Source: Corallococcus sp. EGB (GTDB lineage Bacteria > Myxococcota > Myxococcia > Myxococcales > Myxococcaceae). From it: a stretch of 64,000 nt of DNA. This document shows positions 1 through 64,000 of this stretch, piece after piece (the first letter of the stretch is position 1; every line of letters starts with the position of its first letter). The translations under genes were made by a program, and so were the position numbers. The notes beneath the pieces were generated by a model. That model had not been told where the DNA came from and searched no databases. It saw nothing but the letters and a program-made list of their open reading frames with translations. The stretch is from positions 5,729,356-5,793,355 of the forward strand of contig NZ_CP079946.1 of NCBI RefSeq assembly GCF_019968905.1, in the 5' to 3' direction.

Positions 1-2541
1 CGGCGGACGGCGCGCGCTGGGCACCTCGTGGGCCAGCGTGCGCACCGCCAGCGCCTCGCCGTCCTCCGCGTGGCGGCGCAGGTCGCAGTCCCCCGACAGC
101 AGCGTGAGGTTGGGGTTGTAGTAGGGGTCGCCCTTGAGCAGCCACGGCCGGTAGGACGTGAAGGAGCGCCAGTAGTCCGGCTCCGGAATCGCGTCCGTGC
201 GGCGGCTGGCGGACTCGTGGTGCACCACGCGCGCGAAGGGCGTGCACACCACGCGCAGGCCCCGGGCGTGCAGCCGCAGGCCGATGTCCACGTCGCTGCC
301 GCACAGGAGGAAGCGCTCGTCGAAGCCGCCCAGCTCGTCGAAGAGGGACCGGCGGATCATCACGCACGCGCTGGTGACGGACAGCCAGTTGCGCACCCAC
401 TCCGTGTGGCCGAAGGGCGTGACGATGGGCCCGTCCGGCAGGCGCCAGAAGGGGTGGCCCGCCATGCCCGTCATCCCCACGACGATGCCCGCGTGCTGCA
501 CGGTGCCTTCCGGGAAGAGGAGCTTCGCGCCCACCGCGCCCACCTCCGGGCGCTGTGCGTGGGACACCAGCTCCGTGAGCCAGCCGGGGTCCACGACCTC
601 CATGTCGTTGTTGAGGAACAACAACAGCTCGCCCGTGGCCTGCCGCGCGGCCCAGTTGTTGATGGCCGGGTAGTTGAAGGGGAAGTCCCAGGTGCGCTTC
701 ACCACGCGCGGATCATCCAGCGTGTCGAGGAGCGCGAAGGTCTCCGGGCGGACGCTGTTGTTGGACACGAGCACCAGCTCGAAGTGCGGGTACTTCGTGC
801 GCGTGAGCAGCGTATCCGTGAGCGTCTCGAGGAGGTCCGGCCGATCCTTGAACGGGACGATGATGGACACCTTGGGGGTGCCCTTCACGGCGTACCGCAC
901 GCGGTAGCGGCCCGGCCCTGGCAGCGTCACCTCGGCGTCCTCGCCCCGGCGCGCCAGGTGCTCGGCGAGCGCGCGGCGGCCCTCCTGGGATACCTGGCCG
1001 GAGCTGCCGGTGCGCCGGTGGTAGAGCAGGCGCGGCACGTGGCCGATGCGCTCCGATGCTTCGCTGATGCGCAGGAAGAGGTCGTACTCCTCCGCGCCCG
1101 GGAAGCCGTCGCGGAAGCCGCCCACGGACTCCACCAGAGAGCGGCGCAGCATCACGCCCCGGCCCAGGTAGTCCACGGAGCGCAGCAGGTCCGGAGACCA
1201 GTCCGGCTTGAAGAAGGGGCCCGTGCGGCGGCCGCGCGTGTCCAGCCGGTCCTCGTCGCCATAGACGACATCCAGGCCCGGATCCGCGACCAGGACGCGC
1301 GCCACCTCCGCCAGGGCATGCGGGGCCAGCGTGTCCTCCGCGCCCAGCACGCCCACGAAGTCCCCGCTCGCGGCCTGCAGCCCCACGCGCAGCGCGCGGG
1401 CGAAGTCCGCGGGCCCGCTGAGCGCGACCCGGCGGATGCGCGGCTGGCGGCGCGAAGGGCTCCAGGGCTCCGGCAGCGAGGGCCCGCCCTCCGGCCCCAC
1501 CAGCACCAGCTCCCACTCCGGATACAGCTGGGCCTCCACCGACGCGAGGCACTCGCGCAGGTGCGCGGGAGAGGCCCCCGCGGTGGCCACCAGCAGGGAC
1601 AGCCGGGGCCGTCGCGGCAGCCGCTGCACGGCCGCGCGTGAGGCCTGGATGTCCGCGGCCTCGCGCAGCGTGCACCAGTGATGGAAGTCTTCCAGAGCGG
1701 GCACGGGCGGCGGCGGCGTGCGCACGCCGAGGATGGCGGCCAGCGCCACCACCGCCTCGCCGTTGAAGCGGGACTGCCGGCGAAGCACCTCGCTCCACAG
1801 CGGCGCGGAGGCCCGGACGCCCCGGGGCAGCCCCGGCTGGGCCAGCGGTGAGGCCAGCGCGGTCAGCCGCGCCACCCGGTGGGTGGCATCCATCGGCGCC
1901 AGCGTCCCGGCCTCCGGCGCGGCGGCGACGCGCAGCAGCGTCTCACGCATCAGCGCGTTCCACTCCGACTGGCGCGCGAGCAGCGGATCCAACAGGGGCC
2001 GCATCGTCCGGCGCCACGCGCGCCACGCCAGCGCCCAGGCCTTGTCCACGGGAGCGAAGCCTCGCGCCCCGCGCGCTTCCGGCGCGGCACCCGCCCACGC
2101 TCCAGGGCCGTCCAGCTGCCCCCGGACCCACTCCGTCAGGTCCTCGCGGGTGCCCTGGTCGCGCCGGGCCTCCAGCCGCTCCAGCACGCGCAGCACGCGC
2201 TGGTTGAAGGCCGCCTGGGGCTTCAGCCACTCGACGTGGAGCGGACGCAGGCCCAGCACGAAGGCGCGCTTGGCGGCCGTCACCCACTGGCCTCCCGACG
2301 CCCGGTGCGACGGTGGCACGGAGAACTCGAACGGCACCGCGAGCCGGGCCGCGGTGAGCAGCGGCGACAGCGGCGTGCTGGCCGGAGGCACCCGCCGGCG
2401 CAGCGCCTCCGTCAGCGCCGCGAGCTCCCGCGCATTCGCCTCGGAGGGCTCCGCCCGCAGCGCGGCGATGCGCTCGGCGAGCTCCCCGGCGGAAGCGGCC
2501 TCCAGGCCCCCCTCGGGCACGCTTTGGAACAAGGTGCTCAC
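1..2541 (-). CDS. Glycosyltransferase with two GT2 domains (WbgA/RfbC-like O-antigen glycosyltransferase); 3' end runs off the window start. GTG start after an in-frame TGA, with a GGAGG about 10 nt upstream
   Basis: Reverse-strand translation gives ...LSLLVATAGASPAHLRECLASVEAQLYPEWELVLVGPEGG...GDED... (first GT2 domain), then ...KVSIIVPFKDRPDLLETLTDTLLTRTKYPHFELVLVSNNS...LFLNNDMEVV...GCGSDVDIGLRLHARGLRVV (second GT2 domain). GC3 is high. The gene is absent from the ORF track (no ATG and no stop inside the window); track ORFs 28..1641+, 713..1798-, 1718..2803+ and 1943..2566- are out-of-frame or antisense artefacts of it. Confidence 0.8.
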   Translation of the reverse strand, partial: MSTLFQSVPEGGLEAASAGELAERIAALRAEPSEANARELAALTEALRRRVPPASTPLSPLLTAARLAVPFEFSVPPSHRASGGQWVTAAKRAFVLGLRPLHVEWLKPQAAFNQRVLRVLERLEARRDQGTREDLTEWVRGQLDGPGAWAGAAPEARGARGFAPVDKAWALAWRAWRRTMRPLLDPLLARQSEWNALMRETLLRVAAAPEAGTLAPMDATHRVARLTALASPLAQPGLPRGVRASAPLWSEVLRRQSRFNGEAVVALAAILGVRTPPPPVPALEDFHHWCTLREAADIQASRAAVQRLPRRPRLSLLVATAGASPAHLRECLASVEAQLYPEWELVLVGPEGGPSLPEPWSPSRRQPRIRRVALSGPADFARALRVGLQAASGDFVGVLGAEDTLAPHALAEVARVLVADPGLDVVYGDEDRLDTRGRRTGPFFKPDWSPDLLRSVDYLGRGVMLRRSLVESVGGFRDGFPGAEEYDLFLRISEASERIGHVPRLLYHRRTGSSGQVSQEGRRALAEHLARRGEDAEVTLPGPGRYRVRYAVKGTPKVSIIVPFKDRPDLLETLTDTLLTRTKYPHFELVLVSNNSVRPETFALLDTLDDPRVVKRTWDFPFNYPAINNWAARQATGELLLFLNNDMEVVDPGWLTELVSHAQRPEVGAVGAKLLFPEGTVQHAGIVVGMTGMAGHPFWRLPDGPIVTPFGHTEWVRNWLSVTSACVMIRRSLFDELGGFDERFLLCGSDVDIGLRLHARGLRVVCTPFARVVHHESASRRTDAIPEPDYWRSFTSYRPWLLKGDPYYNPNLTLLSGDCDLRRHAEDGEALAVRTLAHEVPSARRPP

Positions 2542-2604
2542 CTCCCAGGCGCCTCCCCTTCTTCAAGGCCCCGGGCCGCGGCGCGCGGGTGGGCCTCCTC
2601 CCCC

Positions 2605-3954
2605 TCAGGAGGCGGCGACATGCTTCGACACGGGCACCGCCTGGACGGGAGCGGCCGGAGCCTCCTCCACCACCCAGGAATGCTCGGGCCGGAAGACGCC
2701 CCGGTCGTCATGCTCCGTGGACACGGAGAAGGTGCAGCGCGCTTCCCGGCCCGGCTCCGGGTTCGCGGTGTTGCCCGTCTTCAGCTCCACGCTCAGCACG
2801 TAGGAGCCGCCCAACAGCCCCACCCGTGGAAGCACGAAGCGCAGCCGCCCCTGCGGCGGCAACGGCGACGGCAGCGGCACCCGGTCCGACCGGGTGCTCG
2901 TCACGTACAGCACCGCCCCGTCCGCGCTGGACAGCGTGAGGACGAACTCCACGTCCTCCACCGACTCGCGCGCCACGTACTCGATGCAGACCTCCGCCCG
3001 CGTCTCCGAGGAGAGGATCCCCAGCTCCTCGCCACGCGGCCCGCTCAGCCACACCCGCGACACGGCCAGCGACGGCGACGCCGGCGGCTCGTCCCGCACC
3101 ACCGGGCCCTCCGGCAGCGAGGGCAGCGCCCCGCCCCCTTCGGTCAGGGCCGGCGGCGTGAACACCGTGGAGCGCGCCTCCGCGAGCGACACCGCCTGGC
3201 GGTACTCCGCGGCGATCTCCGCCGGAGTCCCCACGCGGCGGATCCGCCCGCCGTCCAGCCACGCCGCCTGGTCGCACCAGCGCTCCACGGTGGACATGTC
3301 GTGCGTGACGAGGACGATGGTCTTTCCCAGCCGCTTGAACTCCGTCATCTTCGCGAGGCTCTTCTTGCTGAAGTGCTCGTCGCCGACGGCGAGGATCTCA
3401 TCGATGATGAGGATGTCCGGGTCCACGTGCGTGGCCACGGAGAACGCCAGGCGCATGTACATGCCGCTGGAGTACGTGCGCACCGGCTCGTCGATGAACT
3501 CCCCCAGCTCGCTGAACGCGATGATGGCGTCCATCTTCGCGCGCACCTCGGCCCGCGACATGCCGAGGATGATGCCGTTGATGAGGATGTTCTCCCGGCC
3601 GGAGAAGTCCGGGTGGAAGCCCGCGCCCAGGTCCAACAGCGCGGAGATGCGCCCGTTCACCTGGATGCTCCCGGACGTGGGCGCGTAGATGCCGGTGATC
3701 AGCTTGAGCAGCGTGCTCTTGCCGGAGCCGTTGCGCCCCAGGATGGCCACCGTCTGGCCCTTGGGGATGCGCAGGTTCACGCCGCGCAGGGACTCAATGA
3801 AGCGGTTGCCCTGGACAGCCGCGTTGCGCTGCCCGCGCAGCCAGCGCACGAGCTCCGACTTGAACGTGGTGTATTCCCCCCGGATGGTCTTCTTCCGGAA
3901 GTTCTTCACCACGTCCTGGATGACGATGGCGTCCTCGGTCGGTGACTGGGCCAT
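2605..3954 (-). CDS. wzt: ABC transporter ATP-binding protein for O-antigen/polysaccharide export (Wzt-type), with a C-terminal carbohydrate-binding extension
   Basis: Walker A GRNGSGKST, ABC signature YSSGMYMRLAFS, Walker B ILIIDE; about 180 aa C-terminal extension; contiguous with the permease gene. Confidence 0.9.
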   Translation of the reverse strand: MAQSPTEDAIVIQDVVKNFRKKTIRGEYTTFKSELVRWLRGQRNAAVQGNRFIESLRGVNLRIPKGQTVAILGRNGSGKSTLLKLITGIYAPTSGSIQVNGRISALLDLGAGFHPDFSGRENILINGIILGMSRAEVRAKMDAIIAFSELGEFIDEPVRTYSSGMYMRLAFSVATHVDPDILIIDEILAVGDEHFSKKSLAKMTEFKRLGKTIVLVTHDMSTVERWCDQAAWLDGGRIRRVGTPAEIAAEYRQAVSLAEARSTVFTPPALTEGGGALPSLPEGPVVRDEPPASPSLAVSRVWLSGPRGEELGILSSETRAEVCIEYVARESVEDVEFVLTLSSADGAVLYVTSTRSDRVPLPSPLPPQGRLRFVLPRVGLLGGSYVLSVELKTGNTANPEPGREARCTFSVSTEHDDRGVFRPEHSWVVEEAPAAPVQAVPVSKHVAAS

Positions 3955-4734
3955 CTAGATGGACTCCGCGAACTCCTCGCGGCGGCTCTCGAAGATCTGC
4001 GTGGCACCCCACAGCAGCACGAGCGAGACCCCCAGGAGCGACACGAGCGGCACCGCGTCCGGCAACTGGTGCTCGTAGAAGATGGCCTGGTACGAGGTGA
4101 TGAGGATGGACATCGGATTGAGCACCTGCAGCACGCGCCGGTACTCCTCCGGGATGGTGGACAGCTTGTAGAGCACCGGCGTCACGAAGAACCACAGCGT
4201 CATCAGGTTCATCACGATGTGCTGCAGGTCCCGGAACGTCACGTTGAAGGCGCTGACCGCGTACACCACCGCGAAGGTGAAGCACATCTGCACCAGCACC
4301 ACCGCGGGGAACAGCACCACGTGCCACGTGGGCACCACGCCGAAGATCAGCCCCAGCGCCACCATCAGCGGCAGCGAGAAGATGAAGTTGCAGAAGTTGG
4401 TGGCCACCACCGTGGCCGGCAGCACCTGCGCCGGGAAGCGCACCTTGGTCATCAGGTCGCGCCGGTCGCTGATGGCGCTCGCACCCGCCGACACCGACGT
4501 GGAGAACCAGATCCACGGCAGCAGCCCCACGAACATGAAGTACGCGTAGTGCGGGATCTGGTTCTTCATGAACACGCCGAACAGCAGCGCGTACACCAGC
4601 ATGTGCAGCGTGGGGTTCAGGAACGTCCAGAAGAAGCCCAGCACCGAGCCGCGATAGCGCGCCTTCAGCTCGCGCTGCACCAGGCTGAGGAGGAGCCCCC
4701 GGTACGAATAGAGCTCCCGGAAGTTGCGAATCAT
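3955..4734 (-). CDS. wzm: ABC-2 family polysaccharide export permease (Wzm-type). True start is MIRNFRELYSY; the track's N-terminal extension overlaps a tRNA
   Basis: Six predicted TM segments and ABC-2 permease motifs; the track ORF (to 4932) runs into the tRNA-Gly on the same strand. Confidence 0.85.
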   Translation of the reverse strand: MIRNFRELYSYRGLLLSLVQRELKARYRGSVLGFFWTFLNPTLHMLVYALLFGVFMKNQIPHYAYFMFVGLLPWIWFSTSVSAGASAISDRRDLMTKVRFPAQVLPATVVATNFCNFIFSLPLMVALGLIFGVVPTWHVVLFPAVVLVQMCFTFAVVYAVSAFNVTFRDLQHIVMNLMTLWFFVTPVLYKLSTIPEEYRRVLQVLNPMSILITSYQAIFYEHQLPDAVPLVSLLGVSLVLLWGATQIFESRREEFAESI

Positions 4735-4887
4735 GCGCCGGTATCCATACCGCAAAGGGTCCGCCGGTGGCGAACGCCCTGGAACAGCGGACCGCCGGCC
4801 CCTCGCGCGCCCGCCTGCCGTGATGCGCCCCGCCGTGCCCTCGGGGGCAAAGAAAAAGGCCTCCTGGTTTCCCAGGAGGCCTTCGAT

Positions 4888-4962
4888 TGGAGCGGGAAAA
4901 GGGATTTGAACCCTCGACCCTCGCCTTGGCAAGGCGATGCTCTACCGCTGAGCTATTCCCGC
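4888..4962 (-). tRNA. tRNA-Gly (anticodon GCC), copy 1
   Basis: Reverse complement is GCGGGAATAGCTCAGCGGTAGAGCATCGCCTTGCCAAGGCGAGGGTCGAGGGTTCAAATCCCTTTTCCCGCTCCA: cloverleaf, GCC anticodon, CCA encoded. Confidence 0.85.
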
Positions 4963-4993
4963 ATCAGGTGCTGCTGGACCACGGTGCTTCGAT

Positions 4994-5068
4994 TGGAGCG
5001 GGAAAAGGGATTTGAACCCTCGACCCTCGCCTTGGCAAGGCGATGCTCTACCGCTGAGCTATTCCCGC
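4994..5068 (-). tRNA. tRNA-Gly (anticodon GCC), copy 2, identical tandem duplicate with about 106 bp period
   Basis: Identical 75-nt sequence repeated; the flanking cttcgat motif is also duplicated. Confidence 0.85.
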
Positions 5069-5131
5069 ATCAGATGTTGCTGAACTGCTACTGCCTGCTG
5101 CCCGGTCAGTGCCGCGCCGGAAGTGGGGTGC

Positions 5132-5160
5132 GATATACAGAGGCCTCCCGGACACGTCAA
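5132..5160 (-). promoter_or_regulatory. Putative sigma-70-type promoter for the tRNA-Gly pair: TTGACG-N17-TATATC on the minus strand
   Basis: Reverse complement of 5132..5160 reads TTGACGtgtccgggaggcctctgTATATC, about 60 nt upstream of the tRNA 5' end; overlaps the pgsA stop. Confidence 0.4.
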
Positions 5161-5846
5161 ACACTTTTCGCATCCGGATCCGTGCTGCCCCTGCGGGCGA
5201 GCATGTTGAGGAACGCGCGGAAGTAGACGACGGCGCTCCAGACGGAGAACGCACCGGACAGGTACACGAGCAGCTTGCCCACCTGGTTGTAGTCCACGGT
5301 GACGGTGCGGAAGCCGAGGTCCAGCGGGTGCACATAGTGGACGCACAGGGAGATGATCCCCACCAGTTGGAGGGACGTCTTCCACTTCCCCTCCTGCCCC
5401 GCGGCGATGACCATGCCCTCGCTGGCTGCGATGGTGCGCAGGCCGGTGACGATGAACTCGCGGGCCAGGAGCACGATGACGACCCACGCGGCGATGCGGC
5501 CCAGGCGGACCATCATCACCAGGGCGGCCATGGCGATGAGCTTGTCCGCCAGCGGATCCATGAACTTGCCCACCACGGTGATGAGGTTCCAGCGGCGGGC
5601 GAGGTAGCCGTCGATGACGTCCGTGATGGCGGCCACGGCGAACACCAGGCCGGCCAGGAGCGAGTGCAGGGGGTCCGCGTCGTAGGTGAGCCAGACGAAC
5701 ACGGGGATGATGAGGATGCGCCCCAGCGTCAGCATGTTGGGCAGGTTCCAGAACTCCTGCACCAGGATGCTGGGACGGCGGGACGCGCGGCGGCGGGCCC
5801 GCTCCTCGCGCTTGCGCTGCTTCCTGAGGGCTCGCTCGGTGGCCAT
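5157..5846 (-). CDS. pgsA: CDP-diacylglycerol--glycerol-3-phosphate 3-phosphatidyltransferase
   Basis: WNLPNMLTLGRILIIP...DVIDGYLARRWN...GKFMDPLADK CDP-alcohol phosphatidyltransferase motifs. Confidence 0.85.
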   Translation of the reverse strand: MATERALRKQRKREERARRRASRRPSILVQEFWNLPNMLTLGRILIIPVFVWLTYDADPLHSLLAGLVFAVAAITDVIDGYLARRWNLITVVGKFMDPLADKLIAMAALVMMVRLGRIAAWVVIVLLAREFIVTGLRTIAASEGMVIAAGQEGKWKTSLQLVGIISLCVHYVHPLDLGFRTVTVDYNQVGKLLVYLSGAFSVWSAVVYFRAFLNMLARRGSTDPDAKSV

Positions 5847-5857
5847 GGGCGCGCGTT

Positions 5858-7615
5858 CTACCGGACCCCGAGTGCGATGAGGGCAAATCCTTCACCGCCC
5901 AGCTCCACCGCGCCCCTCACTGTCTCCCCGACGGCGGACGCCACGAGCGGCACGACGCGGGGCGTGAGGTTGCCCACCCAGCCCACCAGGTGCGTCAGGG
6001 GCACCGTCACCGGCTGGTCCATGGACACCGGCACCGAGCGCAGCGGGCCCGTCAGGCTGAGCAGCACCCGCCCCTGCCCGCGCAGGTGCACCAGGTCCAG
6101 GTCCTCCGCCAGCTCCGACGGCACGCGGCCGTTCTCGAAGACGACCGGCTCCTCGAAGGCGAAGACGCACGCGTCACGCAGGTAGACGGACTCGTCGTCC
6201 AGGGACACCGCGGCCCACTGCCGCCCGGACACGGGCTCCAGGTGCAGCGTCCCCTGCCCCCGCGCGCGCACCATGGCCTGGTCTCCCACGCCGAAGGGCT
6301 TGTCCGTGGCCCGGCCCCGGAAGCGCTTCATCTCCGGCTCGAAGGAGACCTGTCCGCGCACGGCGACCAGCCCCTCCAGCCGGGTGAGCAGTTCGCCATC
6401 CACCGCGAGCGCCAGCCCCATCGCGCCCGGGGAGAAGGACTGCCCCGGCGCCGGGGCCGGGAGCGCCACCGTGGGCACCCACTCGGTGAGCACGGGTGGA
6501 GTCGCGTGGGCTCCCGCGTCGGGCGTGGAGGCCGGCACGGCGGAGCGCGCCACCGGCCGGGGCACGGAGGCCCGGGCGGCGGGAGGCGCCTCGGGCATGG
6601 CCAGCGGGGCGAAGGTCTCCGCGAAGGCGGCGCCGGGCTCCGACTCCAGGTCGGACGCGAGGACGGGCGGCTCCTCGGAGACTTCGATCTCCTCCGACAC
6701 CGGCGTGGGAGGCAGCTCGTCGGTGACCTCGACGTCGGCTCCGGAGGCGGCCGCGTCCGTGGTGGCGGCGAGCTCCGCGTCCTCCCGATGGCTGCTCGCG
6801 CCAGCGGCGAGGCTGGGGTCCTCGTCTTCCTGGACCTCGGGCGCGGCGCGGCGGGTGAAGGCGTGGTCGTCCTTGGGCGCGGGCGGCCCCTCGTCCTCCG
6901 CGAAGCGCAGGTCGTCATCCGGGGGCGGCGCCGACGCGGAGACGGTGCGAGGGATGGGCGGCGCTTCGTCCAGGCCGAACTGGGCGCCCCAGTCGCTCTC
7001 GCCGGAGGAGGTCACGGGCGGGGGCGACGCGGGCGGCGGTGCGGCCGGGGTCTCCTCCCCGTGGGGACGGCCCGGCGCGGGGGCGGCGGCGGGCGGTGGA
7101 CGGCTGTAGCCCTCCCCCGCGATGGCGCGCGACATCTTCTCCGCCATGGCGTCGCTGCCGGACAGGAGGAAGTGCTCGCGCGCGCGGCCGTACTCGCCCA
7201 TCTGGGCGAAGGTCAGGCCCAGGTAGTTGTGGGCCTTCTTGTGGTCCGGGGCCAGGTCGGTGGCCGTTTCAAACTCGCGCGCCGCGCGCTGGAGCGCGTT
7301 CGTCTTCAGGTAGACGAGCCCCAGGTTCACCCGCAGCGTCGGGTCCACGGGGTTGTCCCGCACGAGCATCTCGTACAGGTCCGCGGCGCGGTCGAAGAGG
7401 CCCAGCTTGAAATACGTCAGGCCCAGCAGGTTCTGGGCCTTCTCGTGGCGCGGCTGGAGCTGGTGCGCGCGCTCCAGGAAGCCCTTTGCTTCGGTGACCT
7501 TGCCGGCGCCCAGCAGCTCGCTCCCGCGGTGGAGCTGCTGGAGGAACTCCTCGTCAGCGGGGCCCGGCTCCTTCGTCCCCTTCGTGCGCGTCGTCATTCT
7601 CGGATGTGGGCTCAC
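5858..7615 (-). CDS. TPR-repeat protein with a proline/acidic low-complexity linker and a C-terminal AIM24/DUF124-like domain
   Basis: N-terminal TPR repeats (LGLTYFKLGLFDRAADLYE...); C-terminal LHLEPVSGRQWAAVSLDDESVYLRDACVFAFEE resembles the AIM24 fold; the start could instead be MTTRTKG (7597). Confidence 0.7.
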   Translation of the reverse strand: MSPHPRMTTRTKGTKEPGPADEEFLQQLHRGSELLGAGKVTEAKGFLERAHQLQPRHEKAQNLLGLTYFKLGLFDRAADLYEMLVRDNPVDPTLRVNLGLVYLKTNALQRAAREFETATDLAPDHKKAHNYLGLTFAQMGEYGRAREHFLLSGSDAMAEKMSRAIAGEGYSRPPPAAAPAPGRPHGEETPAAPPPASPPPVTSSGESDWGAQFGLDEAPPIPRTVSASAPPPDDDLRFAEDEGPPAPKDDHAFTRRAAPEVQEDEDPSLAAGASSHREDAELAATTDAAASGADVEVTDELPPTPVSEEIEVSEEPPVLASDLESEPGAAFAETFAPLAMPEAPPAARASVPRPVARSAVPASTPDAGAHATPPVLTEWVPTVALPAPAPGQSFSPGAMGLALAVDGELLTRLEGLVAVRGQVSFEPEMKRFRGRATDKPFGVGDQAMVRARGQGTLHLEPVSGRQWAAVSLDDESVYLRDACVFAFEEPVVFENGRVPSELAEDLDLVHLRGQGRVLLSLTGPLRSVPVSMDQPVTVPLTHLVGWVGNLTPRVVPLVASAVGETVRGAVELGGEGFALIALGVR

Positions 7616-8243
7616 GGCTGCTGGCCTCGGCCTGGGCGAGCCGCTCGCGCTCCTTGTAGTGGTAATAGAGCTGGAGGACCTTGCGCACGTATTCCTGCGT
7701 CTCGGCGTACGGCGGCACCTGGCCTCCGTACTTCTTCACCGCGTCCGGCCCGGCGTTGTACGCGGCGACCATCTTCACCATGTCGCCGTCGAACATGTTG
7801 GCCAGCACGCGCAGGTAGCGCACGCCCCCCTCGATGTTGTCCTTCGAGTCGAAGATGTCCTTCACGTACATGTCAGACGCGGTGCCCGGCATGAGCTGCA
7901 TCAGCCCGCTGGCGCCCTTGTTGCTGAGCGCGTTCGGGTTGAAGTTGCTCTCCGTGTGCATGATGGCGCGCACCAGCGCGGACGGGATGCGGTAGCGCAG
8001 CGCCGCGTTGGCGATGTGCGGATCCAGCTCCGTCGGCGTCTTGGAGCGGCCCCGCACGGGCGCGGACTTGGCCGGCGCGGGCGTGAAGGTCCCGGACAGC
8101 TTGCGCGCCTTGCGGGCGCCCCCGGGCGGCACGTTCGTGTAGACGATGGTGCCGTCCTTCTCCACGTAGCTGTAGATGCCGTCCGCGGCGAGGGCCGGGA
8201 GGGCGGCGGTCAGCAGGACGGCGAGGGCGGTCAGGACACGCAT
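7554..8243 (-). CDS. Secreted lytic transglycosylase (SLT domain). Start taken at MRVLTALAVLL (signal peptide); its 3' end overlaps the 5' end of the preceding gene
   Basis: ESNFNPNALSNKGASGLMQLMPGTA...AAYNAGP SLT catalytic motif; N-terminal signal peptide. Confidence 0.8.
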   Translation of the reverse strand: MRVLTALAVLLTAALPALAADGIYSYVEKDGTIVYTNVPPGGARKARKLSGTFTPAPAKSAPVRGRSKTPTELDPHIANAALRYRIPSALVRAIMHTESNFNPNALSNKGASGLMQLMPGTASDMYVKDIFDSKDNIEGGVRYLRVLANMFDGDMVKMVAAYNAGPDAVKKYGGQVPPYAETQEYVRKVLQLYYHYKERERLAQAEASSREPTSENDDAHEGDEGAGPR

Positions 8244-8331
8244 GGCGGCGGGCCAAACCTTAGACAACGCCCGGAAAGTCCTCAAGAAAACGCCTTGTTT
8301 CCGGCACTTACCGCCATTAAGGCTGTCGGCC

Positions 8332-9918
8332 ATGCCTCATCGGTTTGATTTCCTGGTCATGGGCGGCGGCGTGGCAGGCCTGTCGTTCGCCCTGCAGGCG
8401 GCCCAGCACGGCACGGTCGCCGTGCTCACCAAGCGCGAGCGTGGAGAAGGCAACACCGCCTACGCGCAAGGGGGCATCGCCGGCGTGCTGTCCCCCACGG
8501 ACACGTTCGACGCGCACATCCAGGACACCCTCGTGGCGGGCGCGGGCCTGTGCCACCGCGACGCGGTGGAGGTGACGGTGCGGGAGGGGCCCGCGCGCCT
8601 CAAGGAGCTGGTGGCGCTGGGCGCGGCGTTCGATCAGCGCGGCGGCGAGTTCGACCTCACGCGCGAGGGCGGCCACTCGGCCCGGCGCATCATCCACGCA
8701 GGCGACATCACCGGCCGGGAGGTGCAGCGCGCGCTTTTGGCCGCGTGCGACGAGCAGCCCAACATCACCTTCTTCCAGAACGCGGCCGCCATCGACCTCA
8801 TCCTGGACCGGCGTCCGCACGCCGCGTCCGCCAGCCGGTGCCTGGGCGTGTACGCGCTGATGGAGGACGGCTCCATCGAGCGGTTCATCTCCAAGGTGAC
8901 GGTGCTGGCCACGGGCGGCGCGGGCAAGGTGTACCTCTACACCTCCAATCCGGACGTCGCGACGGGCGACGGCGTGGCCATGGCGTACCGCGCGGGCGCG
9001 CGCGTGGCGAACATGGAGTTCTACCAGTTCCACCCCACGTGCCTCTTCCACCCGGAGGCCAAGAGCTTCCTCATCAGCGAGGCGCTGCGCGGCGAGGGAG
9101 GCAAGCTGCGGCTCAAGGGCGGCCAGACGTTCATGGACCGCTACCACCCCATGCGCGACCTGGCCCCGCGCGACGTGGTGGCGCGCGCCATCGACGCGGA
9201 GCTCAAGCGCACGGGCAACGACTGCGTCTACCTGGACATGACGCACCTGGGCCGCGCGTACCTCACGGAGCGCTTCCCCAACATCTACGCCACCTGCAAG
9301 GCCTTCAACATCGACATGGCGGTGCAGCCCATCCCCGTGGTGCCCGCGGCCCACTACCAGTGCGGCGGCGTGGTGACGGACCTGGACGGGCGCACCAACA
9401 TCCCGGGCCTCTACGCCATTGGCGAGGTGTCCTGCACGGGCCTGCACGGCGCCAACCGGCTCGCGTCCAACTCGCTGCTGGAGGGCCTGGTGTTCGGCCA
9501 CCGCGCGGTGCGGGTGGCGGCGGAGGAGCTGTCGTCGCTGTCGCTGCCCAAGGAGGATCCGCCGGCCTGGGACTCGGGCAGCGCGGTGGACTCCGACGAG
9601 AGCGTGGTCGTCACCCACAACTGGGATGAGATCCGCCGGCTCATGTGGAACTACGTGGGCATCGTCCGCACGGACAAGCGGCTGATGCGCGCGCGGCGGC
9701 GGCTGGAGCTGCTGCGCGAGGAGATCCGCGACTACTACTGGCGCTTCAAGGTCACCCGCGACGTCATCGAGCTGCGCAACATCGCGGAGGTGGCGCACCT
9801 CATCGTGGACTGCGCGAGCCGCCGCAAGGAGAGCCGCGGCCTGCACTACACCCTGGACTACCCCCACACGGACGAGCACCAGGGCACGCGCGACACCGTC
9901 CTCTCACGGGAGCTGTGA
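8332..9918 (+). CDS. nadB: L-aspartate oxidase. Start at MPHRFDFLVMGGGVAG, not the track's upstream M
   Basis: FAD-binding GGGVAG, RFISKVTVLATGGAGKVY, HYQCGGV; the track's N-terminal 52 aa overlap the divergent SLT gene. Confidence 0.9.
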   Translation: MPHRFDFLVMGGGVAGLSFALQAAQHGTVAVLTKRERGEGNTAYAQGGIAGVLSPTDTFDAHIQDTLVAGAGLCHRDAVEVTVREGPARLKELVALGAAFDQRGGEFDLTREGGHSARRIIHAGDITGREVQRALLAACDEQPNITFFQNAAAIDLILDRRPHAASASRCLGVYALMEDGSIERFISKVTVLATGGAGKVYLYTSNPDVATGDGVAMAYRAGARVANMEFYQFHPTCLFHPEAKSFLISEALRGEGGKLRLKGGQTFMDRYHPMRDLAPRDVVARAIDAELKRTGNDCVYLDMTHLGRAYLTERFPNIYATCKAFNIDMAVQPIPVVPAAHYQCGGVVTDLDGRTNIPGLYAIGEVSCTGLHGANRLASNSLLEGLVFGHRAVRVAAEELSSLSLPKEDPPAWDSGSAVDSDESVVVTHNWDEIRRLMWNYVGIVRTDKRLMRARRRLELLREEIRDYYWRFKVTRDVIELRNIAEVAHLIVDCASRRKESRGLHYTLDYPHTDEHQGTRDTVLSREL

Positions 9919-9924
9919 GCGACC

Positions 9925-10689
9925 ATGTCCCGTCCGCGCCGCATGCTGGATGACCTCCCCGGCCCCTCCGGGCTGGATGACGCGCGCGGCACCGTGCCGG
10001 GCCCTGGGGATGGAGACGGGCCGCCGCCGGGCCCGCCGCGGCCCCGGCCGAAGCAGCCCACGCCCTACGTCAGCTTCACCATCATCGCGGTCGCGGTGGT
10101 GATGTTCTTCATCAGCCCGTCGCTGGGCCGGCCGCTCATCGTCGGCGGGCTGAACTATGGAATCGTGGGGCCGCTGGCGCTCTACGGGCCGTGGGTCCAG
10201 GCGGGCGAGTACTGGCGCCTGCTGGGCATGGTGTTCGAGCACGGCGGCCCGATGCACCTGCTCTTCAACATGCTCGCCGTGTACTCGCTGGGCGCGTCGC
10301 TGGAGCGCGGCATCGGCAGCGGGCGGTTCCTGGCGCTGTCGCTCGTCACGGCGCTGGGCGGCTCCGCTTTCGCGCTCTTCTTCAACTTCAACACCGTGAC
10401 GGTGGGCGCGTCCGGAATGATCCTGGGCTGGGGCGGCGCGATGCTGCCCATCCTCACCCGGCAGGGCCGCCGGGAGCACATGTTCTGGCTCGTACAGGTG
10501 GCGGTCATCAGCCTGCTGCCCGGGGTGAGCTGGTCCGGTCACCTGGGCGGCTTCCTCTTCGGCCTGCCGTGCGGCATGGCGCTGCGCCAGGGCCCGAAGT
10601 TCTACTCGCGCGCCATCCCCGTCCTGCTGTTCATCGCCGCGGTGCTGGCCGTGGTCGCCGCCCATCCCGGGCGCCTTGGAGGCCTTTGA
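9925..10689 (+). CDS. Rhomboid family intramembrane serine protease
   Basis: GASGMILG (catalytic Ser) and GHLGGFLFG (catalytic His) motifs; multiple TM helices. Confidence 0.8.
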   Translation: MSRPRRMLDDLPGPSGLDDARGTVPGPGDGDGPPPGPPRPRPKQPTPYVSFTIIAVAVVMFFISPSLGRPLIVGGLNYGIVGPLALYGPWVQAGEYWRLLGMVFEHGGPMHLLFNMLAVYSLGASLERGIGSGRFLALSLVTALGGSAFALFFNFNTVTVGASGMILGWGGAMLPILTRQGRREHMFWLVQVAVISLLPGVSWSGHLGGFLFGLPCGMALRQGPKFYSRAIPVLLFIAAVLAVVAAHPGRLGGL

Positions 10690-10691
10690 CG

Positions 10692-11294
10692 ATGGCTGAA
10701 CCTACCGTGCGCAACGTCTGCGTCTTCTGCGGCTCGCGCTCCGGCACCCGCGCCGGGTACCGCGAGGCCGCCACCCAGATGGGGGCCGCGCTGGCGAAGC
10801 GGGGGCTGTCGCTCGTCTACGGCGGCGCGAGCGTGGGGCTGATGGGCGCGGTGGCGGACGCGGTGCTCGCCAACGGCGGCAAGGCCGTGGGCGTGCTGCC
10901 CCACTTCATGGACGCGAAGGAGCTGGCCCACCCGCGCCTGACGGAGCTGCACCGGGTGGACTCCATGCACGCGCGCAAGGCGCTGATGGCCGAGCGCGCG
11001 GACGCCTTCGTCGCCCTGCCCGGCGGCTTCGGCACGCTGGATGAGCTCTTCGAAATCGTCACCTGGGCGCAGCTGGGCCTGCACCGCAAGCCCATGGGCC
11101 TCCTGGACGTGGACGGCTTCTTCCAACCGCTGCTCGCCATGGCCAGCAGGATGGTGGAGGCGGGCTTCGTCCCGGAGACGCAGGGCATGCCCTTCGCGGT
11201 GAATGCCTCGCCGGACGCGCTCCTGGACCGCCTGCTCGCGGGGCCCACGATGCCGCTCACGTCGAAGTGGCTGAAGGACGGCCAGCAGACCTGA
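10692..11294 (+). CDS. LOG-family protein (cytokinin riboside 5'-monophosphate phosphoribohydrolase / TIGR00730). Start at MAEPTVRNVCVF
   Basis: VCVFCGSRSG...GGASVGLMGAVA...ALPGGFGTLDELFE LOG motifs; the track's N-terminal part is an out-of-frame artefact of the rhomboid gene. Confidence 0.85.
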   Translation: MAEPTVRNVCVFCGSRSGTRAGYREAATQMGAALAKRGLSLVYGGASVGLMGAVADAVLANGGKAVGVLPHFMDAKELAHPRLTELHRVDSMHARKALMAERADAFVALPGGFGTLDELFEIVTWAQLGLHRKPMGLLDVDGFFQPLLAMASRMVEAGFVPETQGMPFAVNASPDALLDRLLAGPTMPLTSKWLKDGQQT

Positions 11295-11326
11295 GCAGGC
11301 CCGCGGCCGGCTTCACCCCCGGGGCG

Positions 11327-11956
11327 TCAGCGCGCGTGGACCTTCATCTCCGCGTTCCCCAGGGACGAGGCGACGCGGAGCATCACCTCGTCGGTGCCCT
11401 CGGGGATGACGGGCTGGCCGTTGGTGAATGTCTTCGGGAAGCGCACGCGGTAGCCCACCCAGAAGAGGCTGGCGTACGGGTAGTAGGCGCGCACGTTGAG
11501 GTCCGCTCGGCCCAGGCGGCGGATCTCCAGCGGGGTGACCTCGCCCGCGGGCGTCACCAGCGCGATGCGCCAGATGCTGTTGCGGTGGGCGAAGTCGTCG
11601 TAGCGGTAGTCGTTGACGTGCACCGCGAGGAAGAACTCGTTGAACTTCGCCGCGTCGGCCTGTTCCTCCGCCAGCAGCTGCTCCACCTTCGCGGCGGGCA
11701 GCGTCTGGAAGATGGCGCGACGGTGGATGCGGGCGTCGCGGAAGGCGGGCGTCTGAAACGTGGCCCCCGCGAAGATGCGCGTATCGAAGCCGTCGTAGAT
11801 CTCCTTGCGGTCCGAGTAGCGGTCCAGCACCGAGCGGTACGCGGCCTCCTGCTTCGGATCATCCAGTGTGGGCGCGGGCTCCCCGACGATGGGGGGCGTG
11901 GTGCGGCAGCCGCCCAGCACGCCCAGCAGCACCGCGGCCACCAGCAGCCTTCTCAC
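11327..11956 (-). CDS. Hypothetical lipoprotein
   Basis: Signal peptide with lipobox LLGVLGGC; ordinary composition, high GC3. Confidence 0.6.
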   Translation of the reverse strand: MRRLLVAAVLLGVLGGCRTTPPIVGEPAPTLDDPKQEAAYRSVLDRYSDRKEIYDGFDTRIFAGATFQTPAFRDARIHRRAIFQTLPAAKVEQLLAEEQADAAKFNEFFLAVHVNDYRYDDFAHRNSIWRIALVTPAGEVTPLEIRRLGRADLNVRAYYPYASLFWVGYRVRFPKTFTNGQPVIPEGTDEVMLRVASSLGNAEMKVHAR

Positions 11957-12528
11957 GGGATGAAGTCCTTGCGCGTGAACAGCGTGGTGAGGCGGTGGCC
12001 GGCGGCCTCCACGGCCTCGCGTCCGCCCTCCAGCCGGTCCACCAGCGCGAAGGCGCCCAGCACCGTCAGGCCCTCCAGCTTCGCGCGCTCGATGGCCTTG
12101 AGCGTGGACGCGCCCGTCGTGACGACGTCCTCCACGATGGCCACCGGTGCGCCCGGGCCCAGCGCGGACAGGCCCTCAATCCACTGGCCGGTGCCGTGGC
12201 CCTTGGGCTCCTTGCGCACGATGAACGCGTGCAGGGACTTCTCGCCGCCCCCTTCCAGGAAGCTGGTGAGGCTCACCGCGGACGCGAGCGGATCCGCGCC
12301 CAGCGTCAGGCCACCCGCGGCCACCGCGGAAGGAGCGTCGCGCCGGATGGCCTCCAGGAGCAGCCGGCCGATGAGGTAGTGCCCCTCGGCGAGCAGCGCC
12401 GTGCGCTTGCAGTCGATGTAGAAGTCCGACTCCTTGCCGGAGGAGAGCACCACGCGCCGGCGCTCGAAGGAGCGCTGGGTGAGCACCTCCAGCAGCCGGG
12501 CGCGGTCCCGTTCGAGCGTTTCCGCCAT
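11953..12528 (-). CDS. pyrE: Orotate phosphoribosyltransferase
   Basis: PRPP-binding motif VAIVEDVVTTGAS; type I PRTase fold. Confidence 0.85.
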   Translation of the reverse strand: MAETLERDRARLLEVLTQRSFERRRVVLSSGKESDFYIDCKRTALLAEGHYLIGRLLLEAIRRDAPSAVAAGGLTLGADPLASAVSLTSFLEGGGEKSLHAFIVRKEPKGHGTGQWIEGLSALGPGAPVAIVEDVVTTGASTLKAIERAKLEGLTVLGAFALVDRLEGGREAVEAAGHRLTTLFTRKDFIP

Positions 12529-12531
12529 GGC

Positions 12532-13821
12532 CTACAGACCCTCCAGATACACCACCAGCTGCGCCGAGTACCTCAGCTGCATCAACAGCTCCGCCCTGCG
12601 CGACTCATCCAGCGCGGCGAACACGTCCGCGAGCAGCGAGAGGTCCTGGTTGAGGGCGCCGATGCGCTGCACGACGTCCGCCGCCAGCTCGTCCGCGTCG
12701 ACCTCCTCCTCGACCCCTTCCGGCGCCAGCGTCTCCTCGGTGGCGAGCGCCTTCTCCAGCATGTCGCGCACCGGCGCCGTCAGCCGCCCTTCGGACTCCA
12801 GCGACTCGCGCTTCGCCGCCAGCACGTCGTGCTCCACCGGCGAGGCGTGGATGGCCTCCGCGAGGGACAGGAGGAGCGCGTCCTCGTCGGACAGCTCCTC
12901 GTGCACACGCACCTGGACCTGGTCGCGCTTGAGGAAGCGCAGCGCCGCCACGCGACGGAAGCCGCAGATGAGCTGGTAGCGCTCCTCGCCGCGCGGGCGC
13001 ACGTCCACCGGGAACAGCTGGCCCAGTCGCGCCAGGTCCGTGGCCAGCTCGGACACGTCGCCCTCGTCCCGCAGGCGGAAGGTGGTGTCCTCGTCCAGTC
13101 GCTCCAGCGGCAGCACCATCGCCGTCACCTGTCCCATCACGCGCGGCACGATGGCCTCCGCGTGGGTCTCCCCTTCCGGGGTCGCCGATCCTTCGTTGGA
13201 GCCCTGCCCCGCCACCGTCTCCGCGCCGGAGCCCGCGTCCTCCTGGCTCGCGCGGCTCGCCACGTCCCAGATGCCGGCGCTCAGGAGCGCGGCGTCCGCG
13301 CCCGACACCGGGCCCGAGTGCGGCTCCGCCAGCACGTCCTTCGCCTCGCCGCCTCCGTCGCTGCCCGTGGCGGAGGTGTCCTGGACGCCCTCTCCCGAGG
13401 ACAGCTCCACGTAGCGGCCGGGGCCTGAAGCGGCGTCCGGACCGGGCCCTTCGCCCTGCCCGGCCGCGCCAGAACCTTCTGCTCCACCCTGGAGAGCCTC
13501 GCCCGCACCGTGGACGGCCGCTTCGCCCGGCGTCGCGGGAGGCTCTTCCCCGGAACGGCTCGGGGACGCATCGCCCTCCGTGCGCGCTTCGGGCGCAGCG
13601 GTGGCCTCGGCCCCGCTCGCGGCGCCCTGACTGGCCTCGCCGGGCAGGTCCGTCCGAGCCCCACCGTGAGCGGCGCCTTCCGGCGTGACGTCTCCAACCG
13701 CGCCCTCGCCGTGCTTCGGCGCGGACGCATCCGCCACGCCCTCCTGCGGGGGCGGCGTTGCATTCTCACCCGGTGTGCCCGGCATCCCTTCCTGTCCCTC
13801 GGCCCTATGCTCGGCGTCCAT
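12532..13821 (-). CDS. padC: ParB/Srx-like nuclease-domain adaptor protein (PadC-like) with a long disordered acidic/Gly-rich N-terminus
   Basis: C-terminal ParB N-domain-like [61 protein letters not shown]; lies directly downstream of three bactofilin genes, as in the M. xanthus bacNOP-padC operon. Confidence 0.75.
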
Positions 13822-13882
13822 GGTGGCACCCCCGGTGGTTCCACCCCCGCGCCGCCGGAAACGACGGCGCGGCAGGCGGCAT

Positions 13883-14599
13883 CTAGCGGGACTTCTTCAC
13901 CACGACCTTCTTCTTCGCGCCAGCGCCCATCACGCGGGGAACAGGCGCGCCCGTACTGCTCGCCTGCTCAGTGGACGCCGGACGCGGAGGCTCCGGAGCC
14001 CGGGGCGCGGTCGCCGAGGGCGGCGGCGGGGGCGGCAGCGGCTTGGCGGACGGACGCGCCACGACGGTGGCCGGCGCCGTCGTCGCGGGCGGAGTGCGCG
14101 CGGGCGGCGGGGGCGGCGTCGGGGCGGTGCGCGGCGCGGCGGCCGGCGGCGTCGGAGGACGCGGCGGGGTGGCGCCCGGACGCACCGTGGGGCGCGTCAC
14201 CGCCTGGGGACGTGCCACGGCGGGGCGCTCGGACGGCAGGCGGCCCGGTTCCACGTCGCCCATGTCCACGCGGCCGCGGAAGCTGGCGCCGTCCACGATG
14301 ATGACGCGGGGGGCGCGGATGTCGCCCACCATGCGGCCTTCGCGGGTGAGCTCCACGCTCTCGGTGGCGTTGATGTTGCCCACCACCACGCCGCTGACGA
14401 TGGCGTTCTTCACCGCCACGTTGGCCTTCACCACGCCGGACGGCTCCACGATGAGGGTGCGGCTGAGGGTGAGCTCACCCTCGACGCGCCCGCGGACCGT
14501 GAGGTCCTCGTCACCCGTGAGCCGACCGCTGATGAGGATGGAGGGCCCCACCACGGTGTTGTCGACGGCGTTGCCTGCAAGCTCCTTCGCGGTCGCCAC
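13883..14599 (-). CDS. bacP: Bactofilin with a Pro-rich C-terminal extension and KKKVVVKK tail (BacP-like)
   Basis: Bactofilin DUF583 beta-helical repeats ([10 protein letters not shown]...[11 protein letters not shown]...); long PPPPP tail. Confidence 0.8.
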
Positions 14600-14602
14600 G
14601 GA

Positions 14603-14926
14603 TCAGCGCTCCTTCATGTCCATGTCGACGTTGCCCTTGAAGGAGGCACCGTCGGCGATGAGGATGCGCGGGGCCTTGATGTCGCCCACCACGCGGCAGT
14701 CCGTCTTGAGCTCCACCTTGTCGCTGGCGGCGATGTTGCCCGTCACGCGGCCGGCGATCTCCACGTTCTGCGTCTCGATGTCCGCCTCGACGACGCCCGA
14801 GCCCTCCACGTAGAGGCTCTCCTTGAGGGAGATCTTCCCCTTCACGGTGCCCTGGATGACCAGGTCCTCGTCACCGGAAATCTCCCCGTCGATGACGATG
14901 CTCGAGCCAATGATCGTATTCGCCAT
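14603..14926 (-). CDS. bacO: Bactofilin (BacO-like)
   Basis: Compact 107-aa bactofilin domain: IDGEISGDEDLVIQGTVKGKISLKESLYVEGSGVVEADIE... Confidence 0.8.
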   Translation of the reverse strand: MANTIIGSSIVIDGEISGDEDLVIQGTVKGKISLKESLYVEGSGVVEADIETQNVEIAGRVTGNIAASDKVELKTDCRVVGDIKAPRILIADGASFKGNVDMDMKER

Positions 14927-14989
14927 GAGTGTTGTCCGCCTTCTCGAAGCTGTGCGCCTGGGGGGCCGTGGGTCGGTCCCCGGTGGATG

Positions 14990-15331
14990 CTAGATGTCGT
15001 CCGGCAACTTCACGTCCATCTCGATGGAGCCGTTGAACACGGCGCCGTCCTCGATGATGACCCGCGGGGCCTTGATGTCGCCCGCCACCTTCGCCGAGGC
15101 ATTGATGGCCACGCGCGTGGAGGCGTCGATGTTGCCGCTCGCCTCGCCGTTGATGGTCAGTTCCTCGGCGCGGATGTCCGCCTGCACCTTGCCGGTGCCC
15201 TCGATGGTGAGGTGGTTCTTCAGGGCGATCTGCCCCTCCACGCGCCCCTCGATGACCAGGTCCCCTCCGCCCGTGAGGTTGCCCCTGATGACGATGCCCT
15301 TGCCAATGATGCCCGTTTCACCCTGTGCCAT
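14990..15331 (-). CDS. bacN: Bactofilin (BacN-like)
   Basis: 113-aa bactofilin domain: IRGNLTGGGDLVIEGRVEGQIALKNHLTIEGTGKVQADIRAEELTINGEASGNIDAS. Confidence 0.8.
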   Translation of the reverse strand: MAQGETGIIGKGIVIRGNLTGGGDLVIEGRVEGQIALKNHLTIEGTGKVQADIRAEELTINGEASGNIDASTRVAINASAKVAGDIKAPRVIIEDGAVFNGSIEMDVKLPDDI

Positions 15332-15384
15332 GAGGTGATCCTCGCCAGCGCCTGCTCCGTCGGGAGCGGGGCGACCTGATTATG

Positions 15385-16221
15385 TCAGAGATGCGCGGAG
15401 ATCCAGCCGGAGATGTCCTGGAACACCGTCGCGCGGTCCCGCTCGTTGAGCGGCTCGTGCCGCATGCCGGGGTACTCCTTGAACTTCTTGTCCGCCGTCC
15501 CCGCCGCCTCGAAGAAGGCCCGGGCCGCGGCCGGCAGCGCCACCCCGTCCTCCTGGCCGCACAAGACGAACAGCGGCACTTGAATCTTCGGCGCCAGGGA
15601 GAGCGTCTGCGCCTGGGCGGCCGTGGACTCCACGAACCAGCGGGGCGTGGCGAAGGGCACGTACAACGGGTCCGCCCCGACCGCCTTCTGGATGTCCGGG
15701 TCGGTGCTGAGCATCTCCGGGGCCAGTCCGGAGGGGACCTTCATCCAGGGCACCACGGAGCCCACCATGCGCGCGGCGAGCACCTTCGCGGCCGGCGGGG
15801 TGATGGCCAGCTTGAGGTAGGGCGCGGAGAGGATGGCGCCGGAGAGACCCTCCAGCCGCCCGGCCAGGGCGTGCGCGGCCATCAGGCCGCCGTGGCTGTG
15901 GGCGAGCAGGAAGATCTTCTCCGTGCCCGCGGCCTTGCGCACGCGCTGCCAGAAGGCGTCCAGGTCGTCGAGGAACTCGGTCCACTTGCGGGCATAGGCG
16001 CGCCGTCCGTCCGCGCGGCCGTGGCCGCGGTAGTCGAAGCCGTGCACCGCGAAGCCGTCCTGCACCAGCGCGTCGATGACGGGCCGGTAGCGGCCGATGT
16101 GGTCGCCGTAGCCGTGGACGATGGCGACGTGCGCGCGGGGGGCTGAGTCCGGCAGGTCCAACGTCCAGAACAGCCGGGTGTTGTCCTTGCCGCTGAAGAA
16201 GCCTTCGTCGTGGCGGGCCAT
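15385..16221 (-). CDS. Alpha/beta hydrolase (lysophospholipase/monoacylglycerol-lipase-like)
   Basis: HG box (VHGYGDH), nucleophile elbow AHSHGG, catalytic Asp/His near the C-terminus. Confidence 0.75.
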   Translation of the reverse strand: MARHDEGFFSGKDNTRLFWTLDLPDSAPRAHVAIVHGYGDHIGRYRPVIDALVQDGFAVHGFDYRGHGRADGRRAYARKWTEFLDDLDAFWQRVRKAAGTEKIFLLAHSHGGLMAAHALAGRLEGLSGAILSAPYLKLAITPPAAKVLAARMVGSVVPWMKVPSGLAPEMLSTDPDIQKAVGADPLYVPFATPRWFVESTAAQAQTLSLAPKIQVPLFVLCGQEDGVALPAAARAFFEAAGTADKKFKEYPGMRHEPLNERDRATVFQDISGWISAHL

Positions 16222-16233
16222 GAGGCCTGGACC

Positions 16234-18114
16234 TTAGCGGCCCGGCGCGGTCGAGGGTAGCGCCTTCAACTTGCGCTCCAGGGAGGTGTGCTGGTCCGCG
16301 GGCTCGGCGGCCTCCGGCTCCAGGGTCAGCACCTCGAGTGCGCGTCTCCAGACCCGGGCGGCCTCCGGGGCGCGGCCGGCCTTGAGGTAGGCGTCCCCCA
16401 GGTGCTCCAGGATGGGGGGCTCGTCCGGGGACAGGTCCACCGCGCGCTCCAGGACCTCCACGGCCTTCTTCGCGTCGCCGCGCTGGTAGTGCACCCACCC
16501 CAGCGAGTCCACGTAGGCCGCGCTGTCGGGCCGGAGCGCCAGCGCGCGGCGCACCAGCCGCTCCGCCTCGTCCAGGTCCCGGCCCCGCTGCGCCATCACG
16601 TAACCCATGAAGTTCATCGCCGCGGCGTGGTCCGGCTTCAGCACGAGCACCGCCCGCATGCGCGAGAGCGCCCCGGCCACGTCGCCCTGGCGCTCCAGGA
16701 GGACTCCCAGGGCGAACTGCAGGTCCTGGTTCCTCGGCGCCCCGGCGACGGCGTCCCGCAGCAGCGCGAGCGCGTCCTGCGGCCGGCCCTGGCGCTCCAG
16801 CAGGGAGCCCAGCGCGTCGTACGCCAGCACCCCACCCTCCCCCGTCAACGCCTGGCGAAGCATCGCTTCGGCCTTCGCCGCGTCCCCGCTCCGCTCCAGC
16901 GCCCGGGCATAGGCGACGCGCACCTCCACGTCGTCGGGCGCCTCCGCCATGGCGGCGCCGTAGAGCGCCAGCGCGCGCGGATGGTCTCCGGCCAGCGACA
17001 GGCAGCGGGCCTGGCGGAGGCGTGCGTCCTGGAACACCTCCGAGTCCGAGGGCACGCCCGCGAAGTCCCGGGCGGCGACGGAGAACTGGCGCGTGCGCTC
17101 CGCGACGAGGCCCGCGTAGTACGCCAGCCGGGGCTCGTCCGGCGCGTCCTTGCGCGCGGCGTCCAGCACCTGCTTCGCGGCGTCGGGCGCGCCGGAGGCC
17201 AGGTAGCTGAAGGCCACCCGCACGGCCAGCTCCGGCGACGCGGAGAGCGACAGCAGCCGGTCGAAGTACGCCCGCGCCCGCGTCACCGACCCGCCCTTCA
17301 GCGCGGCGCGACCCGCGGACAGCAGCACCTCGCGGCTGTCCGGATCCGCCTCCAGCGCGCGGGCCAGCGCGTCCTCCGCGTCCTTGGGGCGGCCGGAGTC
17401 CTCGTAGAGCCGGGCCAGCGTGGACCACACCTCCACGTCGCCCGGGTCGCGCTCGGTGGCCTTCACCAGCAGGCGCTCGGCGCGGGCCGCGTCGCCGCGC
17501 TCGGCGAGGACCAGCCCCAGCCGCCGGTAGCCGGACGCCTCCCCCGGCACCGCGTGGGCCAGCGCCTCCACGACCTTCACCGCCTCGTTGGGGTCCTTCG
17601 CGTCCAGGTACAGCTGGGACAGGACGAGGTACGCCTCCGGCTCGCGGGGGCGCAGGGCCACCGCGCGGCGCAGGTGCTGCTTCGCGCGCGCCGTGCGGCC
17701 GGACTCCAGGAGCACGCGTCCCAGGAGCACGTGGGCGGCGTAGTGCGTGGGGGCCCGCTCCACGGCCCGGCGCAGCTCGCGCTCGGCGCGCTCCAGGTCG
17801 CCCAGGCGCGCGTACTCCTCGCCCAGCTGGGTGAGGAGGGTCGGGTTGCCGTCGTCGGTGGCGAGCGCCAGCCGCAGCTCGTCCACCGCGCCCCGGTGGT
17901 TGCCCTCCTGGTGCATCAGCCGCGCCTGGAGGTAGTGCGCGTAGCTGGCGGACGACGCGGACGGCTCGTCGTCGCGGTCGCTGGAGTCCATGGCCTCGCG
18001 CATCGCCTCACGGTCGACGCGCGGGGCCTTCCTCGCGGGCGCGGCCCCCGCGCCTCCGGCGGCCAGCGCCAGGCACAACACGGCGGCACGGCTGAGGAGC
18101 GGGAGCGGACGCAC
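16234..18114 (-). CDS. Secreted tetratricopeptide-repeat protein
   Basis: Signal peptide; more than 12 TPR-like repeats across 626 aa. Confidence 0.75.
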   Translation of the reverse strand: MRPLPLLSRAAVLCLALAAGGAGAAPARKAPRVDREAMREAMDSSDRDDEPSASSASYAHYLQARLMHQEGNHRGAVDELRLALATDDGNPTLLTQLGEEYARLGDLERAERELRRAVERAPTHYAAHVLLGRVLLESGRTARAKQHLRRAVALRPREPEAYLVLSQLYLDAKDPNEAVKVVEALAHAVPGEASGYRRLGLVLAERGDAARAERLLVKATERDPGDVEVWSTLARLYEDSGRPKDAEDALARALEADPDSREVLLSAGRAALKGGSVTRARAYFDRLLSLSASPELAVRVAFSYLASGAPDAAKQVLDAARKDAPDEPRLAYYAGLVAERTRQFSVAARDFAGVPSDSEVFQDARLRQARCLSLAGDHPRALALYGAAMAEAPDDVEVRVAYARALERSGDAAKAEAMLRQALTGEGGVLAYDALGSLLERQGRPQDALALLRDAVAGAPRNQDLQFALGVLLERQGDVAGALSRMRAVLVLKPDHAAAMNFMGYVMAQRGRDLDEAERLVRRALALRPDSAAYVDSLGWVHYQRGDAKKAVEVLERAVDLSPDEPPILEHLGDAYLKAGRAPEAARVWRRALEVLTLEPEAAEPADQHTSLERKLKALPSTAPGR

Positions 18115-18120
18115 GGGAGG

Positions 18121-20634
18121 CTAGTGGACCTCCGGAGGGGGCGCGCCCAGCTTCTCCAGCAGCTTCTCCACCGGATCGCTGTCCTGGCTGACGTCCGCCA
18201 TGGCGGCCCGATACTCGATGGACGTCACCTTCTCCACGTCCGGCATCAGGCGGTTGATGACCGTGCGCGCCGCGTCCGCGTTGCACTCGGGCAGCACCAC
18301 CGCGAAGACGCCCAGCCCCAGGTGGGCGATGGAGTCCGGGTGGCGCACGCGCTTGCGCATCACCTCCGCCATGTTGGGCGGCATGGCGTCCAGCTCGCGG
18401 TCCGGACGGAGCACCGCCAGCGTGAGGGCGCGGTGGTAGCGCCGGCTGCGGGCCACCTCCTGCTCCAGGCGCAGGAGCAGGCCGCGGCGGTCGAGCAGGC
18501 CCGTCACCGGGTCGCTGCCGGTGCGCCGCTGGAGCGAGTTCGTCTTGTCCTGCTGGTCCTTCTCCCCCTGGCGCAGCTTGAGCGCGCGCTCGGTGCGGTT
18601 GAGCAGCTCCACCGCGTTGAAGGGCTTGGCCATGTAGTCCACCGCGCCCAGGTTGAGCGCGCGGACCTTGTCGGCCACGCCCTGGTGGGCGGACAGGAGG
18701 ATGACGGGGATGTGCGCCGTGTCCGACGAGGACTTGAGCGCCATGGCCGCGTCCAGGCCGTCCAGCTTGGGCAGGAACACGTCCATCACCACCAGGTCCG
18801 GCCGGGACGCGCGCGCCTTCGCCAGGCCCTCCGCGCCGTCGCGCGCCACCTCCACGCGGTACTTCGAGCGCAGCACCTCCGACAGCACCGCGGCGATCTC
18901 CGGCTCGTCCTCCACCACCAGCACGCGCGGCTGCTCGGGGGCGGCGCCGGGAGCGGGCTGCGGCCGGGGGTTGCGCGCGGCCTCCTGCGCCAGCGGCAGC
19001 GTGAAGACGAAGGTGCAGCCGCCATCGGTCGGGCTCTCCGCCCAGATTTCACCGCCGTGCAGCTCCACGAACTCCTTGCAGATGGCCAGCCCCAGCCCCG
19101 TGCCCTTGGGCCCGTGGCGGTAGCGGTCGAAGACGAGGTGCAGCTCGTCCGGGGGGATGCCCACGCCGTTGTCGCTCACCATCACCCGCACCGCGTCGCC
19201 GTCCGGCCGCGACAGCCGCTGCGTGCGCACCACCACCACGCCCGGGTCCCTGGCGTGCTGGATGGCGTTGCTGATGAGGTTCTGCAGCACCTCGTGCAGC
19301 TTCACCTCGTCGCCAATGAGCATCAGGCTGTCGGGGCACTCGGAGCGCAGCGACACGGCCTTCTCCGCCGCGAGGATTTCGAGCTCCGCCACGGCGTCGC
19401 GGCACAGCTGCGCCACGTCCAGCACGCGCGGCTCGATGGACAGGCGCGCCGCCTCGCCCTTGCCCTTCTCCAGCAGGGACTCGACCAGGGTGAGGATCTT
19501 CCGGCCCTGGCGGATCATCGCCTCCGCGGACTGCTTCTGCTGCGCCTCCAGCGGCCCCTCCAGCAGGAGCCGGCCGTGCCCCAGGAGCACCTGGAGCGGC
19601 GCGCGCAGGTCGTGGCTGCACACCGCGATGATCTCGTCCTTGAGGCGGTTGAGCTCCTTCAGGCGGCGGTTCGCGTCGTTGAGCTCGCGGTAGCGCTCCA
19701 CGTACGCCAGCTCCAGGTCCTCGCGCTTCTTCTTCACCGCCGTGTGCAGGCGCGCGTTGCGGATGGAGTTGGCGAGCACGCCCGCCACGGCTTCCGCGAA
19801 CTCCTGCTCGTCGCGCCCGATGGACGCCTCGCCCTTGGACACGCGCAGGAAGAGCGCGCCCAACAGGTCGTCCTGGCAGATGAGCGGCTGCACCAGGATG
19901 GACTTCACGCCTTCCGGCAACAGCGAGGTGCGCACCTCCGCCATCAGCGGGTCGCGCTGCGCCTCTTCAATCAGCACGGGCTGCCGCGTCTCCAGCGCGC
20001 GGCGCAGCTCCGGATAGCGCGCCACCTCGATGTCCAGCTGGACGAGGCTGGGGTCCTCCTGCGTCGCGACGACCGTGGCCGTGCGCGCGTGGCTGCCCTC
20101 CACCAGCACCACGGAGCAGCGGTCCGTGCCCGTCACCTGGCCGACCTTCTCCACCGCGATGCGGAGGATCTCCTCCAGCTCCAGGGAGCTGGTGGCCGCC
20201 TGGGTGATTTCGAGCAGCATCCCCATGCGCATGCGGATGCGCTCCTCGCGCTCCTTCAGGCGCCAGGCGCGCAGGGCGGACTCCAGCCGGGGCACCAGTT
20301 CGTCCGCGCCGCGCACGAAGTCGTCCACCGCCAGCCGCTTGAAGGCCTCCGCCGAGCGCGCGCGGCCCTGATCCACCAGCACCGGCAGGCGCTGGAGCTT
20401 GTCCGTCTTGCGCACCGTCTCCAGCAGCTCCGCGGCCCGCTTGGCCGTCACGGCCAGGAGCACCACCTCCGGCTGGAGCTGATCCACCATCTCCGCCAAC
20501 CCGGTCTCCCGCTCCGTGGAGGCGCACTGGTAGCCACTCGCCGTGAGCCGCTCCACCAACGCGTCACCCGCGGCCTTCGCCGCGAGCACCAGCACCCGCC
20601 CCCGCTGCTCCGACGACAACATCTCGATCCTCAC
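18121..20634 (-). CDS. Hybrid sensor histidine kinase/response regulator: pseudo-receiver, GAF, HisKA, HATPase, REC, and a C-terminal degenerate GGDEF domain
   Basis: H-box AVCSHDLRAPLQ, G-box SDNGVGIP...GTGLGLAI, receiver VLVVEDEP...DLVVMDVFLPKLDGL, GGDEF-like GLLDRRGLLLRLEQEV...LTLAVLRPD with an HLGLGVF degenerate active-site motif. Confidence 0.8.
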   Translation of the reverse strand: MRIEMLSSEQRGRVLVLAAKAAGDALVERLTASGYQCASTERETGLAEMVDQLQPEVVLLAVTAKRAAELLETVRKTDKLQRLPVLVDQGRARSAEAFKRLAVDDFVRGADELVPRLESALRAWRLKEREERIRMRMGMLLEITQAATSSLELEEILRIAVEKVGQVTGTDRCSVVLVEGSHARTATVVATQEDPSLVQLDIEVARYPELRRALETRQPVLIEEAQRDPLMAEVRTSLLPEGVKSILVQPLICQDDLLGALFLRVSKGEASIGRDEQEFAEAVAGVLANSIRNARLHTAVKKKREDLELAYVERYRELNDANRRLKELNRLKDEIIAVCSHDLRAPLQVLLGHGRLLLEGPLEAQQKQSAEAMIRQGRKILTLVESLLEKGKGEAARLSIEPRVLDVAQLCRDAVAELEILAAEKAVSLRSECPDSLMLIGDEVKLHEVLQNLISNAIQHARDPGVVVVRTQRLSRPDGDAVRVMVSDNGVGIPPDELHLVFDRYRHGPKGTGLGLAICKEFVELHGGEIWAESPTDGGCTFVFTLPLAQEAARNPRPQPAPGAAPEQPRVLVVEDEPEIAAVLSEVLRSKYRVEVARDGAEGLAKARASRPDLVVMDVFLPKLDGLDAAMALKSSSDTAHIPVILLSAHQGVADKVRALNLGAVDYMAKPFNAVELLNRTERALKLRQGEKDQQDKTNSLQRRTGSDPVTGLLDRRGLLLRLEQEVARSRRYHRALTLAVLRPDRELDAMPPNMAEVMRKRVRHPDSIAHLGLGVFAVVLPECNADAARTVINRLMPDVEKVTSIEYRAAMADVSQDSDPVEKLLEKLGAPPPEVH

Positions 20635-21079
20635 GGCGCGCCTCCGCCCCGCCCAGACAGGGAACGACGCCGCGGAAACCCGTTGGGTGCGAAAGGGGTC
20701 ATGGTCGATTCCGGATCATGCCGTCTAACCCGTCCGCGGGCCAGCGGATGAACGGGACTCTCCTCAAGCGAGAGGGGTGGGAAAAGGCGTGCGACGTATA
20801 CCCCGGCCCGGCTTCCTTCCTCCGGAATCCCGCGCGCACATGACGGTCCGATGACCGGAAACCGCCCGCCCCAGCCCTTGAAGGGATGGAACGCCGCGAA
20901 AACAGCGGCGCTGTTACTTTCTTCCCCCACCACTCCCACCGGTCGGCCGGTGGCTGGGCGGGCGGGCAGGAGTCGCGGGGAGGTTTCCGGGGCCTTCGCG
21001 ATCAGGATTCGGTCCAGGGACAGGCCCGGGGGCCGTGGCCCCGCCCGCTTCCCGAGGGAGCGCGGTAGAGTGTGGAACC

Positions 21080-22642
21080 ATGCACTCCGCTCCTTCGCGC
21101 CCGTTCGCGCCGCGGGCCTTCCTGGCCACACTGAACTTCTGCGCCTCCATGCTCGCCGCCTGTGGGGGCGAGAAGCCGGCGCCCATCCCGGACCCGCCGA
21201 CGGTGACGCTCACCGTGCCGCAGCCCAACACGGCGGCCCCCTCGCTGACGGTGCGGATCATCGTGTCCGGGTGTGACGCCGTGTCGCGGGTGGACATCTA
21301 CGACCGGGACACGTTCCTCAAGTCCGTTGCGTACACCAGCGGGTCCATGGACTTCGAGCTGGAGAAGAACGAAATCAAGTACGACCGCGGGCTCGCCGTG
21401 GGGCTGTCGCTCAACGCGCGGGCGACGTGCGCGGACGGCCGGGCGAACGTGTCCCAGCCGCAGGCGGCCACGTTCCTGCCGGTGGCGAAGGTCATCAAGG
21501 ATCCGGACCCCAACGGCCAGGTGGTGACGGACTTCTTCATCGCCGAGGGCAGCGGCACGAACGTCTCCTTCCTCGGCTGCGGCAACCCCACCACGGGCTC
21601 CGGCACGCTCTACCGCGTGGACTCGGCGGGTGTGGTGCGCAACTCGGTGTCGATGGGCATCCCGTGCACCACGGACACGGTCATCACCGCCGTCAACAAG
21701 GTCAGCAAGAAGCGGTGGGTCTGGACGCCCGGCATCGGCGCGATCGCCGTGGACGACAACTTCGTCATCACCGGCCGGACGGCGACCACCTACGCGCCGG
21801 AGCGCTTCTCCGTCATGGACGACGGGGACGCGCTCGTCATCAATGGCATCAACGTCTCGCGGCTCAATCACACCTCGACGAACGGCGCGTTCCAGTGGAC
21901 GCACCAGTCGTCGTGGCGGCCCGTCGGGCCGGCCCAGCAGAAGGGGGCGCAGGTGGTGTTCCCCATGGCCCGTGTGCCCAACGAGGCCTCGCCCTCGCTT
22001 CTGGAGCTCGTGGTCGTGACGCTGGATGCCAACACCACCGGGGACAAGGTGCCCCTGGTGCAGGAGAAGGCCATCACCCAGTATCAGGGCGACACCAGCT
22101 CGCCGCCCCCCATCGCGCTCAGCGCGGACGGCCGGACCATCTTCCTGGCGCTCGCGTTCGCGAACAACCAGTCGCGGGTGCAGGCCTGCTCCGCGGAGGT
22201 GGCGGGCTGCGAGGGCAGCGCGCTCAAGTGGATGAGCACCACGTTCCCGGTGCCGACGAACTTCCTGCTGCCCTTCTACGCGGGCACGCGGCTGGCGGTC
22301 ATCGGCACGCAGCGCGTGTGGTTCCTGGATACGGCGAACGGGCTCGTCACCAACAAGGGCGGCACGTCGGTGGACGCCTCCGGACAGCTTCGCATCCTCC
22401 AGGCGCAGCTGGGCCAGCCCACGAGCCCGGAGTTCTACCTGCTCGCCGGTTCGGGCCAGGGCGGCGCCCTGCCGGTGGAGATCGTCGCGGTGGACACCGC
22501 GGAGAACGGCGAGCTGTTCCGCTACGAGGTCTCCAGCAGCCTGTCCTGCTCCGTGGATGACAGCGGCCGGCTGTGGATGCGTGTGGGCAACAACCTGGTC
22601 CAGGCGCTCACGCTGCCGGAGTACCGCGCCGTCAAGAAGTGA
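21080..22642 (+). CDS. Hypothetical secreted lipoprotein, possibly beta-propeller or Ig-like. Start at MHSAPSRPF
   Basis: Signal peptide with lipobox MLAACGG; Thr/Ser/Gly-rich ordinary composition; about 445 bp divergent intergenic region upstream. Confidence 0.6.
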   Translation: MHSAPSRPFAPRAFLATLNFCASMLAACGGEKPAPIPDPPTVTLTVPQPNTAAPSLTVRIIVSGCDAVSRVDIYDRDTFLKSVAYTSGSMDFELEKNEIKYDRGLAVGLSLNARATCADGRANVSQPQAATFLPVAKVIKDPDPNGQVVTDFFIAEGSGTNVSFLGCGNPTTGSGTLYRVDSAGVVRNSVSMGIPCTTDTVITAVNKVSKKRWVWTPGIGAIAVDDNFVITGRTATTYAPERFSVMDDGDALVINGINVSRLNHTSTNGAFQWTHQSSWRPVGPAQQKGAQVVFPMARVPNEASPSLLELVVVTLDANTTGDKVPLVQEKAITQYQGDTSSPPPIALSADGRTIFLALAFANNQSRVQACSAEVAGCEGSALKWMSTTFPVPTNFLLPFYAGTRLAVIGTQRVWFLDTANGLVTNKGGTSVDASGQLRILQAQLGQPTSPEFYLLAGSGQGGALPVEIVAVDTAENGELFRYEVSSSLSCSVDDSGRLWMRVGNNLVQALTLPEYRAVKK

Positions 22643-22652
22643 CGGACGGCCC

Positions 22653-23393
22653 TCAGGGCCTGTCGGCGACGAGGAGCGCCTCCACGTTGCCGGCGGGCCC
22701 GGGCACGGGCGAGTCCATCACCCCGCGCACGGTGAGGCCGTGCTCGCGCACGAAGGCCGTCACCGTGTCGATGGCGTCCTGGCGCGCCTGTGGGTCGCGC
22801 ACCACGCCGCCCTTGCCCACCCGCTCCGGGCCCACCTCGAACTGGGGCTTCACCAGGGCGATGAGCAGCCCGCCCGGTGAGAGGAACCGCAGCACCGACG
22901 GCAGCACCTGGGTGAGCGAGATGAAGCTCACGTCGATGACGACCACGCCCACCTCCTCCGGCAGGTCCTCGTCCGTCAGGTAGCGCGCGTTGACACGCTC
23001 GCGCGAGCGCACGCGTGGGTCGACGCGCAGCTTCTCGTGGAGCTGGCCATAGCCCACGTCGATGGCGTGCACCCGCACCGCGCCGTGCTGGAGCAGGCAG
23101 TCCGTGAAGCCGCCGGTGCTGGCGCCGATGTCCGCGCCCACGCGGCCCGTCACATCCAGGCCGAAGCGGTCCATGGCCGCCTTGAGCTTGAGGCCGCCAC
23201 GCGACACGTAGGGCAGCACCTCGCCCTTGAGGCGCAGCTCCGCGTCCACGGGGACCAGCGAGCCCGGCTTGTCCACGCGCTGATCCGCCACCACCACCTG
23301 GCCGGCGAGGATGAGCGCCTGGGCCTTGGTGCGCGACTCGGCGAGCCCGCGCTCCACCACCAGCACATCCAGCCGCTCCTTCTTCGGCTTCAC
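22653..23393 (-). CDS. tlyA: TlyA-family 16S/23S rRNA (cytidine-2'-O)-methyltransferase (hemolysin A). GTG start whose bases overlap the dxs stop
   Basis: S4 domain RLDVLVVERGLAESRTKAQALILAG plus FtsJ-like MTase motif VGADIGASTGGFTDCLLQHGA; the track's N-terminal 88 aa are an artefact overlapping dxs. Confidence 0.8.
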   Translation of the reverse strand: MKPKKERLDVLVVERGLAESRTKAQALILAGQVVVADQRVDKPGSLVPVDAELRLKGEVLPYVSRGGLKLKAAMDRFGLDVTGRVGADIGASTGGFTDCLLQHGAVRVHAIDVGYGQLHEKLRVDPRVRSRERVNARYLTDEDLPEEVGVVVIDVSFISLTQVLPSVLRFLSPGGLLIALVKPQFEVGPERVGKGGVVRDPQARQDAIDTVTAFVREHGLTVRGVMDSPVPGPAGNVEALLVADRP

Positions 23394-25234
23394 CGGCTCT
23401 CCTCTCCGAGCAGCGCCCGGCCCGCGCGCCGCAGGCCCGCCGCGTCCAGTCCCAGCTGCGCGCGCTGCACCCGCGCGTCCCCGTGCGGCAGGAACACGTC
23501 CGGCATGCCCAGGAGGGTCACCCGCGGGGAGACACCCGACGCCGCGTACAGCTCCAGCACCGCGCTGCCCAGGCCGCCCCGGATGGTGCCCTCCTCCGCC
23601 ACCACCACGTGCCCGCCCGCCGCGGCTTCCAAAAGCGCCGCTTCGTCCAGGGGCCACGCCCGGCGCGCGTCCAGCACGCTCCAGTCCGGTTCGGACCGAG
23701 CGGCCTCCAGCGCGGACAGGCCCAGCGGCCCGAGCGTCACCAGCGTCAGCCGCGAACCGGGCACGCGCTTCAGCCAGCGGGCACCCATCATGGGGAACGC
23801 ACCCGGCGTCGCCAGCGAAGCCGCGGAGCCCGTCGCCCCGCGCGCGTCGTCTGCCTCTTGGAGGTGCGAGGACGGGCCCGGCGCCTCACCCAGCCCCCGC
23901 GCCAGCTCCGGCGGGACGTCCGGCAGCGTGCCGCGAGGAAAGCGCAGCACGGACGGCCCGGGCGCCTGGAGCGCGGCGGCGAGCATGGGCGCCATGTCGT
24001 CGCCCACCACCGGAGCCCACTGCGTGAGGCCCGGCAGCGGCCGGAGGAAGGACACGTCGTAGGCGCCCTGGTGCGTGGCGCCGTCCGCGCCCACCAACCC
24101 CGCCCGGTCCACCGCGAAGACGACGGGCAGCCCCGGCAGGCACACGTCATGGACCACCTGGTCGTACGCGCGCTGGAGGAAGGTGGAGTAGATGACACAC
24201 ACCGGCTTCGCCCCCGCCGCGGCCAGCCCGGCGCAGAACGTCACCGCGTGCTGCTCGGCGATGCCCACGTCGTGCACGCGGTCCGGGAAGCGTGCCTTCA
24301 GGCCCGTGAGCGCGCTACCCTCCAGCATCGCGGGCGTCACCGCCACCACGCGAGGGTCGCGCTCCAGCGCGTCGCCCAGCACCTGGGCGAAGGCCTCGCT
24401 GAACGTCGCCCGCCCCCCGCGAGAGCGCACGAGCTTGCCGTCGCGCCACTCGTAGGGCCCCATCGCGTGGCCGCGCGTCTGCTCGTCGGCCTCGGCGGGC
24501 GGGAAGCCGCGCCCCTTCTGCGTCAGCGTGTGCACCACCACCGGACGCGACGACGCCTTCGCCTCGCGCAGCGCGCGCGTGAGGGCGCCCAGGTCGTGCC
24601 CGTCCACCGGGCCCAGGTAGGTGAAGCCCAGCGACTCGAAGAAGGCGCGGGCATTGCGCGTGCGCAGGAGCGCGGGGATGGCGCCCACGTTCGCGCTGAT
24701 GGACATCTGGTTGTCGTTGAGCACCACCACGAGCGGCAGCGGGCTGCCCCCCGCGTTGTTGAGCCCCTCGAAGCTCAGGCCTCCGGTGAGCGCGCCGTCG
24801 CCCACCACCGCCACCACGTGCCCTGTGTGGCCCAGCTGCCTGCGGCCCGCGAGCAGCCCCAGCGCCGCGGAGATGGCCGTGCACGCGTGGCCCGCCGCCA
24901 GCGCGTCGTGGGGGCTTTCGCGCGGGTCCAGGAACGGCGCGATGCCGCCCGCCTGCCGCAGCGTGTGCATGCGCTCGCGCCGGCCGGTGAGCAGCTTGTG
25001 CGCGTACGCCTGGTGCCCCACGTCGAAGAGCAGCGCGTCCTGCGGCGTGTGGAAGACCCGGTGCAGGGCCACCACCAGCTCCACCGCGCCCAGCGACGCC
25101 CCCAGGTGGCCGCCTACCCGGCCGCAGGTGGTGATGATGGCCTCGCGCAGCGCCTCGCACAGGCCGGGCAGCGCGTCCTCGGGGAGCGCGCGCACGTCCG
25201 CGGGTGAAGCCACACCGGACAGCACGTCCGTCAT
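23390..25234 (-). CDS. dxs: 1-deoxy-D-xylulose-5-phosphate synthase with an unusual insertion of about 40 aa
   Basis: TPP-binding GDGALTGG, HQAYAHK, transketolase pyrimidine-binding and C-terminal domains; insertion GLGEAPGPSSHLQEADDARGATGSAASLATPGAFPMMGA. Confidence 0.9.
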   Translation of the reverse strand: MTDVLSGVASPADVRALPEDALPGLCEALREAIITTCGRVGGHLGASLGAVELVVALHRVFHTPQDALLFDVGHQAYAHKLLTGRRERMHTLRQAGGIAPFLDPRESPHDALAAGHACTAISAALGLLAGRRQLGHTGHVVAVVGDGALTGGLSFEGLNNAGGSPLPLVVVLNDNQMSISANVGAIPALLRTRNARAFFESLGFTYLGPVDGHDLGALTRALREAKASSRPVVVHTLTQKGRGFPPAEADEQTRGHAMGPYEWRDGKLVRSRGGRATFSEAFAQVLGDALERDPRVVAVTPAMLEGSALTGLKARFPDRVHDVGIAEQHAVTFCAGLAAAGAKPVCVIYSTFLQRAYDQVVHDVCLPGLPVVFAVDRAGLVGADGATHQGAYDVSFLRPLPGLTQWAPVVGDDMAPMLAAALQAPGPSVLRFPRGTLPDVPPELARGLGEAPGPSSHLQEADDARGATGSAASLATPGAFPMMGARWLKRVPGSRLTLVTLGPLGLSALEAARSEPDWSVLDARRAWPLDEAALLEAAAGGHVVVAEEGTIRGGLGSAVLELYAASGVSPRVTLLGMPDVFLPHGDARVQRAQLGLDAAGLRRAGRALLGEESR

Positions 25235-26127
25235 CAGGACTTCCGCTCCACCGTGTAGCGCGCCAGCGCCGCCAGCGGACCGCCCTCGCCCTCCAGCGGG
25301 CGCACCGCCGCCGCCGCGCGGGCCACCAGCTCCGCGGCCATGCGGCGCGACTCGTCCAGCCCCACCACCGCGGGGAACGTGAAGCGCCCGGCCTCCGCGT
25401 CCGCGCCCACCGGCTTGCCCATGGCCTCCGCGCTCGACGTCACGTCCAGCACGTCGTCGGCGATTTGGAACGCCAGGCCCACCGCTTCGCCATAGGTCAC
25501 CGCGCTCGCGAGCGCCGCCGCGTCACCGCCCGCCGCCAGCACGCCCATCCGGCACGCCGCGAGGATGAGCGCGCCCGTCTTCAGCCGGTGCAGCCGCAGG
25601 AGGTAGTCCAGCGTCGGGGCCCGGTCGTCCGCGATGTCCAGCACCTGGCCACCCACCATCCCCGCCGCGCCCGACGCGCGCGCCAGCTCCGCGCACAGCG
25701 TGCCGCGCACCGGCTCCGGACCGGAGGCGAGCAGCGTGAAGGCCTCCGTGAGCAGCGCGTCCCCGGCCAGCAGCGCCACCGGCTCGCCGTAGACCTTGTG
25801 GTTCGTGGGCCGGCCCCGGCGCAGGTCGTCGTTGTCCATGGCGGGCAGGTCGTCGTGCACCAGCGAATACGTGTGCACGTACTCCAGGGCGCACGCCGCA
25901 TCCAACACCACGGCGTTGTCGGTGCTCGCCTTCGCCACCGCGTCCGCGAACGCCAGGCACAGCACGGGGCGCAGCCGCTTGCCGCCCGCGAGCAGCGAGT
26001 AGCGCATGGACTCCGCCAGCCGCGGCGGCGTGCCCGCGGAGCCCCAGCGGTCCGCGCGTTCGAGCAGGAGCGCCTCCACCCGCGACTGATGCATGCGCAT
26101 GAAGGGTTCCAGGTTGAAGACGGCCAT
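25234..26127 (-). CDS. ispA: Polyprenyl diphosphate synthase (farnesyl/geranylgeranyl diphosphate synthase)
   Basis: First DDxxD motif LVHDDLPAMDNDDLRRGRPT and second FQIADDVLD; start overlaps dxs (ATGA). Confidence 0.85.
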   Translation of the reverse strand: MAVFNLEPFMRMHQSRVEALLLERADRWGSAGTPPRLAESMRYSLLAGGKRLRPVLCLAFADAVAKASTDNAVVLDAACALEYVHTYSLVHDDLPAMDNDDLRRGRPTNHKVYGEPVALLAGDALLTEAFTLLASGPEPVRGTLCAELARASGAAGMVGGQVLDIADDRAPTLDYLLRLHRLKTGALILAACRMGVLAAGGDAAALASAVTYGEAVGLAFQIADDVLDVTSSAEAMGKPVGADAEAGRFTFPAVVGLDESRRMAAELVARAAAAVRPLEGEGGPLAALARYTVERKS

Positions 26128-26132
26128 TGGCG

Positions 26133-26522
26133 TCAGGGCTCCTTCGCCACGTCGGCGGGGATGAGTTCACGGATGCGCTTGACGAGCGCATCCAGCTCCA
26201 GCGGCTTCACGAAGTAGTCGGCCGCGCCGACCTCCATGCCGCGCCGCTTGTCCTCCGGGTCTCCCCGCCCGCTGATGAAGATGATGGGGATGTCCCGGAA
26301 CTGCTTGTTCTGCTTCACGGCCTGGCACAGCTCGAAGCCGTTGATCCAGGACATGTTCACGTCCAGGAGGATGGCATGCGGCCGGTGCAGCTCCAGCGAC
26401 GCCACGAGCCGCAGGCCATTGGCCGCGGACATGACCTCGAACCCCTCGGCTCCCAGGGCCTCGGCGAGCAGTTCGCGCGTGTCGCGGTCGTCATCGACAA
26501 TCGTAATCTTCGGCTTCGACAT
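26133..26522 (-). CDS. Single-domain response regulator (CheY-like receiver)
   Basis: DD pair near the N-terminus (VDDDRD), phosphoacceptor in ILLDVNM, conserved K in FVKP. Confidence 0.75.
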   Translation of the reverse strand: MSKPKITIVDDDRDTRELLAEALGAEGFEVMSAANGLRLVASLELHRPHAILLDVNMSWINGFELCQAVKQNKQFRDIPIIFISGRGDPEDKRRGMEVGAADYFVKPLELDALVKRIRELIPADVAKEP

Positions 26523-26549
26523 GCCCGGCCTCCGCCCTTCCCCTGGTGA

Positions 26550-26888
26550 CTAGAACGGGACATCGTCCTCCGGCGGCGGACGCGCCGGAGCGGCCGTCCG
26601 GGGGGCGGCCTGGGGAGCGGGCCGGGCCGCCACCGCCAGCGGCGCGGCCACGTCCTGGCCGTCCTCGTCCACCAGCAGCTGTTCGATGCGCTGCTCGGCC
26701 TCCGTGAGCAGCTTCTCGCCCCGGCGCACGAGGCGGATGCCCTCCTCGAACGCCTTGAGCGACTCCTCCAGCGACAGGTCGCCGCTTTCCAGCCGCGCCA
26801 CCGTCTCTTCCAGGCGCGACACCACGTCCCCGTACTGCTCCGGAGCGGGCTCCACCTTGGGGTTCTTGTCCGACTTCGCCACGGCCAT
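26550..26888 (-). CDS. xseB: Exodeoxyribonuclease VII small subunit
   Basis: FEEGIRLVRRGEKLLTEAEQRIEQL motif typical of XseB; adjacent to xseA. Confidence 0.8.
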   Translation of the reverse strand: MAVAKSDKNPKVEPAPEQYGDVVSRLEETVARLESGDLSLEESLKAFEEGIRLVRRGEKLLTEAEQRIEQLLVDEDGQDVAAPLAVAARPAPQAAPRTAAPARPPPEDDVPF

Positions 26889-26929
26889 CCACCTCCCCGA
26901 GCGGGGCGCGGAATGTAGAGGGTGGCCCG

Positions 26930-28666
26930 CTAGCAGTCCACCGGGCCTTTCAGGCTCGTAACGGTGGCTTCGATTTCTTCACACCCCCCCAGGGTTTTCG
27001 CCCCGTGGGCCGCCAGCTTGATGCCCAGCACGTCCCCCACCACCACGTCCGACATGGAGCGCACCACCACGCCGTCCCGCTGGCGGAACGTCACCGCGTA
27101 CCCGCGCGACATCACCTTCAGGGGGCTCAGGGCGTCCAGGCGGCCGCCCAGCCGGCCGAAGTGCGTCTGCGCGGACGACAGCATGCCCCGCTGGAGTTCC
27201 AGGAGCCGTGCCTGCGCCTGGGCCACCTTCGCCCGCTCGGCCGCCACGCGCGCCGTGGGCGTGGCCCGCTCCAGCCCCAGCCGCGCGTCCGCCAGCGCGC
27301 CCCGCCTCCGGGACACGCCCGCGCGCGCCGCCTCCGACAGGCGCATGGCCAGCTTCAACAGGTGCGCCCGCTGCTCCGACAGCCGCGTCTGGGGCCGCGC
27401 CCGCTGCAGCCGCTCCTGGAGCGCGCGCAGCGTCTCCCGGTGCTCGCGCGTCCGGGGGCGCATCACGCGCATCATCGCCTCCACCTGTTCGGACAGGTGC
27501 AGGCGCTGGTGGTTCACCTCACGGCGGGGGTCGGGCAGCCGTGAGCGCAGCTGGCCCTGGCGCTCGCGCAGCTCCAGCACCCGGCGCTCCATGGCCCGGC
27601 GCAGGCGGCCGGACTGCGTGGCCAGCGTCAGCTCCAGGTCCGCCAGCACCGGCGCCAGCCGCTCCGCCGCCGCGCTGGGCGTGGGCGCGCGCAGGTCCGC
27701 GACGAAGTCCGAGATGGTGAAGTCGATTTCGTGGCCGATGGCGGACACCACCGGCACGGGCGAGGCGAAGATGGCGCGCGCCACCCGCTCCTCGTTGAAC
27801 GTCCAGAGGTCCTCCACGGAGCCTCCGCCGCGCGTCACGACGATGACGTCCACGTCCGTACGCGCGAGCCGCTCGATGGCCCGCGCCACGTCCTCCGCGG
27901 AGCCCTCCCCCTGCACGCGCGCGTCCGCCAGGAGCACGCCCAGCCGGGGGTTGCGCGAGTGCAGCACACGCAGGAAGTCCTGGAGCGCCGCGCCGGTGCG
28001 GCTCGTCACGACGCCGATGCGCCGGGGCAGGAACGGCACGGGCCGGGGCGGCCGCACGCGCCGGTCGCCGATGAGCCCCTCCGCCGCCAGCCGCTGCTTG
28101 AGCTGCTCGAACGCGAGCGCCAGCGCGCCCTCGCCCACCGGCTCCAGCCGGGACACGATGAGGCTGTAGCGGCCCTGCGGCTCGTACAGGTCCACGCTGC
28201 CCTCGGCCAGCACCTCCATGCCGTCGCGCAGCGCGAAGCGGATCCGCGACGCCATGGACGCCCACACCTTCGCGTCGATGGAGGCGTCCGAGTCCTTGAG
28301 CGTGAAGTACCAGTGGCCGCGCGCGTTGGCGCCGCGGAAGCTGGACACCTCGCCGCGCACCAGCACGCGCGGGAAGCGCGACTCCACCGTCTGCTTGATC
28401 TGCCGGGTGAGCTCGCCTACCGACAGCACCGTGCGCTCCGCGCGAGGCGGCGGAGTGACGGTGGCCGGAGGCGCCGGCGTGCTGGCGGCCGGGGGCTCCG
28501 CGGCGATCTCCGCCACCGGCGCGGACGGCGGCGACCTGGGCGGCTTGCTCGCGGCGGCGGCCTTCGGCGGGGCCGGACGCAGGGGAGGCAGGAGCGACGT
28601 GCCGAACAGATCGCCCTGCCCCGGCTCGTCGGCCGGGGGTGATTCGCCCCCCTTGCGCTTCTTCAT
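26930..28666 (-). CDS. xseA: Exodeoxyribonuclease VII large subunit. Start at MKKRKGG; Pro-rich N-terminal linker, then OB-fold
   Basis: OB-fold GEVSSFRGANARGHWYFTLKD; catalytic-region motifs GVVTSRTGAALQDF...VVTRGGGSVEDLW; the track's N-terminal 177 aa are an artefact. Confidence 0.85.
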   Translation of the reverse strand: MKKRKGGESPPADEPGQGDLFGTSLLPPLRPAPPKAAAASKPPRSPPSAPVAEIAAEPPAASTPAPPATVTPPPRAERTVLSVGELTRQIKQTVESRFPRVLVRGEVSSFRGANARGHWYFTLKDSDASIDAKVWASMASRIRFALRDGMEVLAEGSVDLYEPQGRYSLIVSRLEPVGEGALALAFEQLKQRLAAEGLIGDRRVRPPRPVPFLPRRIGVVTSRTGAALQDFLRVLHSRNPRLGVLLADARVQGEGSAEDVARAIERLARTDVDVIVVTRGGGSVEDLWTFNEERVARAIFASPVPVVSAIGHEIDFTISDFVADLRAPTPSAAAERLAPVLADLELTLATQSGRLRRAMERRVLELRERQGQLRSRLPDPRREVNHQRLHLSEQVEAMMRVMRPRTREHRETLRALQERLQRARPQTRLSEQRAHLLKLAMRLSEAARAGVSRRRGALADARLGLERATPTARVAAERAKVAQAQARLLELQRGMLSSAQTHFGRLGGRLDALSPLKVMSRGYAVTFRQRDGVVVRSMSDVVVGDVLGIKLAAHGAKTLGGCEEIEATVTSLKGPVDC

Positions 28667-30414
28667 CGCGACAGCTTCTCGATCCAGCCCTGGGCCTTGC
28701 CGTGCAGCTCGTCGTCCGGCGGCGTCATCGCGACGACGTCGCGGAACTTGGGCAGCGCGTCCTCGGGGCTGGAGTCCTTGATGGAGTAGGCCTGCATGTA
28801 CAGGTCCTTCGCCTTGCCCTTGAGGTCGTTGACGATGTTGGCGGCGCCCGCGTGGGCGGGGTCCGCCTGGAGCGCGCGGCGGGCGAACTCCATGGCGCGC
28901 GACCACTGGCCGGCGGCCTTCGCGCCCGCGGCGCTCTTGTAATAGATGGTCGCCGCGCGGGTGCCCGCGTTGCGCGCCATCTTGCTGCCGCGCCCGTCCG
29001 TGATGTCCTTGTCCAGCGCGAGCAGCCGGGTGAGGCCCTTGGCGTCCAGGTCCTCCAGCTTCTTGTAGAGGTTGCCGAACTCCGTCACCTGCCCCATCAG
29101 CTGCTTGCACTGCGCCGTCTTGGCCGAGCACGCGTTGAGCATGGCCGCCGCGCCGGTGAGGTCGCCGTCGCGGAAGCGGTCCACGGCGGGCTCCCACGGC
29201 TTGGGCGCCGCGGCCACGCGCACGGGGTCCGGACGGGTCATGTCGGCGATGACGCGCGCGGCATCGTCATTGACCAGCTTGCCGTCGCGGTGCTCTGGGA
29301 AGGTCGCCAGCACGTCGTCGGTGATGGCCTTGGCCTTCTGCACGTTCTCCAGCTGGCGGGTGTCCAGCAGCCCCTTGGCCTCCTTCGTGCGCTTGTCGGC
29401 GGCTTCCGCCAGGTTCCTGCGCGCCGCCTTGAGCTGCTCGTAGAGCTGGGTGTCGCTGCTCACCTTCTCGATGGACGCCTTCGCGTTGGCGAGCTCGCCC
29501 TTGGCCAGCGCCGCCTGGGCCGTGGCCAGGTGGCCCTGGTTGGGGATCTCCCGCTCCGCTGCCTTCAGGTAGTCCGCCACGCCGGGGTAGTCCGGCGCCT
29601 GCGCGTTGAGCTCCTCCAGCTTCGCCTTGGCTTGCTGCCACTGGCCCTCGCGCACCAGGTTCTTGGCTTCCTGGAAGAGGCCGCCCAGCTGCTCGCGGTA
29701 CTTGCGCTGCTCGGCCTCGATGCGGCCCTGCTCCTCCTGCTGGTGACGCATGCGCGAGCGCGCGACGCCCAGACCCGCGAAGAGCAGCACCAGCACGGCG
29801 GCGCCCGCGAGCTTGATCCGCATGCGCTTGCGCTGCATCTCCGGCGTGAGCTCCGCGGCCGCGGCGGCGCGCGACGTCTGCGGGCGCGCGCGGCCCTCCC
29901 GGGCGGGGCGCGCGGGCACGGCCACGGCACCGCGAGCACCCGAGGCGGACGGGCGGGGCCGGGGGCTGGAGGGCGCCTGCACCTTGGCGGTGCTGTTGGC
30001 GGTGTCCTCGTAGCGCAGCTCCGAGTCGCCCAGCGTGATGACGTCGCCGTTGGCGAGCAGCGTCTCCTCGGAGATGGGCTCGCCGTTGACGATGGTGCCG
30101 TTGCCGGACCCCATGTCACTGACCATCCAGCCGGCGGACTCCTTGCGCAGCGTCACGTGCTTGCGGGAGACGGACGTGTCCTGGATGCAGATGGGGTTGT
30201 CGGTGGAGCGGCCCACCGTGTACTCGAGCTCGGAGAGCGCGAACTCCTCGCCCTCCATGGGGCCGGCGACGACGACGAGCTTCGCCGGGCGAACCGCGGC
30301 CGCGGAGGCACCGGTCGACCGGCGGACCGGCGCGCGCTGTCCGGTCCCGGAGGAGGGCGTACCTGACGTAGGCCGTCGGCGGGCGGGGGGAGGTGCGTTC
30401 GACATGGAGGTCAC
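28663..30414 (-). CDS. FHA-domain, single-pass inner-membrane protein with a periplasmic TPR/coiled-coil C-terminal region; part of the Tad-like cluster (resembles Kil-system FHA proteins)
   Basis: FHA motif VGRSTDNPICIQDTSVSRKHVTL...SGNGTIVNGEPI; TM helix LAGAAVLVLLFAGLGVA; stop overlaps the xseA start (ATGA). Confidence 0.75.
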   Translation of the reverse strand: MTSMSNAPPPARRRPTSGTPSSGTGQRAPVRRSTGASAAAVRPAKLVVVAGPMEGEEFALSELEYTVGRSTDNPICIQDTSVSRKHVTLRKESAGWMVSDMGSGNGTIVNGEPISEETLLANGDVITLGDSELRYEDTANSTAKVQAPSSPRPRPSASGARGAVAVPARPAREGRARPQTSRAAAAAELTPEMQRKRMRIKLAGAAVLVLLFAGLGVARSRMRHQQEEQGRIEAEQRKYREQLGGLFQEAKNLVREGQWQQAKAKLEELNAQAPDYPGVADYLKAAEREIPNQGHLATAQAALAKGELANAKASIEKVSSDTQLYEQLKAARRNLAEAADKRTKEAKGLLDTRQLENVQKAKAITDDVLATFPEHRDGKLVNDDAARVIADMTRPDPVRVAAAPKPWEPAVDRFRDGDLTGAAAMLNACSAKTAQCKQLMGQVTEFGNLYKKLEDLDAKGLTRLLALDKDITDGRGSKMARNAGTRAATIYYKSAAGAKAAGQWSRAMEFARRALQADPAHAGAANIVNDLKGKAKDLYMQAYSIKDSSPEDALPKFRDVVAMTPPDDELHGKAQGWIEKLSR

Positions 30415-30441
30415 CGCGTCCTGCTGAGGGGGGCACGCGCC

Positions 30442-33426
30442 TTAAAGCTCGTGCTCATAGGCTTTTTCCAGCGCGAGATTGTGGCAGCGATGCTCGGCCG
30501 TAGGGAAGCGTCTCCGCACGTCTTCCAAGGTGGCGACCGCGTCCCGTCGGCTTCGGAACTGAACCGCCCGCTGGAACTGCATCATCAGCTGGCTGCAGCG
30601 GTGGTCCAGCTCCATTGAAATCTGGGCGATCCGCTCCCGGACGTCGTCGTACAGCTCCGGCTTCTCGTCGAGCGCTTCCAGGGTGATCCACGCGGCCCGG
30701 TAGTCCCGCCACGACTTGAACAGGTTCTCCGCGCCCACATCCTTGAGCTCGTAGAAGCGGGCCCCGGACTTCGCCAGCTCCCGGGCGGAAGCGACCAACT
30801 GGTCGGGTGGCAGCTCGGGCACCGGGATGATCTCCAGGCGCAGGTTCCAGATGCGCCAGGGGTCATGGCCGGGCGGGTTGAGGGCGTTGTCGAAGAGGAG
30901 CTGGTTGTTGGCGTTGCGGCGCAGGAGGCTGGGGGGGAGGACGTGCTCCAGTTCGCGCTCGGCGGTCTGCGCCGTGTCTGGAGGCACCCAGCCCAGGGAC
31001 ACGCCGTTGAGGGACAGGTTGACCTCGTCCCGGGCGATGTCGCTGGCCTGATAGTGCAGCACCGCCACCGCGCGGGTCGGGGACACGAAGCGGAAGTCGA
31101 AGAGCTTGTCGTCGGCGTGGACCCAGCGCACGCCCTGGCCCAGGCCGAAGGAGTCCGGTACCGGATCCATGCCCAGCGTGAAGGGCTCGCGTCCCGGGAG
31201 GCGGATGGCGGTCGGCATCGCGAGCGCCGCGAGCAGCGTCACCCCCGCCAGCACCACCACCGCCGACACCGACACGAAGGCGATGCGCTTGGGCAGTGAC
31301 TGGCGCTGCCAGAAGAGCTGGAACTGGCCAGCGAGCGACTTGCCCAACTGACGCCGCTTGCGCGCCTTGTCCGCGGCGGACGAGGGCTCGACCTTCGCGA
31401 CGACCGTCACCGGGCCGTTGGGCACGAGCTGGATGGACGGGTCCTCCCGGTCGGGCGGGAGCGGCTGGGTGCCTTCGCCCTCCCCGTCCGCGGAGGGCGT
31501 GGGTGCCAGCAAGGGGGCCGCGCCCGGCGGCGGGCCGGGGTCCAGCGCCGGAGGAGGCACGGCGTGCTGCCGGCGGCCCACCTGCGTCACCGGCTCCGGC
31601 GGAGGCGGCGGGACGGGAGCGAGCCGGGCCTGCGGTGCCTCCGGAACCGCCGCGGCGGCGATGGGCGGTTCCTGGCCCGCGAAGGTCCCCGAGGCACGGG
31701 TCTCCTCGGGAGCCGCATCGACGTCATGGTCCTGGCCGACGAAGGTCGCGGGCTCGCGGGAGTCCGACGGGGGTGCGGCCGGTGCCGCGCTCGCGACACG
31801 CACCGGCGGGGACACGAGCGGGCTGACCGGGGTGATGGGCCGGAGGTCGAGGACCGTGCGCTCCTCGGGCTCCTCCATCGTCGGAGGGGGCAGCGCAAAC
31901 GCGTCGTCCCGTGGCGGCGGCGCGTCCACCGGAGGTGGCGCTTCCGGGGTCGCCTGAATCGCCATCAGCGTGCGCTCTTCAGGCTCCTCCAGGGCCGGCG
32001 CGGAGAGCGCGGACACGGCCTCGTGCGATGGCACTCCCCCCGGAGGCGGCGCTGCCGGGGTCGCCTGAATCGCCATCAGCGTGCGCTCCTCCGGCTCGTC
32101 CATCACCGCGATGGGCAGCTCGGGGGCCGGCACGGAGACGGGCCCAGGCGAATCCACGGTGGGAATCGCCATCAGCGTGCGTTCCTCCGGTTCCTCCGGC
32201 ACCACGGGCGCCAGGTCATTGGAGGGCGGCGTGACGGGAGGGCGCGCCGGGGGTGGCGGAGCCATGAGCCCCGGCGGCGTCATCAACGGAAGGCCGGACC
32301 CGGAGGAGGCCCCAACGCCTGGTGCCGTGGACGCACGCGAGGCGCCGCGATCCGGCGAAGGCCGGTTCGGTCCCGGCGTGCCAACACCGGGCGGGCTCGA
32401 GACACCATTCCGCTTCGCGGAAACAGGCTCCGTCGAGGCAGGAGCGCCCACCGCCGGAAGCTCCAGCGCCGTGATGTGGGCGGGCTCCACGGCAAGCGTG
32501 GCCGGCGCGTCCAACACGGGAGGGCGGCCGGCCCCCGAGCCATTGATCGCTGGCAGTCCCGGCCCGGAGGCCCTGACAGGGGTGGATGCTCCCGGAGCCT
32601 TGTTCACCGGCGAGGCGCTGCCCACGACAGGTCCCGCGGGCGCCTTGGCCGGCGAACCCGCGGGAGGAGCGGCAGCCCCCAACACCGGTGGCCCCGCGGG
32701 AGTTCTGGACGGCGCGCTCGCGGAAGGCCCCGAGGACGCCAACACCGGAGGCGAGCCGGGGACCTTGCCCGCGGCAGACGCTCCGGACGCGGAGCCCCCC
32801 AGCACCGGAGGGGGCCTGACCGGCGCGGTCCCCAACGCGGGAGCCCGCAGCACCGGAGGACTCCTGCCCGGAGTGGCAGCCCCCAGGACCGGGGGCACCG
32901 GTGGAGCCTTGACTGGCGTGGGGCCCCCCACCGCGGGCAGATCTGGAGCAGAGGGGCGCTTCGGTGGAGTCACCGCCGCCGGCATCACGGGCGTGGGCAC
33001 TGCCTTCCCTGAGGGCACGGTGGCGGCGGGACGCGGCGGAGAAGCGGGCCTCGCCATGGCTGGCATCGACTGCTGGTAGCTCGTGGGCGCCGCTTCGATC
33101 TCCGCGAGCGACGCCTGCTCCACGCCCTGCGGCGACACCTTCGCGTGCGGCGGCGCGAGCACCCGCCGGATGGGCCGGGTGACGTCGTCGTCCCCGTCCG
33201 GCGGCATCCACACGAAGGTGAACTCCACCGGCCCCACGGTGATGCGGTCCCCGTCGCGCAGCTGCTTCTCACCGCTCAGCAGCTGGCCGTTGAGGTGCGT
33301 GCCGTTCGCGCTGCCTACGTCCTCGGCGAAATAGCGCCCATCCCTCGCGGTGATGCGCGCATGACGACGGGAGACACCGTGGTCATGCAGCACCAGGTCG
33401 TTCTCCGAGGTCCGGCCGATCTTCAC
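30442..33426 (-). CDS. Large FHA-domain membrane protein (994 aa): N-terminal FHA, about 600 aa Pro/Ala-rich disordered region with four EEPEERTLMAI-type repeats, one TM helix, and a roughly 270 aa periplasmic C-terminal domain
   Basis: FHA motif IGRTSENDLVLHDHGVSRRHARI...SANGTHLNG; TM helix IAFVSVSAVVVLAGVTLLAALA. Confidence 0.75.
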   Translation of the reverse strand: MKIGRTSENDLVLHDHGVSRRHARITARDGRYFAEDVGSANGTHLNGQLLSGEKQLRDGDRITVGPVEFTFVWMPPDGDDDVTRPIRRVLAPPHAKVSPQGVEQASLAEIEAAPTSYQQSMPAMARPASPPRPAATVPSGKAVPTPVMPAAVTPPKRPSAPDLPAVGGPTPVKAPPVPPVLGAATPGRSPPVLRAPALGTAPVRPPPVLGGSASGASAAGKVPGSPPVLASSGPSASAPSRTPAGPPVLGAAAPPAGSPAKAPAGPVVGSASPVNKAPGASTPVRASGPGLPAINGSGAGRPPVLDAPATLAVEPAHITALELPAVGAPASTEPVSAKRNGVSSPPGVGTPGPNRPSPDRGASRASTAPGVGASSGSGLPLMTPPGLMAPPPPARPPVTPPSNDLAPVVPEEPEERTLMAIPTVDSPGPVSVPAPELPIAVMDEPEERTLMAIQATPAAPPPGGVPSHEAVSALSAPALEEPEERTLMAIQATPEAPPPVDAPPPRDDAFALPPPTMEEPEERTVLDLRPITPVSPLVSPPVRVASAAPAAPPSDSREPATFVGQDHDVDAAPEETRASGTFAGQEPPIAAAAVPEAPQARLAPVPPPPPEPVTQVGRRQHAVPPPALDPGPPPGAAPLLAPTPSADGEGEGTQPLPPDREDPSIQLVPNGPVTVVAKVEPSSAADKARKRRQLGKSLAGQFQLFWQRQSLPKRIAFVSVSAVVVLAGVTLLAALAMPTAIRLPGREPFTLGMDPVPDSFGLGQGVRWVHADDKLFDFRFVSPTRAVAVLHYQASDIARDEVNLSLNGVSLGWVPPDTAQTAERELEHVLPPSLLRRNANNQLLFDNALNPPGHDPWRIWNLRLEIIPVPELPPDQLVASARELAKSGARFYELKDVGAENLFKSWRDYRAAWITLEALDEKPELYDDVRERIAQISMELDHRCSQLMMQFQRAVQFRSRRDAVATLEDVRRRFPTAEHRCHNLALEKAYEHEL
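31880..32215 (-). repeat. Imperfect tandem repeats of about 100 bp inside the large FHA gene, encoding four (D/E)EPEERT(L/V)(M/L)AI peptide repeats
   Basis: DNA motif gaatcgccatcagcgtgcgctc(c/t)tc(a/c)ggctc(c/g)tcc recurs three times with 95-105 bp spacing; approximate coordinates. Confidence 0.6.
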
Positions 33427-33499
33427 TTCGGCCTGCTCGAAGGCGAGCTCCCGTCCGACCTGGAGCCCCTGGGTGATGGTGAGCAGGATGGGCAGAGGA

Positions 33500-34387
33500 C
33501 TAGCCCCCGACGTTGCCGAACATGAACTGGAACACGATGGGCCCGAAGAGCACCATGAACACCGTCGGGAAGATGCAGGCGATCAGCGGGAACAGCATCT
33601 TCACCGGGGCCTCGCCGGCCAGCTTCTCCGCGCGCTGCGTGCGGTCGATGCGCATCTGCGTGGACTGGATGCGCAGCACCTTGCCCAGGCTCGTGCCCAT
33701 CTTGTCCGCCTGGATCAGCGCCGTGACGAACGTCGTCAGCGACGGCAGGTCCACGCGCATGATCATGCTCTTCAAGGCCTCTTCGCGCGTCTTGCCCATC
33801 TTGAGCTGCTTGAGCACCAGCTGCAGCTCCTCGCGCAGCGGACCCTGGCGGCCCTTCTCCACCACCTTCGCCAGCGCGCCCGTGAAGTCCATGCCCGCTT
33901 CCACCGACAGCGTCAGCAGGTCCAGGTTGTACGGGAGCGCGCGGCTGATGGCCAGGTGACGGCGCTTCACCTGATCGTTCAACCAGATGAGCGGATAGAA
34001 CAGGCCCAGGAGCATCACCAGCAGCGACCACGCCAGGTTCGCGCCAATGCCGTTGACGACGAACAGGCCGGCGAGCAACGCGAAGAACGCGCTCACCTCC
34101 TGCAACGCCATGATGTCCTCGGGCTTGTACTGCGACGGCTCGCCCGCCTTGATCAGCTTGCGGCGCGTCTTGGACTCGTAGCTCGGCCACATGAAGCGCC
34201 GGTTCATCGCGCCCAGCTTGCGGACGGCGACGGAGCCCGCGCCCTTCATGCCGCCAGCGGACTCGTCCCGCACCTCCGTGAGGAAGCGCTCCAGGACGTT
34301 GGTGTACAGGCCGATGCCCAGGAACGCCACCGCGCCCGCGGTCAGCAGTACCGAGCCGCCCATCAGCAGAGATGTCAGGACTTCCAC
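33500..34387 (-). CDS. Tad/type II secretion system F-family inner-membrane platform protein (TadC-like)
   Basis: T2SSF-domain polytopic membrane protein; pairs with the following TadB-like gene. Confidence 0.8.
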   Translation of the reverse strand: MEVLTSLLMGGSVLLTAGAVAFLGIGLYTNVLERFLTEVRDESAGGMKGAGSVAVRKLGAMNRRFMWPSYESKTRRKLIKAGEPSQYKPEDIMALQEVSAFFALLAGLFVVNGIGANLAWSLLVMLLGLFYPLIWLNDQVKRRHLAISRALPYNLDLLTLSVEAGMDFTGALAKVVEKGRQGPLREELQLVLKQLKMGKTREEALKSMIMRVDLPSLTTFVTALIQADKMGTSLGKVLRIQSTQMRIDRTQRAEKLAGEAPVKMLFPLIACIFPTVFMVLFGPIVFQFMFGNVGG

Positions 34388-34400
34388 GGTACGCCTCGCT

Positions 34401-35246
34401 TCAGATGTCGATGTTGACGATGCGGCGGATGATGAGGATGCCCATGATCTCCATGATGGCGATCAGGGTCACCAGGATGTAGCCGAAGATGTGGTTCATC
34501 ATCGGCTCCATCAGGTCCGGACGCATGTAGTTGAGCACCATGCCCAGCACCGCCGGCATGGCCGCGACGATCCACCCCTGAAGCTTGCCCTGGGACGTCA
34601 GCGCGTCGATCTTGCCTTCCAGACGGAAGCGCTCGCGGATCACCGTGGAGATGGTCTCGAACATCTCCGCCATGTTGCCGCCCAGCTGGCGCGCGATGTT
34701 GGTGGACACCACCACCAGCTCCAGGTCGTCGCTGCCCACGCGGCGGCCCATGTTGATGAGCGCCTCCTCCAGCGGCACGCCCAGCTTCACTTCCTTCACG
34801 AAGAGGCCGAACTCCTGGGACAGGGGCGGCATCGCCTCGCGCGCCACGTGCTCGATGGCCTGCGGGAACGTGAGGCCGGCCTTGAACGCGTTGGCCATGG
34901 CCTGCAGCGCGTCCACCAGCTGCACGTTGAACTTCTTGATGCGGCGCTTGCGGTAGTGCTTCACGAGCAGCATCGGCAGGAAGAAGCCGAAGATGGTCGC
35001 CAGCACCGCCAGGATGGGGTTGAAGACGATGTAGCTGAGGATGCCCAGGAGGCACATGCAGGCGATGTTGAGGATCAACATCTGCCGCGCGTCGATGAAG
35101 AGGAACATGTCGCTCAAGTCGTTCATCGACTTGGCGACGTACCGCTCCTGGTACTGCTCATACGCCTTCGACAGGACGCTGAAGATCACCAGGCTGAAGA
35201 AGAAGACCGAGCCGGTGACGAGAAGGAGGACGATACCTGCGAGCAT
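34401..35246 (-). CDS. Tad/type II secretion system F-family inner-membrane platform protein (TadB-like)
   Basis: T2SSF-domain; ...AFKAGLTFPQAIEHVAREAMPPLSQEF... is typical of TadB. Confidence 0.8.
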   Translation of the reverse strand: MLAGIVLLLVTGSVFFFSLVIFSVLSKAYEQYQERYVAKSMNDLSDMFLFIDARQMLILNIACMCLLGILSYIVFNPILAVLATIFGFFLPMLLVKHYRKRRIKKFNVQLVDALQAMANAFKAGLTFPQAIEHVAREAMPPLSQEFGLFVKEVKLGVPLEEALINMGRRVGSDDLELVVVSTNIARQLGGNMAEMFETISTVIRERFRLEGKIDALTSQGKLQGWIVAAMPAVLGMVLNYMRPDLMEPMMNHIFGYILVTLIAIMEIMGILIIRRIVNIDI

Positions 35247-35322
35247 GGGCGCGAATCCCCGGGGGATGAGGGAGGGGGTGGCAGGGCCGCTCCAACTTCA
35301 GGAGGCGGCCCCGCGCGCGGGA

Positions 35323-36138
35323 CTACGGAGTGCCGGCCGAGGCCTTCTCGCCGCCGCCGCCCCGGATGACCGTGATGATCTCCCGGCGCTTCTGCTCCAG
35401 CACGCGGGTGCGCTCACCGGAGAGCAGCGTGCTGATGGTGGCGCGGCCACGCTCCTCGATGAGGTCCACGTCGTCCTCGTTGCGCAGGGACAGCGTCAGG
35501 TTGCCGAGCTCCGCCGCCAGCACGAGGATCTCCGCCTCTTCCGGCAGCACCATCAGCGAGACGTTGCTGTACTCGCGCTGGTTCTCCGGGATGAGGTTGA
35601 TGTTCGTGGTACCGGTGATCTTGCCCGTGGCCACGACGATGATGTTCTGCAGCAGCGTCACCGCGACGCTCTCGTCCGTCTGCGGATCGCGGAACGTGCC
35701 GATGATGTCCACGTGGTCGTTCGGGCGGATCCACCCGCCCACCGCGGTGGTCTGCTTCGCCTCGATGGTGATGGCGCGCGCCTTCTTCTGCACCTTCGTG
35801 GACAGGCGCTCGGCGGCCTTCGTGGTCTCGAACTGGCTCCAGAGGATGGGGTCGCCGGCCTGCAGCGCCACCAGCACCTTCTGGTTCACGATGTAGTTGG
35901 CGGAGTCCGGCTTCACCACCGACGAGGTGACGAACTGCTCCGGCACGGAGCGCTGGGAGATCATCTCATACGTGATGACCGAGCCCTCGGGCATGTCCTG
36001 CCCCGCCACCACCACGGGAACCAGGTTCCACCCGCGGCGCACATCGGCTTCCTTCTTCTTGATGGCCGAGTAGGCCACGATGCCCGCGAGCAAACCGAGC
36101 ACCAGTGCGACGACGAGTGGGGTCTTACCCTTCAACAT
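35323..36138 (-). CDS. cpaB: Flp pilus assembly protein CpaB/RcpC family (periplasmic, N-terminal TM anchor, SAF domain)
   Basis: N-terminal TM helix LVVALVLGLLAGIVAY, then the CpaB N- and C-terminal domains. Confidence 0.75.
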   Translation of the reverse strand: MLKGKTPLVVALVLGLLAGIVAYSAIKKKEADVRRGWNLVPVVVAGQDMPEGSVITYEMISQRSVPEQFVTSSVVKPDSANYIVNQKVLVALQAGDPILWSQFETTKAAERLSTKVQKKARAITIEAKQTTAVGGWIRPNDHVDIIGTFRDPQTDESVAVTLLQNIIVVATGKITGTTNINLIPENQREYSNVSLMVLPEEAEILVLAAELGNLTLSLRNEDDVDLIEERGRATISTLLSGERTRVLEQKRREIITVIRGGGGEKASAGTP

Positions 36139-36198
36139 GGTTCGAGGTCCTCCAGAACGGTGGGGCGCCGTCGTGGCGGCAGGACTGCTTGGGACGAG

Positions 36199-36228
36199 GG
36201 GGCGATGCCAGGGCGCGAACGGGGCCTA
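36199..36228 (-). promoter_or_regulatory. Putative sigma-70-type promoter (TTGACA-N18-TAACAT) for the cpaB-tadB-tadC-FHA... array
   Basis: Minus strand reads ggttTTGACAcccgcagcggtgcatggcTAACATtagg, about 60 nt upstream of the cpaB ATG, within a 232 bp intergenic gap; approximate coordinates. Confidence 0.4.
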
Positions 36229-36370
36229 ATGTTAGCCATGCACCGCTGCGGGTGTCAAAACCACCTCTCGTGACAAAGCGGAATCCCGGGACCTCCGGCA
36301 CTCGCGGGGCCTGCCCACCCGGCTGGGAGGACGGCGCGACACACGAGCGGATCCGCGACCCTGGCGTCCC

Positions 36371-36655
36371 TCAGGGGAACGGCAGGTTCAGCACGAAGTA
36401 GAACGAGTCGTAATAAATCTGGTACGCCTCGAGGAACAGGTCGATGACGTTGGACTGCTTGTCTTCGTTCCAGCGGATCTTCACCGTGGCGCCGATGACG
36501 AGCCCGACGATCAACACCCAGTTGATCATCGAGTACTCCACCATGGCCTGGCCACGGCGGGCCCGGCGCGGCGGCGACTTCCGGGGGCTGTTCACGGGGG
36601 GAGCGTGCACGATGCCCCCATTATCCAGCACCGGGGCCCTGGACGCATCGGTCAT
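36371..36655 (-). CDS. Candidate Flp/Fap-family type IVb prepilin: 37-aa basic leader, G/QAMVEY processing motif, hydrophobic helix. Could alternatively start at the internal Met as a 57-aa product
   Basis: ...RRARRGQAMVEYSMINWVLIVGLVIGATV... matches the Flp G-XXXX-EY motif followed by a hydrophobic helix; GC3 is clearly lower than in neighbouring genes (att, tat, aat, gaa codons); sits between the anti-sigma gene and cpaB. Confidence 0.55.
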   Translation of the reverse strand: MTDASRAPVLDNGGIVHAPPVNSPRKSPPRRARRGQAMVEYSMINWVLIVGLVIGATVKIRWNEDKQSNVIDLFLEAYQIYYDSFYFVLNLPFP

Positions 36656-36673
36656 GTGGACTGCCGCCCTCCC

Positions 36674-38074
36674 CTACTGCGCGGGCTGGGCGGGGGCCGC
36701 CTTGGACGGAGCCGCGGGGGGCGTGGCCTGACGCAGGCGGCGCTGGGCCAGCTGGGCCGCGCTGGAGTCCGGGGCCTCGGAGATGATCTGCCCGCAGACG
36801 GCGGCGGCCTCCCGGGTCCGGCCCTGGACGGACTCGGACTCACAGAGGCGGGAGAGCAGCGCCAACCGCTCGCTGCCGTTGGCTCCAGCCGCGAGCGCGG
36901 CGCGCAGCAGCCGGGCCTCGCTGGCACGGTCGCCCCGCTCCGCGGCGGCCTGGGCCTGGGCGGACAGATCGCGCGCCGTCATCGCCTTGTCGGAGGCGGC
37001 CTTCCCCACGGGCACGGGCTTCGCGGTCGACGCCCGGGGGGACGCGGGCTCCGGGGGCGCGGCCCCGCCAATGGAGCCCGGGGTGCCGGGGGCCATGGTC
37101 ACGGACTGGGCCTGGGGCGCGGCGGCCGCAGGAGGCGGCGGCGACGCGGAAGCGCTCGCGCCCCCCTCGTCCGCGTCGTCCGCGGCGAGCCCCCGGCCAT
37201 AGGCCTTCGCGCCCAACCGCAGCGAGTCGTCCTTCGCGGCCAGCGCGGTGTCCGCGCCTGCCGCCGTCGCACGCCGCGGCGCGGGGACGACCTTTCCGGC
37301 CAGGTAGCCGTCGGACTTCTCTTCCTTCAGCGATGAAGCCATCTCCGCTGGCAGAGCCCCCGCGGCCGGTTCGAGCGGCGCGAACTCGTTGTCCGCGTCG
37401 CGGACGGCCTTGGCCACCTTCTTCTTCGGGGCGTCGTCGTACGAGCGGCGCCGCTCCAGGAGCGCGCCGCCGCTGCCCGCGTTCATCCAGTCCGACGGAC
37501 GGGCCGCGCCCTTGAGCTCCGCCTCCGCCTGATTCCGGTCGAACTTCTCATCCATCGGCGCGGGTGAGACGGCCGCCAGCGCATCCGCGGCGCCCTCGGA
37601 GGAAGCCTCCTTCACGGCAGTGGGGGCAGGCGCCATCGTCGCGGTCGGCTGGCGCTTGTCCCACTCCTCCGCCTTCGCCGCGACCGGAGCGGCCTTCTGC
37701 GACAGGTTCGGCTCCAGCTGGAGGTTCTGGCTGATGGTCAGCGAGAGGAGGCCGAAGGTGCTCACCATGGCCACGCCCACCGCAGGCAGCAGCCAGCGGC
37801 GCCAGCGCGAGGGCTTCGGCTCGGGCCCCGCGGCGGCGCGGCGCGCGGCCTGCTCCGCGTACGCGAGCAGCGACTCCAGGCCCGCGTCCGGCGCGGGTTC
37901 GGCCGACAGCTGCGCCATGGTGGTGCGCACGCCGCGGATGTCCGCCAGCGCCTTCGTGCAGCGCGCACAGCCCTGGACGTGCTGCTCCAGCACCTGGGCT
38001 TCCGACGCGGGCAGCTCGCCGTAGGCGAAGTCGAGGAGCCGGTCCTCGTGCGCATGGACATTCTGGGCACTCAT
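36674..38074 (-). CDS. Anti-sigma factor: N-terminal zinc-binding ZAS-like domain, TM helix, Ala/Pro-rich periplasmic region with C-terminal TPR
   Basis: HVQGCARCTKAL (HxxxCxxC) anti-sigma motif; TM helix WLLPAVGVAMVSTFGLLSLTI; start overlaps the ECF sigma stop. Confidence 0.7.
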   Translation of the reverse strand: MSAQNVHAHEDRLLDFAYGELPASEAQVLEQHVQGCARCTKALADIRGVRTTMAQLSAEPAPDAGLESLLAYAEQAARRAAAGPEPKPSRWRRWLLPAVGVAMVSTFGLLSLTISQNLQLEPNLSQKAAPVAAKAEEWDKRQPTATMAPAPTAVKEASSEGAADALAAVSPAPMDEKFDRNQAEAELKGAARPSDWMNAGSGGALLERRRSYDDAPKKKVAKAVRDADNEFAPLEPAAGALPAEMASSLKEEKSDGYLAGKVVPAPRRATAAGADTALAAKDDSLRLGAKAYGRGLAADDADEGGASASASPPPPAAAAPQAQSVTMAPGTPGSIGGAAPPEPASPRASTAKPVPVGKAASDKAMTARDLSAQAQAAAERGDRASEARLLRAALAAGANGSERLALLSRLCESESVQGRTREAAAVCGQIISEAPDSSAAQLAQRRLRQATPPAAPSKAAPAQPAQ

Positions 38075-38718
38075 CCCGCCACCGTCCTTCCATCCTCCGA
38101 CAGGTCGCCGTCCACGCCCAGCTCTCCCAGGCGGCGGCGCAGGCCCTCCAGCGCGTAGCGCATCCGGCTCTTCACCGTGTTCTCGGACACGCCCGTCACC
38201 TCGGCGATCTCCTTGAACGGGATGCCGCTGTACTCGCGCAGCACGAACACCTCGCGCTGTTCCTCCGGAAGGGCCCCGAGGGCCCGCTCCAACAGGGGCC
38301 GGAGCCGGGCGTTGTGCGCCCCGCGCTCCGGGCTGGCCCCGGCATCCGGCAGCCCCTCGCCCAGCGGACGTCCCTCGTCGCCGTCGGCACCCGCCGAGGG
38401 GGCTTCCAGGGACGTCGCCTGGCGGTAGCTCTCTTTGCGGGTGCTGTCCACGCAGAGGTTCCTCGCGATGGTGTACAGCCAGGTCGTGAACCGGGCCTTG
38501 GGCTCGTATTCCCGGGCGCTGCGGACGACCTTGAGCCAGGTCTCCTGCAGCACGTCCTCCGCCCGCGCCCGGTGCCCCACGAAGCGCAGGATGAAGTTGA
38601 ACACCGGCGCGCGGTGCTTGCGTACCAACGCTTCGAACGCGCGCGCGTCTCCCGCCTGGAAGGCGAGCATCAGCTGCTCGTCTGAGGTTTCGGGTGCCAA
38701 ACTTCCCCCAGTGCCCAT
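38071..38718 (-). CDS. ECF (sigma-70 family, RpoE-like) sigma factor. Start at MGTGGSLAPETSDEQLMLAFQAGD
   Basis: Region 2 (VFNFILRFVGHRARAEDVLQETWLKV) and region 4 (FKEIAEVTGVSENTVKSRMRYALEGLR) motifs. Confidence 0.8.
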   Translation of the reverse strand: MGTGGSLAPETSDEQLMLAFQAGDARAFEALVRKHRAPVFNFILRFVGHRARAEDVLQETWLKVVRSAREYEPKARFTTWLYTIARNLCVDSTRKESYRQATSLEAPSAGADGDEGRPLGEGLPDAGASPERGAHNARLRPLLERALGALPEEQREVFVLREYSGIPFKEIAEVTGVSENTVKSRMRYALEGLRRRLGELGVDGDLSEDGRTVAG

Positions 38719-38782
38719 GAAGCCACGGGTGCCATCCCCTTCACCGCCCACGGCCTGTAACGGACAGCCGCGCGCGAAAGGT

Positions 38783-39274
38783 CTATTCCGGCCGTGGCCG
38801 CCGGTAAGTGGCGAGAATGACAGGGACGGCAACCGCTGTCACCAGAAGTGCCTGCGCCAGCAGCACCGCCGGTAGCGGGCGCTGCACATGGACGTACAGC
38901 GAGCGGCCAAGAGCCAGCCCCAGCAGGACGCCCGTCAACGTGCGCACCGCGTTGGAACCGGAAGCGGGCCGGAAGCGTCCCACCGCCCAGTCCCCGAGCG
39001 CGGGCAGCGTGAGCGCCAGCACCACCGGCACGTCCCACTCCCACTGGAGCGGCGCCTTCAGCGCGAACAGCCCGACGAAGACGGCGGCGAGCACCGGGTA
39101 CGTGCCCAGGCACCGCGCGCACACGCGCGCGCCCGCGAGCAGGTACGTGCGGTTGTACTCATCCGCGTGATGATGGCTGAGCCAGAACACCGGCACCTCC
39201 TCCGGACGCGGAAACAGCGGGCCCGTGCTGCATGTCGCGCGAATCCCCTTCGGCCAGGAAGCACGCCGCGGCAT
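38783..39274 (-). CDS. DUF2085-like membrane protein (Cys-rich CxxC); start uncertain
   Basis: [10 protein letters not shown] motif plus three or four TM helices; the track ORF (to 39331) and even the MPRRASW start overlap the 3' end of the upstream ABC ATPase gene. Confidence 0.45.
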
Positions 39275-40210
39275 GGCCTCCCCCCAGGGGATACAGCGGC
39301 GGTGATTCAAGGCGGCAGCGCTCCATCGCATGCGGGCAGCGCGGATGGAAGGCGCAGCCGGACGGCGGAGACAGGGGCGAAGGCGGCTCGCCCGGCAGGA
39401 GCAGCCGGGCCCGGGGACGCTCCGGATCCGGCACCGGCACCGCGGACAGCAGGGCCTGCGTGTACGGATGGCGGGGACCTGCGTACAGCGCCCGCGACGG
39501 CGCGACCTCCACGATGCGGCCCAGGTACATCACCGCCACGCGCGTGGACACGTACTCCACGATCTTCAGGTCGTGCGCGATGAAGACGTAGGTCAGCCCG
39601 CGCTCGCGCTGCAGGTCCACCAGCAGGTTGACGATCTGCGCCTGGATGGAGACGTCCAGCGCGCTGATGGGCTCGTCCGCCACCACCAGGTCCGGACGCA
39701 ACGCGATGGCACGTGCGATGCCGATGCGTTGACGCTGGCCTCCGGAGAACTCGTGCGGGTAGCGGTGCCGCGCCTCGCGGGGCAGCCCCATGGCGTCGAG
39801 CAGCGCCAGCACCTCGTCCTCGCGAGCCTTGCCCTTCGCGAGCCCGTGGATGGCGAAGGGCTCCGCGAGGATGTCGCCCACCATCATGCGCGGGTTGAGC
39901 GATGCGTACGGGTCCTGGAAGACGAGCTGCATCTGCCGGCGCAGCGGGCGCAGCTCGCGCTGGGACAGCCCGGTCAGCTCGCGCCCGGCCACGCGGATGG
40001 AGCCGGAGGTCGGGTCGAGGAGGCGCAGCACCGCGCGCCCCAGGGTGCTCTTGCCGCAGCCGCTCTCCCCCACCAGGCCCAGCGTCTCGCCCCGGGCGAC
40101 GTCGAAGGACACGCCGTCCACCGCGCGCACCGTGCCGCGCGTTCGCCCCAGCCACCCGCCCTTCACCGGGAAGTGGACCTTGAGGTCGCGCACCTGGACC
40201 AGGGGTTCGC

Positions 40211-40214
<4 letters not shown>
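39159..40214 (-). CDS. Oligopeptide/dipeptide-type ABC transporter ATP-binding protein (OppF/DppF-like). Start at [11 protein letters not shown]; no cognate permease or binding protein nearby
   Basis: Walker [10 protein letters not shown], signature [14 protein letters not shown], Walker B LVVADEP, C-terminal oligopeptide-ABC domain (HPYTQALL...CAFHPRCP); the 3' end may be shorter than the ORF. Confidence 0.75.
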
Positions 40215-41232
<1,018 letters not shown>

Positions 41233-41236
<4 letters not shown>

Positions 41237-42225
41237 TTCTGGGCCAGCTCCTCCAGGAACTCCGCCTCCTGGATGAGCCCCTTGCGGATGAGCAGGCGGA
41301 TGAGGCTCGCGACCATGCGCGCGGGCTTCACCTTCTCCGTGTCCAGGCTGGCCTCCTCGCCGCGCGAGATGCGGTCGATGTCGTCCAGCACCGCCAGGTC
41401 CTCCTCGGAGAAGTCCGGCTTGGGCGTGAGGGCCACGGACGGCTTCACGCCCTGCGCGGCGCCGCCGAAGAGCACCACCGGCACGCGCGGCTTGCTCGGG
41501 TCCTCCGGCTCCGAGGGAGGCGGGGGTGGCGGCGGACGGGCCGCGGCGGGCGGGGGCGGAGGACGCGGGGCCTTGGGACGGGGCGTGGAGCCCAGGATGT
41601 CCTCGAGCACCTCCGCGCCGTCCGTGGAGGAGTCATGGGGCGGCGGCGGAGGCAGGTCCCAGTCCAGCGGCGGCGCGGGCGGGCGCGGCGGCGCGGGCGG
41701 GCGCGCGGCGGCCGGCGGGGGCGACGGCAGGATGTCCGGCGAATCGTCCTCGTCCATGTCCATGGGTTCAGCCTCCACGATGTCCAGCGGCTCGCCCCGG
41801 CCGCGCGAGAGCGCCTGCTCCAGGTCGTCCGACGCGGCGACGAACACCTTGAGCGGCTTGCGCAGCTGGAAGCGCAGCTCGTCCACCAGCATCAGGTTGC
41901 CCGGGTCCTCCACCGCGACGTGGATCTTCTCGCTGCGGCCGTCCTGCTCCGCGGCGAAGAGGAGCACCCGGTGCTCCGTCTGGAAGTCCATGGACACCAG
42001 CGACGACACCCCGTGCGGGATGTACTCGGGGAGCTTCACGAACGGCAGCTCGTGCTGCGCCGCCAGCGCCCGCGCGATGTCCTGGCCCGTGCACAGGCCC
42101 ATGGACACCAGCACCTCCCCCAGCTTGCGTCCCTGCCCGCGACGTCCGGAGGCCAGGGCCTGCTTCACCTGCTCGTCCGTCACCACTCCGGCCTGGACGA
42201 GGAGCTCACCAATCTTCTTGCGCAT
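41233..42225 (-). CDS. Standalone T2SSE_N/MshEN-domain protein (N-terminal domain of GspE/PilB ATPases, no ATPase domain) with a Pro-rich C-terminal half
   Basis: Two MshEN-type 24-residue motifs: [24 protein letters not shown] and [24 protein letters not shown] ([RK]LGxxLLxxGLLxxxxLxxALxxQ). Confidence 0.7.
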
Positions 42226-42234
42226 GGCCGGGGG

Positions 42235-42984
42235 CTACCGCTTGACCTTGGCGAGGTATTCCTCGCGAGAGAAAACGCCCTTCTCGATGAGCAGCTCCAC
42301 CATGGCCTTCAGCGCCGCGACCTCCTTGCGCTGGACCTCCTCCACGCTCTTGAGCAGCTCCGCGGGGCTTCCGGACGCCGCGCGGGGCGCCTCCTGCGGA
42401 GGCGCCTGACGGGGCGGCGGCGCGGCGGCGGGCTTGGGGGACATGGCCACCGCGGCGGCCGGGTCCAGGTCCTTGAGGTTCTTCACGACGGTGCGGCCCT
42501 GCGCGTCCACCACCTTGAAGTTGGTGTCCGCGTCCTCCAGCTCCGCCGTCTCCTCGTAGAGGCGCGCGAACGCCCGCGCCACGGAGGTGCGCCCCGCCAC
42601 GTTGGCCACGATGCGGCACTTGGACAGGGCCCGCAGCTCGTCCAGCACGCGCACGTTGAGCGGGTCCGACATGGCGACCACCAGCGTCTTGCCGTCGTCG
42701 CGCAGCTGCAGCGGCACGACAGAGAAGTCGCGGGCCGTCTGCGCCGGAATCTTGGCCTTCACGTGCGGCGGCACCATCTGCACGGAGTCCAGGTTCACCG
42801 CCGGCATGCCGAGCTGCTTCGACAGGGCGCGCACGAGGATGTCCTCGGAGACGAGGTTCATCCGGACGAGGATCTCGCCCAGCTTCCCGCCCCACTTGGC
42901 CTGCTCGGCGAGCGCCGCCTTGAGCTGGCTCTCCTGCAGGACGTTTGCCTTGATCAGCAGTTCTCCAAGCTTGATCTGTGCCAT
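42235..42984 (-). CDS. Standalone T2SSE_N/MshEN-domain protein. Start at MAQIKLGELLIKANVL
   Basis: Motifs KLGELLIKANVLQESQLKAALAEQ and KLGEILVRMNLVSEDILVRALSKQ (G10 replaced by N); no ATPase domain. Confidence 0.7.
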   Translation of the reverse strand: MAQIKLGELLIKANVLQESQLKAALAEQAKWGGKLGEILVRMNLVSEDILVRALSKQLGMPAVNLDSVQMVPPHVKAKIPAQTARDFSVVPLQLRDDGKTLVVAMSDPLNVRVLDELRALSKCRIVANVAGRTSVARAFARLYEETAELEDADTNFKVVDAQGRTVVKNLKDLDPAAAVAMSPKPAAAPPPRQAPPQEAPRAASGSPAELLKSVEEVQRKEVAALKAMVELLIEKGVFSREEYLAKVKR

Positions 42985-43043
42985 GTCGTGCGCGCCATAG
43001 TACCCGGTTTGAGCCGGGGCGCTTCCTTTCAACGCCTGGAAGC

Positions 43044-43874
43044 TCAGGAACCCGGCGCGGGGGGCGGCTGAGACACCGGCCCCTCCGAGTGGACCTCCTG
43101 GCCCCGCGCGTCGACGTTCACCACCTTCGCCCCCTCGGGAGCGGCCAGCTCGTAGAGCGACAGGTCCGGCCGGCCGTTGAGGCGGATGTCGGTGTATTTC
43201 AGGTCCAGCTTCGTGTCCGCCGAGGCGGCGATGAGGTGCACCTTGTCCGGAAAGAACAGATCTCCGCGCTGCTGGAAGTCCTCGAACGCCAGATCATAGC
43301 CCGGCACGCCCCGGACCTCGCTCTTCACCACGCGCAGGTGCTTGGGGTCCACGCGCAGTGTCTGCGTGGCGGGTCCCCGCTGGAGCTTGAGCACGTACAC
43401 CCGCTCCTTCTCGTCCAACTCCAGGGTCATGGACTCCGGGGGCAGCAGGGGGACCTGGCCCAGCATCACCGCGACCAGCTCCTCGCTCGGCAGGACGACG
43501 GGCAGGAAGCGGGACACGTTCTCCGCGCTCGCCGGGCCCTGGAGGTACGTGTTCTCCCGCGCCTGGTAGACGCCGAAGCGCTCGCCGTCGGAGATGAGCG
43601 AGGCCACCGGGCGGTTGAAGAAGTCGAACGTCTCCAGGTGGATGTACGCCGGGCGGGTGATGGAGAGGAAGGTGGAGAGCGTTCCGCTGCCCTGGGGGGA
43701 GTCCACGTGCAGCTTGGCGTCGCCCTCCAGGTTCACCACCTTCGCCTGCCGCTCGCGCACGTGCTGGTAGAGCGTCTGGGCGTCCTCGATGCGGCCCTCC
43801 GGACCGAACTCGAGGCGTTTGGGGCAGGCAGAACAGAGGAGGGCCAGGAAGATTGCGGCGGCTGCGCGGTTCAT
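43044..43874 (-). CDS. Outer-membrane lipoprotein, LolB-like/DUF4292 family
   Basis: Signal peptide with lipobox LLCSACP; LolB-like beta-barrel length and pattern. Confidence 0.6.
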   Translation of the reverse strand: MNRAAAAIFLALLCSACPKRLEFGPEGRIEDAQTLYQHVRERQAKVVNLEGDAKLHVDSPQGSGTLSTFLSITRPAYIHLETFDFFNRPVASLISDGERFGVYQARENTYLQGPASAENVSRFLPVVLPSEELVAVMLGQVPLLPPESMTLELDEKERVYVLKLQRGPATQTLRVDPKHLRVVKSEVRGVPGYDLAFEDFQQRGDLFFPDKVHLIAASADTKLDLKYTDIRLNGRPDLSLYELAAPEGAKVVNVDARGQEVHSEGPVSQPPPAPGS

Positions 43875-43916
43875 ATGTCCTAGTGTGAGCCAGGGCCGCC
43901 TGCCCGGTCATCCATC

Positions 43917-44648
43917 ATGAGCCTGAACGATCTACTTCATTACCTTCGCCTGGGCGGCGTCACCCTCGCCCTCCTCCTGGGCGCCTCCGTGGTGGCCCTG
44001 GGCGTGGCCATCGAGCGGCTCATCGCCCTCTGGGGCGTGAGCGAGCGCTCCCGCAACCTGGGGGAGATCGTCCAGAAGCACCTCCTCCGGGGGGACGTGG
44101 CCGCCGCCCGCACCGCCGCCGAGCGCTCCGACGCCGTGGCGGCCGACATCTTCCTCGCCGGGTTCGACCGCTGGGAGCGCTCCCGCACCAACGGGGGCAA
44201 CGGCATCGAGTCCGCCGTGGAGCGCGAGCGCGCCCAGGTGGGACTCAAGCTGCGGCGCAACCTGTGGCTGCTCGCCACCATCGGTTCGACGACGCCCTTC
44301 GTGGGCCTCTTCGGCACCGTGGCCGGCATCATGCGGTCCTTCAAGGACCTGGGCGTGGACGTGGAGGCCGGCGGCACCGGCGGCTCCGCGGCCGTGATGA
44401 CGGGCATCTCTGAGGCGCTCGTCGCCACCGCCGTGGGCATCCTCGTCGCCGTGCAGGCGATGGTCTTCTACAACTACTTCCAGGCCCGGCTGGCCCGGGT
44501 GCTGGTGGAGCTGCGGCTGTTGGGTGACGAGTTCGTGGAGGTCCTCAAGGAGCGCGCCTCCGGAGGCCCCGCGCCGGAGGCCACCACGCCCCCGCGCGAG
44601 AGCACCCCGCCTCCCGTCCCCCGGACGGATCCGCAGCCCGCCTCGTAA
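43917..44648 (+). CDS. MotA/TolQ/ExbB-family proton channel
   Basis: Three TM helices, conserved GLFGTVAGIMRSF motif. Confidence 0.85.
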   Translation: MSLNDLLHYLRLGGVTLALLLGASVVALGVAIERLIALWGVSERSRNLGEIVQKHLLRGDVAAARTAAERSDAVAADIFLAGFDRWERSRTNGGNGIESAVERERAQVGLKLRRNLWLLATIGSTTPFVGLFGTVAGIMRSFKDLGVDVEAGGTGGSAAVMTGISEALVATAVGILVAVQAMVFYNYFQARLARVLVELRLLGDEFVEVLKERASGGPAPEATTPPRESTPPPVPRTDPQPAS

Positions 44649-44663
44649 GGAGAGACGCCCACC

Positions 44664-45119
44664 ATGGCCATGGGAAAGACGCCCGGCGCGTCCGAGGACG
44701 AAGGCGACGGCGCGGGCTTCGCGGAGATCAACATCACGCCGCTGACGGACGTGATGCTGGTGCTGCTCATCATCTTCATGGTGACCAGCTCGGTCATCAC
44801 CCAGCAGGGCCCGGGCGGCGGCGCCAAGGCGGGCCTCAAGGTGAACCTGCCCAAGGGCGGCGCCGCGGACGTCACCGCGCGCACCACGGACCTGTCCGTG
44901 GCCGTGCTGGCGGACGGCCGCTTCGTGCTCGCGGGCAACGTGGTGGCGGAGGCGGAGCTCAAGCAGGCCTTCGACAAGGCGAAGGAGCAGAACCCCGACA
45001 CCGTGGTCATCGTGCAGGCGGACGAGGGCGTCCCCCACGGCACCGTGGTGCAGGTGATGGAGCTGGCCAAGAAGGCCGGCCTCGCGCAGCTGGCCATCGG
45101 CGTGCGCGAAGGCAACTAG
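44664..45119 (+). CDS. ExbD/TolR-family biopolymer transport protein
   Basis: EINITPLTDVMLVLLIIFMV N-terminal TM motif, then the periplasmic domain. Confidence 0.85.
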   Translation: MAMGKTPGASEDEGDGAGFAEINITPLTDVMLVLLIIFMVTSSVITQQGPGGGAKAGLKVNLPKGGAADVTARTTDLSVAVLADGRFVLAGNVVAEAELKQAFDKAKEQNPDTVVIVQADEGVPHGTVVQVMELAKKAGLAQLAIGVREGN

Positions 45120-45142
45120 GCGCGGACAGGCGCGAAAAGCAG

Positions 45143-45179
45143 AAGGCCCCCCGGCGCTTCACGTGCCGGAGGGCCTTCT
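45143..45179. terminator. Bidirectional rho-independent terminator between the convergent exbD and fadE genes
   Basis: GAAGGCCCCCCGGCG-cttcacgt-GCCGGAGGGCCTTC hairpin; T-run on the minus strand (ctgcttttcgcg); approximate coordinates. Confidence 0.55.
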
Positions 45180-45205
45180 TCATGTCAGGTGCCTCAGGGG
45201 CCGCC

Positions 45206-47050
45206 TCAGACGCCGCCGAACGCCGCGTCGGTGATGTCCATGGGCGAGGTGTCCTCGGTGGCGATGAGGCGCGCGGCGTACTCCACGTTGGGCAGCACGT
45301 TGCGGGCGTACCACAGGGCGCTGAACTTCTTGCCCTCGTAGAACGCCTTGTCCGGGTGGTCCGCGGCCACGTTGGCGGCGGCCTTCTCCGCGATGACGGC
45401 CGCGTCCAGCAGCAGCCAGCCCACGGCGACCTCGGACATCATGTTGAGGAAGCGGTTGGCGGACAGGGGGATGAGCGGGAAGCGGGCCTGGTCCTGCGAC
45501 CAGCCGAACAGCGCCATCGCGCTGGACATCAGGCCTTCCTGCGCGCCGGCCAGCGTCTTCACGGCCTCGCCCAGCACCGGGTGGTCGCGGTGCGCCTCCA
45601 CGAAGCTGCCCACGTCGCCCATGAACTGCTGGAAGTGCGCGCCGCCCGCCTGGCCCATCTTGCGGCCCACCAGGTCCATGGCCTGGATGTGGTTGGTGCC
45701 CTCGTAGATGGAGAAGATCTTCGAGTCGCGCGTGTACTGCTCCACCGGGTAGTCCTGGATGTAGCCGGCGCCGCCGTACACCTGGATGGCCTGCGCGCAG
45801 AGGCGGAAGGCCTGATCCGAGCCGTAGGCCTTCACCAGCGGCGTCAGCACCTCCACCTGGCCCTTGTGATAGCTGGCAGCGTCGTCATCCTTGCCCGTCA
45901 GCTGCCTCGCCTTGTCCAGGTGCATGGCCAGCTTGATGATCAACGCGCGGATGCCCTCCACGTGCGCCTTGATGTCCAGCAGCATGCGGCGCACGTCCGG
46001 GTGCTCGATGATGGCGGCGCGGGGCGCGGTGGGGTCCTTCCACTTGGTGAAGTGCGAGCCCTGCTTGCGGTCCTTCGCGTAGTCGAGCGCGTTGTAGTAC
46101 GCGGCCGACGCCAGGCTCACGCCCTGGATGCCCACGGCGATGCGCGCGCCGTTCATCATCTTGAACATCTGGCTCATGCCCACGTGCTCGACGGTGCCCA
46201 CGAGCTCGCCCAGACAGGCGTCGTTCTCACCGAAGTTGAGGACACAGGTCGCGGAGCCGTTGATGCCCATCTTGTGCTCGATGGACGCCACGGTGACGTC
46301 GTTGGACTGGCCCGCGGAGCCGTCCGCGTTGATGCGCAGCTTGGGGACGATGAACAGCGACAGGCCCTTGGTGCCGGCCGGCGCGCCTTCAATGCGCGCG
46401 AGCACCAGGTGGATGATGTTCCCGGCCATGTCGTGGTCGCCGCCGGAGATGAAGATCTTCGTGCCCTTGATGCTGTAGGTGCCGTCCGCGTTGCGCTTCG
46501 CGGTGGACTTGGCCGCACCCACGTCGGAGCCGGCGTGCGGCTCCGTGAGGCACATGGTGCCGCCCCAGGTGCCGTTGAGCATGCGCTCCACGAACTGCTT
46601 CTGCTGCGCGGGCGTGCCGCACTCGGCGATGACCTCCGCCGCGCCGAACGCCAGGCCCGGGTACATGTTGAAGGCCGTGTTGGCGCCGGAGAGGATCTCC
46701 TCCACCGTCACCTGGAGCATCATCGGCGCGCCCTGGCCGCCGTGGTCGGGGCTCACCGCCACCGTCTTGAAGCCCTGCTCGTAGAGCTTGCCCCACGCGT
46801 CCTTGAAGCCCTTGGGCGTGAAGACGGAGCCGTTCTCCACCCGGCAGCCCTCGCGGTCACCCACCGAGTTGAGGGGCCCCAGCACCTCGCGCGCGAAGCG
46901 GTACGTCTCCGTGAGGACCGCCTTCGCTTCGTCCGGCCCCCAGGCGTCATACGGCGCCTGGCCCGCCACCTGGCCGAAGCCGAACTGCTCGAACAGCGTG
47001 AAGAAGATTTCCCTGAGGTCGGTCTTGTAGGTGTTGATGCCGGCGGACAT
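45206..47050 (-). CDS. Long-type acyl-CoA dehydrogenase (FadE-like). Start at MSAGINTYKTDL
   Basis: ACAD N, middle and C domains (...GSDVGAAKSTA..., ...YGGAGY...); C-terminal extension of about 150 aa. Confidence 0.85.
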   Translation of the reverse strand: MSAGINTYKTDLREIFFTLFEQFGFGQVAGQAPYDAWGPDEAKAVLTETYRFAREVLGPLNSVGDREGCRVENGSVFTPKGFKDAWGKLYEQGFKTVAVSPDHGGQGAPMMLQVTVEEILSGANTAFNMYPGLAFGAAEVIAECGTPAQQKQFVERMLNGTWGGTMCLTEPHAGSDVGAAKSTAKRNADGTYSIKGTKIFISGGDHDMAGNIIHLVLARIEGAPAGTKGLSLFIVPKLRINADGSAGQSNDVTVASIEHKMGINGSATCVLNFGENDACLGELVGTVEHVGMSQMFKMMNGARIAVGIQGVSLASAAYYNALDYAKDRKQGSHFTKWKDPTAPRAAIIEHPDVRRMLLDIKAHVEGIRALIIKLAMHLDKARQLTGKDDDAASYHKGQVEVLTPLVKAYGSDQAFRLCAQAIQVYGGAGYIQDYPVEQYTRDSKIFSIYEGTNHIQAMDLVGRKMGQAGGAHFQQFMGDVGSFVEAHRDHPVLGEAVKTLAGAQEGLMSSAMALFGWSQDQARFPLIPLSANRFLNMMSEVAVGWLLLDAAVIAEKAAANVAADHPDKAFYEGKKFSALWYARNVLPNVEYAARLIATEDTSPMDITDAAFGGV

Positions 47051-47238
47051 GGCCACTCCTGCGTAGGGGCTCGCTGCCTGCCTGCTTCCCGCAGGGCGGG
47101 AAAAAGTAAGGGTCAGCGGCCCATGTGACGCGAGAAGTGTGGCGTCGACTGATTTTTGAGTCAACCCAAGATGACACCCCGCGTTGACGAACGGTCGGAA
47201 GCGACCGGCGCGGACGCGGGGAAGCCCCCGGGGAATGC

Positions 47239-47946
47239 CTACTTCTTGGCCTTCTTGGCGGTGGGAAGTGACGCCGTCTTGGCAGCCGGCTTCTCCCGGG
47301 GGGCCGTCTTCTTGGACGAGGCGCCGGAGCGGGGCTCGTCCGCATCCTCGTCGTCCTCGTCATCCTCCTCGTCGCGGTCCCGCTCAGGGGCGGGCGCCGG
47401 GGCCGGGGAGGCGGACTCCGGAGCGGAGGCCGCGGGGGCGGGGACGACCAGGCTCTCGCGCGGCACCTCCACCACGATGGGGGACTGGCCGGAGCGCTGC
47501 CGGTTCTCGTCCTCCAGGGAGTAGAAGAGCTGGATCTGCGAGCCGCCCTTCATGACGAGCTCGCCCTTCTGGTTCTCCGCCCAGAGGTCGATCTCCACGA
47601 AGTACCGGCCGCCGGAGCCGTGGCGGTCGCTCACGCGGCCCTTGCAGACCACGGTGTCGCCCGGCCAGACCATCTTGATGAAGCGGACGTTGTAGCGCCG
47701 CAGCTGGCCGCCGCGGGCCCAGTCGCTGATGAGCTGGCCGAGCATGCCCATGACGAGCATGCCGGGGGCGTACACGGACGGCATGCCCACGCTCTTGGCG
47801 TAGATTTCGTCCACGTGCACCGGGTTGTAGTCACCGGAGGCGCCCGCGTAGCGGGACAGCTGGACGCGGTCCACCGGGGCCTTGGCCAGGGCCGGCAGCT
47901 CGTCACCGACGCGGATGGCTTCGAAGTAGAGCTTGCGCGCGGGCAT
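47239..47946 (-). CDS. MaoC-like (R)-hydratase hotdog-fold protein with a C-terminal acidic/Lys-rich tail
   Basis: MaoC dehydratase motif YAGASGDYNPVHVDEIYA; tail DEEDDEDDEDADE...KKAKK. Confidence 0.75.
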   Translation of the reverse strand: MPARKLYFEAIRVGDELPALAKAPVDRVQLSRYAGASGDYNPVHVDEIYAKSVGMPSVYAPGMLVMGMLGQLISDWARGGQLRRYNVRFIKMVWPGDTVVCKGRVSDRHGSGGRYFVEIDLWAENQKGELVMKGGSQIQLFYSLEDENRQRSGQSPIVVEVPRESLVVPAPAASAPESASPAPAPAPERDRDEEDDEDDEDADEPRSGASSKKTAPREKPAAKTASLPTAKKAKK

Positions 47947-48395
47947 CAGGCGTTCTCCTTGGAGGCACGCACCACCAGGGTGCGGCGGGCGCGGAAGACG
48001 AGGTTGCCCTCCTCATCACGGCCCTCGTCCTCGATGACCGCGATGTCCATCTTGCCGGACATGCCCGGACGCTCGAAGACGTCCGACACGCGCGTGGACA
48101 CGTAGATGCGGTCCCCCGCGAAGATGGGCCGCTCGTAGTCGAAGCCCTGTTCCGCGTGCAGCAGGCTCTTGATGCCCACCCCCAAGAGCTCCCGCAGGTC
48201 CGCGGCGGAATGGAACGACGCGGGGAACGTGGGAGGCGCGACGATGGTGGGGTAGCCCGAGGCGCGGGCGTACTCCTCGTCGTAGTAGATGGGATTGTAG
48301 TCGCCGATTGCCTCGGCGAAGCGCCGGATGGCGCCCTTCTCCACCTCGTTGAGCGTCGGCGGCGAGGCGCGGCCAATCGCGTTCTTGTCCAGCAT
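47946..48395 (-). CDS. MaoC-like hotdog-fold protein (N-terminal-type partner subunit of a two-subunit hydratase)
   Basis: FAEAIGDYNPIYYDEEYA motif; start overlaps the downstream gene by ATGA. Confidence 0.75.
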   Translation of the reverse strand: MLDKNAIGRASPPTLNEVEKGAIRRFAEAIGDYNPIYYDEEYARASGYPTIVAPPTFPASFHSAADLRELLGVGIKSLLHAEQGFDYERPIFAGDRIYVSTRVSDVFERPGMSGKMDIAVIEDEGRDEEGNLVFRARRTLVVRASKENA

Positions 48396-48415
48396 TTCCC
48401 TCTCCTGATGAACCT

Positions 48416-49417
48416 TCAGCGACCGGACGGAAGCTCGAGCACCGTCAGGAGCCCGGCCTCCGCTGCGGTCAAACGTGGCGCGGCATTCACCAGCGCATTC
48501 GCGGTGGCCCGGTCACCCGCCACTCCCCCCGGTATCTCCAGCACCAGCCTGGGATCCGCGTCGATCTCGATGCGATCCCGTGGGTTGTCCGCCCCAACCG
48601 CGATGGTGAGCTCCAGGCGGACCCGCTCCTGCCCCTCCTCCAAACCCACCACGGACTGGAACATGCCCGCGACGCGGCCTTTCTTCACGACAAATGCGCC
48701 GCCGGTGATGTCCTCCTCGGCGAAGACGGGCGTGACCTCCTCCTCGAAGTCGTCGCAGTCCAGCCCCAGCCCCAGCGCCGCCAGCGCCGCGGACTCCACC
48801 AGCCCCACGTGGCCCAGCTCCTCGCGGTCCACCAGGTCGAAGAACTCCTCCTCCGTCAGGCCCGCGCCCACCTTGCGCTGCAGGGCCTCACGGCGCGTGC
48901 GGGCGTCCACCACCCGGCTGGCCGTCACCTTGCGAACGGGGCCGCACACCTGCCCGGCGACGGCCACCAGCCGGTCCAGCACGAAGCCCGGGTTCACGCC
49001 CGTCCCCACGATGGCGACGCCCGCCTTCTGGGCGGCGCGCTCCAGCTTGTCCGCCAGCTCGGGGTACTTGAGGTGCGCGAACGCCAGCTCCTCGCAGGTG
49101 CTGGCCACCGGCAGGCCCAGCTTCAGCGCCTCCAGCAGCTGATCCATCACCTGGGCCAGCCGCGAGCCGGTGGCGTGCAACACCACCACGCCCTTGCGGC
49201 GCCCCACGGCGCGCTCCAGCGAGTCCGACACCTTGAAGCGCGGTCCGCCCTGCCCGAGCACGTCGCTCAGGGGACGACCCACCAGGGTGGGCTGCGGATC
49301 CACCGCGCCAATCAACTCCACTTCGGGGGACGAGAGGGCCGCCCTGGCGATTTCCTGCCCGATGAACCCCAGCCCCATCACCACCACCGGCACCGGCCCT
49401 TCAGGGGCTCTAGCCAT
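48416..49417 (-). CDS. DapB-like NAD(P)-dependent dehydrogenase (dihydrodipicolinate reductase N-terminal fold; 2,4-diaminopentanoate-dehydrogenase-like family)
   Basis: Rossmann motif VVVMGLGFIGQEI; DapB-like length and pattern. Confidence 0.65.
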   Translation of the reverse strand: MARAPEGPVPVVVMGLGFIGQEIARAALSSPEVELIGAVDPQPTLVGRPLSDVLGQGGPRFKVSDSLERAVGRRKGVVVLHATGSRLAQVMDQLLEALKLGLPVASTCEELAFAHLKYPELADKLERAAQKAGVAIVGTGVNPGFVLDRLVAVAGQVCGPVRKVTASRVVDARTRREALQRKVGAGLTEEEFFDLVDREELGHVGLVESAALAALGLGLDCDDFEEEVTPVFAEEDITGGAFVVKKGRVAGMFQSVVGLEEGQERVRLELTIAVGADNPRDRIEIDADPRLVLEIPGGVAGDRATANALVNAAPRLTAAEAGLLTVLELPSGR

Positions 49418-49664
49418 CGGAGATTGCTCCCGAATTCCAAGGGGTTACAGCCATTTACGTCGGGTAGGCAGCCACCATAGAACACGGCTCGTCGGGCAGG
49501 CAAGCAGGACGTGGAGTCCAGCGACCTCGGGTTTGAGTGAAACTTCAAGAATTCCAGTGGTTTAGCGGCACTGGAAAGCTTGGGGGGGCCTGTCTGGCCG
49601 CTCATGGACCGGCTATAAGACTCTGAGAAAAGACGCAGCCCACTCGCTCGGAGCGTATCTGCCC

Positions 49665-50786
49665 ATGGCCCGGATCCTCGTGGTGGACGACGACGTGCTC
49701 ATCCTCGCGGCGCTGTCCCGCATCCTCGTGGCGGAGGGGTACGAGGTCGTGACCCACAACGACCCGGTGGTGGCGGCGCGGGAGCAGGGCTTCGACGTGG
49801 TGCTGACGGACTTCATGATGCCGTACCTCAACGGCATCGAGCTGTTATCGGCGCTCCGGGAGAAGAACCCGCGCGCGGTGCGGCTGATGTTGACGGCGGC
49901 GGCGGACTTCAAGACGGCGTCGGAGGCGGTGAACCGGGGCGAGGTGTTCCGGCTCCTGGGCAAGCCGTGGGCGCTGAGCGAGCTGACCAGCAGCGTGCGC
50001 CAGGCCGTCGAGCACCACCGGCTGGTGGCGGCCAACGAGCGGCTGACTCGCGAGGTCGCGGAGAAGAACGCGGAGCTCGTGGCCGTCAACCGGGACCTGG
50101 AGCACCGGATCATCGAGCGTACGACGGGGCTGCTGGACGGGCTGATCAGCGCGCTGGACTACCGCGACACGGAGACGCAGTGGCACTCGCGGCGCGTGTC
50201 GCTGTACGCGCGGCGGCTGGCGCAGGAGATCGGCCTCACCGGCGCGGCGCTGGACACGGTGGAACAGGGCGCGCTGTTGCACGACATCGGGAAGATTGGC
50301 GTGCGGGACTCCATCCTGCTCAAGCCCGGGCCGCTCACGCCGGACGAGTGGGTGGAGATGAAGCAGCATCCAGAGTTCGGCTACCGGATGCTCGCGAAGA
50401 TGCCCTACCTGCATGAGGCGGCGCTCATCGTGCTGCAGCACCAGGAGCGCTGGGACGGCAAGGGCTACCCGCTGGGGCTCACGGGCGAGGAGATCGTCAT
50501 CGGGGCGCGCATCTTCTGCCTGGTGGACACGCTGGACGCCATCACGTCGGACCGGCCCTATCGCAAGGGGCGGCCCATGAGCGTGGCGCGCGACGAGGTC
50601 CGCCGCTGCGCGGGCACGCAGTTCGACCCGCTGCTCGCGGAGGCGTTCCTGGGCCTGCCGGAGACGGAGTGGGCCCGGATCCGCCGCGAGGTGGAGCTGA
50701 TGGAGGCGGCGGAGAGCCACCGCTGGACGGGCGCGAAGCTCGACGCGAACGGCCAGCCCGTGCCCGCGTGCGCCGCCGGGGCCTGA
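49665..50786 (+). CDS. Response regulator with an HD-GYP domain (c-di-GMP phosphodiesterase, RpfG-like)
   Basis: Receiver ILVVDDDVLI...DVVLTDFMMPYLNG...LGKP; HD-GYP motifs HSRRVSLYARR...LLHDIGKIGV...GKGYPLGL. Confidence 0.85.
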   Translation: MARILVVDDDVLILAALSRILVAEGYEVVTHNDPVVAAREQGFDVVLTDFMMPYLNGIELLSALREKNPRAVRLMLTAAADFKTASEAVNRGEVFRLLGKPWALSELTSSVRQAVEHHRLVAANERLTREVAEKNAELVAVNRDLEHRIIERTTGLLDGLISALDYRDTETQWHSRRVSLYARRLAQEIGLTGAALDTVEQGALLHDIGKIGVRDSILLKPGPLTPDEWVEMKQHPEFGYRMLAKMPYLHEAALIVLQHQERWDGKGYPLGLTGEEIVIGARIFCLVDTLDAITSDRPYRKGRPMSVARDEVRRCAGTQFDPLLAEAFLGLPETEWARIRREVELMEAAESHRWTGAKLDANGQPVPACAAGA

Positions 50787-50802
50787 CGCGCGGGGGCCCG
50801 CC

Positions 50803-52935
50803 TCAGGGGGCGCGGATGCCGACGAGCACGTCGTCGATGATCGTGCCCTCCTGGAGCGCGTCCACCACGTCCATGCCTTGAACGACCTGACCGAAGGCCG
50901 TGTAGCGGCCGTCCAGGTGCGGCTGTGGTGAGTGCGTGAAGAAGAACTGGCTGCCGCCGGTGTCCTTGCCCGACAGCGCCATTCCCAGCGTGCCCCGTAC
51001 ATACGGCCGGCGCGTCACCTCACAGCGGATGGAGTAGCCGGGACCGCCCTCCCCGTCTCCGCGCGGGTCCCCGCCCTGCGCGACGAAGTCCGGCACCACG
51101 CGGTGGAAGCTGATGCCCCGGAAGTAGCCCTGCTGCGCGAGCGCCATCAGGTTGCCGCCCGTGAGCGGCGCGTCCGGATCCAACAGGACGGTGATGTCTC
51201 CCTTGCGCGTGCGCAGCGTGAGCGTCGTGCCCGGAGGCGCGGCCGGCGGCCGGTACGTGCCCTGGGGCAGCTCCACGCGGGCGGAGCGGACCGGCTCTCC
51301 GGTGAGCACCGTGAGGGACTCGGCCGCGATGCGGCGCACGTTGGCGTGCGGATGCGTGAGCCATTGGCGCAGGCGCGGTTCCGCCGCCTGGCCCTGCAAC
51401 GCGACGAGCGCGCTGGCCACCGCCTCCGCCAGGTCCGGTTCCTTGGGGACGCGGTCGGCCAGGGCCTTCACCGCGGTCAGCGCCTCGGCGTCCTTCAGCT
51501 TGCCGGCGGCGGCCGCGGCCAGCCCCGCCACCACCGCGTCGCCTCCTCCGATGAGCGCGCGCATGGGAGCCAGCGCTTCGGGCACGGGGCGCTCGGAGAG
51601 AGCGTCCACCGCCGCGCCGCGCACGAGAGGGCTCGTGTGGTCCAGATAGGGCACCGCGAAGGCCGCGCCGGGGATGGGTGGAGTGATGCCTGCCTTCGCC
51701 GGGGTGGCGGGCTCACCCTTGAACTGCGCCACCTCGTGCAGCCCCAGCGCGAGCCAGCGGGGCTCGGGGACGCGGCCAAGGCCGCAGTGGTGGACCTGCT
51801 CCAGCGTGCCCCGCTGTCGGTCCATCGCCGCCGCGAACCGGCAGTCCAGCCAGGCGAGGTCCGCGTGGGCCTCCTCGCTGGCCGCGCCAGGGTCTGCCTC
51901 CGCGAGCGCGCTCCGCACGCGCTGCAACAGGGGCCGCCCCCGCGGCGGAAGTCCCTGCTGCGCCACGACGAGCAACGCGTGACCTTGCGCCGCGTTGCCT
52001 TCCGCGACCTTGTTCGCTCGGGGCAGGATGCCTTCCAGTGCGAGCAGCGGCTCGCAGGCCGCTCCGTCCTGGCACTTCGCCGACAGCTTCGCCAACGACC
52101 GCGCCGCCTCGGCCGAGACGCGGGGAGCACCCTTCGCGAGCAGCACGGCCAGGGCCCTTGAATCGGCGGCGCTGGTCGCGCTGCCCACGTCGCCCAGCCC
52201 CTTCGCGCAGAGGGCGGCGACATCGGGCGCCACATCGCTCAGGCAGGCGCGCAGCGCGTCCACGGCGTCCGGACGCTTCACCGACGCCAGCAGATAGGCC
52301 CCGGCGTAGCGCACGCCTTCGCGCCGCTGACCGTTCAGCAGCGCGGTGATGGCCTCCAGGGGGACGGTCGCCAGCGCCGCCGCGCCCGCCTTGCGCCCCG
52401 CCACTCCCAGCGCCTTCGCGGCGGCCTCGGCTCCGGGGTTTTCGGGCGGAGACAGGCGGGCCGTCAGCACCTCCAGCGCTCCGGGCGTGGCCAGCTTGCC
52501 CAGGGACTCCAGCAGCGTGACGCGCACCGGGCCTTCGACCTCCAGTGCCTCCGCGCGCACCAGGGCTTCGGTGAGCGCGGCCTTCGCATCGTCGGGCAGT
52601 GGCTCCCACGACAGCGCGAATTCGCCCGCGTCGAAGGCGGCCTCGTCGCGCACGGCCTTGTCCGGCGCCGTCAGCCCCGCGATGACGGCGTCCAGCGTCG
52701 TCACGTCCTGGATGCGCCCCAGGGCCCGGAGGGCTCGCACGCGCACGACCACGTCCTGCGCGGAGGTGGCGAGCCGCACGAGCTCGCCATCTCCCAGCGA
52801 GCGGCGGTCCTCCCAGTCCTGGATCTGCTTCATCCCCTGGGACGAATCCTCGTCCGGCCGGGGCGGCGGCACCTGATGGACACAGGCGCTCACGAAGAGG
52901 AGTCCGGCGGACACGGCGGCGTGCAGACGGGCCAT
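50803..52935 (-). CDS. Lipoprotein with an N-terminal HEAT/armadillo-like repeat region and a C-terminal cyclophilin-type peptidyl-prolyl isomerase domain. Start at MARLHAAVSAGLLFVSAC
   Basis: Cyclophilin motifs FHRVVPDFVAQGGDP...GTLGMALSGKDTGGSQFFFT...GRYTAFGQVVQGMDVVD; lipobox LFVSAC. Confidence 0.8.
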   Translation of the reverse strand: MARLHAAVSAGLLFVSACVHQVPPPRPDEDSSQGMKQIQDWEDRRSLGDGELVRLATSAQDVVVRVRALRALGRIQDVTTLDAVIAGLTAPDKAVRDEAAFDAGEFALSWEPLPDDAKAALTEALVRAEALEVEGPVRVTLLESLGKLATPGALEVLTARLSPPENPGAEAAAKALGVAGRKAGAAALATVPLEAITALLNGQRREGVRYAGAYLLASVKRPDAVDALRACLSDVAPDVAALCAKGLGDVGSATSAADSRALAVLLAKGAPRVSAEAARSLAKLSAKCQDGAACEPLLALEGILPRANKVAEGNAAQGHALLVVAQQGLPPRGRPLLQRVRSALAEADPGAASEEAHADLAWLDCRFAAAMDRQRGTLEQVHHCGLGRVPEPRWLALGLHEVAQFKGEPATPAKAGITPPIPGAAFAVPYLDHTSPLVRGAAVDALSERPVPEALAPMRALIGGGDAVVAGLAAAAAGKLKDAEALTAVKALADRVPKEPDLAEAVASALVALQGQAAEPRLRQWLTHPHANVRRIAAESLTVLTGEPVRSARVELPQGTYRPPAAPPGTTLTLRTRKGDITVLLDPDAPLTGGNLMALAQQGYFRGISFHRVVPDFVAQGGDPRGDGEGGPGYSIRCEVTRRPYVRGTLGMALSGKDTGGSQFFFTHSPQPHLDGRYTAFGQVVQGMDVVDALQEGTIIDDVLVGIRAP

Positions 52936-53328
52936 GTCCGGAGGGGCTAGGTCAATTCCCCGCGAAAATCCAGGGGTTATGCCATTGAACAGGTTTGACA
53001 GGCGCGCGCCGGGGCCGGGAGAATACCGGGCCGATTCCCCCCTCCCGGAGCACCGGCCCTGAACTGCCCAGGCTGCAATCGCAAGGTCGCGGACGACACC
53101 GCCATCTGCCCACACTGCGACCACATCATCGACGAGTCCTTCCTTGGGGGATCCGGGGACGAGGGAGACTCCGGCGGCGATGACGAGAGCACCGGCATCC
53201 GTCCTCCGCCGCGCTCGCGGCCAGCCCCGGCCCGCTCCGCTCCGGAGCCTCGCGCACGCCCCGCCCCGGCGCGCGCCAGGACGGGCGCCCGCCCCGCCGC
53301 GCCGCCGCCGAGCGACGACGCCACCAAC

Positions 53329-54006
53329 GTGCGCAGCATGGATGACATCGCCCGGGAGAAGGCCCAGCAGCGCGCCGCGCCTGCTCCCGCCCGCGCCGCC
53401 AAGTCCGCCCCCGCGCGTGCCCCCGCCCGCCGCGCCCCGGCCCCCGCCCCCGTCGAGGAAGCGGAGGAGGACGACGTGGGAGCTGCGGCGGCGGACCCCT
53501 GGTCCCGCGAGGCGCGCGAGATTGAATCGACGCGCTCCCCCATCGATGATCCGGAGGTCCTGCTGGACGACGCGCGCTCGTTCCTGCGCGAGCTGGAGGG
53601 CGGCGACCGCATCGCGTTCTGGGGCGCGGCGCTGGTGGTGCTCTCCTGCTTCATGCCGTGGAAGGAGACGGCGGCGGACGGTGACTTCCTGGGCCTCATC
53701 AGCCTGGGGTTCATCTCCTTCCTCTTCGCCGTCGCGACCATGGTCTTCGTGGGCCTGCGCGCGCGGCAGGTGATGACCTGGGTGAACCCCATGCTGCCGT
53801 GGGGTGCGCAGATGTTCTGCAGCGTGGTGACGCTCGTCTGGGCGCTGGTGTTCCTGAAGCTCTCCTCGGACACCACGCTGGTGCCGTCGCCGCTCGGCAA
53901 CTCGGAGATGATGAACTCGTCGCCGAGCATCGGCTGTTTCCTGGGCATCCTCGGCGGCGTCATCGCGGTGCTGGGTGGCCTGATGGGCCTGAAGCGCCAG
54001 GAGTAG
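53329..54006 (+). CDS. Membrane protein (four TM helices) with a Pro/Ala-rich N-terminus. An in-frame zinc-ribbon-encoding stretch lies upstream (from about 53059) without a canonical start codon
   Basis: TM helices FWGAALVVLSCFMPW, LISLGFISFLFAVATMVFVGL, and others; upstream in frame: NCPGCNRKVADDTAICPHCDHII. Confidence 0.6.
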   Translation: MRSMDDIAREKAQQRAAPAPARAAKSAPARAPARRAPAPAPVEEAEEDDVGAAAADPWSREAREIESTRSPIDDPEVLLDDARSFLRELEGGDRIAFWGAALVVLSCFMPWKETAADGDFLGLISLGFISFLFAVATMVFVGLRARQVMTWVNPMLPWGAQMFCSVVTLVWALVFLKLSSDTTLVPSPLGNSEMMNSSPSIGCFLGILGGVIAVLGGLMGLKRQE

Positions 54007-54051
54007 GGCTGGAGGATTTCGCTGCCGCGCCGGACGGGAGGCGGGCTACCT

Positions 54052-54999
54052 TTGCCCGCCACCATGTCCGACGCCACGCCCCTCTCCCGCCTCCTCGACG
54101 CGCTGGGCTCGGCTGTCGTGGGCCAGCCCCGCGTGCTGACCGACCTGGTGACGGCCTTCCTCGCGCGCGGCCACGTGCTGCTGGAGGGCGTGCCCGGGGT
54201 CGCCAAGACGCTCACCGCGCGCAGCATGGCGGGGGCGTTGGGCCTGTCCTTCTCGCGCGTGCAGTTCACGCCGGACCTGATGCCCGCGGACATCCTGGGC
54301 ACCAACGTCTTCCAGCCGCAGTCGCAGTCCTTCCGCCTGATCAAGGGCCCTGTCTTCACGGAGGTCCTGGTCGCGGATGAGATCAACCGCACCCCGCCCA
54401 AGACGCAGGCGGCGCTCCTGGAGGCCATGGAGGAGCGGCAGGTGACCATCGACGGCACCACCCACCCGCTGCCGTCGCACTTCTTCGTCGTCGCCACGCA
54501 GAACCCGCTGGAGCTGGAGGGCACCTATCCCCTCCCCGAGGCGCAGCTCGACCGGTTCCTCATGCGCGTGCGCGTGGGCTATCCGGACGGCGACGCCGAG
54601 ACCGCGCTCCTGCGGGGCTTCCACCAGCGCGAGGGCCGGGCCCCCGAAGTGTCTCGCGTGCTGGACGCGGCCACGCTGACGGACCTGCAGGACCGCGCGG
54701 CCCGCGTCGCGTGTGACGACTCCATCCTCCAGTACGTGGTGCAACTGGTGCGCGACACCCGCGCCCACCCCCGTGTGCGGCTCGGTGCCAGTCCCCGCGC
54801 CGCGCAGGCCCTGCTCGCGGCGTCCAAGGCGCACGCGGCGCTCCGGGGCACCGACTTCGTCACCCCGGACGACGTGAAGGCCGTGACGCCGGGCGTCCTC
54901 AACCACCGCCTCCTCCTCAAGGCCGAGGCGGAGGTGGAGGGCGTCACCGCGGACGACGTGCTGAAGCAGATGCTCGAACGGGTGCGAGTGCCCCGGTGA
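54052..54999 (+). CDS. MoxR-family AAA+ ATPase
   Basis: Walker [11 protein letters not shown], Walker [10 protein letters not shown], sensor motifs; start may be MSDATPL (54064). Confidence 0.85.
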
Positions 55000-56321
55000 G
55001 CCTCGGGCGTCCCGTCCCCAGCGGCCTCGCCGTGGCGCTGTTCGCCGGGGCGCTCGTGCCCGCCGCGCTCGCGGTGGCGAGCCCCGCCTTCGGGTGGCTG
55101 GCGCTCGCGGTGGACGTGGCCGTCCTGCTCCTGTGCGCGGTGGACTTCCTGCGCGCGCCGCACGCCCGCGACGTCGACGTGCGCCGCGAGGTGGAGCCCA
55201 TCCTCTCCTCCGGCGTGGACAACACGGTGCGCTGGGAGCTGCGTTCGCGCATCGACCGGCCCGTGCGCGGCGAGCTGCGCGACGAGCCGCCCCTGGACGT
55301 GGAGAGCCACGGCCACCGCCAGCCCTTCCTTCTGGAGGCCGGTGCGTCCACGCGGCTCACCTACCGGGTGCACCCGCCCTCCCGGGGCGACGCGCGCTTC
55401 GGCGGAGTGAATCTGCGCCTGATGGGCCCGTTGGGCCTGTGCTCGCGGCAGGTGCGGCTGCCCGCGGACCAGGACGTGAAGGTGTATCCGGACCTGCGCG
55501 CCCTCTCGCGCGAGGCGCTGACGCTGGCGCGTGCGTCCGAAGCCGTGTCCGCGCGCACGCTCCTGCGCAAGTCGATGGAGGGCCGCGAGTTCGAGTCGCT
55601 TCGCGAGTACCGGCCCGGCGACGACTACCGCCACATCGACTGGAAGTCCTCCGCGCGCCACGGCCACACGCTGGTGCGCACGTGGCATCCGGAGCGCAAC
55701 CAGCCGGTGCTGCTGCTCCTGGACTGCGGGCGCCACATGGCGGGCCGGGTGCAGGGGCGCAGGAAGCTGGACCACGCGGTGGACGCGGCGCTGCGGCTCG
55801 CGCGCGTGAGCCTGGACGCGGGTGACGTGGTGGGCGTGCTCGCGTTCGCCAGCGACGTGCGCGCCTTCCTGCCTCCGCGAAAGGGGGCGGAGCACCTGCG
55901 TCTCATCACCGAGTCCCTCTACCGCGCGGAGGCCGGCCTGGAGGAGAGCGACTACGGCCGCGCGTTCGACTTCGCCTTCGCCCGCCAGACGCGCCGCGCG
56001 CTGGTGGTGCTCTTCACCGACCTGGTGGATCCGGACGCGTCCGCCGAGCTGCTCGCGCGCACGCTGGCCCTGCGCCCCCGGCACCTGCCCGTCGTCGCGT
56101 CGCTCCTGGACGAGGACCTGGAGGCCGCCGCCACGGACGTGCCCGGCGACGCCACGTCCGCCTACGCGCGGCAGGCCGCTGCCCGCATGGAGGCCGAGTA
56201 CCGCCGCACCGCCACCACGCTGCGCGACGCGGGGGCGCTGGTGGTGCGCGCTCCGGCTCGCGGGTTCGGCGCCGCTGCACTCAACGTGTACCTGGACGTG
56301 AAGGCGCGCGGGCGGCTCTGA
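54996..56321 (+). CDS. DUF58-family protein (vWA-like partner of MoxR) with an N-terminal TM helix
   Basis: DUF58 motifs [27 protein letters not shown]...LLLLDCG; start overlaps the moxR stop. Confidence 0.8.
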
Positions 56322-56536
56322 GCGCTCCCAGCGCATTCGTCAAGCCCTTTGAAACATTCCACCGCTCACGCGCGCATGCATCACTCCGCCGAACAGCACG
56401 CTTGCCAATCGCGCGGAGGCCGATTTTTCGGCCTCCGGGAGGACCCCCTTTACAGATCCGGATCGCTGCACAGAATGGCGCGCCTCAACTGTTCGCGCGC
56501 AGGCGCGCACGCTCCAAACCGGACGGGAGGCGGGAC

Positions 56537-59284
56537 TTGGCGGAGGTCGCGAGGGGTTTGAAGCTGGAAGTCGAGGCGGACGCCGCGGCCATCGCGGCCC
56601 AGGCCGCGGAGGAGCTGGTGGAGGCGGCGCTGACGCCCTTCCACGAGCGGCTCCTCGCCGAGGAACTGCTCGCGCGCAGCGGTGACACCCAGCAGCGTCT
56701 GGCGAACGCGCTGGCCGAAGCGAAGGTGGACCTCAACCCCCACCAGGTCGAAGCCGCGATGTTCGCGCTGGACGCGCTGTCGCGCGGCGGCTGCATGCTC
56801 GCGGACGAGGTGGGCCTGGGGAAGACCATCGAGGCGGGCCTCGTCGTGGCCCAGCTGATGGCGGAGGGCAAGAACCGCATCCTCATCCTGGCCCCCGCGG
56901 TGCTGCGCGCGCAGTGGAATGCAGAATTGCGCGAGAAGTTCGACCTGGACAGCGTCCTCGTCGACGGCCGCGACGTGAAGAAGCACAACAACTGCTTCGA
57001 CCAGCCCTTCCCCGTCATCTGCTCGCACCCGTTCGCGGCGAACAAGTCCGCGCTCGTGGCGGAGATCCCCTGGGACCTGGTCATCATCGACGAGGCCCAC
57101 CGCCTCCGGAACGCGCACCGGCCCAACAACAAGACGGGCCAGGCGCTGCGCGCGTCGCTGGCGGGCCGCCCCAAGCTGCTACTCACCGCCACGCCGCTCC
57201 AGAACGACCTGATGGAGCTGTTCGGCCTGATGTCGCTCCTGGACGAGCAGATCCTCGGCCCCGAGCACGCCTTCCGCAGCCGCTTCCGCGCCGACGAGGG
57301 CGGCGGCATGACGGAGGCCGCCGCGTGCGAGCTCAAGGAGCGGCTGGCCCCGGTCGTCCAGCGCACGCTGCGCCGCCAGGTGCGCGAGTACGTCCGCTAC
57401 ACCAACCGCCGCAGCATCGTGGAGGACTTCCTCCCCTCCCCCGAGGAGCACGACCTCTACGAGAAGGTCAGCGAGTACCTGCAGCGCTCGGAGGTGGCGG
57501 CCATCGAGCCGGGCAAGAAGACGCTCCTGACGCTGTGCTACCGCAAGCTCCTGGCCTCCTCGACGTTCGCCATCGCGCCCACGCTGCGGCGGCTGTCGGA
57601 CAACCTGCAGAAGCGCCTGGAGGCCGCGCGGCTGGGACAGCAGGCGCTGGCGCTCTTCGAGCCGGAAGAGGCCAAGCAGTACGTGGAGGAAGGCGAGGAG
57701 TGGTCGGACGACCCCGCCAAGGCCCCCCAGGTCCGCACGCTGGAGCAGGAGGTCTGGGAGCTGCGGCAGTACGCGGACCTCGCGGACTCCATCCGCACCA
57801 ACGCCAAGGGTGAGGCGCTCAAGCGCGCCCTGGACCGCACCTTCGCGGTGATGCGCACTCACTCCTGGCCGGAGAAGGCGCTCATCTTCACGGAGTCCAA
57901 GCGCACGCAGCAGTACCTCTTCAACCTGCTGTCGGAGCACGGCTACAGGGGGAAGATCTCGCTCCTGTCCGGCGACGCCGGCGGCACGCCCGAGGAGCGC
58001 AAGGCGCTGGTGGAGGAGTTCCGCCACAAGACGCAGATCCTCATCTGCACGGAAGCGGGCGCGGAGGGCCTCAACCTCCAGTTCTGCAACCTGGTGGTGA
58101 ACTACGATCTGCCGTGGAACCCGCAGCGCGTGGAGCAGCGCATCGGCCGGTGCCACCGCTACGGCCAGCAGCGCGACGTGCTGGTGCTGAACTTCCTCAA
58201 CCGGCAGAACGCGGCGGACGCGCGCCTGTTCGAGCTCCTGGAGAAGAAGCTCAACCTCTTTGACGGCGTGTTCGGCGCGTCCGACGAGATCCTGGGCGCG
58301 CTGGAGAGCGGCGTCGACTTCGAGCGGCGCGTGCTGGACATCTACCAGTCCTGCCGCGATCCCAAGGACATCAACGCCGCCTTCGACAAGCTGCGCGAGG
58401 AGCTGGAGGGCAGCATCACCCAGCGCATGACGTCGATGCGGTCCGTGGTGCTGGAGCGCTTCGACGGCGACGTGCGCCGCCGGCTGCGCGTGGCCGGAGA
58501 TCAGGCCAAGGAGGTCGTGAACAAGCGCCAGCAGGAGGCGAAGGCGCTCACCGGCTCCGTGCTGGGCAGCCGCACCTCCGGACGGCTCCAGGTGGCCAAG
58601 GCCGCCTACGCGGTGCGGGATCGCACCCAGGACTCCGTCAGCTACCTGCAGCTGGACGCGGCGGGGCTGCCGTCACGGCTGGCGCGGCTCGCGGGCAGCG
58701 AGGGCTGGTGGTTCGTCTACAAGTTCGAGACCACGGGCCTCAAGCCGGAGGAGAAGCTGGTCCACCTGGTGCTTGTGAAGGACCGGGACGGCGGCTTCCG
58801 CGCCCTGCCGCTGACGGACGGGGTCCACTTCACGAAGCTCGCCGCCAAGGAGGAGAAGCGCCGGCAGCCCGCGCCGGTGTCGGTCCAGCTCATGCAAGAG
58901 CAGTCGCTCATGACCGCCAAGGATGAGCTGATTCGGGCCGCGGAACGGCGCAACGCGTTGGAGCTGGACAAGGCCAAGGAGCGCGCGGACCGCTACGTCG
59001 AGGACTGCCTGATGGAGTCGCGCGAGGTGGTGGAGGCCGCCCGCCAGGCGTGGTTCGACGCGCGCAAGGAGGTCGCCGGCATCGAGGACGTCGCGGAGCG
59101 CGCGAAGGCGCGGGCGCACTCGGACCGGATGGAGCGTGACTACCGCCGCAAGCTGGCGTCGCTGCGCAACGAGGAGGAGAAGCGCTACGCCTCGAAGGAC
59201 CGGCAGATGGCGGAGCTGGCCAACAAGGCGCGCGTGACGGAGAAGCGCACCCTCATCGCCTCCGCGTACTTCTGGCTGTCGTGA
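56537..59284 (+). CDS. SNF2/RapA-family ATP-dependent helicase with a C-terminal coiled-coil/charged region. Start probably TTG (LAEVARG) downstream of GGGAGG; the track ORF starts at 56402
   Basis: DEAH-box motif I (LADEVGLGKTIEAG), motif II (DLVIIDEAHRLRN), LLLTATPLQN, helicase C motifs (ILICTEAGAEGLNLQ...QRIGRCHRYGQ). Confidence 0.8.
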   Translation: MAEVARGLKLEVEADAAAIAAQAAEELVEAALTPFHERLLAEELLARSGDTQQRLANALAEAKVDLNPHQVEAAMFALDALSRGGCMLADEVGLGKTIEAGLVVAQLMAEGKNRILILAPAVLRAQWNAELREKFDLDSVLVDGRDVKKHNNCFDQPFPVICSHPFAANKSALVAEIPWDLVIIDEAHRLRNAHRPNNKTGQALRASLAGRPKLLLTATPLQNDLMELFGLMSLLDEQILGPEHAFRSRFRADEGGGMTEAAACELKERLAPVVQRTLRRQVREYVRYTNRRSIVEDFLPSPEEHDLYEKVSEYLQRSEVAAIEPGKKTLLTLCYRKLLASSTFAIAPTLRRLSDNLQKRLEAARLGQQALALFEPEEAKQYVEEGEEWSDDPAKAPQVRTLEQEVWELRQYADLADSIRTNAKGEALKRALDRTFAVMRTHSWPEKALIFTESKRTQQYLFNLLSEHGYRGKISLLSGDAGGTPEERKALVEEFRHKTQILICTEAGAEGLNLQFCNLVVNYDLPWNPQRVEQRIGRCHRYGQQRDVLVLNFLNRQNAADARLFELLEKKLNLFDGVFGASDEILGALESGVDFERRVLDIYQSCRDPKDINAAFDKLREELEGSITQRMTSMRSVVLERFDGDVRRRLRVAGDQAKEVVNKRQQEAKALTGSVLGSRTSGRLQVAKAAYAVRDRTQDSVSYLQLDAAGLPSRLARLAGSEGWWFVYKFETTGLKPEEKLVHLVLVKDRDGGFRALPLTDGVHFTKLAAKEEKRRQPAPVSVQLMQEQSLMTAKDELIRAAERRNALELDKAKERADRYVEDCLMESREVVEAARQAWFDARKEVAGIEDVAERAKARAHSDRMERDYRRKLASLRNEEEKRYASKDRQMAELANKARVTEKRTLIASAYFWLS

Positions 59285-59296
59285 ACGCGGGCCCCG

Positions 59297-59635
59297 TCAC
59301 AGGGGCTTGAGCCGCACCCACGTCGCGCCCCAGCCTCCGTCCGCCTCGGAGGCCGTCTGGAAGCTTTCGACCTCTGGCAGCGTGGGCAGCAGGGACTGCA
59401 CGGTGCGCCGCAGCGCGCCCGTGCCCTTGCCGTGGATGATGCGCACGTCGAGCACGCCCTTCTGACGGCAGGCCCAGACGTACTCGGTGACGAGGTCCTT
59501 CACCTCGCGGGGCTGGAAGAGGTGCAGGTCGAGGTTCCCGTCGACCGGAATTTCTACCGCGCCCAGCTCATCGGGTGTTGGTGGGGGCTCCGGTCCCTCC
59601 GGCGGCAGGGGCGGGAGTGGCTTTCGGCGAGACAC
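59297..59635 (-). CDS. Smr-domain protein (small MutS-related nicking endonuclease domain); the N-terminal about 25 codons have poor GC3 and the start is uncertain
   Basis: [11 protein letters not shown]...[20 protein letters not shown] Smr motifs. Confidence 0.65.
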
Positions 59636-59879
59636 CGTAACGGGCCTCCTCCTGGCGCTGCTTCTCCTCGGCCGCCAGGCGCTGACGCTCGCGTGCGAGC
59701 CGGAACTGACCCTTGAGGCTGGTGATCTCTCCCTTGAGCGAGGAGAGCTCTTCCTTCACGCCGCCGGGGTGCTGGGAGCCCGTCAGGTCCAGCTGATTTC
59801 CCGCACGCCTGCCCTCCGAGCCGGCACCGCCAGCGGAGGTCATCTGCATCAACAGCGCGGCCACGGTCATCGCCATCAT
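59568..59879 (-). CDS. Small hypothetical protein (103 aa): hydrophobic N-terminus plus a coiled-coil segment; its 3' end overlaps the Smr ORF's 5' end
   Basis: High GC3 throughout; [37 protein letters not shown] coiled coil. Confidence 0.45.
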
Positions 59880-59917
59880 GGCCTTTCACGTAAGCAAGGG
59901 CCGTGCTCACGCGCAAG

Positions 59918-60976
59918 TCATGTTGCGTGCGCAGCGCTTCGTTGGCCGCTCTCCTCTTTGTATGACACGACGCGTTCAGCGAGCCGGACGGCGGACAGGG
60001 GGGCGCTTCCTTCCGCCTTGTTGTTGATGGTGACGAAGACGGGACGCTCCCGTCGCACGGCCGCCATGCACACGCGGGCCAGCACGTCGCGGGTGCCCGC
60101 GTCCTCGTCCACCAGCCGGTTGAAGGGCGCGTAGCGGGCGTAGGCCTCCTCGTAGCCCAGGTTCGGAGGGAGCATCCAGCGCACCACCACCGCGCGGGCC
60201 TCGAAGGCGCGCGTGAGCTTCGCCTGCCGCGCGACGGGCGGCATGTGGGCCCACACCGCGAGCACCGGGCTCACGCCCGTGTCCGCGAGCGCCTGGGCGA
60301 ACGCCTCCGTGAGCAGCTCCTCGTTGCGCACCTCCACCGCGTACAGCGGGCCCCGGGGCAGCGCGGAGAAGAACGCGTGCAGCCGCTCCACGAAGCGGCC
60401 GGCGCCTCCCAACGCCGCCGGGTCCTGCGGCGGGAACTGGAAGACCAGCGGGCCGGCCTTGTCGCCCAACCCTTCCAGGAACGGCGCCACCACGTGATCC
60501 GCGGCGTAGGCCGCCTGGAGGAAGCGGTCGTTCACCTGCCCCCGGTGCGCGCCGTAGCGCTCGTGCACGGGGAAGCGCGCGAGCGTACAGGCCTCGTGCG
60601 CCTTCACCAGGAAGCGGAAGCCCTCCGGCACTTGCTGGGCATACTCAGCGAAGGTGGTGGCCTGCACCGGTGCGTAGAAGGTCCGGTCGATGCCCACCGT
60701 GCGCAGCACCGGGTGGTGCGCGTAGGCGGCCAGACCCTCGCGCGCCAGTTGGGTGGTGCTGGCCTCGTGGTCGTAGACGAGCCCGCTCCAGCCCGGGAAG
60801 GTCCACGACGACGTGCCCAGGTACACGCCTTGAGGCAGCTGGCCGCCGAGCATGCGCAGGCTGTCGGATGGCGCGGCCGGCCCTACCGGCTGGCTCCGGC
60901 GCCGCGACGATGCCGGTGGCTCCTCCAGCGCTCCGGTGAAGAGGTCGAACTGCGCGGGTCGTCGCGTGGCGCTCAT
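59918..60976 (-). CDS. DUF72 (UPF0759) family protein. Start at MSATRRPAQFDLF
   Basis: Conserved DUF72 pattern GTSSWTFPGW...FYA...FEYAQQVPEGFRF...NNKAEGSAP. Confidence 0.7.
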   Translation of the reverse strand: MSATRRPAQFDLFTGALEEPPASSRRRSQPVGPAAPSDSLRMLGGQLPQGVYLGTSSWTFPGWSGLVYDHEASTTQLAREGLAAYAHHPVLRTVGIDRTFYAPVQATTFAEYAQQVPEGFRFLVKAHEACTLARFPVHERYGAHRGQVNDRFLQAAYAADHVVAPFLEGLGDKAGPLVFQFPPQDPAALGGAGRFVERLHAFFSALPRGPLYAVEVRNEELLTEAFAQALADTGVSPVLAVWAHMPPVARQAKLTRAFEARAVVVRWMLPPNLGYEEAYARYAPFNRLVDEDAGTRDVLARVCMAAVRRERPVFVTINNKAEGSAPLSAVRLAERVVSYKEESGQRSAAHAT

Positions 60977-61237
60977 GCGTTCAGCTCCTCTCCCAGGAGG
61001 CGGCGGTGGAACCCTGGGAGTAACCCCGCGTCGCGGGCGATGCAGCAGGTTGCCCCGACTCGAAGAGACGTTCCAGGTTTCCGGTATGCCCTCCAGGCGG
61101 ACGGGCACGCACGGGCCACTCGCGTTCCGGCGCGACGGTCTGTGATTGAACTTGTGTCCAAATGCAAACGCAGGCGCTTCGCTGTAAGATGCTCAACCCG
61201 AGCAATTCATAATTACTTCTGAAAAGCTCCAACGTGG

Positions 61238-62182
61238 TTGCAGCGGCTGGGGGGCCTCATGGACTGGTCGTTGACCGCATCGCTGCTGGCGGAGCGGGAT
61301 GTGCGCCCCATCGTCGTGATGGATCGGCGCGGCCGCATCGAGCTGGCCAATGGGGCGCTCACGTCACTGCTGGGCCGGCCCCGTGAGGAATTGCTGGGGC
61401 GCCGTTGGACCGAGGTCTGCACGCCGCCGGAGCATGGGCGCGAGGTGGGCCAGGCGCTGCGGGCCATCTTCACCACCGCGGAGCACCGGCTGCAGACGGA
61501 GGTGCTCACGCGCGATGGCGAGCGGCTGCCGGTGGAGATGGACGTGGCCGCCGTGGGCCAGCCCCCGCTGCGGCTGGTGGCCATCATCACGCGCGCGGCA
61601 CCGCCCCGCTCCCTCCCCGAGCCCACCGTCGCAGCGGAGCCTCCGCGGCCTCCGGAGGCGCACCGGGACTTGAGCTACGAAATCTCCACCGAGCTGTCGT
61701 CGTTCGGGACGCTCAAGGCGGTGTGGGCCTCCGGGCAGGCGCGGCAGGAGGAGATGGTGGGCCGGCCGTGTTTCGGCGCCTTCGCCCACCGCGACGCGCC
61801 CTGCCAGGACTGTCCGCTGACGGCGTCGTCCCCCGGGTCCTGGCCGCACACCATCGTGCGGCAGGCGCCGGAGGACACCGAGGGCTACGAGGTCGTCACC
61901 GCCACGCCCACCGGCGCAGGCACCGCGCTCGTCAGCGTGCACACCATTGGTGATGACACGCTCAGCGGGCTCTTCGAGGCGAAGGTGAGGCGCATGGCCA
62001 GCGCCGCGCGCCTGTCCGAGCGTGAGGGCGATGTCTTGCGATACCTCGCACTCGGCCGCTCGCCCACCGACATCTCCACCGTGTTAGGGATTACCGAGCG
62101 CACGGTGAAATTCCACCAGGCCAACCTGCTGAGAAAGCTGGGAGCCGAGACGCGCTACGATCTGCTCCGCCTGTTCTTCTGA
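61238..62182 (+). CDS. PAS-domain / LuxR-family HTH transcriptional regulator
   Basis: N-terminal PAS-like region; C-terminal LuxR HTH LSEREGDVLRYLALGRSPTDISTVLGITERTVKFHQANLLRKLG; alternative start MDWSL at 61259. Confidence 0.75.
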   Translation: MQRLGGLMDWSLTASLLAERDVRPIVVMDRRGRIELANGALTSLLGRPREELLGRRWTEVCTPPEHGREVGQALRAIFTTAEHRLQTEVLTRDGERLPVEMDVAAVGQPPLRLVAIITRAAPPRSLPEPTVAAEPPRPPEAHRDLSYEISTELSSFGTLKAVWASGQARQEEMVGRPCFGAFAHRDAPCQDCPLTASSPGSWPHTIVRQAPEDTEGYEVVTATPTGAGTALVSVHTIGDDTLSGLFEAKVRRMASAARLSEREGDVLRYLALGRSPTDISTVLGITERTVKFHQANLLRKLGAETRYDLLRLFF

Positions 62183-62387
62183 GCAGGGCGCCTTCCCTCC
62201 GGGACAGCTTCCAAGCGGTTGACCTTGGAGGATGCTGGAACCTCGACTCCGGAGTCCTGGGGGTCGGGGGGGCCGTTGCCCATGGGCAGCGCCGGTCACA
62301 GCCATCACAGCAAATACATCCAGCCTGTCTGGACTCTTGTCATGGGACGTCCTGTCCGTGGGTGACACTCCGGGCTGGGATGACGTG

Positions 62388-64000
62388 ATGCGGGAGTTCC
62401 TGCTCGAGTCCCGCGAGCACGTGCAGGGCATCGAGTCGACGGTGCTGGAGCTGGAGGCACAGCCGGGCTCGCAGCCGCTCATGGCGCAGCTGTTCCGGGC
62501 GCTGCACACCGTGAAGGGCACCTGCGGCTTCCTGGGCTTCACCCGCCTGGAGGCGCTGATGCACGCGGCCGAGGAGATGCTCGGCCTGGCGCGCGACCGG
62601 CGCCTGGTGCTGGACCGCGAGCGCGTGTCCACGCTGCTGGCGCTGGCGGACGCGGCGCGCGGCGCGCTGGAGCACATCGAGGCGACGGGGCTGGAGCCCG
62701 CGGTGGACCACTCGGCGTTGCTTGCCCGCATGACGGGCGCGGCGACGGCCTCCAAGCCCCTGCAGGTGCCGGAGCCGCTGACGCCTCCGGGTGCCCTGCC
62801 CTGGCGCGGCGCCGCGACCGGGGTGGACTCCAAGCTGCGCGTGGACGTGGCGCTCCTGGACCGGCTGATGAACCTGATGGGTGAGCTGGTGCTGGCGCGC
62901 AACCGCGTCCTCCAGTGCGCGGCCTCGCCCACGCCGGGCGCGGACCTGGCCACCGCGTCGCAGCGGCTGGACGTCGTCACCACGCAGGTGCAGCAGGTGG
63001 TGATGAAGACGCGCCTCCAGCCGGTGGGCCAGGTGTGGAACCGCTTCCCCCGGCTGGTGCGCGAGCTGGCGAACGGGTGCGGCAAGCAGGTGCGGCTGCA
63101 ATTGCAGGGCGCGGACACGGAGCTGGACAAGACGCTGGTGGAGGCGCTGCATGATCCGCTCACCCACCTGTTGCGCAACGCCGTGGACCACGGCGTGGAG
63201 ATGCCCGAGCAGCGGCGCGCGGCGGGCAAGCCGCCCGTGGGCTGCCTGACGCTGAGCGCGTCGCATGAGGGCGGGCTGGTGCACCTGGGCATGTCCGACG
63301 ACGGCGCGGGCATCGACGTGCAGCGGGTGCGGCAGGTGGCGGAGCAGCGGGGCCTGCTCACGGCCGACCAGGCGGCTCGGCTGTCGGACGCGGACGCGCG
63401 GATGCTCATCTTCCTGCCGGGCTTCAGCACCGCGGAGCGCGTCACGTCGCTGTCCGGCCGCGGCGTGGGCATGGATGTGGTGCGCACGCAGGTGGAGCGC
63501 ATTGGCGGCACCGTGGAGGTGCGGAGCCGGCCTGGCGAGGGCACGACGTTCACCCTCAAGATTCCCCTCACGCTGGCCATCATCCCGGCGCTGCTCGTCA
63601 CCTGCCGGGGAGACCGCTACGCGCTGCCCCAGGCGTCCCTCCGGGAGGTGGTGTTCCTGGAGCCGGAGCAGGCCCGGAGGGACATCACCCGCATCCAGGG
63701 CGCGTGCGTGCTGCGATTGCGCGGGGAGCTGCTGCCACTGGTGGTGCTCGCCGCGGAGCTGGGCGTGGGGCCCGCGACGCCAGACCTGGACGCGGGCGCC
63801 ACCCTCGTCGTGCTACAGGCCGGTGAGCGCACCTTCGGGCTGTGGGTGGACGCCATCCACGACACGGAGGAGATCGTCGTCAAGCCGCTGTGGAAGCACC
63901 TGAAGGGGCTGGCCTGCTACGCGGGCGCGACGGTGCTGGGCGACGGGCGCGTGGCGCTCATCCTGGACGCCATGGGCCTGTGCAGCCGCGTGGGCTCGGT
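62388..64000 (+). CDS. cheA: Chemotaxis histidine kinase CheA (5' partial: HPt, dimerization, HATPase, start of CheW-like domain); continues beyond the window. Start codon uncertain (ATG 62388, GTG 62358 or TTG 62337)
   Basis: HPt LHTVKGTCGFLGF, HATPase LTHLLRNAVDHGVE...DDGAGID...GRGVGMDVV...GEGTTFTL, CheW-like TFGLWVDAIHDTEEIVVKP; not in the ORF track because no stop lies inside the window. Confidence 0.85.
   Translation, partial: MREFLLESREHVQGIESTVLELEAQPGSQPLMAQLFRALHTVKGTCGFLGFTRLEALMHAAEEMLGLARDRRLVLDRERVSTLLALADAARGALEHIEATGLEPAVDHSALLARMTGAATASKPLQVPEPLTPPGALPWRGAATGVDSKLRVDVALLDRLMNLMGELVLARNRVLQCAASPTPGADLATASQRLDVVTTQVQQVVMKTRLQPVGQVWNRFPRLVRELANGCGKQVRLQLQGADTELDKTLVEALHDPLTHLLRNAVDHGVEMPEQRRAAGKPPVGCLTLSASHEGGLVHLGMSDDGAGIDVQRVRQVAEQRGLLTADQAARLSDADARMLIFLPGFSTAERVTSLSGRGVGMDVVRTQVERIGGTVEVRSRPGEGTTFTLKIPLTLAIIPALLVTCRGDRYALPQASLREVVFLEPEQARRDITRIQGACVLRLRGELLPLVVLAAELGVGPATPDLDAGATLVVLQAGERTFGLWVDAIHDTEEIVVKPLWKHLKGLACYAGATVLGDGRVALILDAMGLCSRVGS

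What the first reader, a model, noticed from the sequence alone, without database searches (positions are those of the whole stretch)
36371..36655. Small low-GC ORF with a Flp-pilin G-XXXX-EY motif between the anti-sigma gene and cpaB: candidate missing pilin of the Tad-like system
The 94-aa ORF has a basic leader (…PRKSPPRRARRGQA), then MVEYSMINWVLIVGLVIGATV. That places E and Y at +5 and +6 after a Gly, as in Flp/Fap prepilins, followed by a hydrophobic helix and a roughly 35-residue tail. Its codon usage differs from its neighbours (att, tat, aat, gaa codons), as often seen for pilin genes. If the internal Met is the true start, the product is a 57-aa MVEY… peptide. Genes this small are often missed by annotation. 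A pilin for this apparatus would matter for its mechanism, but no prepilin peptidase gene is present in this window.
Basis: partly seen in the sequence, partly recalled or inferred. Interest (0 to 1): 0.7.

Follow-up and report, generated by a model that had tools for sequence, protein, structure and literature searches.

The report
KilK adapter pilin gene, already known
The small ORF is a real gene, but it is the Corallococcus copy of kilK, a small Flp-type minor pilin of the myxobacterial Kil (Tad-like) prey-killing pilus that was described in Myxococcus xanthus in 2021 and 2025, so it is not a missing pilin.

Summary
The ORF at 36371..36655 (-) exists, and its G/XXXXEY motif followed by a hydrophobic helix occurs only once in all six frames of the window. 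It has 253 homologues, all in Myxococcota.

Its M. xanthus counterpart is a 75-aa protein, 72% identical, in the same gene neighbourhood. That protein is MXAN_4655 (KilK): the published kilK deletion and expression primers map exactly onto it. KilK was first called the major Kil pilin (2021). It was then shown genetically to be a minor "adapter" Flp pilin that couples tip complexes to the KilP filament (2025). KilP, the real major pilin, is encoded elsewhere.

It is not new, and it is not the "missing" pilin.

Three details are wrong:
- Codon usage is normal (GC3 0.95).
- The internal Met cannot be the start.
- The first 20 codons of the 94-aa ORF overlie a conserved non-coding element and show no coding signature. 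The likely product is 74-79 aa.

Side observations:
- Corallococcus loci lack the Tip4 gene block that flanks kilK in Myxococcus.
- kilB has its own conserved promoter-like site.
- A bipartite upstream element is conserved.

The parts
36371..36655 (-).
   Evidence: GC by codon position is 0.57/0.40/0.91.
36371..36595 (-). Most likely kilK coding sequence: GTG start at 36595, 74 aa plus stop. An alternative GTG at 36610 would give 79 aa.
   Evidence: tblastn aligns residue 1 of M. xanthus KilK (GTG start) to 36595. Homologues are typically 74-77 aa. GC3 is 0.95 here against 0.80 in codons 1-20. Variable sites per codon position are 13/6/22 in the mature part against 8/8/10 in the extension.
36551..36595 (-). 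Basic leader peptide (M)NSPRKSPPRRARRG, ending in the invariant Arg34-Gly35
   Evidence: Alignments A1 and A3: R34 and G35 are invariant.
36533..36553 (-). Prepilin processing motif G/QAMVEY: Gly at -1, Glu at +5, Tyr at +6
   Evidence: G, Q, E and Y are invariant in 88 homologues. The register matches mature Caulobacter PilA, ATAIEY... (PDB 8u1k). The motif is unique in the window.
36482..36550 (-). Hydrophobic N-terminal helix of the mature pilin (QAMVEYSMINWVLIVGLVIGATV)
   Evidence: The AlphaFold2 model has a helix over residues 11-37 of the 74-aa form, with pLDDT about 90 at residues 21-30.
36374..36451 (-). Conserved aromatic C-terminal part NVIDLFLEAYQIYYDSFYFVLNLPFP, the signature of the KilK family
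   Evidence: F74, Y78, Y81, Y82, D83, S84, V88, L89, N90, P92, F93 and P94 are invariant. The motif persists in distant relatives. The model has a helix over residues 50-69.
36618..36661 (-). Conserved bipartite non-coding element GTCCAC-ATGACCGATGC-N18-GGATAATGG. It contains the ATG of the 94-aa ORF.
   Evidence: There is one copy per locus in 22 loci. It lies upstream of kilM4 in Myxococcus and Pyxidicoccus, and upstream of kilK in Corallococcus. In M. xanthus the equivalent triplet is TTG, in a frame closed by TAA. L008 has TGA at codon 5.
36229..36258 (-). Sigma-70-like promoter site TTGACA-N18-TAACAT upstream of kilB
   Evidence: Found by the pattern scan. It is invariant across Corallococcus, Myxococcus, Pyxidicoccus and MAG loci while the flanks diverge.
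35323..36138 (-). kilB (CpaB/RcpC homologue)
   Evidence: Pfam RcpC and SAF; TIGR03177 at 6.5e-57. 89% identical to MXAN_4652.
34401..35246 (-). kilG (TadB/T2SSF platform protein)
   Evidence: Pfam T2SSF. 95% identical to MXAN_4651.
33500..34387 (-). kilH (TadC/T2SSF platform protein)
   Evidence: Pfam T2SSF. 82% identical to MXAN_4650.
36674..38074 (-). zf-HC2 anti-sigma factor (MXAN_4661 homologue). Its stop codon lies 18 nt before the ATG at 36655.
   Evidence: Pfam zf-HC2. 43% identical to MXAN_4661.
38071..38700 (-). ECF-type sigma factor gene
   Evidence: Pfam Sigma70_r2 and r4_2. 88% identical to the M. xanthus neighbour of MXAN_4661.

Best explanation
The ORF is kilK, the Corallococcus ortholog of M. 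xanthus MXAN_4655. It encodes a small Flp-type (type IVc) prepilin of the Kil Tad-like predation pilus.

Shown here:
- It is a conserved coding gene.
- It is orthologous and syntenic to kilK.
- It carries the class-III/Flp processing motif and a hydrophobic N-terminal helix.

Inferred from the M. xanthus work and from general type IV pilin biology:
- A prepilin of 74-79 aa inserts in the inner membrane.
- A prepilin peptidase encoded elsewhere (KilA/CpaA-type or PilD) removes its basic leader after Gly35.
- The 59-aa mature protein is a hydrophobic helix with Glu5, a short loop, and an invariant aromatic C-terminal helix.
- It sits at the junction between a TadE/F/G-like tip complex and the KilP filament.
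- There it acts as an adapter that primes polymerisation by the KilF ATPase, the KilG/H platform, KilB and the KilC secretin. It is a low-abundance minor pilin, not the shaft subunit.

The ATG at 36655 is probably not the start. Translation most likely begins at the GTG at 36595 or the GTG at 36610.
For: - Coding: GC3 is 0.95. Variable sites per codon position in the mature part are 13/6/22, a clear three-base periodicity. There are 253 homologues with invariant RGQ.M.EYS and YYDS..VLN.PFP.
- Orthology: M. xanthus P0039 (75 aa) is 72% identical over its full length. It lies in the order sigma, zf-HC2, TadE, Tad, TadE, two unknowns, P0039, two unknowns, CpaB, T2SSF, T2SSF, FHA, FHA, xseA. The same flanks are in the window at 80-95% identity.
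- P0039 is KilK. The 2021 deletion primers join L001 10000 to 10229, removing exactly 10001-10228. The 2025 expression primers encode MNHPKTL... and ...LNLPFP*.
- Function in M. xanthus (PMC8460266, PMC12075869). A kilK deletion gives a partial predation defect. It abolishes the function of Tip1, Tip2 and Tip4. A kilK kilO double deletion abolishes KilP polymerisation. AlphaFold models place KilK between the tip and the KilP shaft. Transcription is low.
- Flp-like anatomy: the G/XXXXEY register is the same as in Caulobacter PilA. The model is helix, loop, helix with pLDDT 71. Distant relatives give weak hits to TadE, Class_IIIsignal and Flp_Fap.
- kilK stays next to kilB in every locus examined, including the 22 of 60 that lack the adjacent Tip4 block. 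That fits a core adapter used by several tips.
- Tip complexes of Corallococcus coralloides encoded elsewhere were modelled by Herrou et al. (COCOR_ files).
Against: - The protein and its 28 close homologues give no hit to Pfam Flp_Fap, TadE or any NCBIfam pilin model.
- The narrow family profile does not match Caulobacter PilA significantly (probability 1.6%).
- Cleavage, membrane insertion and incorporation into a pilus have not been shown biochemically for KilK, even in M. xanthus. The adapter role rests on genetics and AlphaFold models.
- Nothing was tested in Corallococcus.
- In this genome the Tip4 genes that flank kilK in Myxococcus are absent, so its partners are only presumed to be encoded elsewhere.
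Confidence: 0.82

Rival explanations
1. It is the major, filament-forming pilin of the Tad-like pilus in this organism.
For: It has Flp-like size and motif and lies next to cpaB-tadB-tadC. KilK was originally annotated as the major pilin (PMC8460266).
Against: In M. xanthus the shaft is KilP (mxan_5121). KilP was labelled and seen polymerising, and its deletion abolishes predation, whereas a kilK deletion is only partial (PMC12075869). KilP has different termini (MKA...GQNNAY). kilK is transcribed at very low levels. Its exposed C-terminal half is almost invariant across genera, unlike typical major pilins.
Confidence: 0.06
2. It is a small bitopic membrane protein with a pilin-like N-terminus that is not assembled into the pilus. 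It could be an assembly or regulatory factor linked to the adjacent ECF sigma/anti-sigma pair or to KilB.
For: There is no significant Flp_Fap hit. The C-terminal aromatic motif is extremely conserved, which suggests a fixed protein partner. In Corallococcus the gene directly follows the anti-sigma gene. Incorporation of KilK into pili has not been shown directly.
Against: The invariant Gly(-1), Glu(+5) and Tyr(+6) are the hallmark of substrates of prepilin peptidases. The kilK kilO double mutant lacks pili and phenocopies a mutant without tips. KilK is specific for certain tips. In Myxococcus the gene sits within the minor-pilin block, not next to the anti-sigma gene.
Confidence: 0.08
3. The gene model of the first reader and of RefSeq is right: translation starts at the ATG at 36655 and gives a 94-aa prepilin with a 35-residue leader.
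For: The ATG is conserved in all 13 Corallococcus sequences. A GGAGG lies 11 nt upstream in the window and its closest relatives. The frame is open in 12 of 13. The two indels in this stretch are multiples of three.
Against: The ATG lies inside a DNA element that is non-coding in Myxococcus, where it reads TTG and its frame ends in TAA within box 2. Spacing between the two boxes differs by 1 nt between genera, so the boxes are conserved as DNA and not as codons. L008 has TGA at codon 5. Variable sites are 8/8/10 per codon position and GC3 is 0.80. The usual family length is 74-77 aa.
Confidence: 0.15
4. The ORF is not a gene, and the region is only the 5' UTR or promoter of cpaB/kilB.
For: None beyond its position upstream of cpaB.
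Against: There is strong protein-level conservation with coding periodicity. The conserved kilB promoter-like site lies downstream of the ORF's stop codon, at 36229..36258. There is no Rfam match. The M. xanthus ortholog has a complementable deletion phenotype.
Confidence: 0.01

Closest known systems
KilK (MXAN_4655), Flp-type minor 'adapter' pilin of the Myxococcus xanthus Kil system (Seef et al. 2021, PMC8460266; Herrou et al. 2025, PMC12075869)
   Same: It is 72% identical over the whole 75 aa. It has the same leader type, G/QAM(V/L)EY motif and invariant C-terminus ...YQIYYDSFYFVLNLPFP. It lies in the same chromosomal neighbourhood: ECF sigma/anti-sigma upstream, and kilB-kilG-kilH-FHA-FHA-xseA downstream.
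   Different: In the window and in all Corallococcus loci the seven genes that surround kilK in Myxococcus are absent (MXAN_4653, 4654, 4656, 4657 and the Tip4 genes 4658-4660). As a result kilK directly follows the anti-sigma gene and the upstream element that precedes kilM4 in Myxococcus. The start-codon context differs: M. xanthus has GAGGA 7 nt before its GTG, while the window has no Shine-Dalgarno sequence before the homologous GTG.
KilO (mxan_1150), second Flp-type adapter pilin of M. xanthus, specific for Tip3
   Same: According to the paper, it is a small, fully helical Flp-like protein with a leader and cleavage motif, and it has the same proposed role.
   Different: It is encoded in the tip3 cluster.
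KilP (mxan_5121), major pilin of the Kil pilus
   Same: It is also a small Flp-like prepilin with G/XXXXE and a long leader (97 aa).
   Different: It lies at a different locus, has different termini (MKA...GQNNAY), forms the filament shaft and is essential for predation.
Canonical Flp/Fap pilins (Pfam PF04964), e.g. Caulobacter PilA (PDB 8u1k) and Aggregatibacter Flp1
   Same: The prepilin is 50-80 aa. Gly(-1), Glu(+5) and Tyr(+6) are in the same register, followed by a hydrophobic helix. The fold is helix-loop-helix. The gene is encoded beside cpaB, tadB and tadC.
   Different: No PF04964 hit. The leader is Arg/Pro-rich. The C-terminal half is aromatic and invariant rather than variable. The proposed role is tip adapter rather than shaft subunit.
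TadE/TadF pseudopilins (Pfam PF07811)
   Same: They have a similar N-terminal processing motif (KilM4 has SGQAAVE). Six distant KilK-family members give weak TadE hits.
   Different: TadE/F proteins are 150-400 aa with a globular beta domain. KilK has only about 36 residues after the helix.

Membership tests
KilK (MXAN_4655) orthologous group | Full-length sequence similarity to M. xanthus KilK | tested here: met
   tblastn gives 72% identity over residues 1-75, E 4e-36, and this is the only hit in the window. The M. xanthus homologue P0039 scores E 7e-30 in the database search.
KilK (MXAN_4655) orthologous group | The M. xanthus homologue really is the gene published as kilK | tested here: met
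   The 2021 deletion primers flank exactly L001 10001-10228. The 2025 primers encode MNHPKTL... and ...LNLPFP*.
KilK (MXAN_4655) orthologous group | Conserved synteny with kil cluster II | tested here: met
   The sigma, anti-sigma, kilB, kilG, kilH, two FHA genes and xseA are in the same order and orientation at 43-95% identity. The Tip4 block is missing.
KilK (MXAN_4655) orthologous group | Adapter function: needed for tip-dependent pilus priming | not testable with these tools
   This is known only from M. xanthus genetics and AlphaFold models (PMC12075869).
Flp/Fap type IVc pilins (PF04964) | Significant match to the Flp_Fap profile | tested here: not met
   There is no hit at E<=1 for the protein, and none at E<=10 for 28 family members. 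Three of 42 distant relatives hit weakly, best E 0.0034.
Flp/Fap type IVc pilins (PF04964) | G/XXXXEY processing motif followed by about 20 hydrophobic residues | tested here: met
   Gly35, Glu40 and Tyr41 are invariant in 88 homologues. hhalign places them in register with Caulobacter PilA (probability 59%, E 9e-5).
Flp/Fap type IVc pilins (PF04964) | Small size (prepilin 50-80 aa) and an all-helical hairpin fold | tested here: inconclusive
   The size criterion is met: the family is usually 74-77 aa and the mature form is 59 aa. The model shows H11-37 and H50-69 with a low-confidence hairpin between them, at mean pLDDT 71. Fold searches gave no specific match.
Flp/Fap type IVc pilins (PF04964) | Encoded with Tad machinery genes | tested here: met
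   cpaB lies 232 bp downstream, followed by two T2SSF genes.
Flp/Fap type IVc pilins (PF04964) | Cleavage by a CpaA/TadV-type prepilin peptidase and assembly into a fibre | not testable with these tools
   No peptidase gene was found among the 48 window ORFs scanned. In M. xanthus, kilA lies in cluster I.
KilP major pilin | Orthology to mxan_5121 (97 aa, ...GQNNAY) | tested here: not met
   The C-terminus of the ORF is ...NLPFP. Its M. xanthus ortholog is MXAN_4655, not 5121.
TadE/TadF pseudopilins (PF07811) | TadE profile match and a globular C-terminal domain | tested here: not met
   There is no TadE hit, and only 36 residues follow the helix.

The most novel reading that the evidence does not exclude
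In Corallococcus the whole Tip4 block has been lost from kil cluster II. kilK has been placed directly behind the conserved bipartite element (GTCCA..TGACCGATGC-N18/19-GGATAATGG) that precedes kilM4 in Myxococcus.

This element may be the control site of the minor-pilin operon. It could be a promoter giving a leaderless or near-leaderless mRNA, since its GATAAT lies 6 nt before the kilM4 ATG. It could be governed by the adjacent, so far unstudied, ECF sigma/anti-sigma pair. If so, envelope or prey-contact signalling would directly set the supply of the adapter pilin that primes Kil pilus assembly.
Probability: 0.15. Interest if true: 0.45.

Novelty: already known. Interest (0 to 1): 0.15.

Why it matters
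For the question asked, it matters little. The pilin repertoire of this apparatus has been worked out in M. xanthus, and this ORF is one of its named components.

Three practical points follow:
- Corallococcus homologues in public records are labelled 'hypothetical protein'. Their start codon probably lies inside a regulatory element, so the annotation could be corrected to kilK with a 74-83 aa product.
- kilK is the only gene of the minor-pilin block that always stays with kilB/G/H. This independently supports its published role as a general adapter.
- The conserved upstream element and the neighbouring ECF sigma/anti-sigma pair offer a testable handle on how Kil pilin expression is controlled. 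The two papers I read do not address this.

Tried and rejected
- Pfam, NCBIfam and PHROGs scans of the 94-, 74- and 57-aa versions gave no pilin family.
- A Pfam scan of 28 close homologues at E<=10 gave no Flp_Fap or TadE hit.
- A profile search of PDB sequences returned only a chance beta-xylosidase hit.
- The afdb50 library was not available.
- hhalign of the narrow family alignment against Caulobacter PilA gave the right register but probability 1.6%. Only the wider alignment reached 59%.
- Rfam at E<=1 gave nothing over 35900..36900.
- A repeat search gave nothing meaningful.
- Exact-sequence look-ups of the 94-aa form, the 74-aa form and CpaB found no record, so this exact genome is not in the collection. 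The nearest is Corallococcus sp. RDP092CA at 94%.
- I considered KilP identity and rejected it on termini and locus.
- I first thought the 2021 primers implied a different C-terminus (...GKQ*). Mapping showed that sequence lies downstream of the stop codon.
- I tried to read the bipartite element as a standard sigma-70, sigma-54 or ECF promoter by eye. None fits: the TTGACC-to-GATAAT spacer is 25 nt. No similar motif lies upstream of the sigma gene.
- The plus-strand ORF 36444..36731 is a shadow frame with GC1 below GC2.

Full report
**The observation.**
The minus strand of 36371..36655 carries an ATG..TGA ORF of 94 codons. It reads MTDASRAPVLDNGGIVHAPPVNSPRKSPPRRARRGQAMVEYSMINWVLIVGLVIGATVKIRWNEDKQSNVIDLFLEAYQIYYDSFYFVLNLPFP.

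I scanned all six frames of the 64-kb window for G-X4-E[YF] followed by 17 uncharged, mostly hydrophobic residues. Only this site matched, and 30 triplet-shuffled windows gave none.

The ORF lies between a zf-HC2 anti-sigma gene with its ECF sigma gene upstream, and a CpaB gene followed by two T2SSF (TadB/TadC-type) genes and two FHA-domain genes downstream.

**It is a real coding gene.**
G+C by codon position is 0.57/0.40/0.91, the pattern of genuine genes in this 71% G+C window. For codons 21-94, GC3 is 0.95. The claim that its codon usage differs from its neighbours is therefore not supported. The low overall G+C comes from an amino-acid composition rich in Tyr, Phe, Asn, Ile and Asp.

The protein database holds 253 homologues, all from Myxococcota where a source names the organism: Corallococcus, Myxococcus, Pyxidicoccus, Hyalangium, Archangium and Cystobacter. 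Most are 74-77 aa. Arg-Gly-Gln, Met, Glu-Tyr-Ser and the C-terminal YYDS..VLN.PFP are invariant.

Among 13 Corallococcus sequences, the mature part varies at 13, 6 and 22 sites in codon positions 1, 2 and 3. That is a clear coding signature.

**What it is.**
The M. xanthus homologue P0039 (75 aa) lies in a locus with this gene order: sigma, zf-HC2, TadE, Tad, TadE, 257 aa, 269 aa, P0039, 248 aa, 244 aa, CpaB, T2SSF, T2SSF, FHA, FHA, xseA. This matches the published kil cluster II, MXAN_4661 down to MXAN_4648, and P0039 falls on MXAN_4655, which is KilK (supplementary table of PMC8460266).

I checked this assignment directly in two ways:
- The 2021 kilK deletion primers join L001 position 10000 to 10229. 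They remove exactly the GTG..TGA ORF at 10001-10228.
- The 2025 expression primers encode MNHPKTL... and ...LNLPFP-stop.

M. xanthus KilK aligns to the window ORF over its whole length at 72% identity, starting at window position 36595. The flanking genes are 80-95% identical, except the anti-sigma factor at 43%. The ORF is therefore the kilK ortholog of a Corallococcus species. The nearest genome is Corallococcus sp. RDP092CA, at 94%.

**What is known about KilK.**
Seef et al. 2021 (PMC8460266) named it the putative major Flp pilin of the Kil Tad-like apparatus and found only a partial predation defect on deletion.

Herrou et al. 2025 (PMC12075869) reported the following:
- The filament is made of KilP (mxan_5121, 97 aa), encoded elsewhere.
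- KilK and KilO are Flp-type minor pilins needed for the function of specific tip complexes: KilK for Tip1, Tip2 and Tip4, and KilO for Tip3.
- A kilK kilO double mutant makes no pilus.
- kilK is transcribed at a low level.
- AlphaFold models place KilK between the tip helix bundle and the KilP shaft.

KilP ends ...GQNNAY, so it is not this ORF. It is neither new nor the missing shaft pilin.

**How Flp-like is it?**
By sequence profile the match is poor. There is no Flp_Fap, TadE or NCBIfam pilin hit for the protein or for 28 close homologues. The narrow family profile does not match Caulobacter PilA.

An exhaustive profile search found 120 cluster representatives at E<=1e-3. The 37 distant ones I read share GQ(A/S)(M/L)xEY(A/S) and a C-terminal Y..Y.DS.Y.(V/L)L.LP.P motif.

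With that wider alignment, hhalign matches Caulobacter PilA over the leader, motif and helix in the exact register, with probability 59% and E 9e-5. The mature PilA sequence was verified against PDB 8u1k. Some distant members give weak hits to TadE (6), Class_IIIsignal (5) and Flp_Fap (3).

The AlphaFold2 model has mean pLDDT 71. It shows a long N-terminal helix, a low-confidence hairpin and a second helix. Structure searches were uninformative.

I conclude that this is a divergent Flp-like family with its own invariant C-terminal signature. That signature fits a fixed interface with tip and shaft pilins.

**The gene model.**
The internal Met cannot be the start, because the invariant Arg34-Gly35-Gln36 precede it.

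The ATG at 36655 is also doubtful. It lies inside a bipartite DNA element, GTCCA..(A/T)TGACCGATGC-N18/19-GGATA(A/C)TGG, that occurs once per locus in 22 loci. In Myxococcus and Pyxidicoccus the element sits 4-13 nt upstream of the kilM4 (MXAN_4660) start. It is non-coding there: the triplet is TTG, the frame is closed by TAA inside box 2, and the spacer is one base longer. In Corallococcus the same element precedes kilK.

Several further observations argue against translation of codons 1-20:
- Corallococcus sp. CA053C has TGA at codon 5 of the extension.
- Variable sites in codons 1-20 are 8, 8 and 10 by codon position, so there is no periodicity.
- GC3 of codons 1-20 is 0.80.

The likely start is the GTG at 36595, homologous to the M. 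xanthus start, giving 74 aa. The GTG at 36610, 7 nt after box 2, would give 79 aa. Most other Corallococcus loci have an ATG 4 nt after box 2, at the position of the kilM4 start, but a 9-bp deletion removed it in this window. The mature protein is the same in every case.

**Locus evolution.**
A tblastn search of the whole window finds no homologue of MXAN_4653, 4654, 4656, 4657 or the Tip4 genes 4658-4660.

Among 60 loci with both flanks, 38 carry the full block and 22 carry none of the tip genes. Of those 22, 19 have only kilK, including every Corallococcus locus. There are no intermediates.

None of the named entries among the 120 best KilM4 homologues is from Corallococcus. Herrou et al. 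did model Corallococcus coralloides tip complexes from other loci (COCOR_ files). So kilK stays with kilB/G/H when the local tip genes are gone, as expected for a general adapter.

**Transcription signals.**
A TTGACA-N18-TAACAT site at 36258..36229 lies between the kilK stop codon and kilB. It is invariant from Corallococcus to Myxococcus, Pyxidicoccus and MAGs while its flanks diverge. So kilB has its own promoter-like site, and the ORF is not its UTR. No Rfam family or terminator was found.

**Verdict.**
The finding is a correct piece of sequence reading that rediscovers a known, experimentally studied gene. Novelty is 'already known' and interest is low. The residual novelty lies in the side observations: the conserved upstream element, its possible link to the unstudied ECF sigma/anti-sigma pair, and the loss of Tip4 in Corallococcus.

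Noticed in passing
window 36229..36258 (-): A sigma-70-like site TTGACA-N18-TAACAT lies about 90 nt upstream of kilB. The core GAGGT.G.TTTGACAC...GG.TAACAT is invariant across Corallococcus, Myxococcus, Pyxidicoccus and MAG loci while the flanks diverge. kilB-kilG-kilH probably have their own promoter.
   Followed up: partly
window 36618..36661 (-); L001 4079..4121: A bipartite conserved element GTCCA..(A/T)TGACCGATGC-N18/19-GGATA(A/C)TGG occurs once per locus in 22 loci. It always precedes the first pilin gene after the anti-sigma gene: kilM4 in Myxococcus and kilK in Corallococcus. Its GATAAT lies 6 nt before the kilM4 ATG, which would fit a leaderless mRNA. It does not fit a standard sigma-70, sigma-54 or ECF consensus, and its function is unknown.
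   Followed up: partly
window 36139..36673, compared with L001 4029..12025: The seven genes MXAN_4653, 4654, 4656, 4657 and Tip4 (kilL4, kilN4, kilM4) are absent from the whole 64-kb window and from all Corallococcus loci. Across 60 loci the block is either complete (38) or entirely absent (22). None of the named entries among the top 120 KilM4 homologues is from Corallococcus.
   Followed up: partly
L004-L014 (Corallococcus loci); P0001, P0003, P0005: Public records annotate the Corallococcus homologues as 97-100 aa 'hypothetical protein', starting at the ATG inside box 1 of the conserved element. L008 (Corallococcus sp. CA053C) has TGA at codon 5 of that extension. The start is probably mis-called.
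   Followed up: yes
window 30442..33495 (-): The FHA-domain protein homologous to MXAN_4649 is about 1000 aa here, against 484 aa in M. xanthus. The extra roughly 500 residues lie between the FHA domain and the conserved C-terminal part. The N-terminal 23 codons that align with M. xanthus have no ATG, GTG or TTG at the aligned start.
   Followed up: no
window 36674..38074 (-): The zf-HC2 anti-sigma factor is only 43% identical to M. xanthus MXAN_4661, whereas the sigma factor (88%) and the kil genes (82-95%) are well conserved. It is Ala/Pro-rich and evolving fast.
   Followed up: no
window 41233..43032 (-): Two adjacent genes encode MshEN-domain proteins (330 and 265 aa) without an obvious ATPase domain. 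They lie upstream of the ABC transporter genes, next to a DUF4292 gene and an ExbB/ExbD pair.
   Followed up: no
window 12532..15331 (-): Three tandem bactofilin genes are followed by a gene encoding a ParB_N-domain protein. From memory, this resembles the M. xanthus bacNOP-padC arrangement.
   Followed up: no
window 36444..36731 (+): A 95-codon antisense ORF overlaps kilK with GC3 0.91 but GC1 below GC2. It is a shadow frame typical of high-G+C DNA, not a gene.
   Followed up: partly

Follow-up and report, generated by a model that had tools for sequence, protein, structure and literature searches.

In Corallococcus sp. EGB two adjacent genes, here called B and A, encode paralogous stand-alone MshEN proteins in which, judged from the sequence, the residues contacting c-di-GMP are intact. 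With middling confidence, we read them as a paired cytoplasmic c-di-GMP sensor that acts on partners encoded in their own operon, and not as parts of the nearby Tad-like machine. The window, i.e. the whole stretch of DNA analyzed, is 64,000 nucleotides long, and its segment 41233..42984 consists of exactly two open reading frames, both on the minus strand:

42235..42984, minus strand: gene B, stand-alone MshEN protein of 249 aa, ATG start; first gene of the operon and orthologue of MXAN_4667.
41233..42225, minus strand: gene A, stand-alone MshEN protein of 330 aa, ATG start; orthologue of MXAN_4666.

Both are real and conserved genes. The open reading frame of A has a GC3 of 0.95, and A and B share 31% identity across the MshEN domain (E 9e-15, BLASTP). 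Orthologues of B, 98-52% identical, occur in about 80 Myxococcaceae/Archangiaceae genomes; relative to M. xanthus, B is 86% identical and A about 58% (Myxococcus sequences). An alternative start of gene B, a TTG at 43032, is unlikely.

The original prediction described two tandem MshEN proteins without an ATPase, and this description is borne out by the reading frames, Pfam and NCBIfam. Pfam MshEN (PF05157) matches A with 44.3 bits and B with 55.7 bits, above the cutoff of 23.1. NCBIfam NF053729 (“cyclic di-GMP-binding domain, MshE-related”, cutoff 38 bits) gives 58.3 and 64.8 bits respectively and covers positions 1-53 of 53 in both proteins. Among PDB sequences, B matches the N-domains of PilF, PilB and MshE (E 9e-39 to 2e-10). 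The T2SSE ATPase core (PF00437, Walker A/B) is absent from A and B in Pfam searches at E<=0.1, and no T2SSE ATPase domain appears in any scanned open reading frame of the window. A and B do not belong to the GspE/PilB/MshE ATPases: in each of them a linker and then a short hairpin close the protein.

The AlphaFold model of A has a pLDDT >90 over residues 1-145, and the order of its helices and strands fits MshEN, i.e. a four-helix bundle followed by an alpha/beta C-subdomain. Its top Foldseek matches, all with a probability of 1.00 and a TM of 0.72-0.76, are 5htl, 8pdk and 8pfa; the first of these is V. cholerae MshE with c-di-GMP (TM 0.76), and 8pdk is T. thermophilus PilF GSPII-B with c-di-GMP. 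The predicted fold is thus that of MshE and PilF GSPII-B and not a different one, in line with what had been proposed from the sequence. In the AF2 model of B the order of secondary structures is as in A, with four helices in the N-terminal bundle, but confidence is low over that bundle (residues 1-40), so that B fits the fold less surely at its N-terminus.

The predicted binding site lies in the N-terminal bundle of each protein:

42814..42972, minus strand: MshEN_N four-helix bundle of B, residues 5-57; two 24-residue motifs with a 5-residue spacer.
42055..42216, minus strand: MshEN_N of A, residues 4-57; two 24-residue motifs with a 6-residue spacer.

The consensus used for comparison was (R/K/L)LGxx(L/V/I)(L/V/I)xxG(L/V/I)(L/V/I)xxxxLxxxLxxQ, present twice with a spacer of about 5 residues. 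As predicted, each protein carries two 24-residue motifs of the c-di-GMP type, and all four are recognizable despite deviations. In B, motif 1 (residues 5-28) reads KLGELLIKANVLQESQLKAALAEQ and motif 2 (residues 34-57) reads KLGEILVRMNLVSEDILVRALSKQ. In A, motif 1 spans residues 4-27, with a Gly in place of the terminal Gln, and motif 2 spans residues 34-57. The Asn reported for one motif pair in place of the central Gly is found in both motifs of B, at turn position 10, where the consensus has Gly; no experiment on a turn Gly to Asn/Ser substitution was found in the literature. Motif position 1 is Lys, not Arg, in A and B. A Lys at this position falls within the extended consensus and is compatible with nanomolar affinity, as in PilF GSPII-B (Kd 6-53 nM; PMC11731258).

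Conservation was followed in 117-121 orthologues. All four motifs have an invariant Gly at position 3 (G6 and G36 of A in 117 sequences, G7 and G36 of B in 120-121), the Leu/Ile at positions 2, 6, 7, 17 and 21 are invariant or nearly so, and so is the terminal Gln in three of the four motifs. In the 121 sequences of B all motif residues are invariant except 43 (N/S, at the turn) and 44 (L/M/F), and the 53-residue segment is under strong purifying selection over its whole length. In A, G6, G36, L9, L24, L54 and Q57 are (nearly) invariant, while position 27 is K, Q, R or G. In MshE this Gly touches guanine with its backbone amide. Binding is lost in the G11L variant and reduced 72-fold in G40I, while Q32A costs about 9-fold (Wang et al. 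2016 supplement).

Could one or both proteins nevertheless have ceased to bind c-di-GMP, and serve as scaffolds or adaptors only? Such a loss would agree with the deviations from the consensus (the turn Asn/Ser of B, twice; the terminal Gly/Lys/Arg of A motif 1; the longer spacer of A) and with the fact that non-binding MshEN-like domains are common, e.g. XpsE, PilF GSPII-A and the N-domains of V. cholerae PilB and GspE. In distant A-like proteins motif 2 is clearly degenerate, and c-di-GMP binding by A may therefore not be ancestral. We consider this loss improbable, however. The residues whose substitution abolishes binding in MshE (Gly3, Leu2 and Leu17/21) are retained without variation, both proteins score above the threshold of the model dedicated to the c-di-GMP motif, the motif segment of B is under the selection described above, and Wang et al. 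2016 classed both orthologues, by prediction, as binders. Under the preferred reading the two motifs of the bundle would clamp one c-di-GMP, with contacts made by the motif Gly via their backbone amides and by a cluster of leucines, a mode modelled on V. cholerae MshE and T. thermophilus PilF GSPII-B.

As predicted c-di-GMP receptors A and B are not new, and in this respect our result repeats an entry of a published census: MXAN_4667 and MXAN_4666 are listed under “Predicted c-di-GMP binding” by Wang et al. 2016 (Nat Commun 7:12481), with MXAN_4667 aligned in the supplement. Both are also part of an RNA-seq set of 17 MshEN genes (Kuzmich et al. 2022, mBio). In the paper texts searched MXAN_4661-4668 are not mentioned; they appear in supplements only. 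The M. xanthus pair matches B/A in its tandem arrangement, in its motifs and in the genes that follow it, and the proteins differ only by sequence changes at the level of species. The supplement of Kuzmich et al. 2022 identifies MXAN_4640 as SgmT.

Among characterized systems V. cholerae MshE (5HTL) shares with the pair its fold and the layout of the two-motif c-di-GMP site, but its MshEN domain is fused to a GspE-type ATPase, which A and B lack; A and B in turn have Lys for Arg at position 1 and an extra C-terminal hairpin, and B has the turn Asn. PilF GSPII-B (8PDK; Kd 6 nM) shares with B the Lys-type motif start and close motif sequences, and it is among the best sequence matches of B and the best structural matches of A; it sits, however, in a traffic ATPase with three GSPII domains, whereas A and B stand alone. 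In the E. coli glycosyltransferase NfrB, Methylobacillus EpsG and Bdellovibrio Bd2402, MshEN or MshEN_N serves as a transferable sensor of c-di-GMP in proteins other than secretion ATPases, and the NCBIfam NfrB/PRK15489 and EpsG models align to the MshEN part of A and B. In these three proteins the output domain is fused to the sensor, while the output of A and B must be a separate protein.

Beyond the MshEN domain three segments can be distinguished:

42238..42366, minus strand: C-terminal helical hairpin of B, residues 207-249 (…EVAALKAMVELLIEKGVFSREEYLAKVKR); nearly invariant block.
41236..41325, minus strand: C-terminal helical hairpin of A, residues 301-330; conserved block.
41416..41790, minus strand: proline-rich, low-complexity linker of A, residues ~146-270, without secondary structure (pLDDT 47-64).

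The linker of A is poorly conserved and its length varies, the proteins of distant loci reaching 466-935 aa; one locus (L076) has an open reading frame of 1837 aa. The hairpins are predicted with better confidence: helices 207-234 and 240-248 in B (pLDDT ~75-82), helices 301-314 and 320-329 in A (pLDDT 76-84). Of the 150 best-scoring representatives of the family, most have that of B, and at the hairpin position distant A-like proteins carry “ALGRLLIEKGILTKDEL…”, a near-complete MshEN motif. In a profile-profile comparison the hairpin aligned in register with MshEN motif 1 (probability 83%, E 9.5e-6), a match that is only suggestive because the hairpins had been picked with a pattern resembling the motif. 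In A and B alike the C-terminal hairpin resembles a third MshEN motif that has degenerated. A SHOCT domain was considered for the same segment and dropped, as Pfam gave no match even at E<=10.

The pair is flanked on the minus strand by the following genes and promoter region:

43044..43874, minus strand: DUF4292 / LolB-like lipoprotein, upstream neighbour of B (Pfam DUF4292, 55.6 bits).
42985..43043, minus strand: likely promoter region of the operon, intergenic; a TACTAT precedes the ATG of B by 12 nt.
40211..41236, minus strand: OppD/DppD-like ABC ATPase, MXAN_4665 orthologue (Pfam ABC_tran and oligo_HPY; NCBIfam).
39159..40214, minus strand: OppF/DppF-like ABC ATPase, MXAN_4664 orthologue (Pfam; NF008453 412 bits, above cutoff).
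38071..38832, minus strand: ECF sigma factor, MXAN_4662 orthologue (Pfam Sigma70_r2/r4).
36674..38074, minus strand: membrane-spanning anti-sigma factor, MXAN_4661 orthologue (Pfam zf-HC2; one TM segment).

The lipoprotein also matches LolB1_Flavo with 43 bits, below the cutoff of 50. The TM segment of the anti-sigma factor lies around residues 91-114, and the protein has a periplasmic part. In M. xanthus operon 24 is composed of MXAN_4667-4666-4665-4664-4663-4662, with its own transcription start and the MshEN pair at its head; its other members are two OppD/F-like ABC ATPases, a DUF2085 protein and the ECF sigma factor. A strong Cappable-seq start maps 5 nt upstream of MXAN_4667, and expression of MXAN_4666/4667 falls slightly during development (log2FC -0.4 to -0.8). 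In Corallococcus TACTAT is only a putative -10 element, since a consensus scan of 38000..44200 gave no canonical sigma-70 site.

The order DUF4292-B-A-OppD-OppF-DUF2085-ECF sigma is kept in about 60 close genomes, and every close locus has the DUF4292 gene ahead of the pair. Seven distant Myxococcota loci were compared with it. In all seven the MshEN pair adjoins an ECF sigma factor, which is 39-62% identical to that of the window while B is only 34-48% identical; no other gene downstream of the pair is conserved as deeply as the ECF sigma factor. DUF4292 is confirmed in five (Pfam or tblastn), and in the other two a gene of similar size occupies its place, unconfirmed. Upstream of the DUF4292 position, six of the seven loci have a TPR-repeat gene, the protein found there in the remaining one (L086) having no recorded Pfam hit, and a REC-GGDEF cyclase gene is nearby in four. 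No Tad genes occur in the flanks of the pair in any of the seven. The two genes lie next to each other in nearly all loci, but two loci lack A or carry a truncated one, so that strict pairing is not universal. The Myxococcota-wide core is thus a DUF4292 lipoprotein, the MshEN pair and an ECF sigma/anti-sigma pair, and the Opp and Tad genes near it are lineage-specific additions.

This distribution bears on a possible role in peptide uptake. The pair loaded with c-di-GMP might bind the OppD/OppF ATPases and gate uptake, an in-trans analogue of the control that MshEN exerts in cis on GspE. In 18 deeper-branching Archangiaceae/Myxococcaceae loci OppA-B-C lie directly before B, i.e. the pair stands between oppABC and oppDF in one co-directional array; the crown genera have lost oppABC at this locus and kept B-A-OppD-OppF with overlapping stop and start codons (in Corallococcus the start of the OppD-like gene overlaps the stop of A by 4 nt). 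The pair and the oppD/F-like genes are co-transcribed in M. xanthus, and a single ABC ATPase gene directly follows the A-like gene in two of the seven distant loci. No ABC gene occupies this place in the other five, and the association is therefore not ancestral; moreover the Opp ATPases of the window are orphans, as no oppABC is found within its 64 kb, and no precedent of MshEN-ABC coupling was found in the literature. We therefore regard gating of peptide uptake as unlikely. The related idea of a transporter regulator embedded in an opp operon was downgraded, as distant Myxococcota loci carry the pair without opp genes.

The original prediction placed the pair inside a Tad-like cluster lacking its own ATPase. 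Such a cluster is present at about 28663..36655, but the pair is not inside it: five other genes lie between. Its Tad-like genes include these:

36371..36655, minus strand: Flp-like pilin, Kil cluster II gene.
35323..36138, minus strand: CpaB, Kil cluster II gene.
33500..35246, minus strand: TadB/C, Kil cluster II gene.

The kil clusters were defined experimentally as MXAN_3102-3108 (I) and MXAN_4648-4661 (II) by Seef et al. 2021, and MXAN_4666/4667 fall outside both. MXAN_4656-4660, the five genes between the anti-sigma factor and the Flp pilin, are apparently missing in this Corallococcus, and the pair is consequently nearer to the Tad core genes than in M. xanthus. The MshEN pair lies beside Kil (Tad-like) cluster II. 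Pfam and NCBIfam detected no homology of A or B to Tad components, the only matches being to MshEN. Two other genes named in the original prediction were recovered by domain search, a REC-HD-GYP response regulator (49665..50786) and a kinase (18121..20634) of GAF-HisKA-HATPase-REC architecture ending in a degenerate GGDEF domain.

That A and B are free-standing c-di-GMP sensors docking on the Kil platform or on the CpaF-like KilF, and coupling c-di-GMP to assembly or firing, nevertheless has points in its favour. In the window about 5 kb separate the pair from the Kil cluster II genes, which lie downstream of it and point in the same direction, and it is near Tad genes in other deep loci as well (L036, L053, L061, L062, L065, L069-71, L073). 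MshEN domains usually belong to ATPases of type IV pili or T2SS, where the C-subdomain binds platform proteins or PilZ, and the Foldseek matches of A include 7lko, 4pht and 2bh1. KilF, which is encoded elsewhere, carries an FHA domain but lacks MshEN, and no scanned reading frame of the window encodes a secretion ATPase. We find such docking doubtful all the same, for the pair is outside the genetically defined kil clusters, forms a separate operon with its own transcription start in M. xanthus, and is accompanied in the seven distant loci by DUF4292 and the ECF sigma factor, with flanks free of Tad genes. In addition, kil genes are reportedly induced by starvation, a trend opposite to that of MXAN_4666/4667, and neither c-di-GMP nor MshEN is mentioned in the two Kil papers. 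An indirect link could still exist through the ECF sigma factor at the end of the MshEN operon, whose anti-sigma factor MXAN_4661, annotated “putative zinc-finger”, is assigned to kil cluster II as its final gene (Seef et al. 2021 supplement).

We return to the reading favoured here, a paired sensor acting on operon-encoded partners. From the conserved motifs, hairpins and gene order we infer that A and B bind c-di-GMP, associate with each other and find their target among the products of their own operon. They would work as a pair, probably joined via their C-terminal hairpins; each hairpin, at the end of a flexible linker, would be the third and binding-incompetent copy of the motif. The alpha/beta subdomain would correspond to the one through which secretion ATPases contact other proteins, and the c-di-GMP level would be relayed by protein-protein contact. 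The best supported candidate partner is the ECF sigma/anti-sigma pair, because it is the sole functional neighbour conserved throughout Myxococcota and the anti-sigma gene abuts Kil genes; the second candidate is the co-transcribed OppD/OppF-like ABC ATPases.

A control of sigma factors by c-di-GMP has a known example in Streptomyces, where RsiG is a c-di-GMP-dependent anti-sigma factor of sigma(WhiG), i.e. a small helical binding protein controls a sigma factor. RsiG differs from A and B by an unrelated fold and binding motif, and what connects the pair with the ECF sigma factor is synteny. This conserved gene order, and likewise that with DUF4292, could be left over from an ancient arrangement and have no functional meaning, and membrane anti-sigma factors with a periplasmic part normally sense envelope signals without a cytoplasmic adaptor. 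The most specific form of the proposal, an A-B heterodimer joined through the hairpins that modulates the ECF sigma/anti-sigma factors (MXAN_4662/4661) according to c-di-GMP, and by which the Kil genes would come under c-di-GMP control in Myxococcaceae, is in our view a long shot. If true, c-di-GMP would reach an ECF sigma factor by a new route, and the stand-alone MshEN proteins, a large family found across Myxococcota, would have their first function.

M. xanthus has 17-22 MshEN proteins, none of the stand-alone ones having a known function. With its own promoter, constitutive expression and strong conservation, the pair described here is the best-placed candidate for study among them. In Myxococcaceae the LolB-like lipoprotein, the MshEN pair and the ECF sigma/anti-sigma module abut the Kil predation genes, and the identity of the partner would reveal a route by which c-di-GMP reaches envelope or predation functions in Myxococcota.

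The two stand-alone MshEN proteins, i.e. predicted c-di-GMP receptors, are encoded by gene B (orthologue of MXAN_4667) and gene A (orthologue of MXAN_4666), in the following neighbourhood.

Divergent from the DUF4292 gene: ExbB and ExbD
43044..43874, minus strand: DUF4292 (LolB-like) lipoprotein, upstream of B
42235..42984, minus strand: gene B, ORF of 249 aa, N-terminus MAQIKLGELL
41233..42225, minus strand: gene A, first downstream of B at 9 nt, ORF of 330 aa
Second downstream of B, minus strand: OppD-like ABC ATPase, its start overlapping the stop of A
Third downstream, minus strand: OppF-like ABC ATPase
Fourth downstream, minus strand: DUF2085 membrane protein
Fifth downstream, minus strand: ECF sigma factor
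Sixth downstream, minus strand: zf-HC2 anti-sigma factor with one membrane span
36371..36655, minus strand, seventh downstream: Flp pilin-like ORF of 94 aa, signature G/QAMVEY, …RRGQAMVEYSMINWVLIVGLVIG…
Beyond the Flp pilin-like ORF, minus strand: CpaB/RcpC, two T2SSF (TadB/C) proteins and two FHA proteins

A and B are real genes. The window has a G+C content of ~71% and the GC3 of A is 0.95; full-length orthologues of both occur across Myxococcaceae and Archangiaceae, and transcription of those of M. xanthus is documented (Kuzmich et al. table). The nearest relatives of the window are Corallococcus genomes, and the B protein is identical in C. coralloides KYC2213. B has 1548 database matches (71-98% identity for the best 120 of them) and A has 207 (41-94%). 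The two proteins are paralogues, 31% identical across the MshEN domain, and A is the more variable member of the pair: mean column identity in the orthologue alignments is 46% for A versus 69% for B, the linker of A varies in length, and in distant lineages A has a degenerate motif 2. B was found in every locus compared; gene A is missing from one (L058, 5032..5078, OppD directly after B) and reduced to its C-terminal part in another (L043, 9738..10199). At a further locus (L076, 9748..15261) the A orthologue is an uninterrupted ORF of 1837 aa in which a very long extension comes after MshEN, the only Pfam-recognised domain.

A and B both score well over the Pfam threshold for MshEN (PF05157), and the Pfam scan gave no ATPase domain in either, as the original prediction had stated. 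They also match over its full length NCBIfam NF053729, the model of a 53-residue c-di-GMP-binding segment, with 58.3 bits for A and 64.8 bits for B (cutoff 38 bits). A PDB sequence search with B returned the N-domains of PilF (T. thermophilus), PilB (Geobacter and Myxococcus) and MshE (V. cholerae). AlphaFold models residues 1-145 of A with confidence, as four helices and then an alpha/beta subdomain, and the top Foldseek matches of this model are c-di-GMP-bound structures, MshE (5htl, TM 0.76) and PilF GSPII-B. For B the predicted order of secondary structures is the same, with a low-confidence N-terminal bundle, of which a nearly invariant alignment in that region is the probable cause.

Each protein carries two copies of the 24-residue c-di-GMP motif, and all four read as first described, including the Asn that replaces the turn Gly in each motif of B. 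All four have Gly at motif position 3; this residue is invariant in 117-121 orthologues, as are the Leu/Ile positions of the hydrophobic clamp. In MshE the change G11L at this position abolishes c-di-GMP binding, and G40I lowers it 72-fold (Wang et al. 2016 supplement). Position 1 is Lys, not Arg, in all four motifs; the PilF GSPII-B study found that a Lys or Leu here allows binding and goes along with nanomolar affinity, and the extended consensus reads (R/K/L)LG… (PMC11731258). The deviations are the turn residue of B (Asn or Ser among orthologues) and the last Gln of motif 1 in A, which is Gly in the window and Lys, Gln or Arg among orthologues; MshE Q32A shows a ~9-fold loss of binding (Wang et al. 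2016 supplement). Thus, with the position-3 Gly and the clamp kept, Lys tolerated and some deviations, A and B are predicted as likely to bind c-di-GMP.

The pair is of an already catalogued kind. MXAN_4666 and MXAN_4667 are among 18 M. xanthus proteins marked ‘Predicted c-di-GMP binding’ (Wang et al. 2016, supplementary alignment, Table 3), where the aligned N-termini agree with A and B, and both genes belong to a set of 17 MshEN genes in Kuzmich et al. 2022. Our literature search found no paper text that discusses them and no functional data. As far as we could find, the conserved module and the third-motif hairpin described below are undescribed; they are modest additions.

Searched against 1.84 billion cluster representatives, the B profile retrieved 205 clusters at E<=1e-30. 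One layout is shared by most of the 150 best: 210-320 aa, with MshEN, a linker that varies and, C-terminally, the block ‘…ALKAMVELLIEKGVFSREEYLAKVKR’. A has a related C-terminal block. The blocks of both proteins are highly conserved and are predicted, with moderate confidence in the AlphaFold models, as helix-turn-helix hairpins whose hydrophobic pattern tracks the 24-residue motif; in distant A-like proteins the hairpin reads ‘ALGRLLIEKGILTKDELIAAL’, a near-complete motif. Comparing the profiles of the hairpins and of motif 1 gave a probability of 83% (E 9.5e-6) in the expected register, against 98% for the control, motif 1 versus motif 2. That the hairpin is a third copy of the motif is suggestive only, because the hairpins were selected by their motif-like pattern. 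Those of the window proteins have no Gly at position 3 and so should not bind nucleotide. One hairpin from each of A and B could join in a four-helix bundle, from which we infer why the two genes travel together.

Gene order was compared at three depths. In ~60 genomes (Corallococcus, Myxococcus, Pyxidicoccus, Hyalangium, Archangium, Cystobacter and relatives) the order ExbD, ExbB (divergent), then DUF4292, B, A, OppD, OppF, DUF2085, ECF sigma is kept. In 18 deeper-branching loci with B 52-70% identical (L053, L056, L057, L060-L071, L074, L078, L079; e.g. L065 5494..12466) a complete Opp-type importer is present, in the order DUF4292, OppA (SBP_bac_5), OppB, OppC, B, A, OppD, OppF, i.e. with the MshEN pair between the oppABC and the ATPase (oppDF) genes. 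The oppABC genes are absent from the 64-kb window, and have been lost at this locus in the crown genera, which kept only the two ATPase genes. All seven loci of distant, uncultured Myxococcota (L081-L087; e.g. L084 932..14753) have DUF4292 (in two of them, a gene of similar size at that position), B-like (250-313 aa), A-like (466-935 aa) and ECF sigma genes in order, with a single ABC ATPase between the last two in only two loci. A TPR protein stands ahead of DUF4292 in six of the seven (L086 has there a protein with no recorded Pfam match). The sigma factor is followed by a ~400-aa protein without Pfam match, then by a ~1200-aa TSP3-repeat protein in six loci or, in L083, a response regulator and a histidine kinase; a divergent OmpA-family gene is present in 6/7, and beside it, in 4/7, a REC-GGDEF cyclase gene that is likewise divergent. 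No Tad genes were found in the flanks of any of the seven. The sigma factor there is more conserved (39-62% identity to the window protein) than B (34-48%) or DUF4292 (23-33%).

The deep core thus consists of DUF4292, the MshEN pair and ECF sigma/anti-sigma, and the opp and Kil genes are later additions to it. The gene set of the distant loci looks like a conserved envelope/c-di-GMP module.

The DUF4292 lipoprotein scores 43 bits against NCBIfam LolB1 (Flavobacteria lipoprotein insertase; cutoff 50). In distant Myxococcota a TPR gene usually precedes it, an order that recalls the TPR-lolB pair of Pseudomonas.

The Tad-like genes of the window are the counterparts of M. xanthus kil cluster II (MXAN_4648-4661), which encodes part of the Kil contact-dependent killing apparatus. 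No T2SSE/CpaF ATPase occurs among the window ORFs scanned, in agreement with the claim of a cluster lacking its own; the ATPase KilF is encoded in kil cluster I, elsewhere in the M. xanthus genome (Kil papers). The last gene of cluster II, MXAN_4661, is annotated ‘putative zinc-finger’ (Seef 2021 supplement) and by position and domain would be the anti-sigma factor. The pair is thus a neighbour of the cluster, five genes away, rather than a part of it. The original prediction is confirmed as an observation and supported in part as an interpretation; its location claim does not hold. The 94-aa ORF directly after the anti-sigma gene (36371..36655, minus strand) has no Pfam match and shows G/XXXXEY ahead of a hydrophobic stretch; a KilK-like Flp pilin is its probable identity.

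At 36138..38074, Flp pilin and CpaB come immediately after the anti-sigma gene. In M. xanthus this place is taken by MXAN_4656-4660 (minor pilins KilL, KilN and KilM and two unknowns), and in Myxococcus loci L013-L022 by ~3 kb of unmatched DNA; cluster II seems shorter in this Corallococcus.

Two further predicted c-di-GMP genes were read correctly. The 837-aa protein at 18121..20634 (minus strand) has the GAF-HisKA-HATPase-REC-degenerate-GGDEF architecture of the proposed hybrid kinase, and matches by length, architecture and position M. xanthus SgmT (MXAN_4640, 836 aa); it is therefore not an unknown kinase, SgmT being a characterised c-di-GMP receptor kinase. The REC-HD-GYP response regulator at 49665..50786 (plus strand), 6.7 kb from B, corresponds by position and length to MXAN_4675, one of six M. 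xanthus HD-GYP genes, induced ~2-fold in development. At 54052..56321 (plus strand) a MoxR-type AAA ATPase (AAA_3) precedes a DUF58/VWA protein, a BatA-like aerotolerance-type pair unrelated to the MshEN pair.

In M. xanthus, ‘Operon 24’ starts with MXAN_4667 and continues with 4666, 4665, 4664, 4663 and 4662 (Kuzmich et al., Cappable-seq and operon table). A strong transcription start used in growth maps 5 nt ahead of MXAN_4667, and an internal one maps 66 nt ahead of MXAN_4662, the sigma-factor gene (Kuzmich et al.). TACTAT lies 12 nt upstream of the B ATG (within 42985..43043, minus strand), which together with the M. xanthus start at -5 suggests a nearly leaderless mRNA for B, the first operon gene. 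MXAN_4667/4666 are expressed steadily in growth and fall slightly in development (log2FC -0.4 to -0.8; Kuzmich et al.); the kil genes are reported in the Kil literature as starvation-induced.

No functional neighbour other than the ECF sigma/anti-sigma pair is retained at each of the three depths; the OppD/F ATPases persist within Myxococcaceae and Archangiaceae. Direct action of A and B on the Kil machine has the least support. Because the anti-sigma gene adjoins the kil genes, the sigma factor could link the pair to them indirectly, at the level of transcription. In the best-supported reading, A and B would be a pair of cytoplasmic putative c-di-GMP receptors that act by protein contacts on the products of their own operon.
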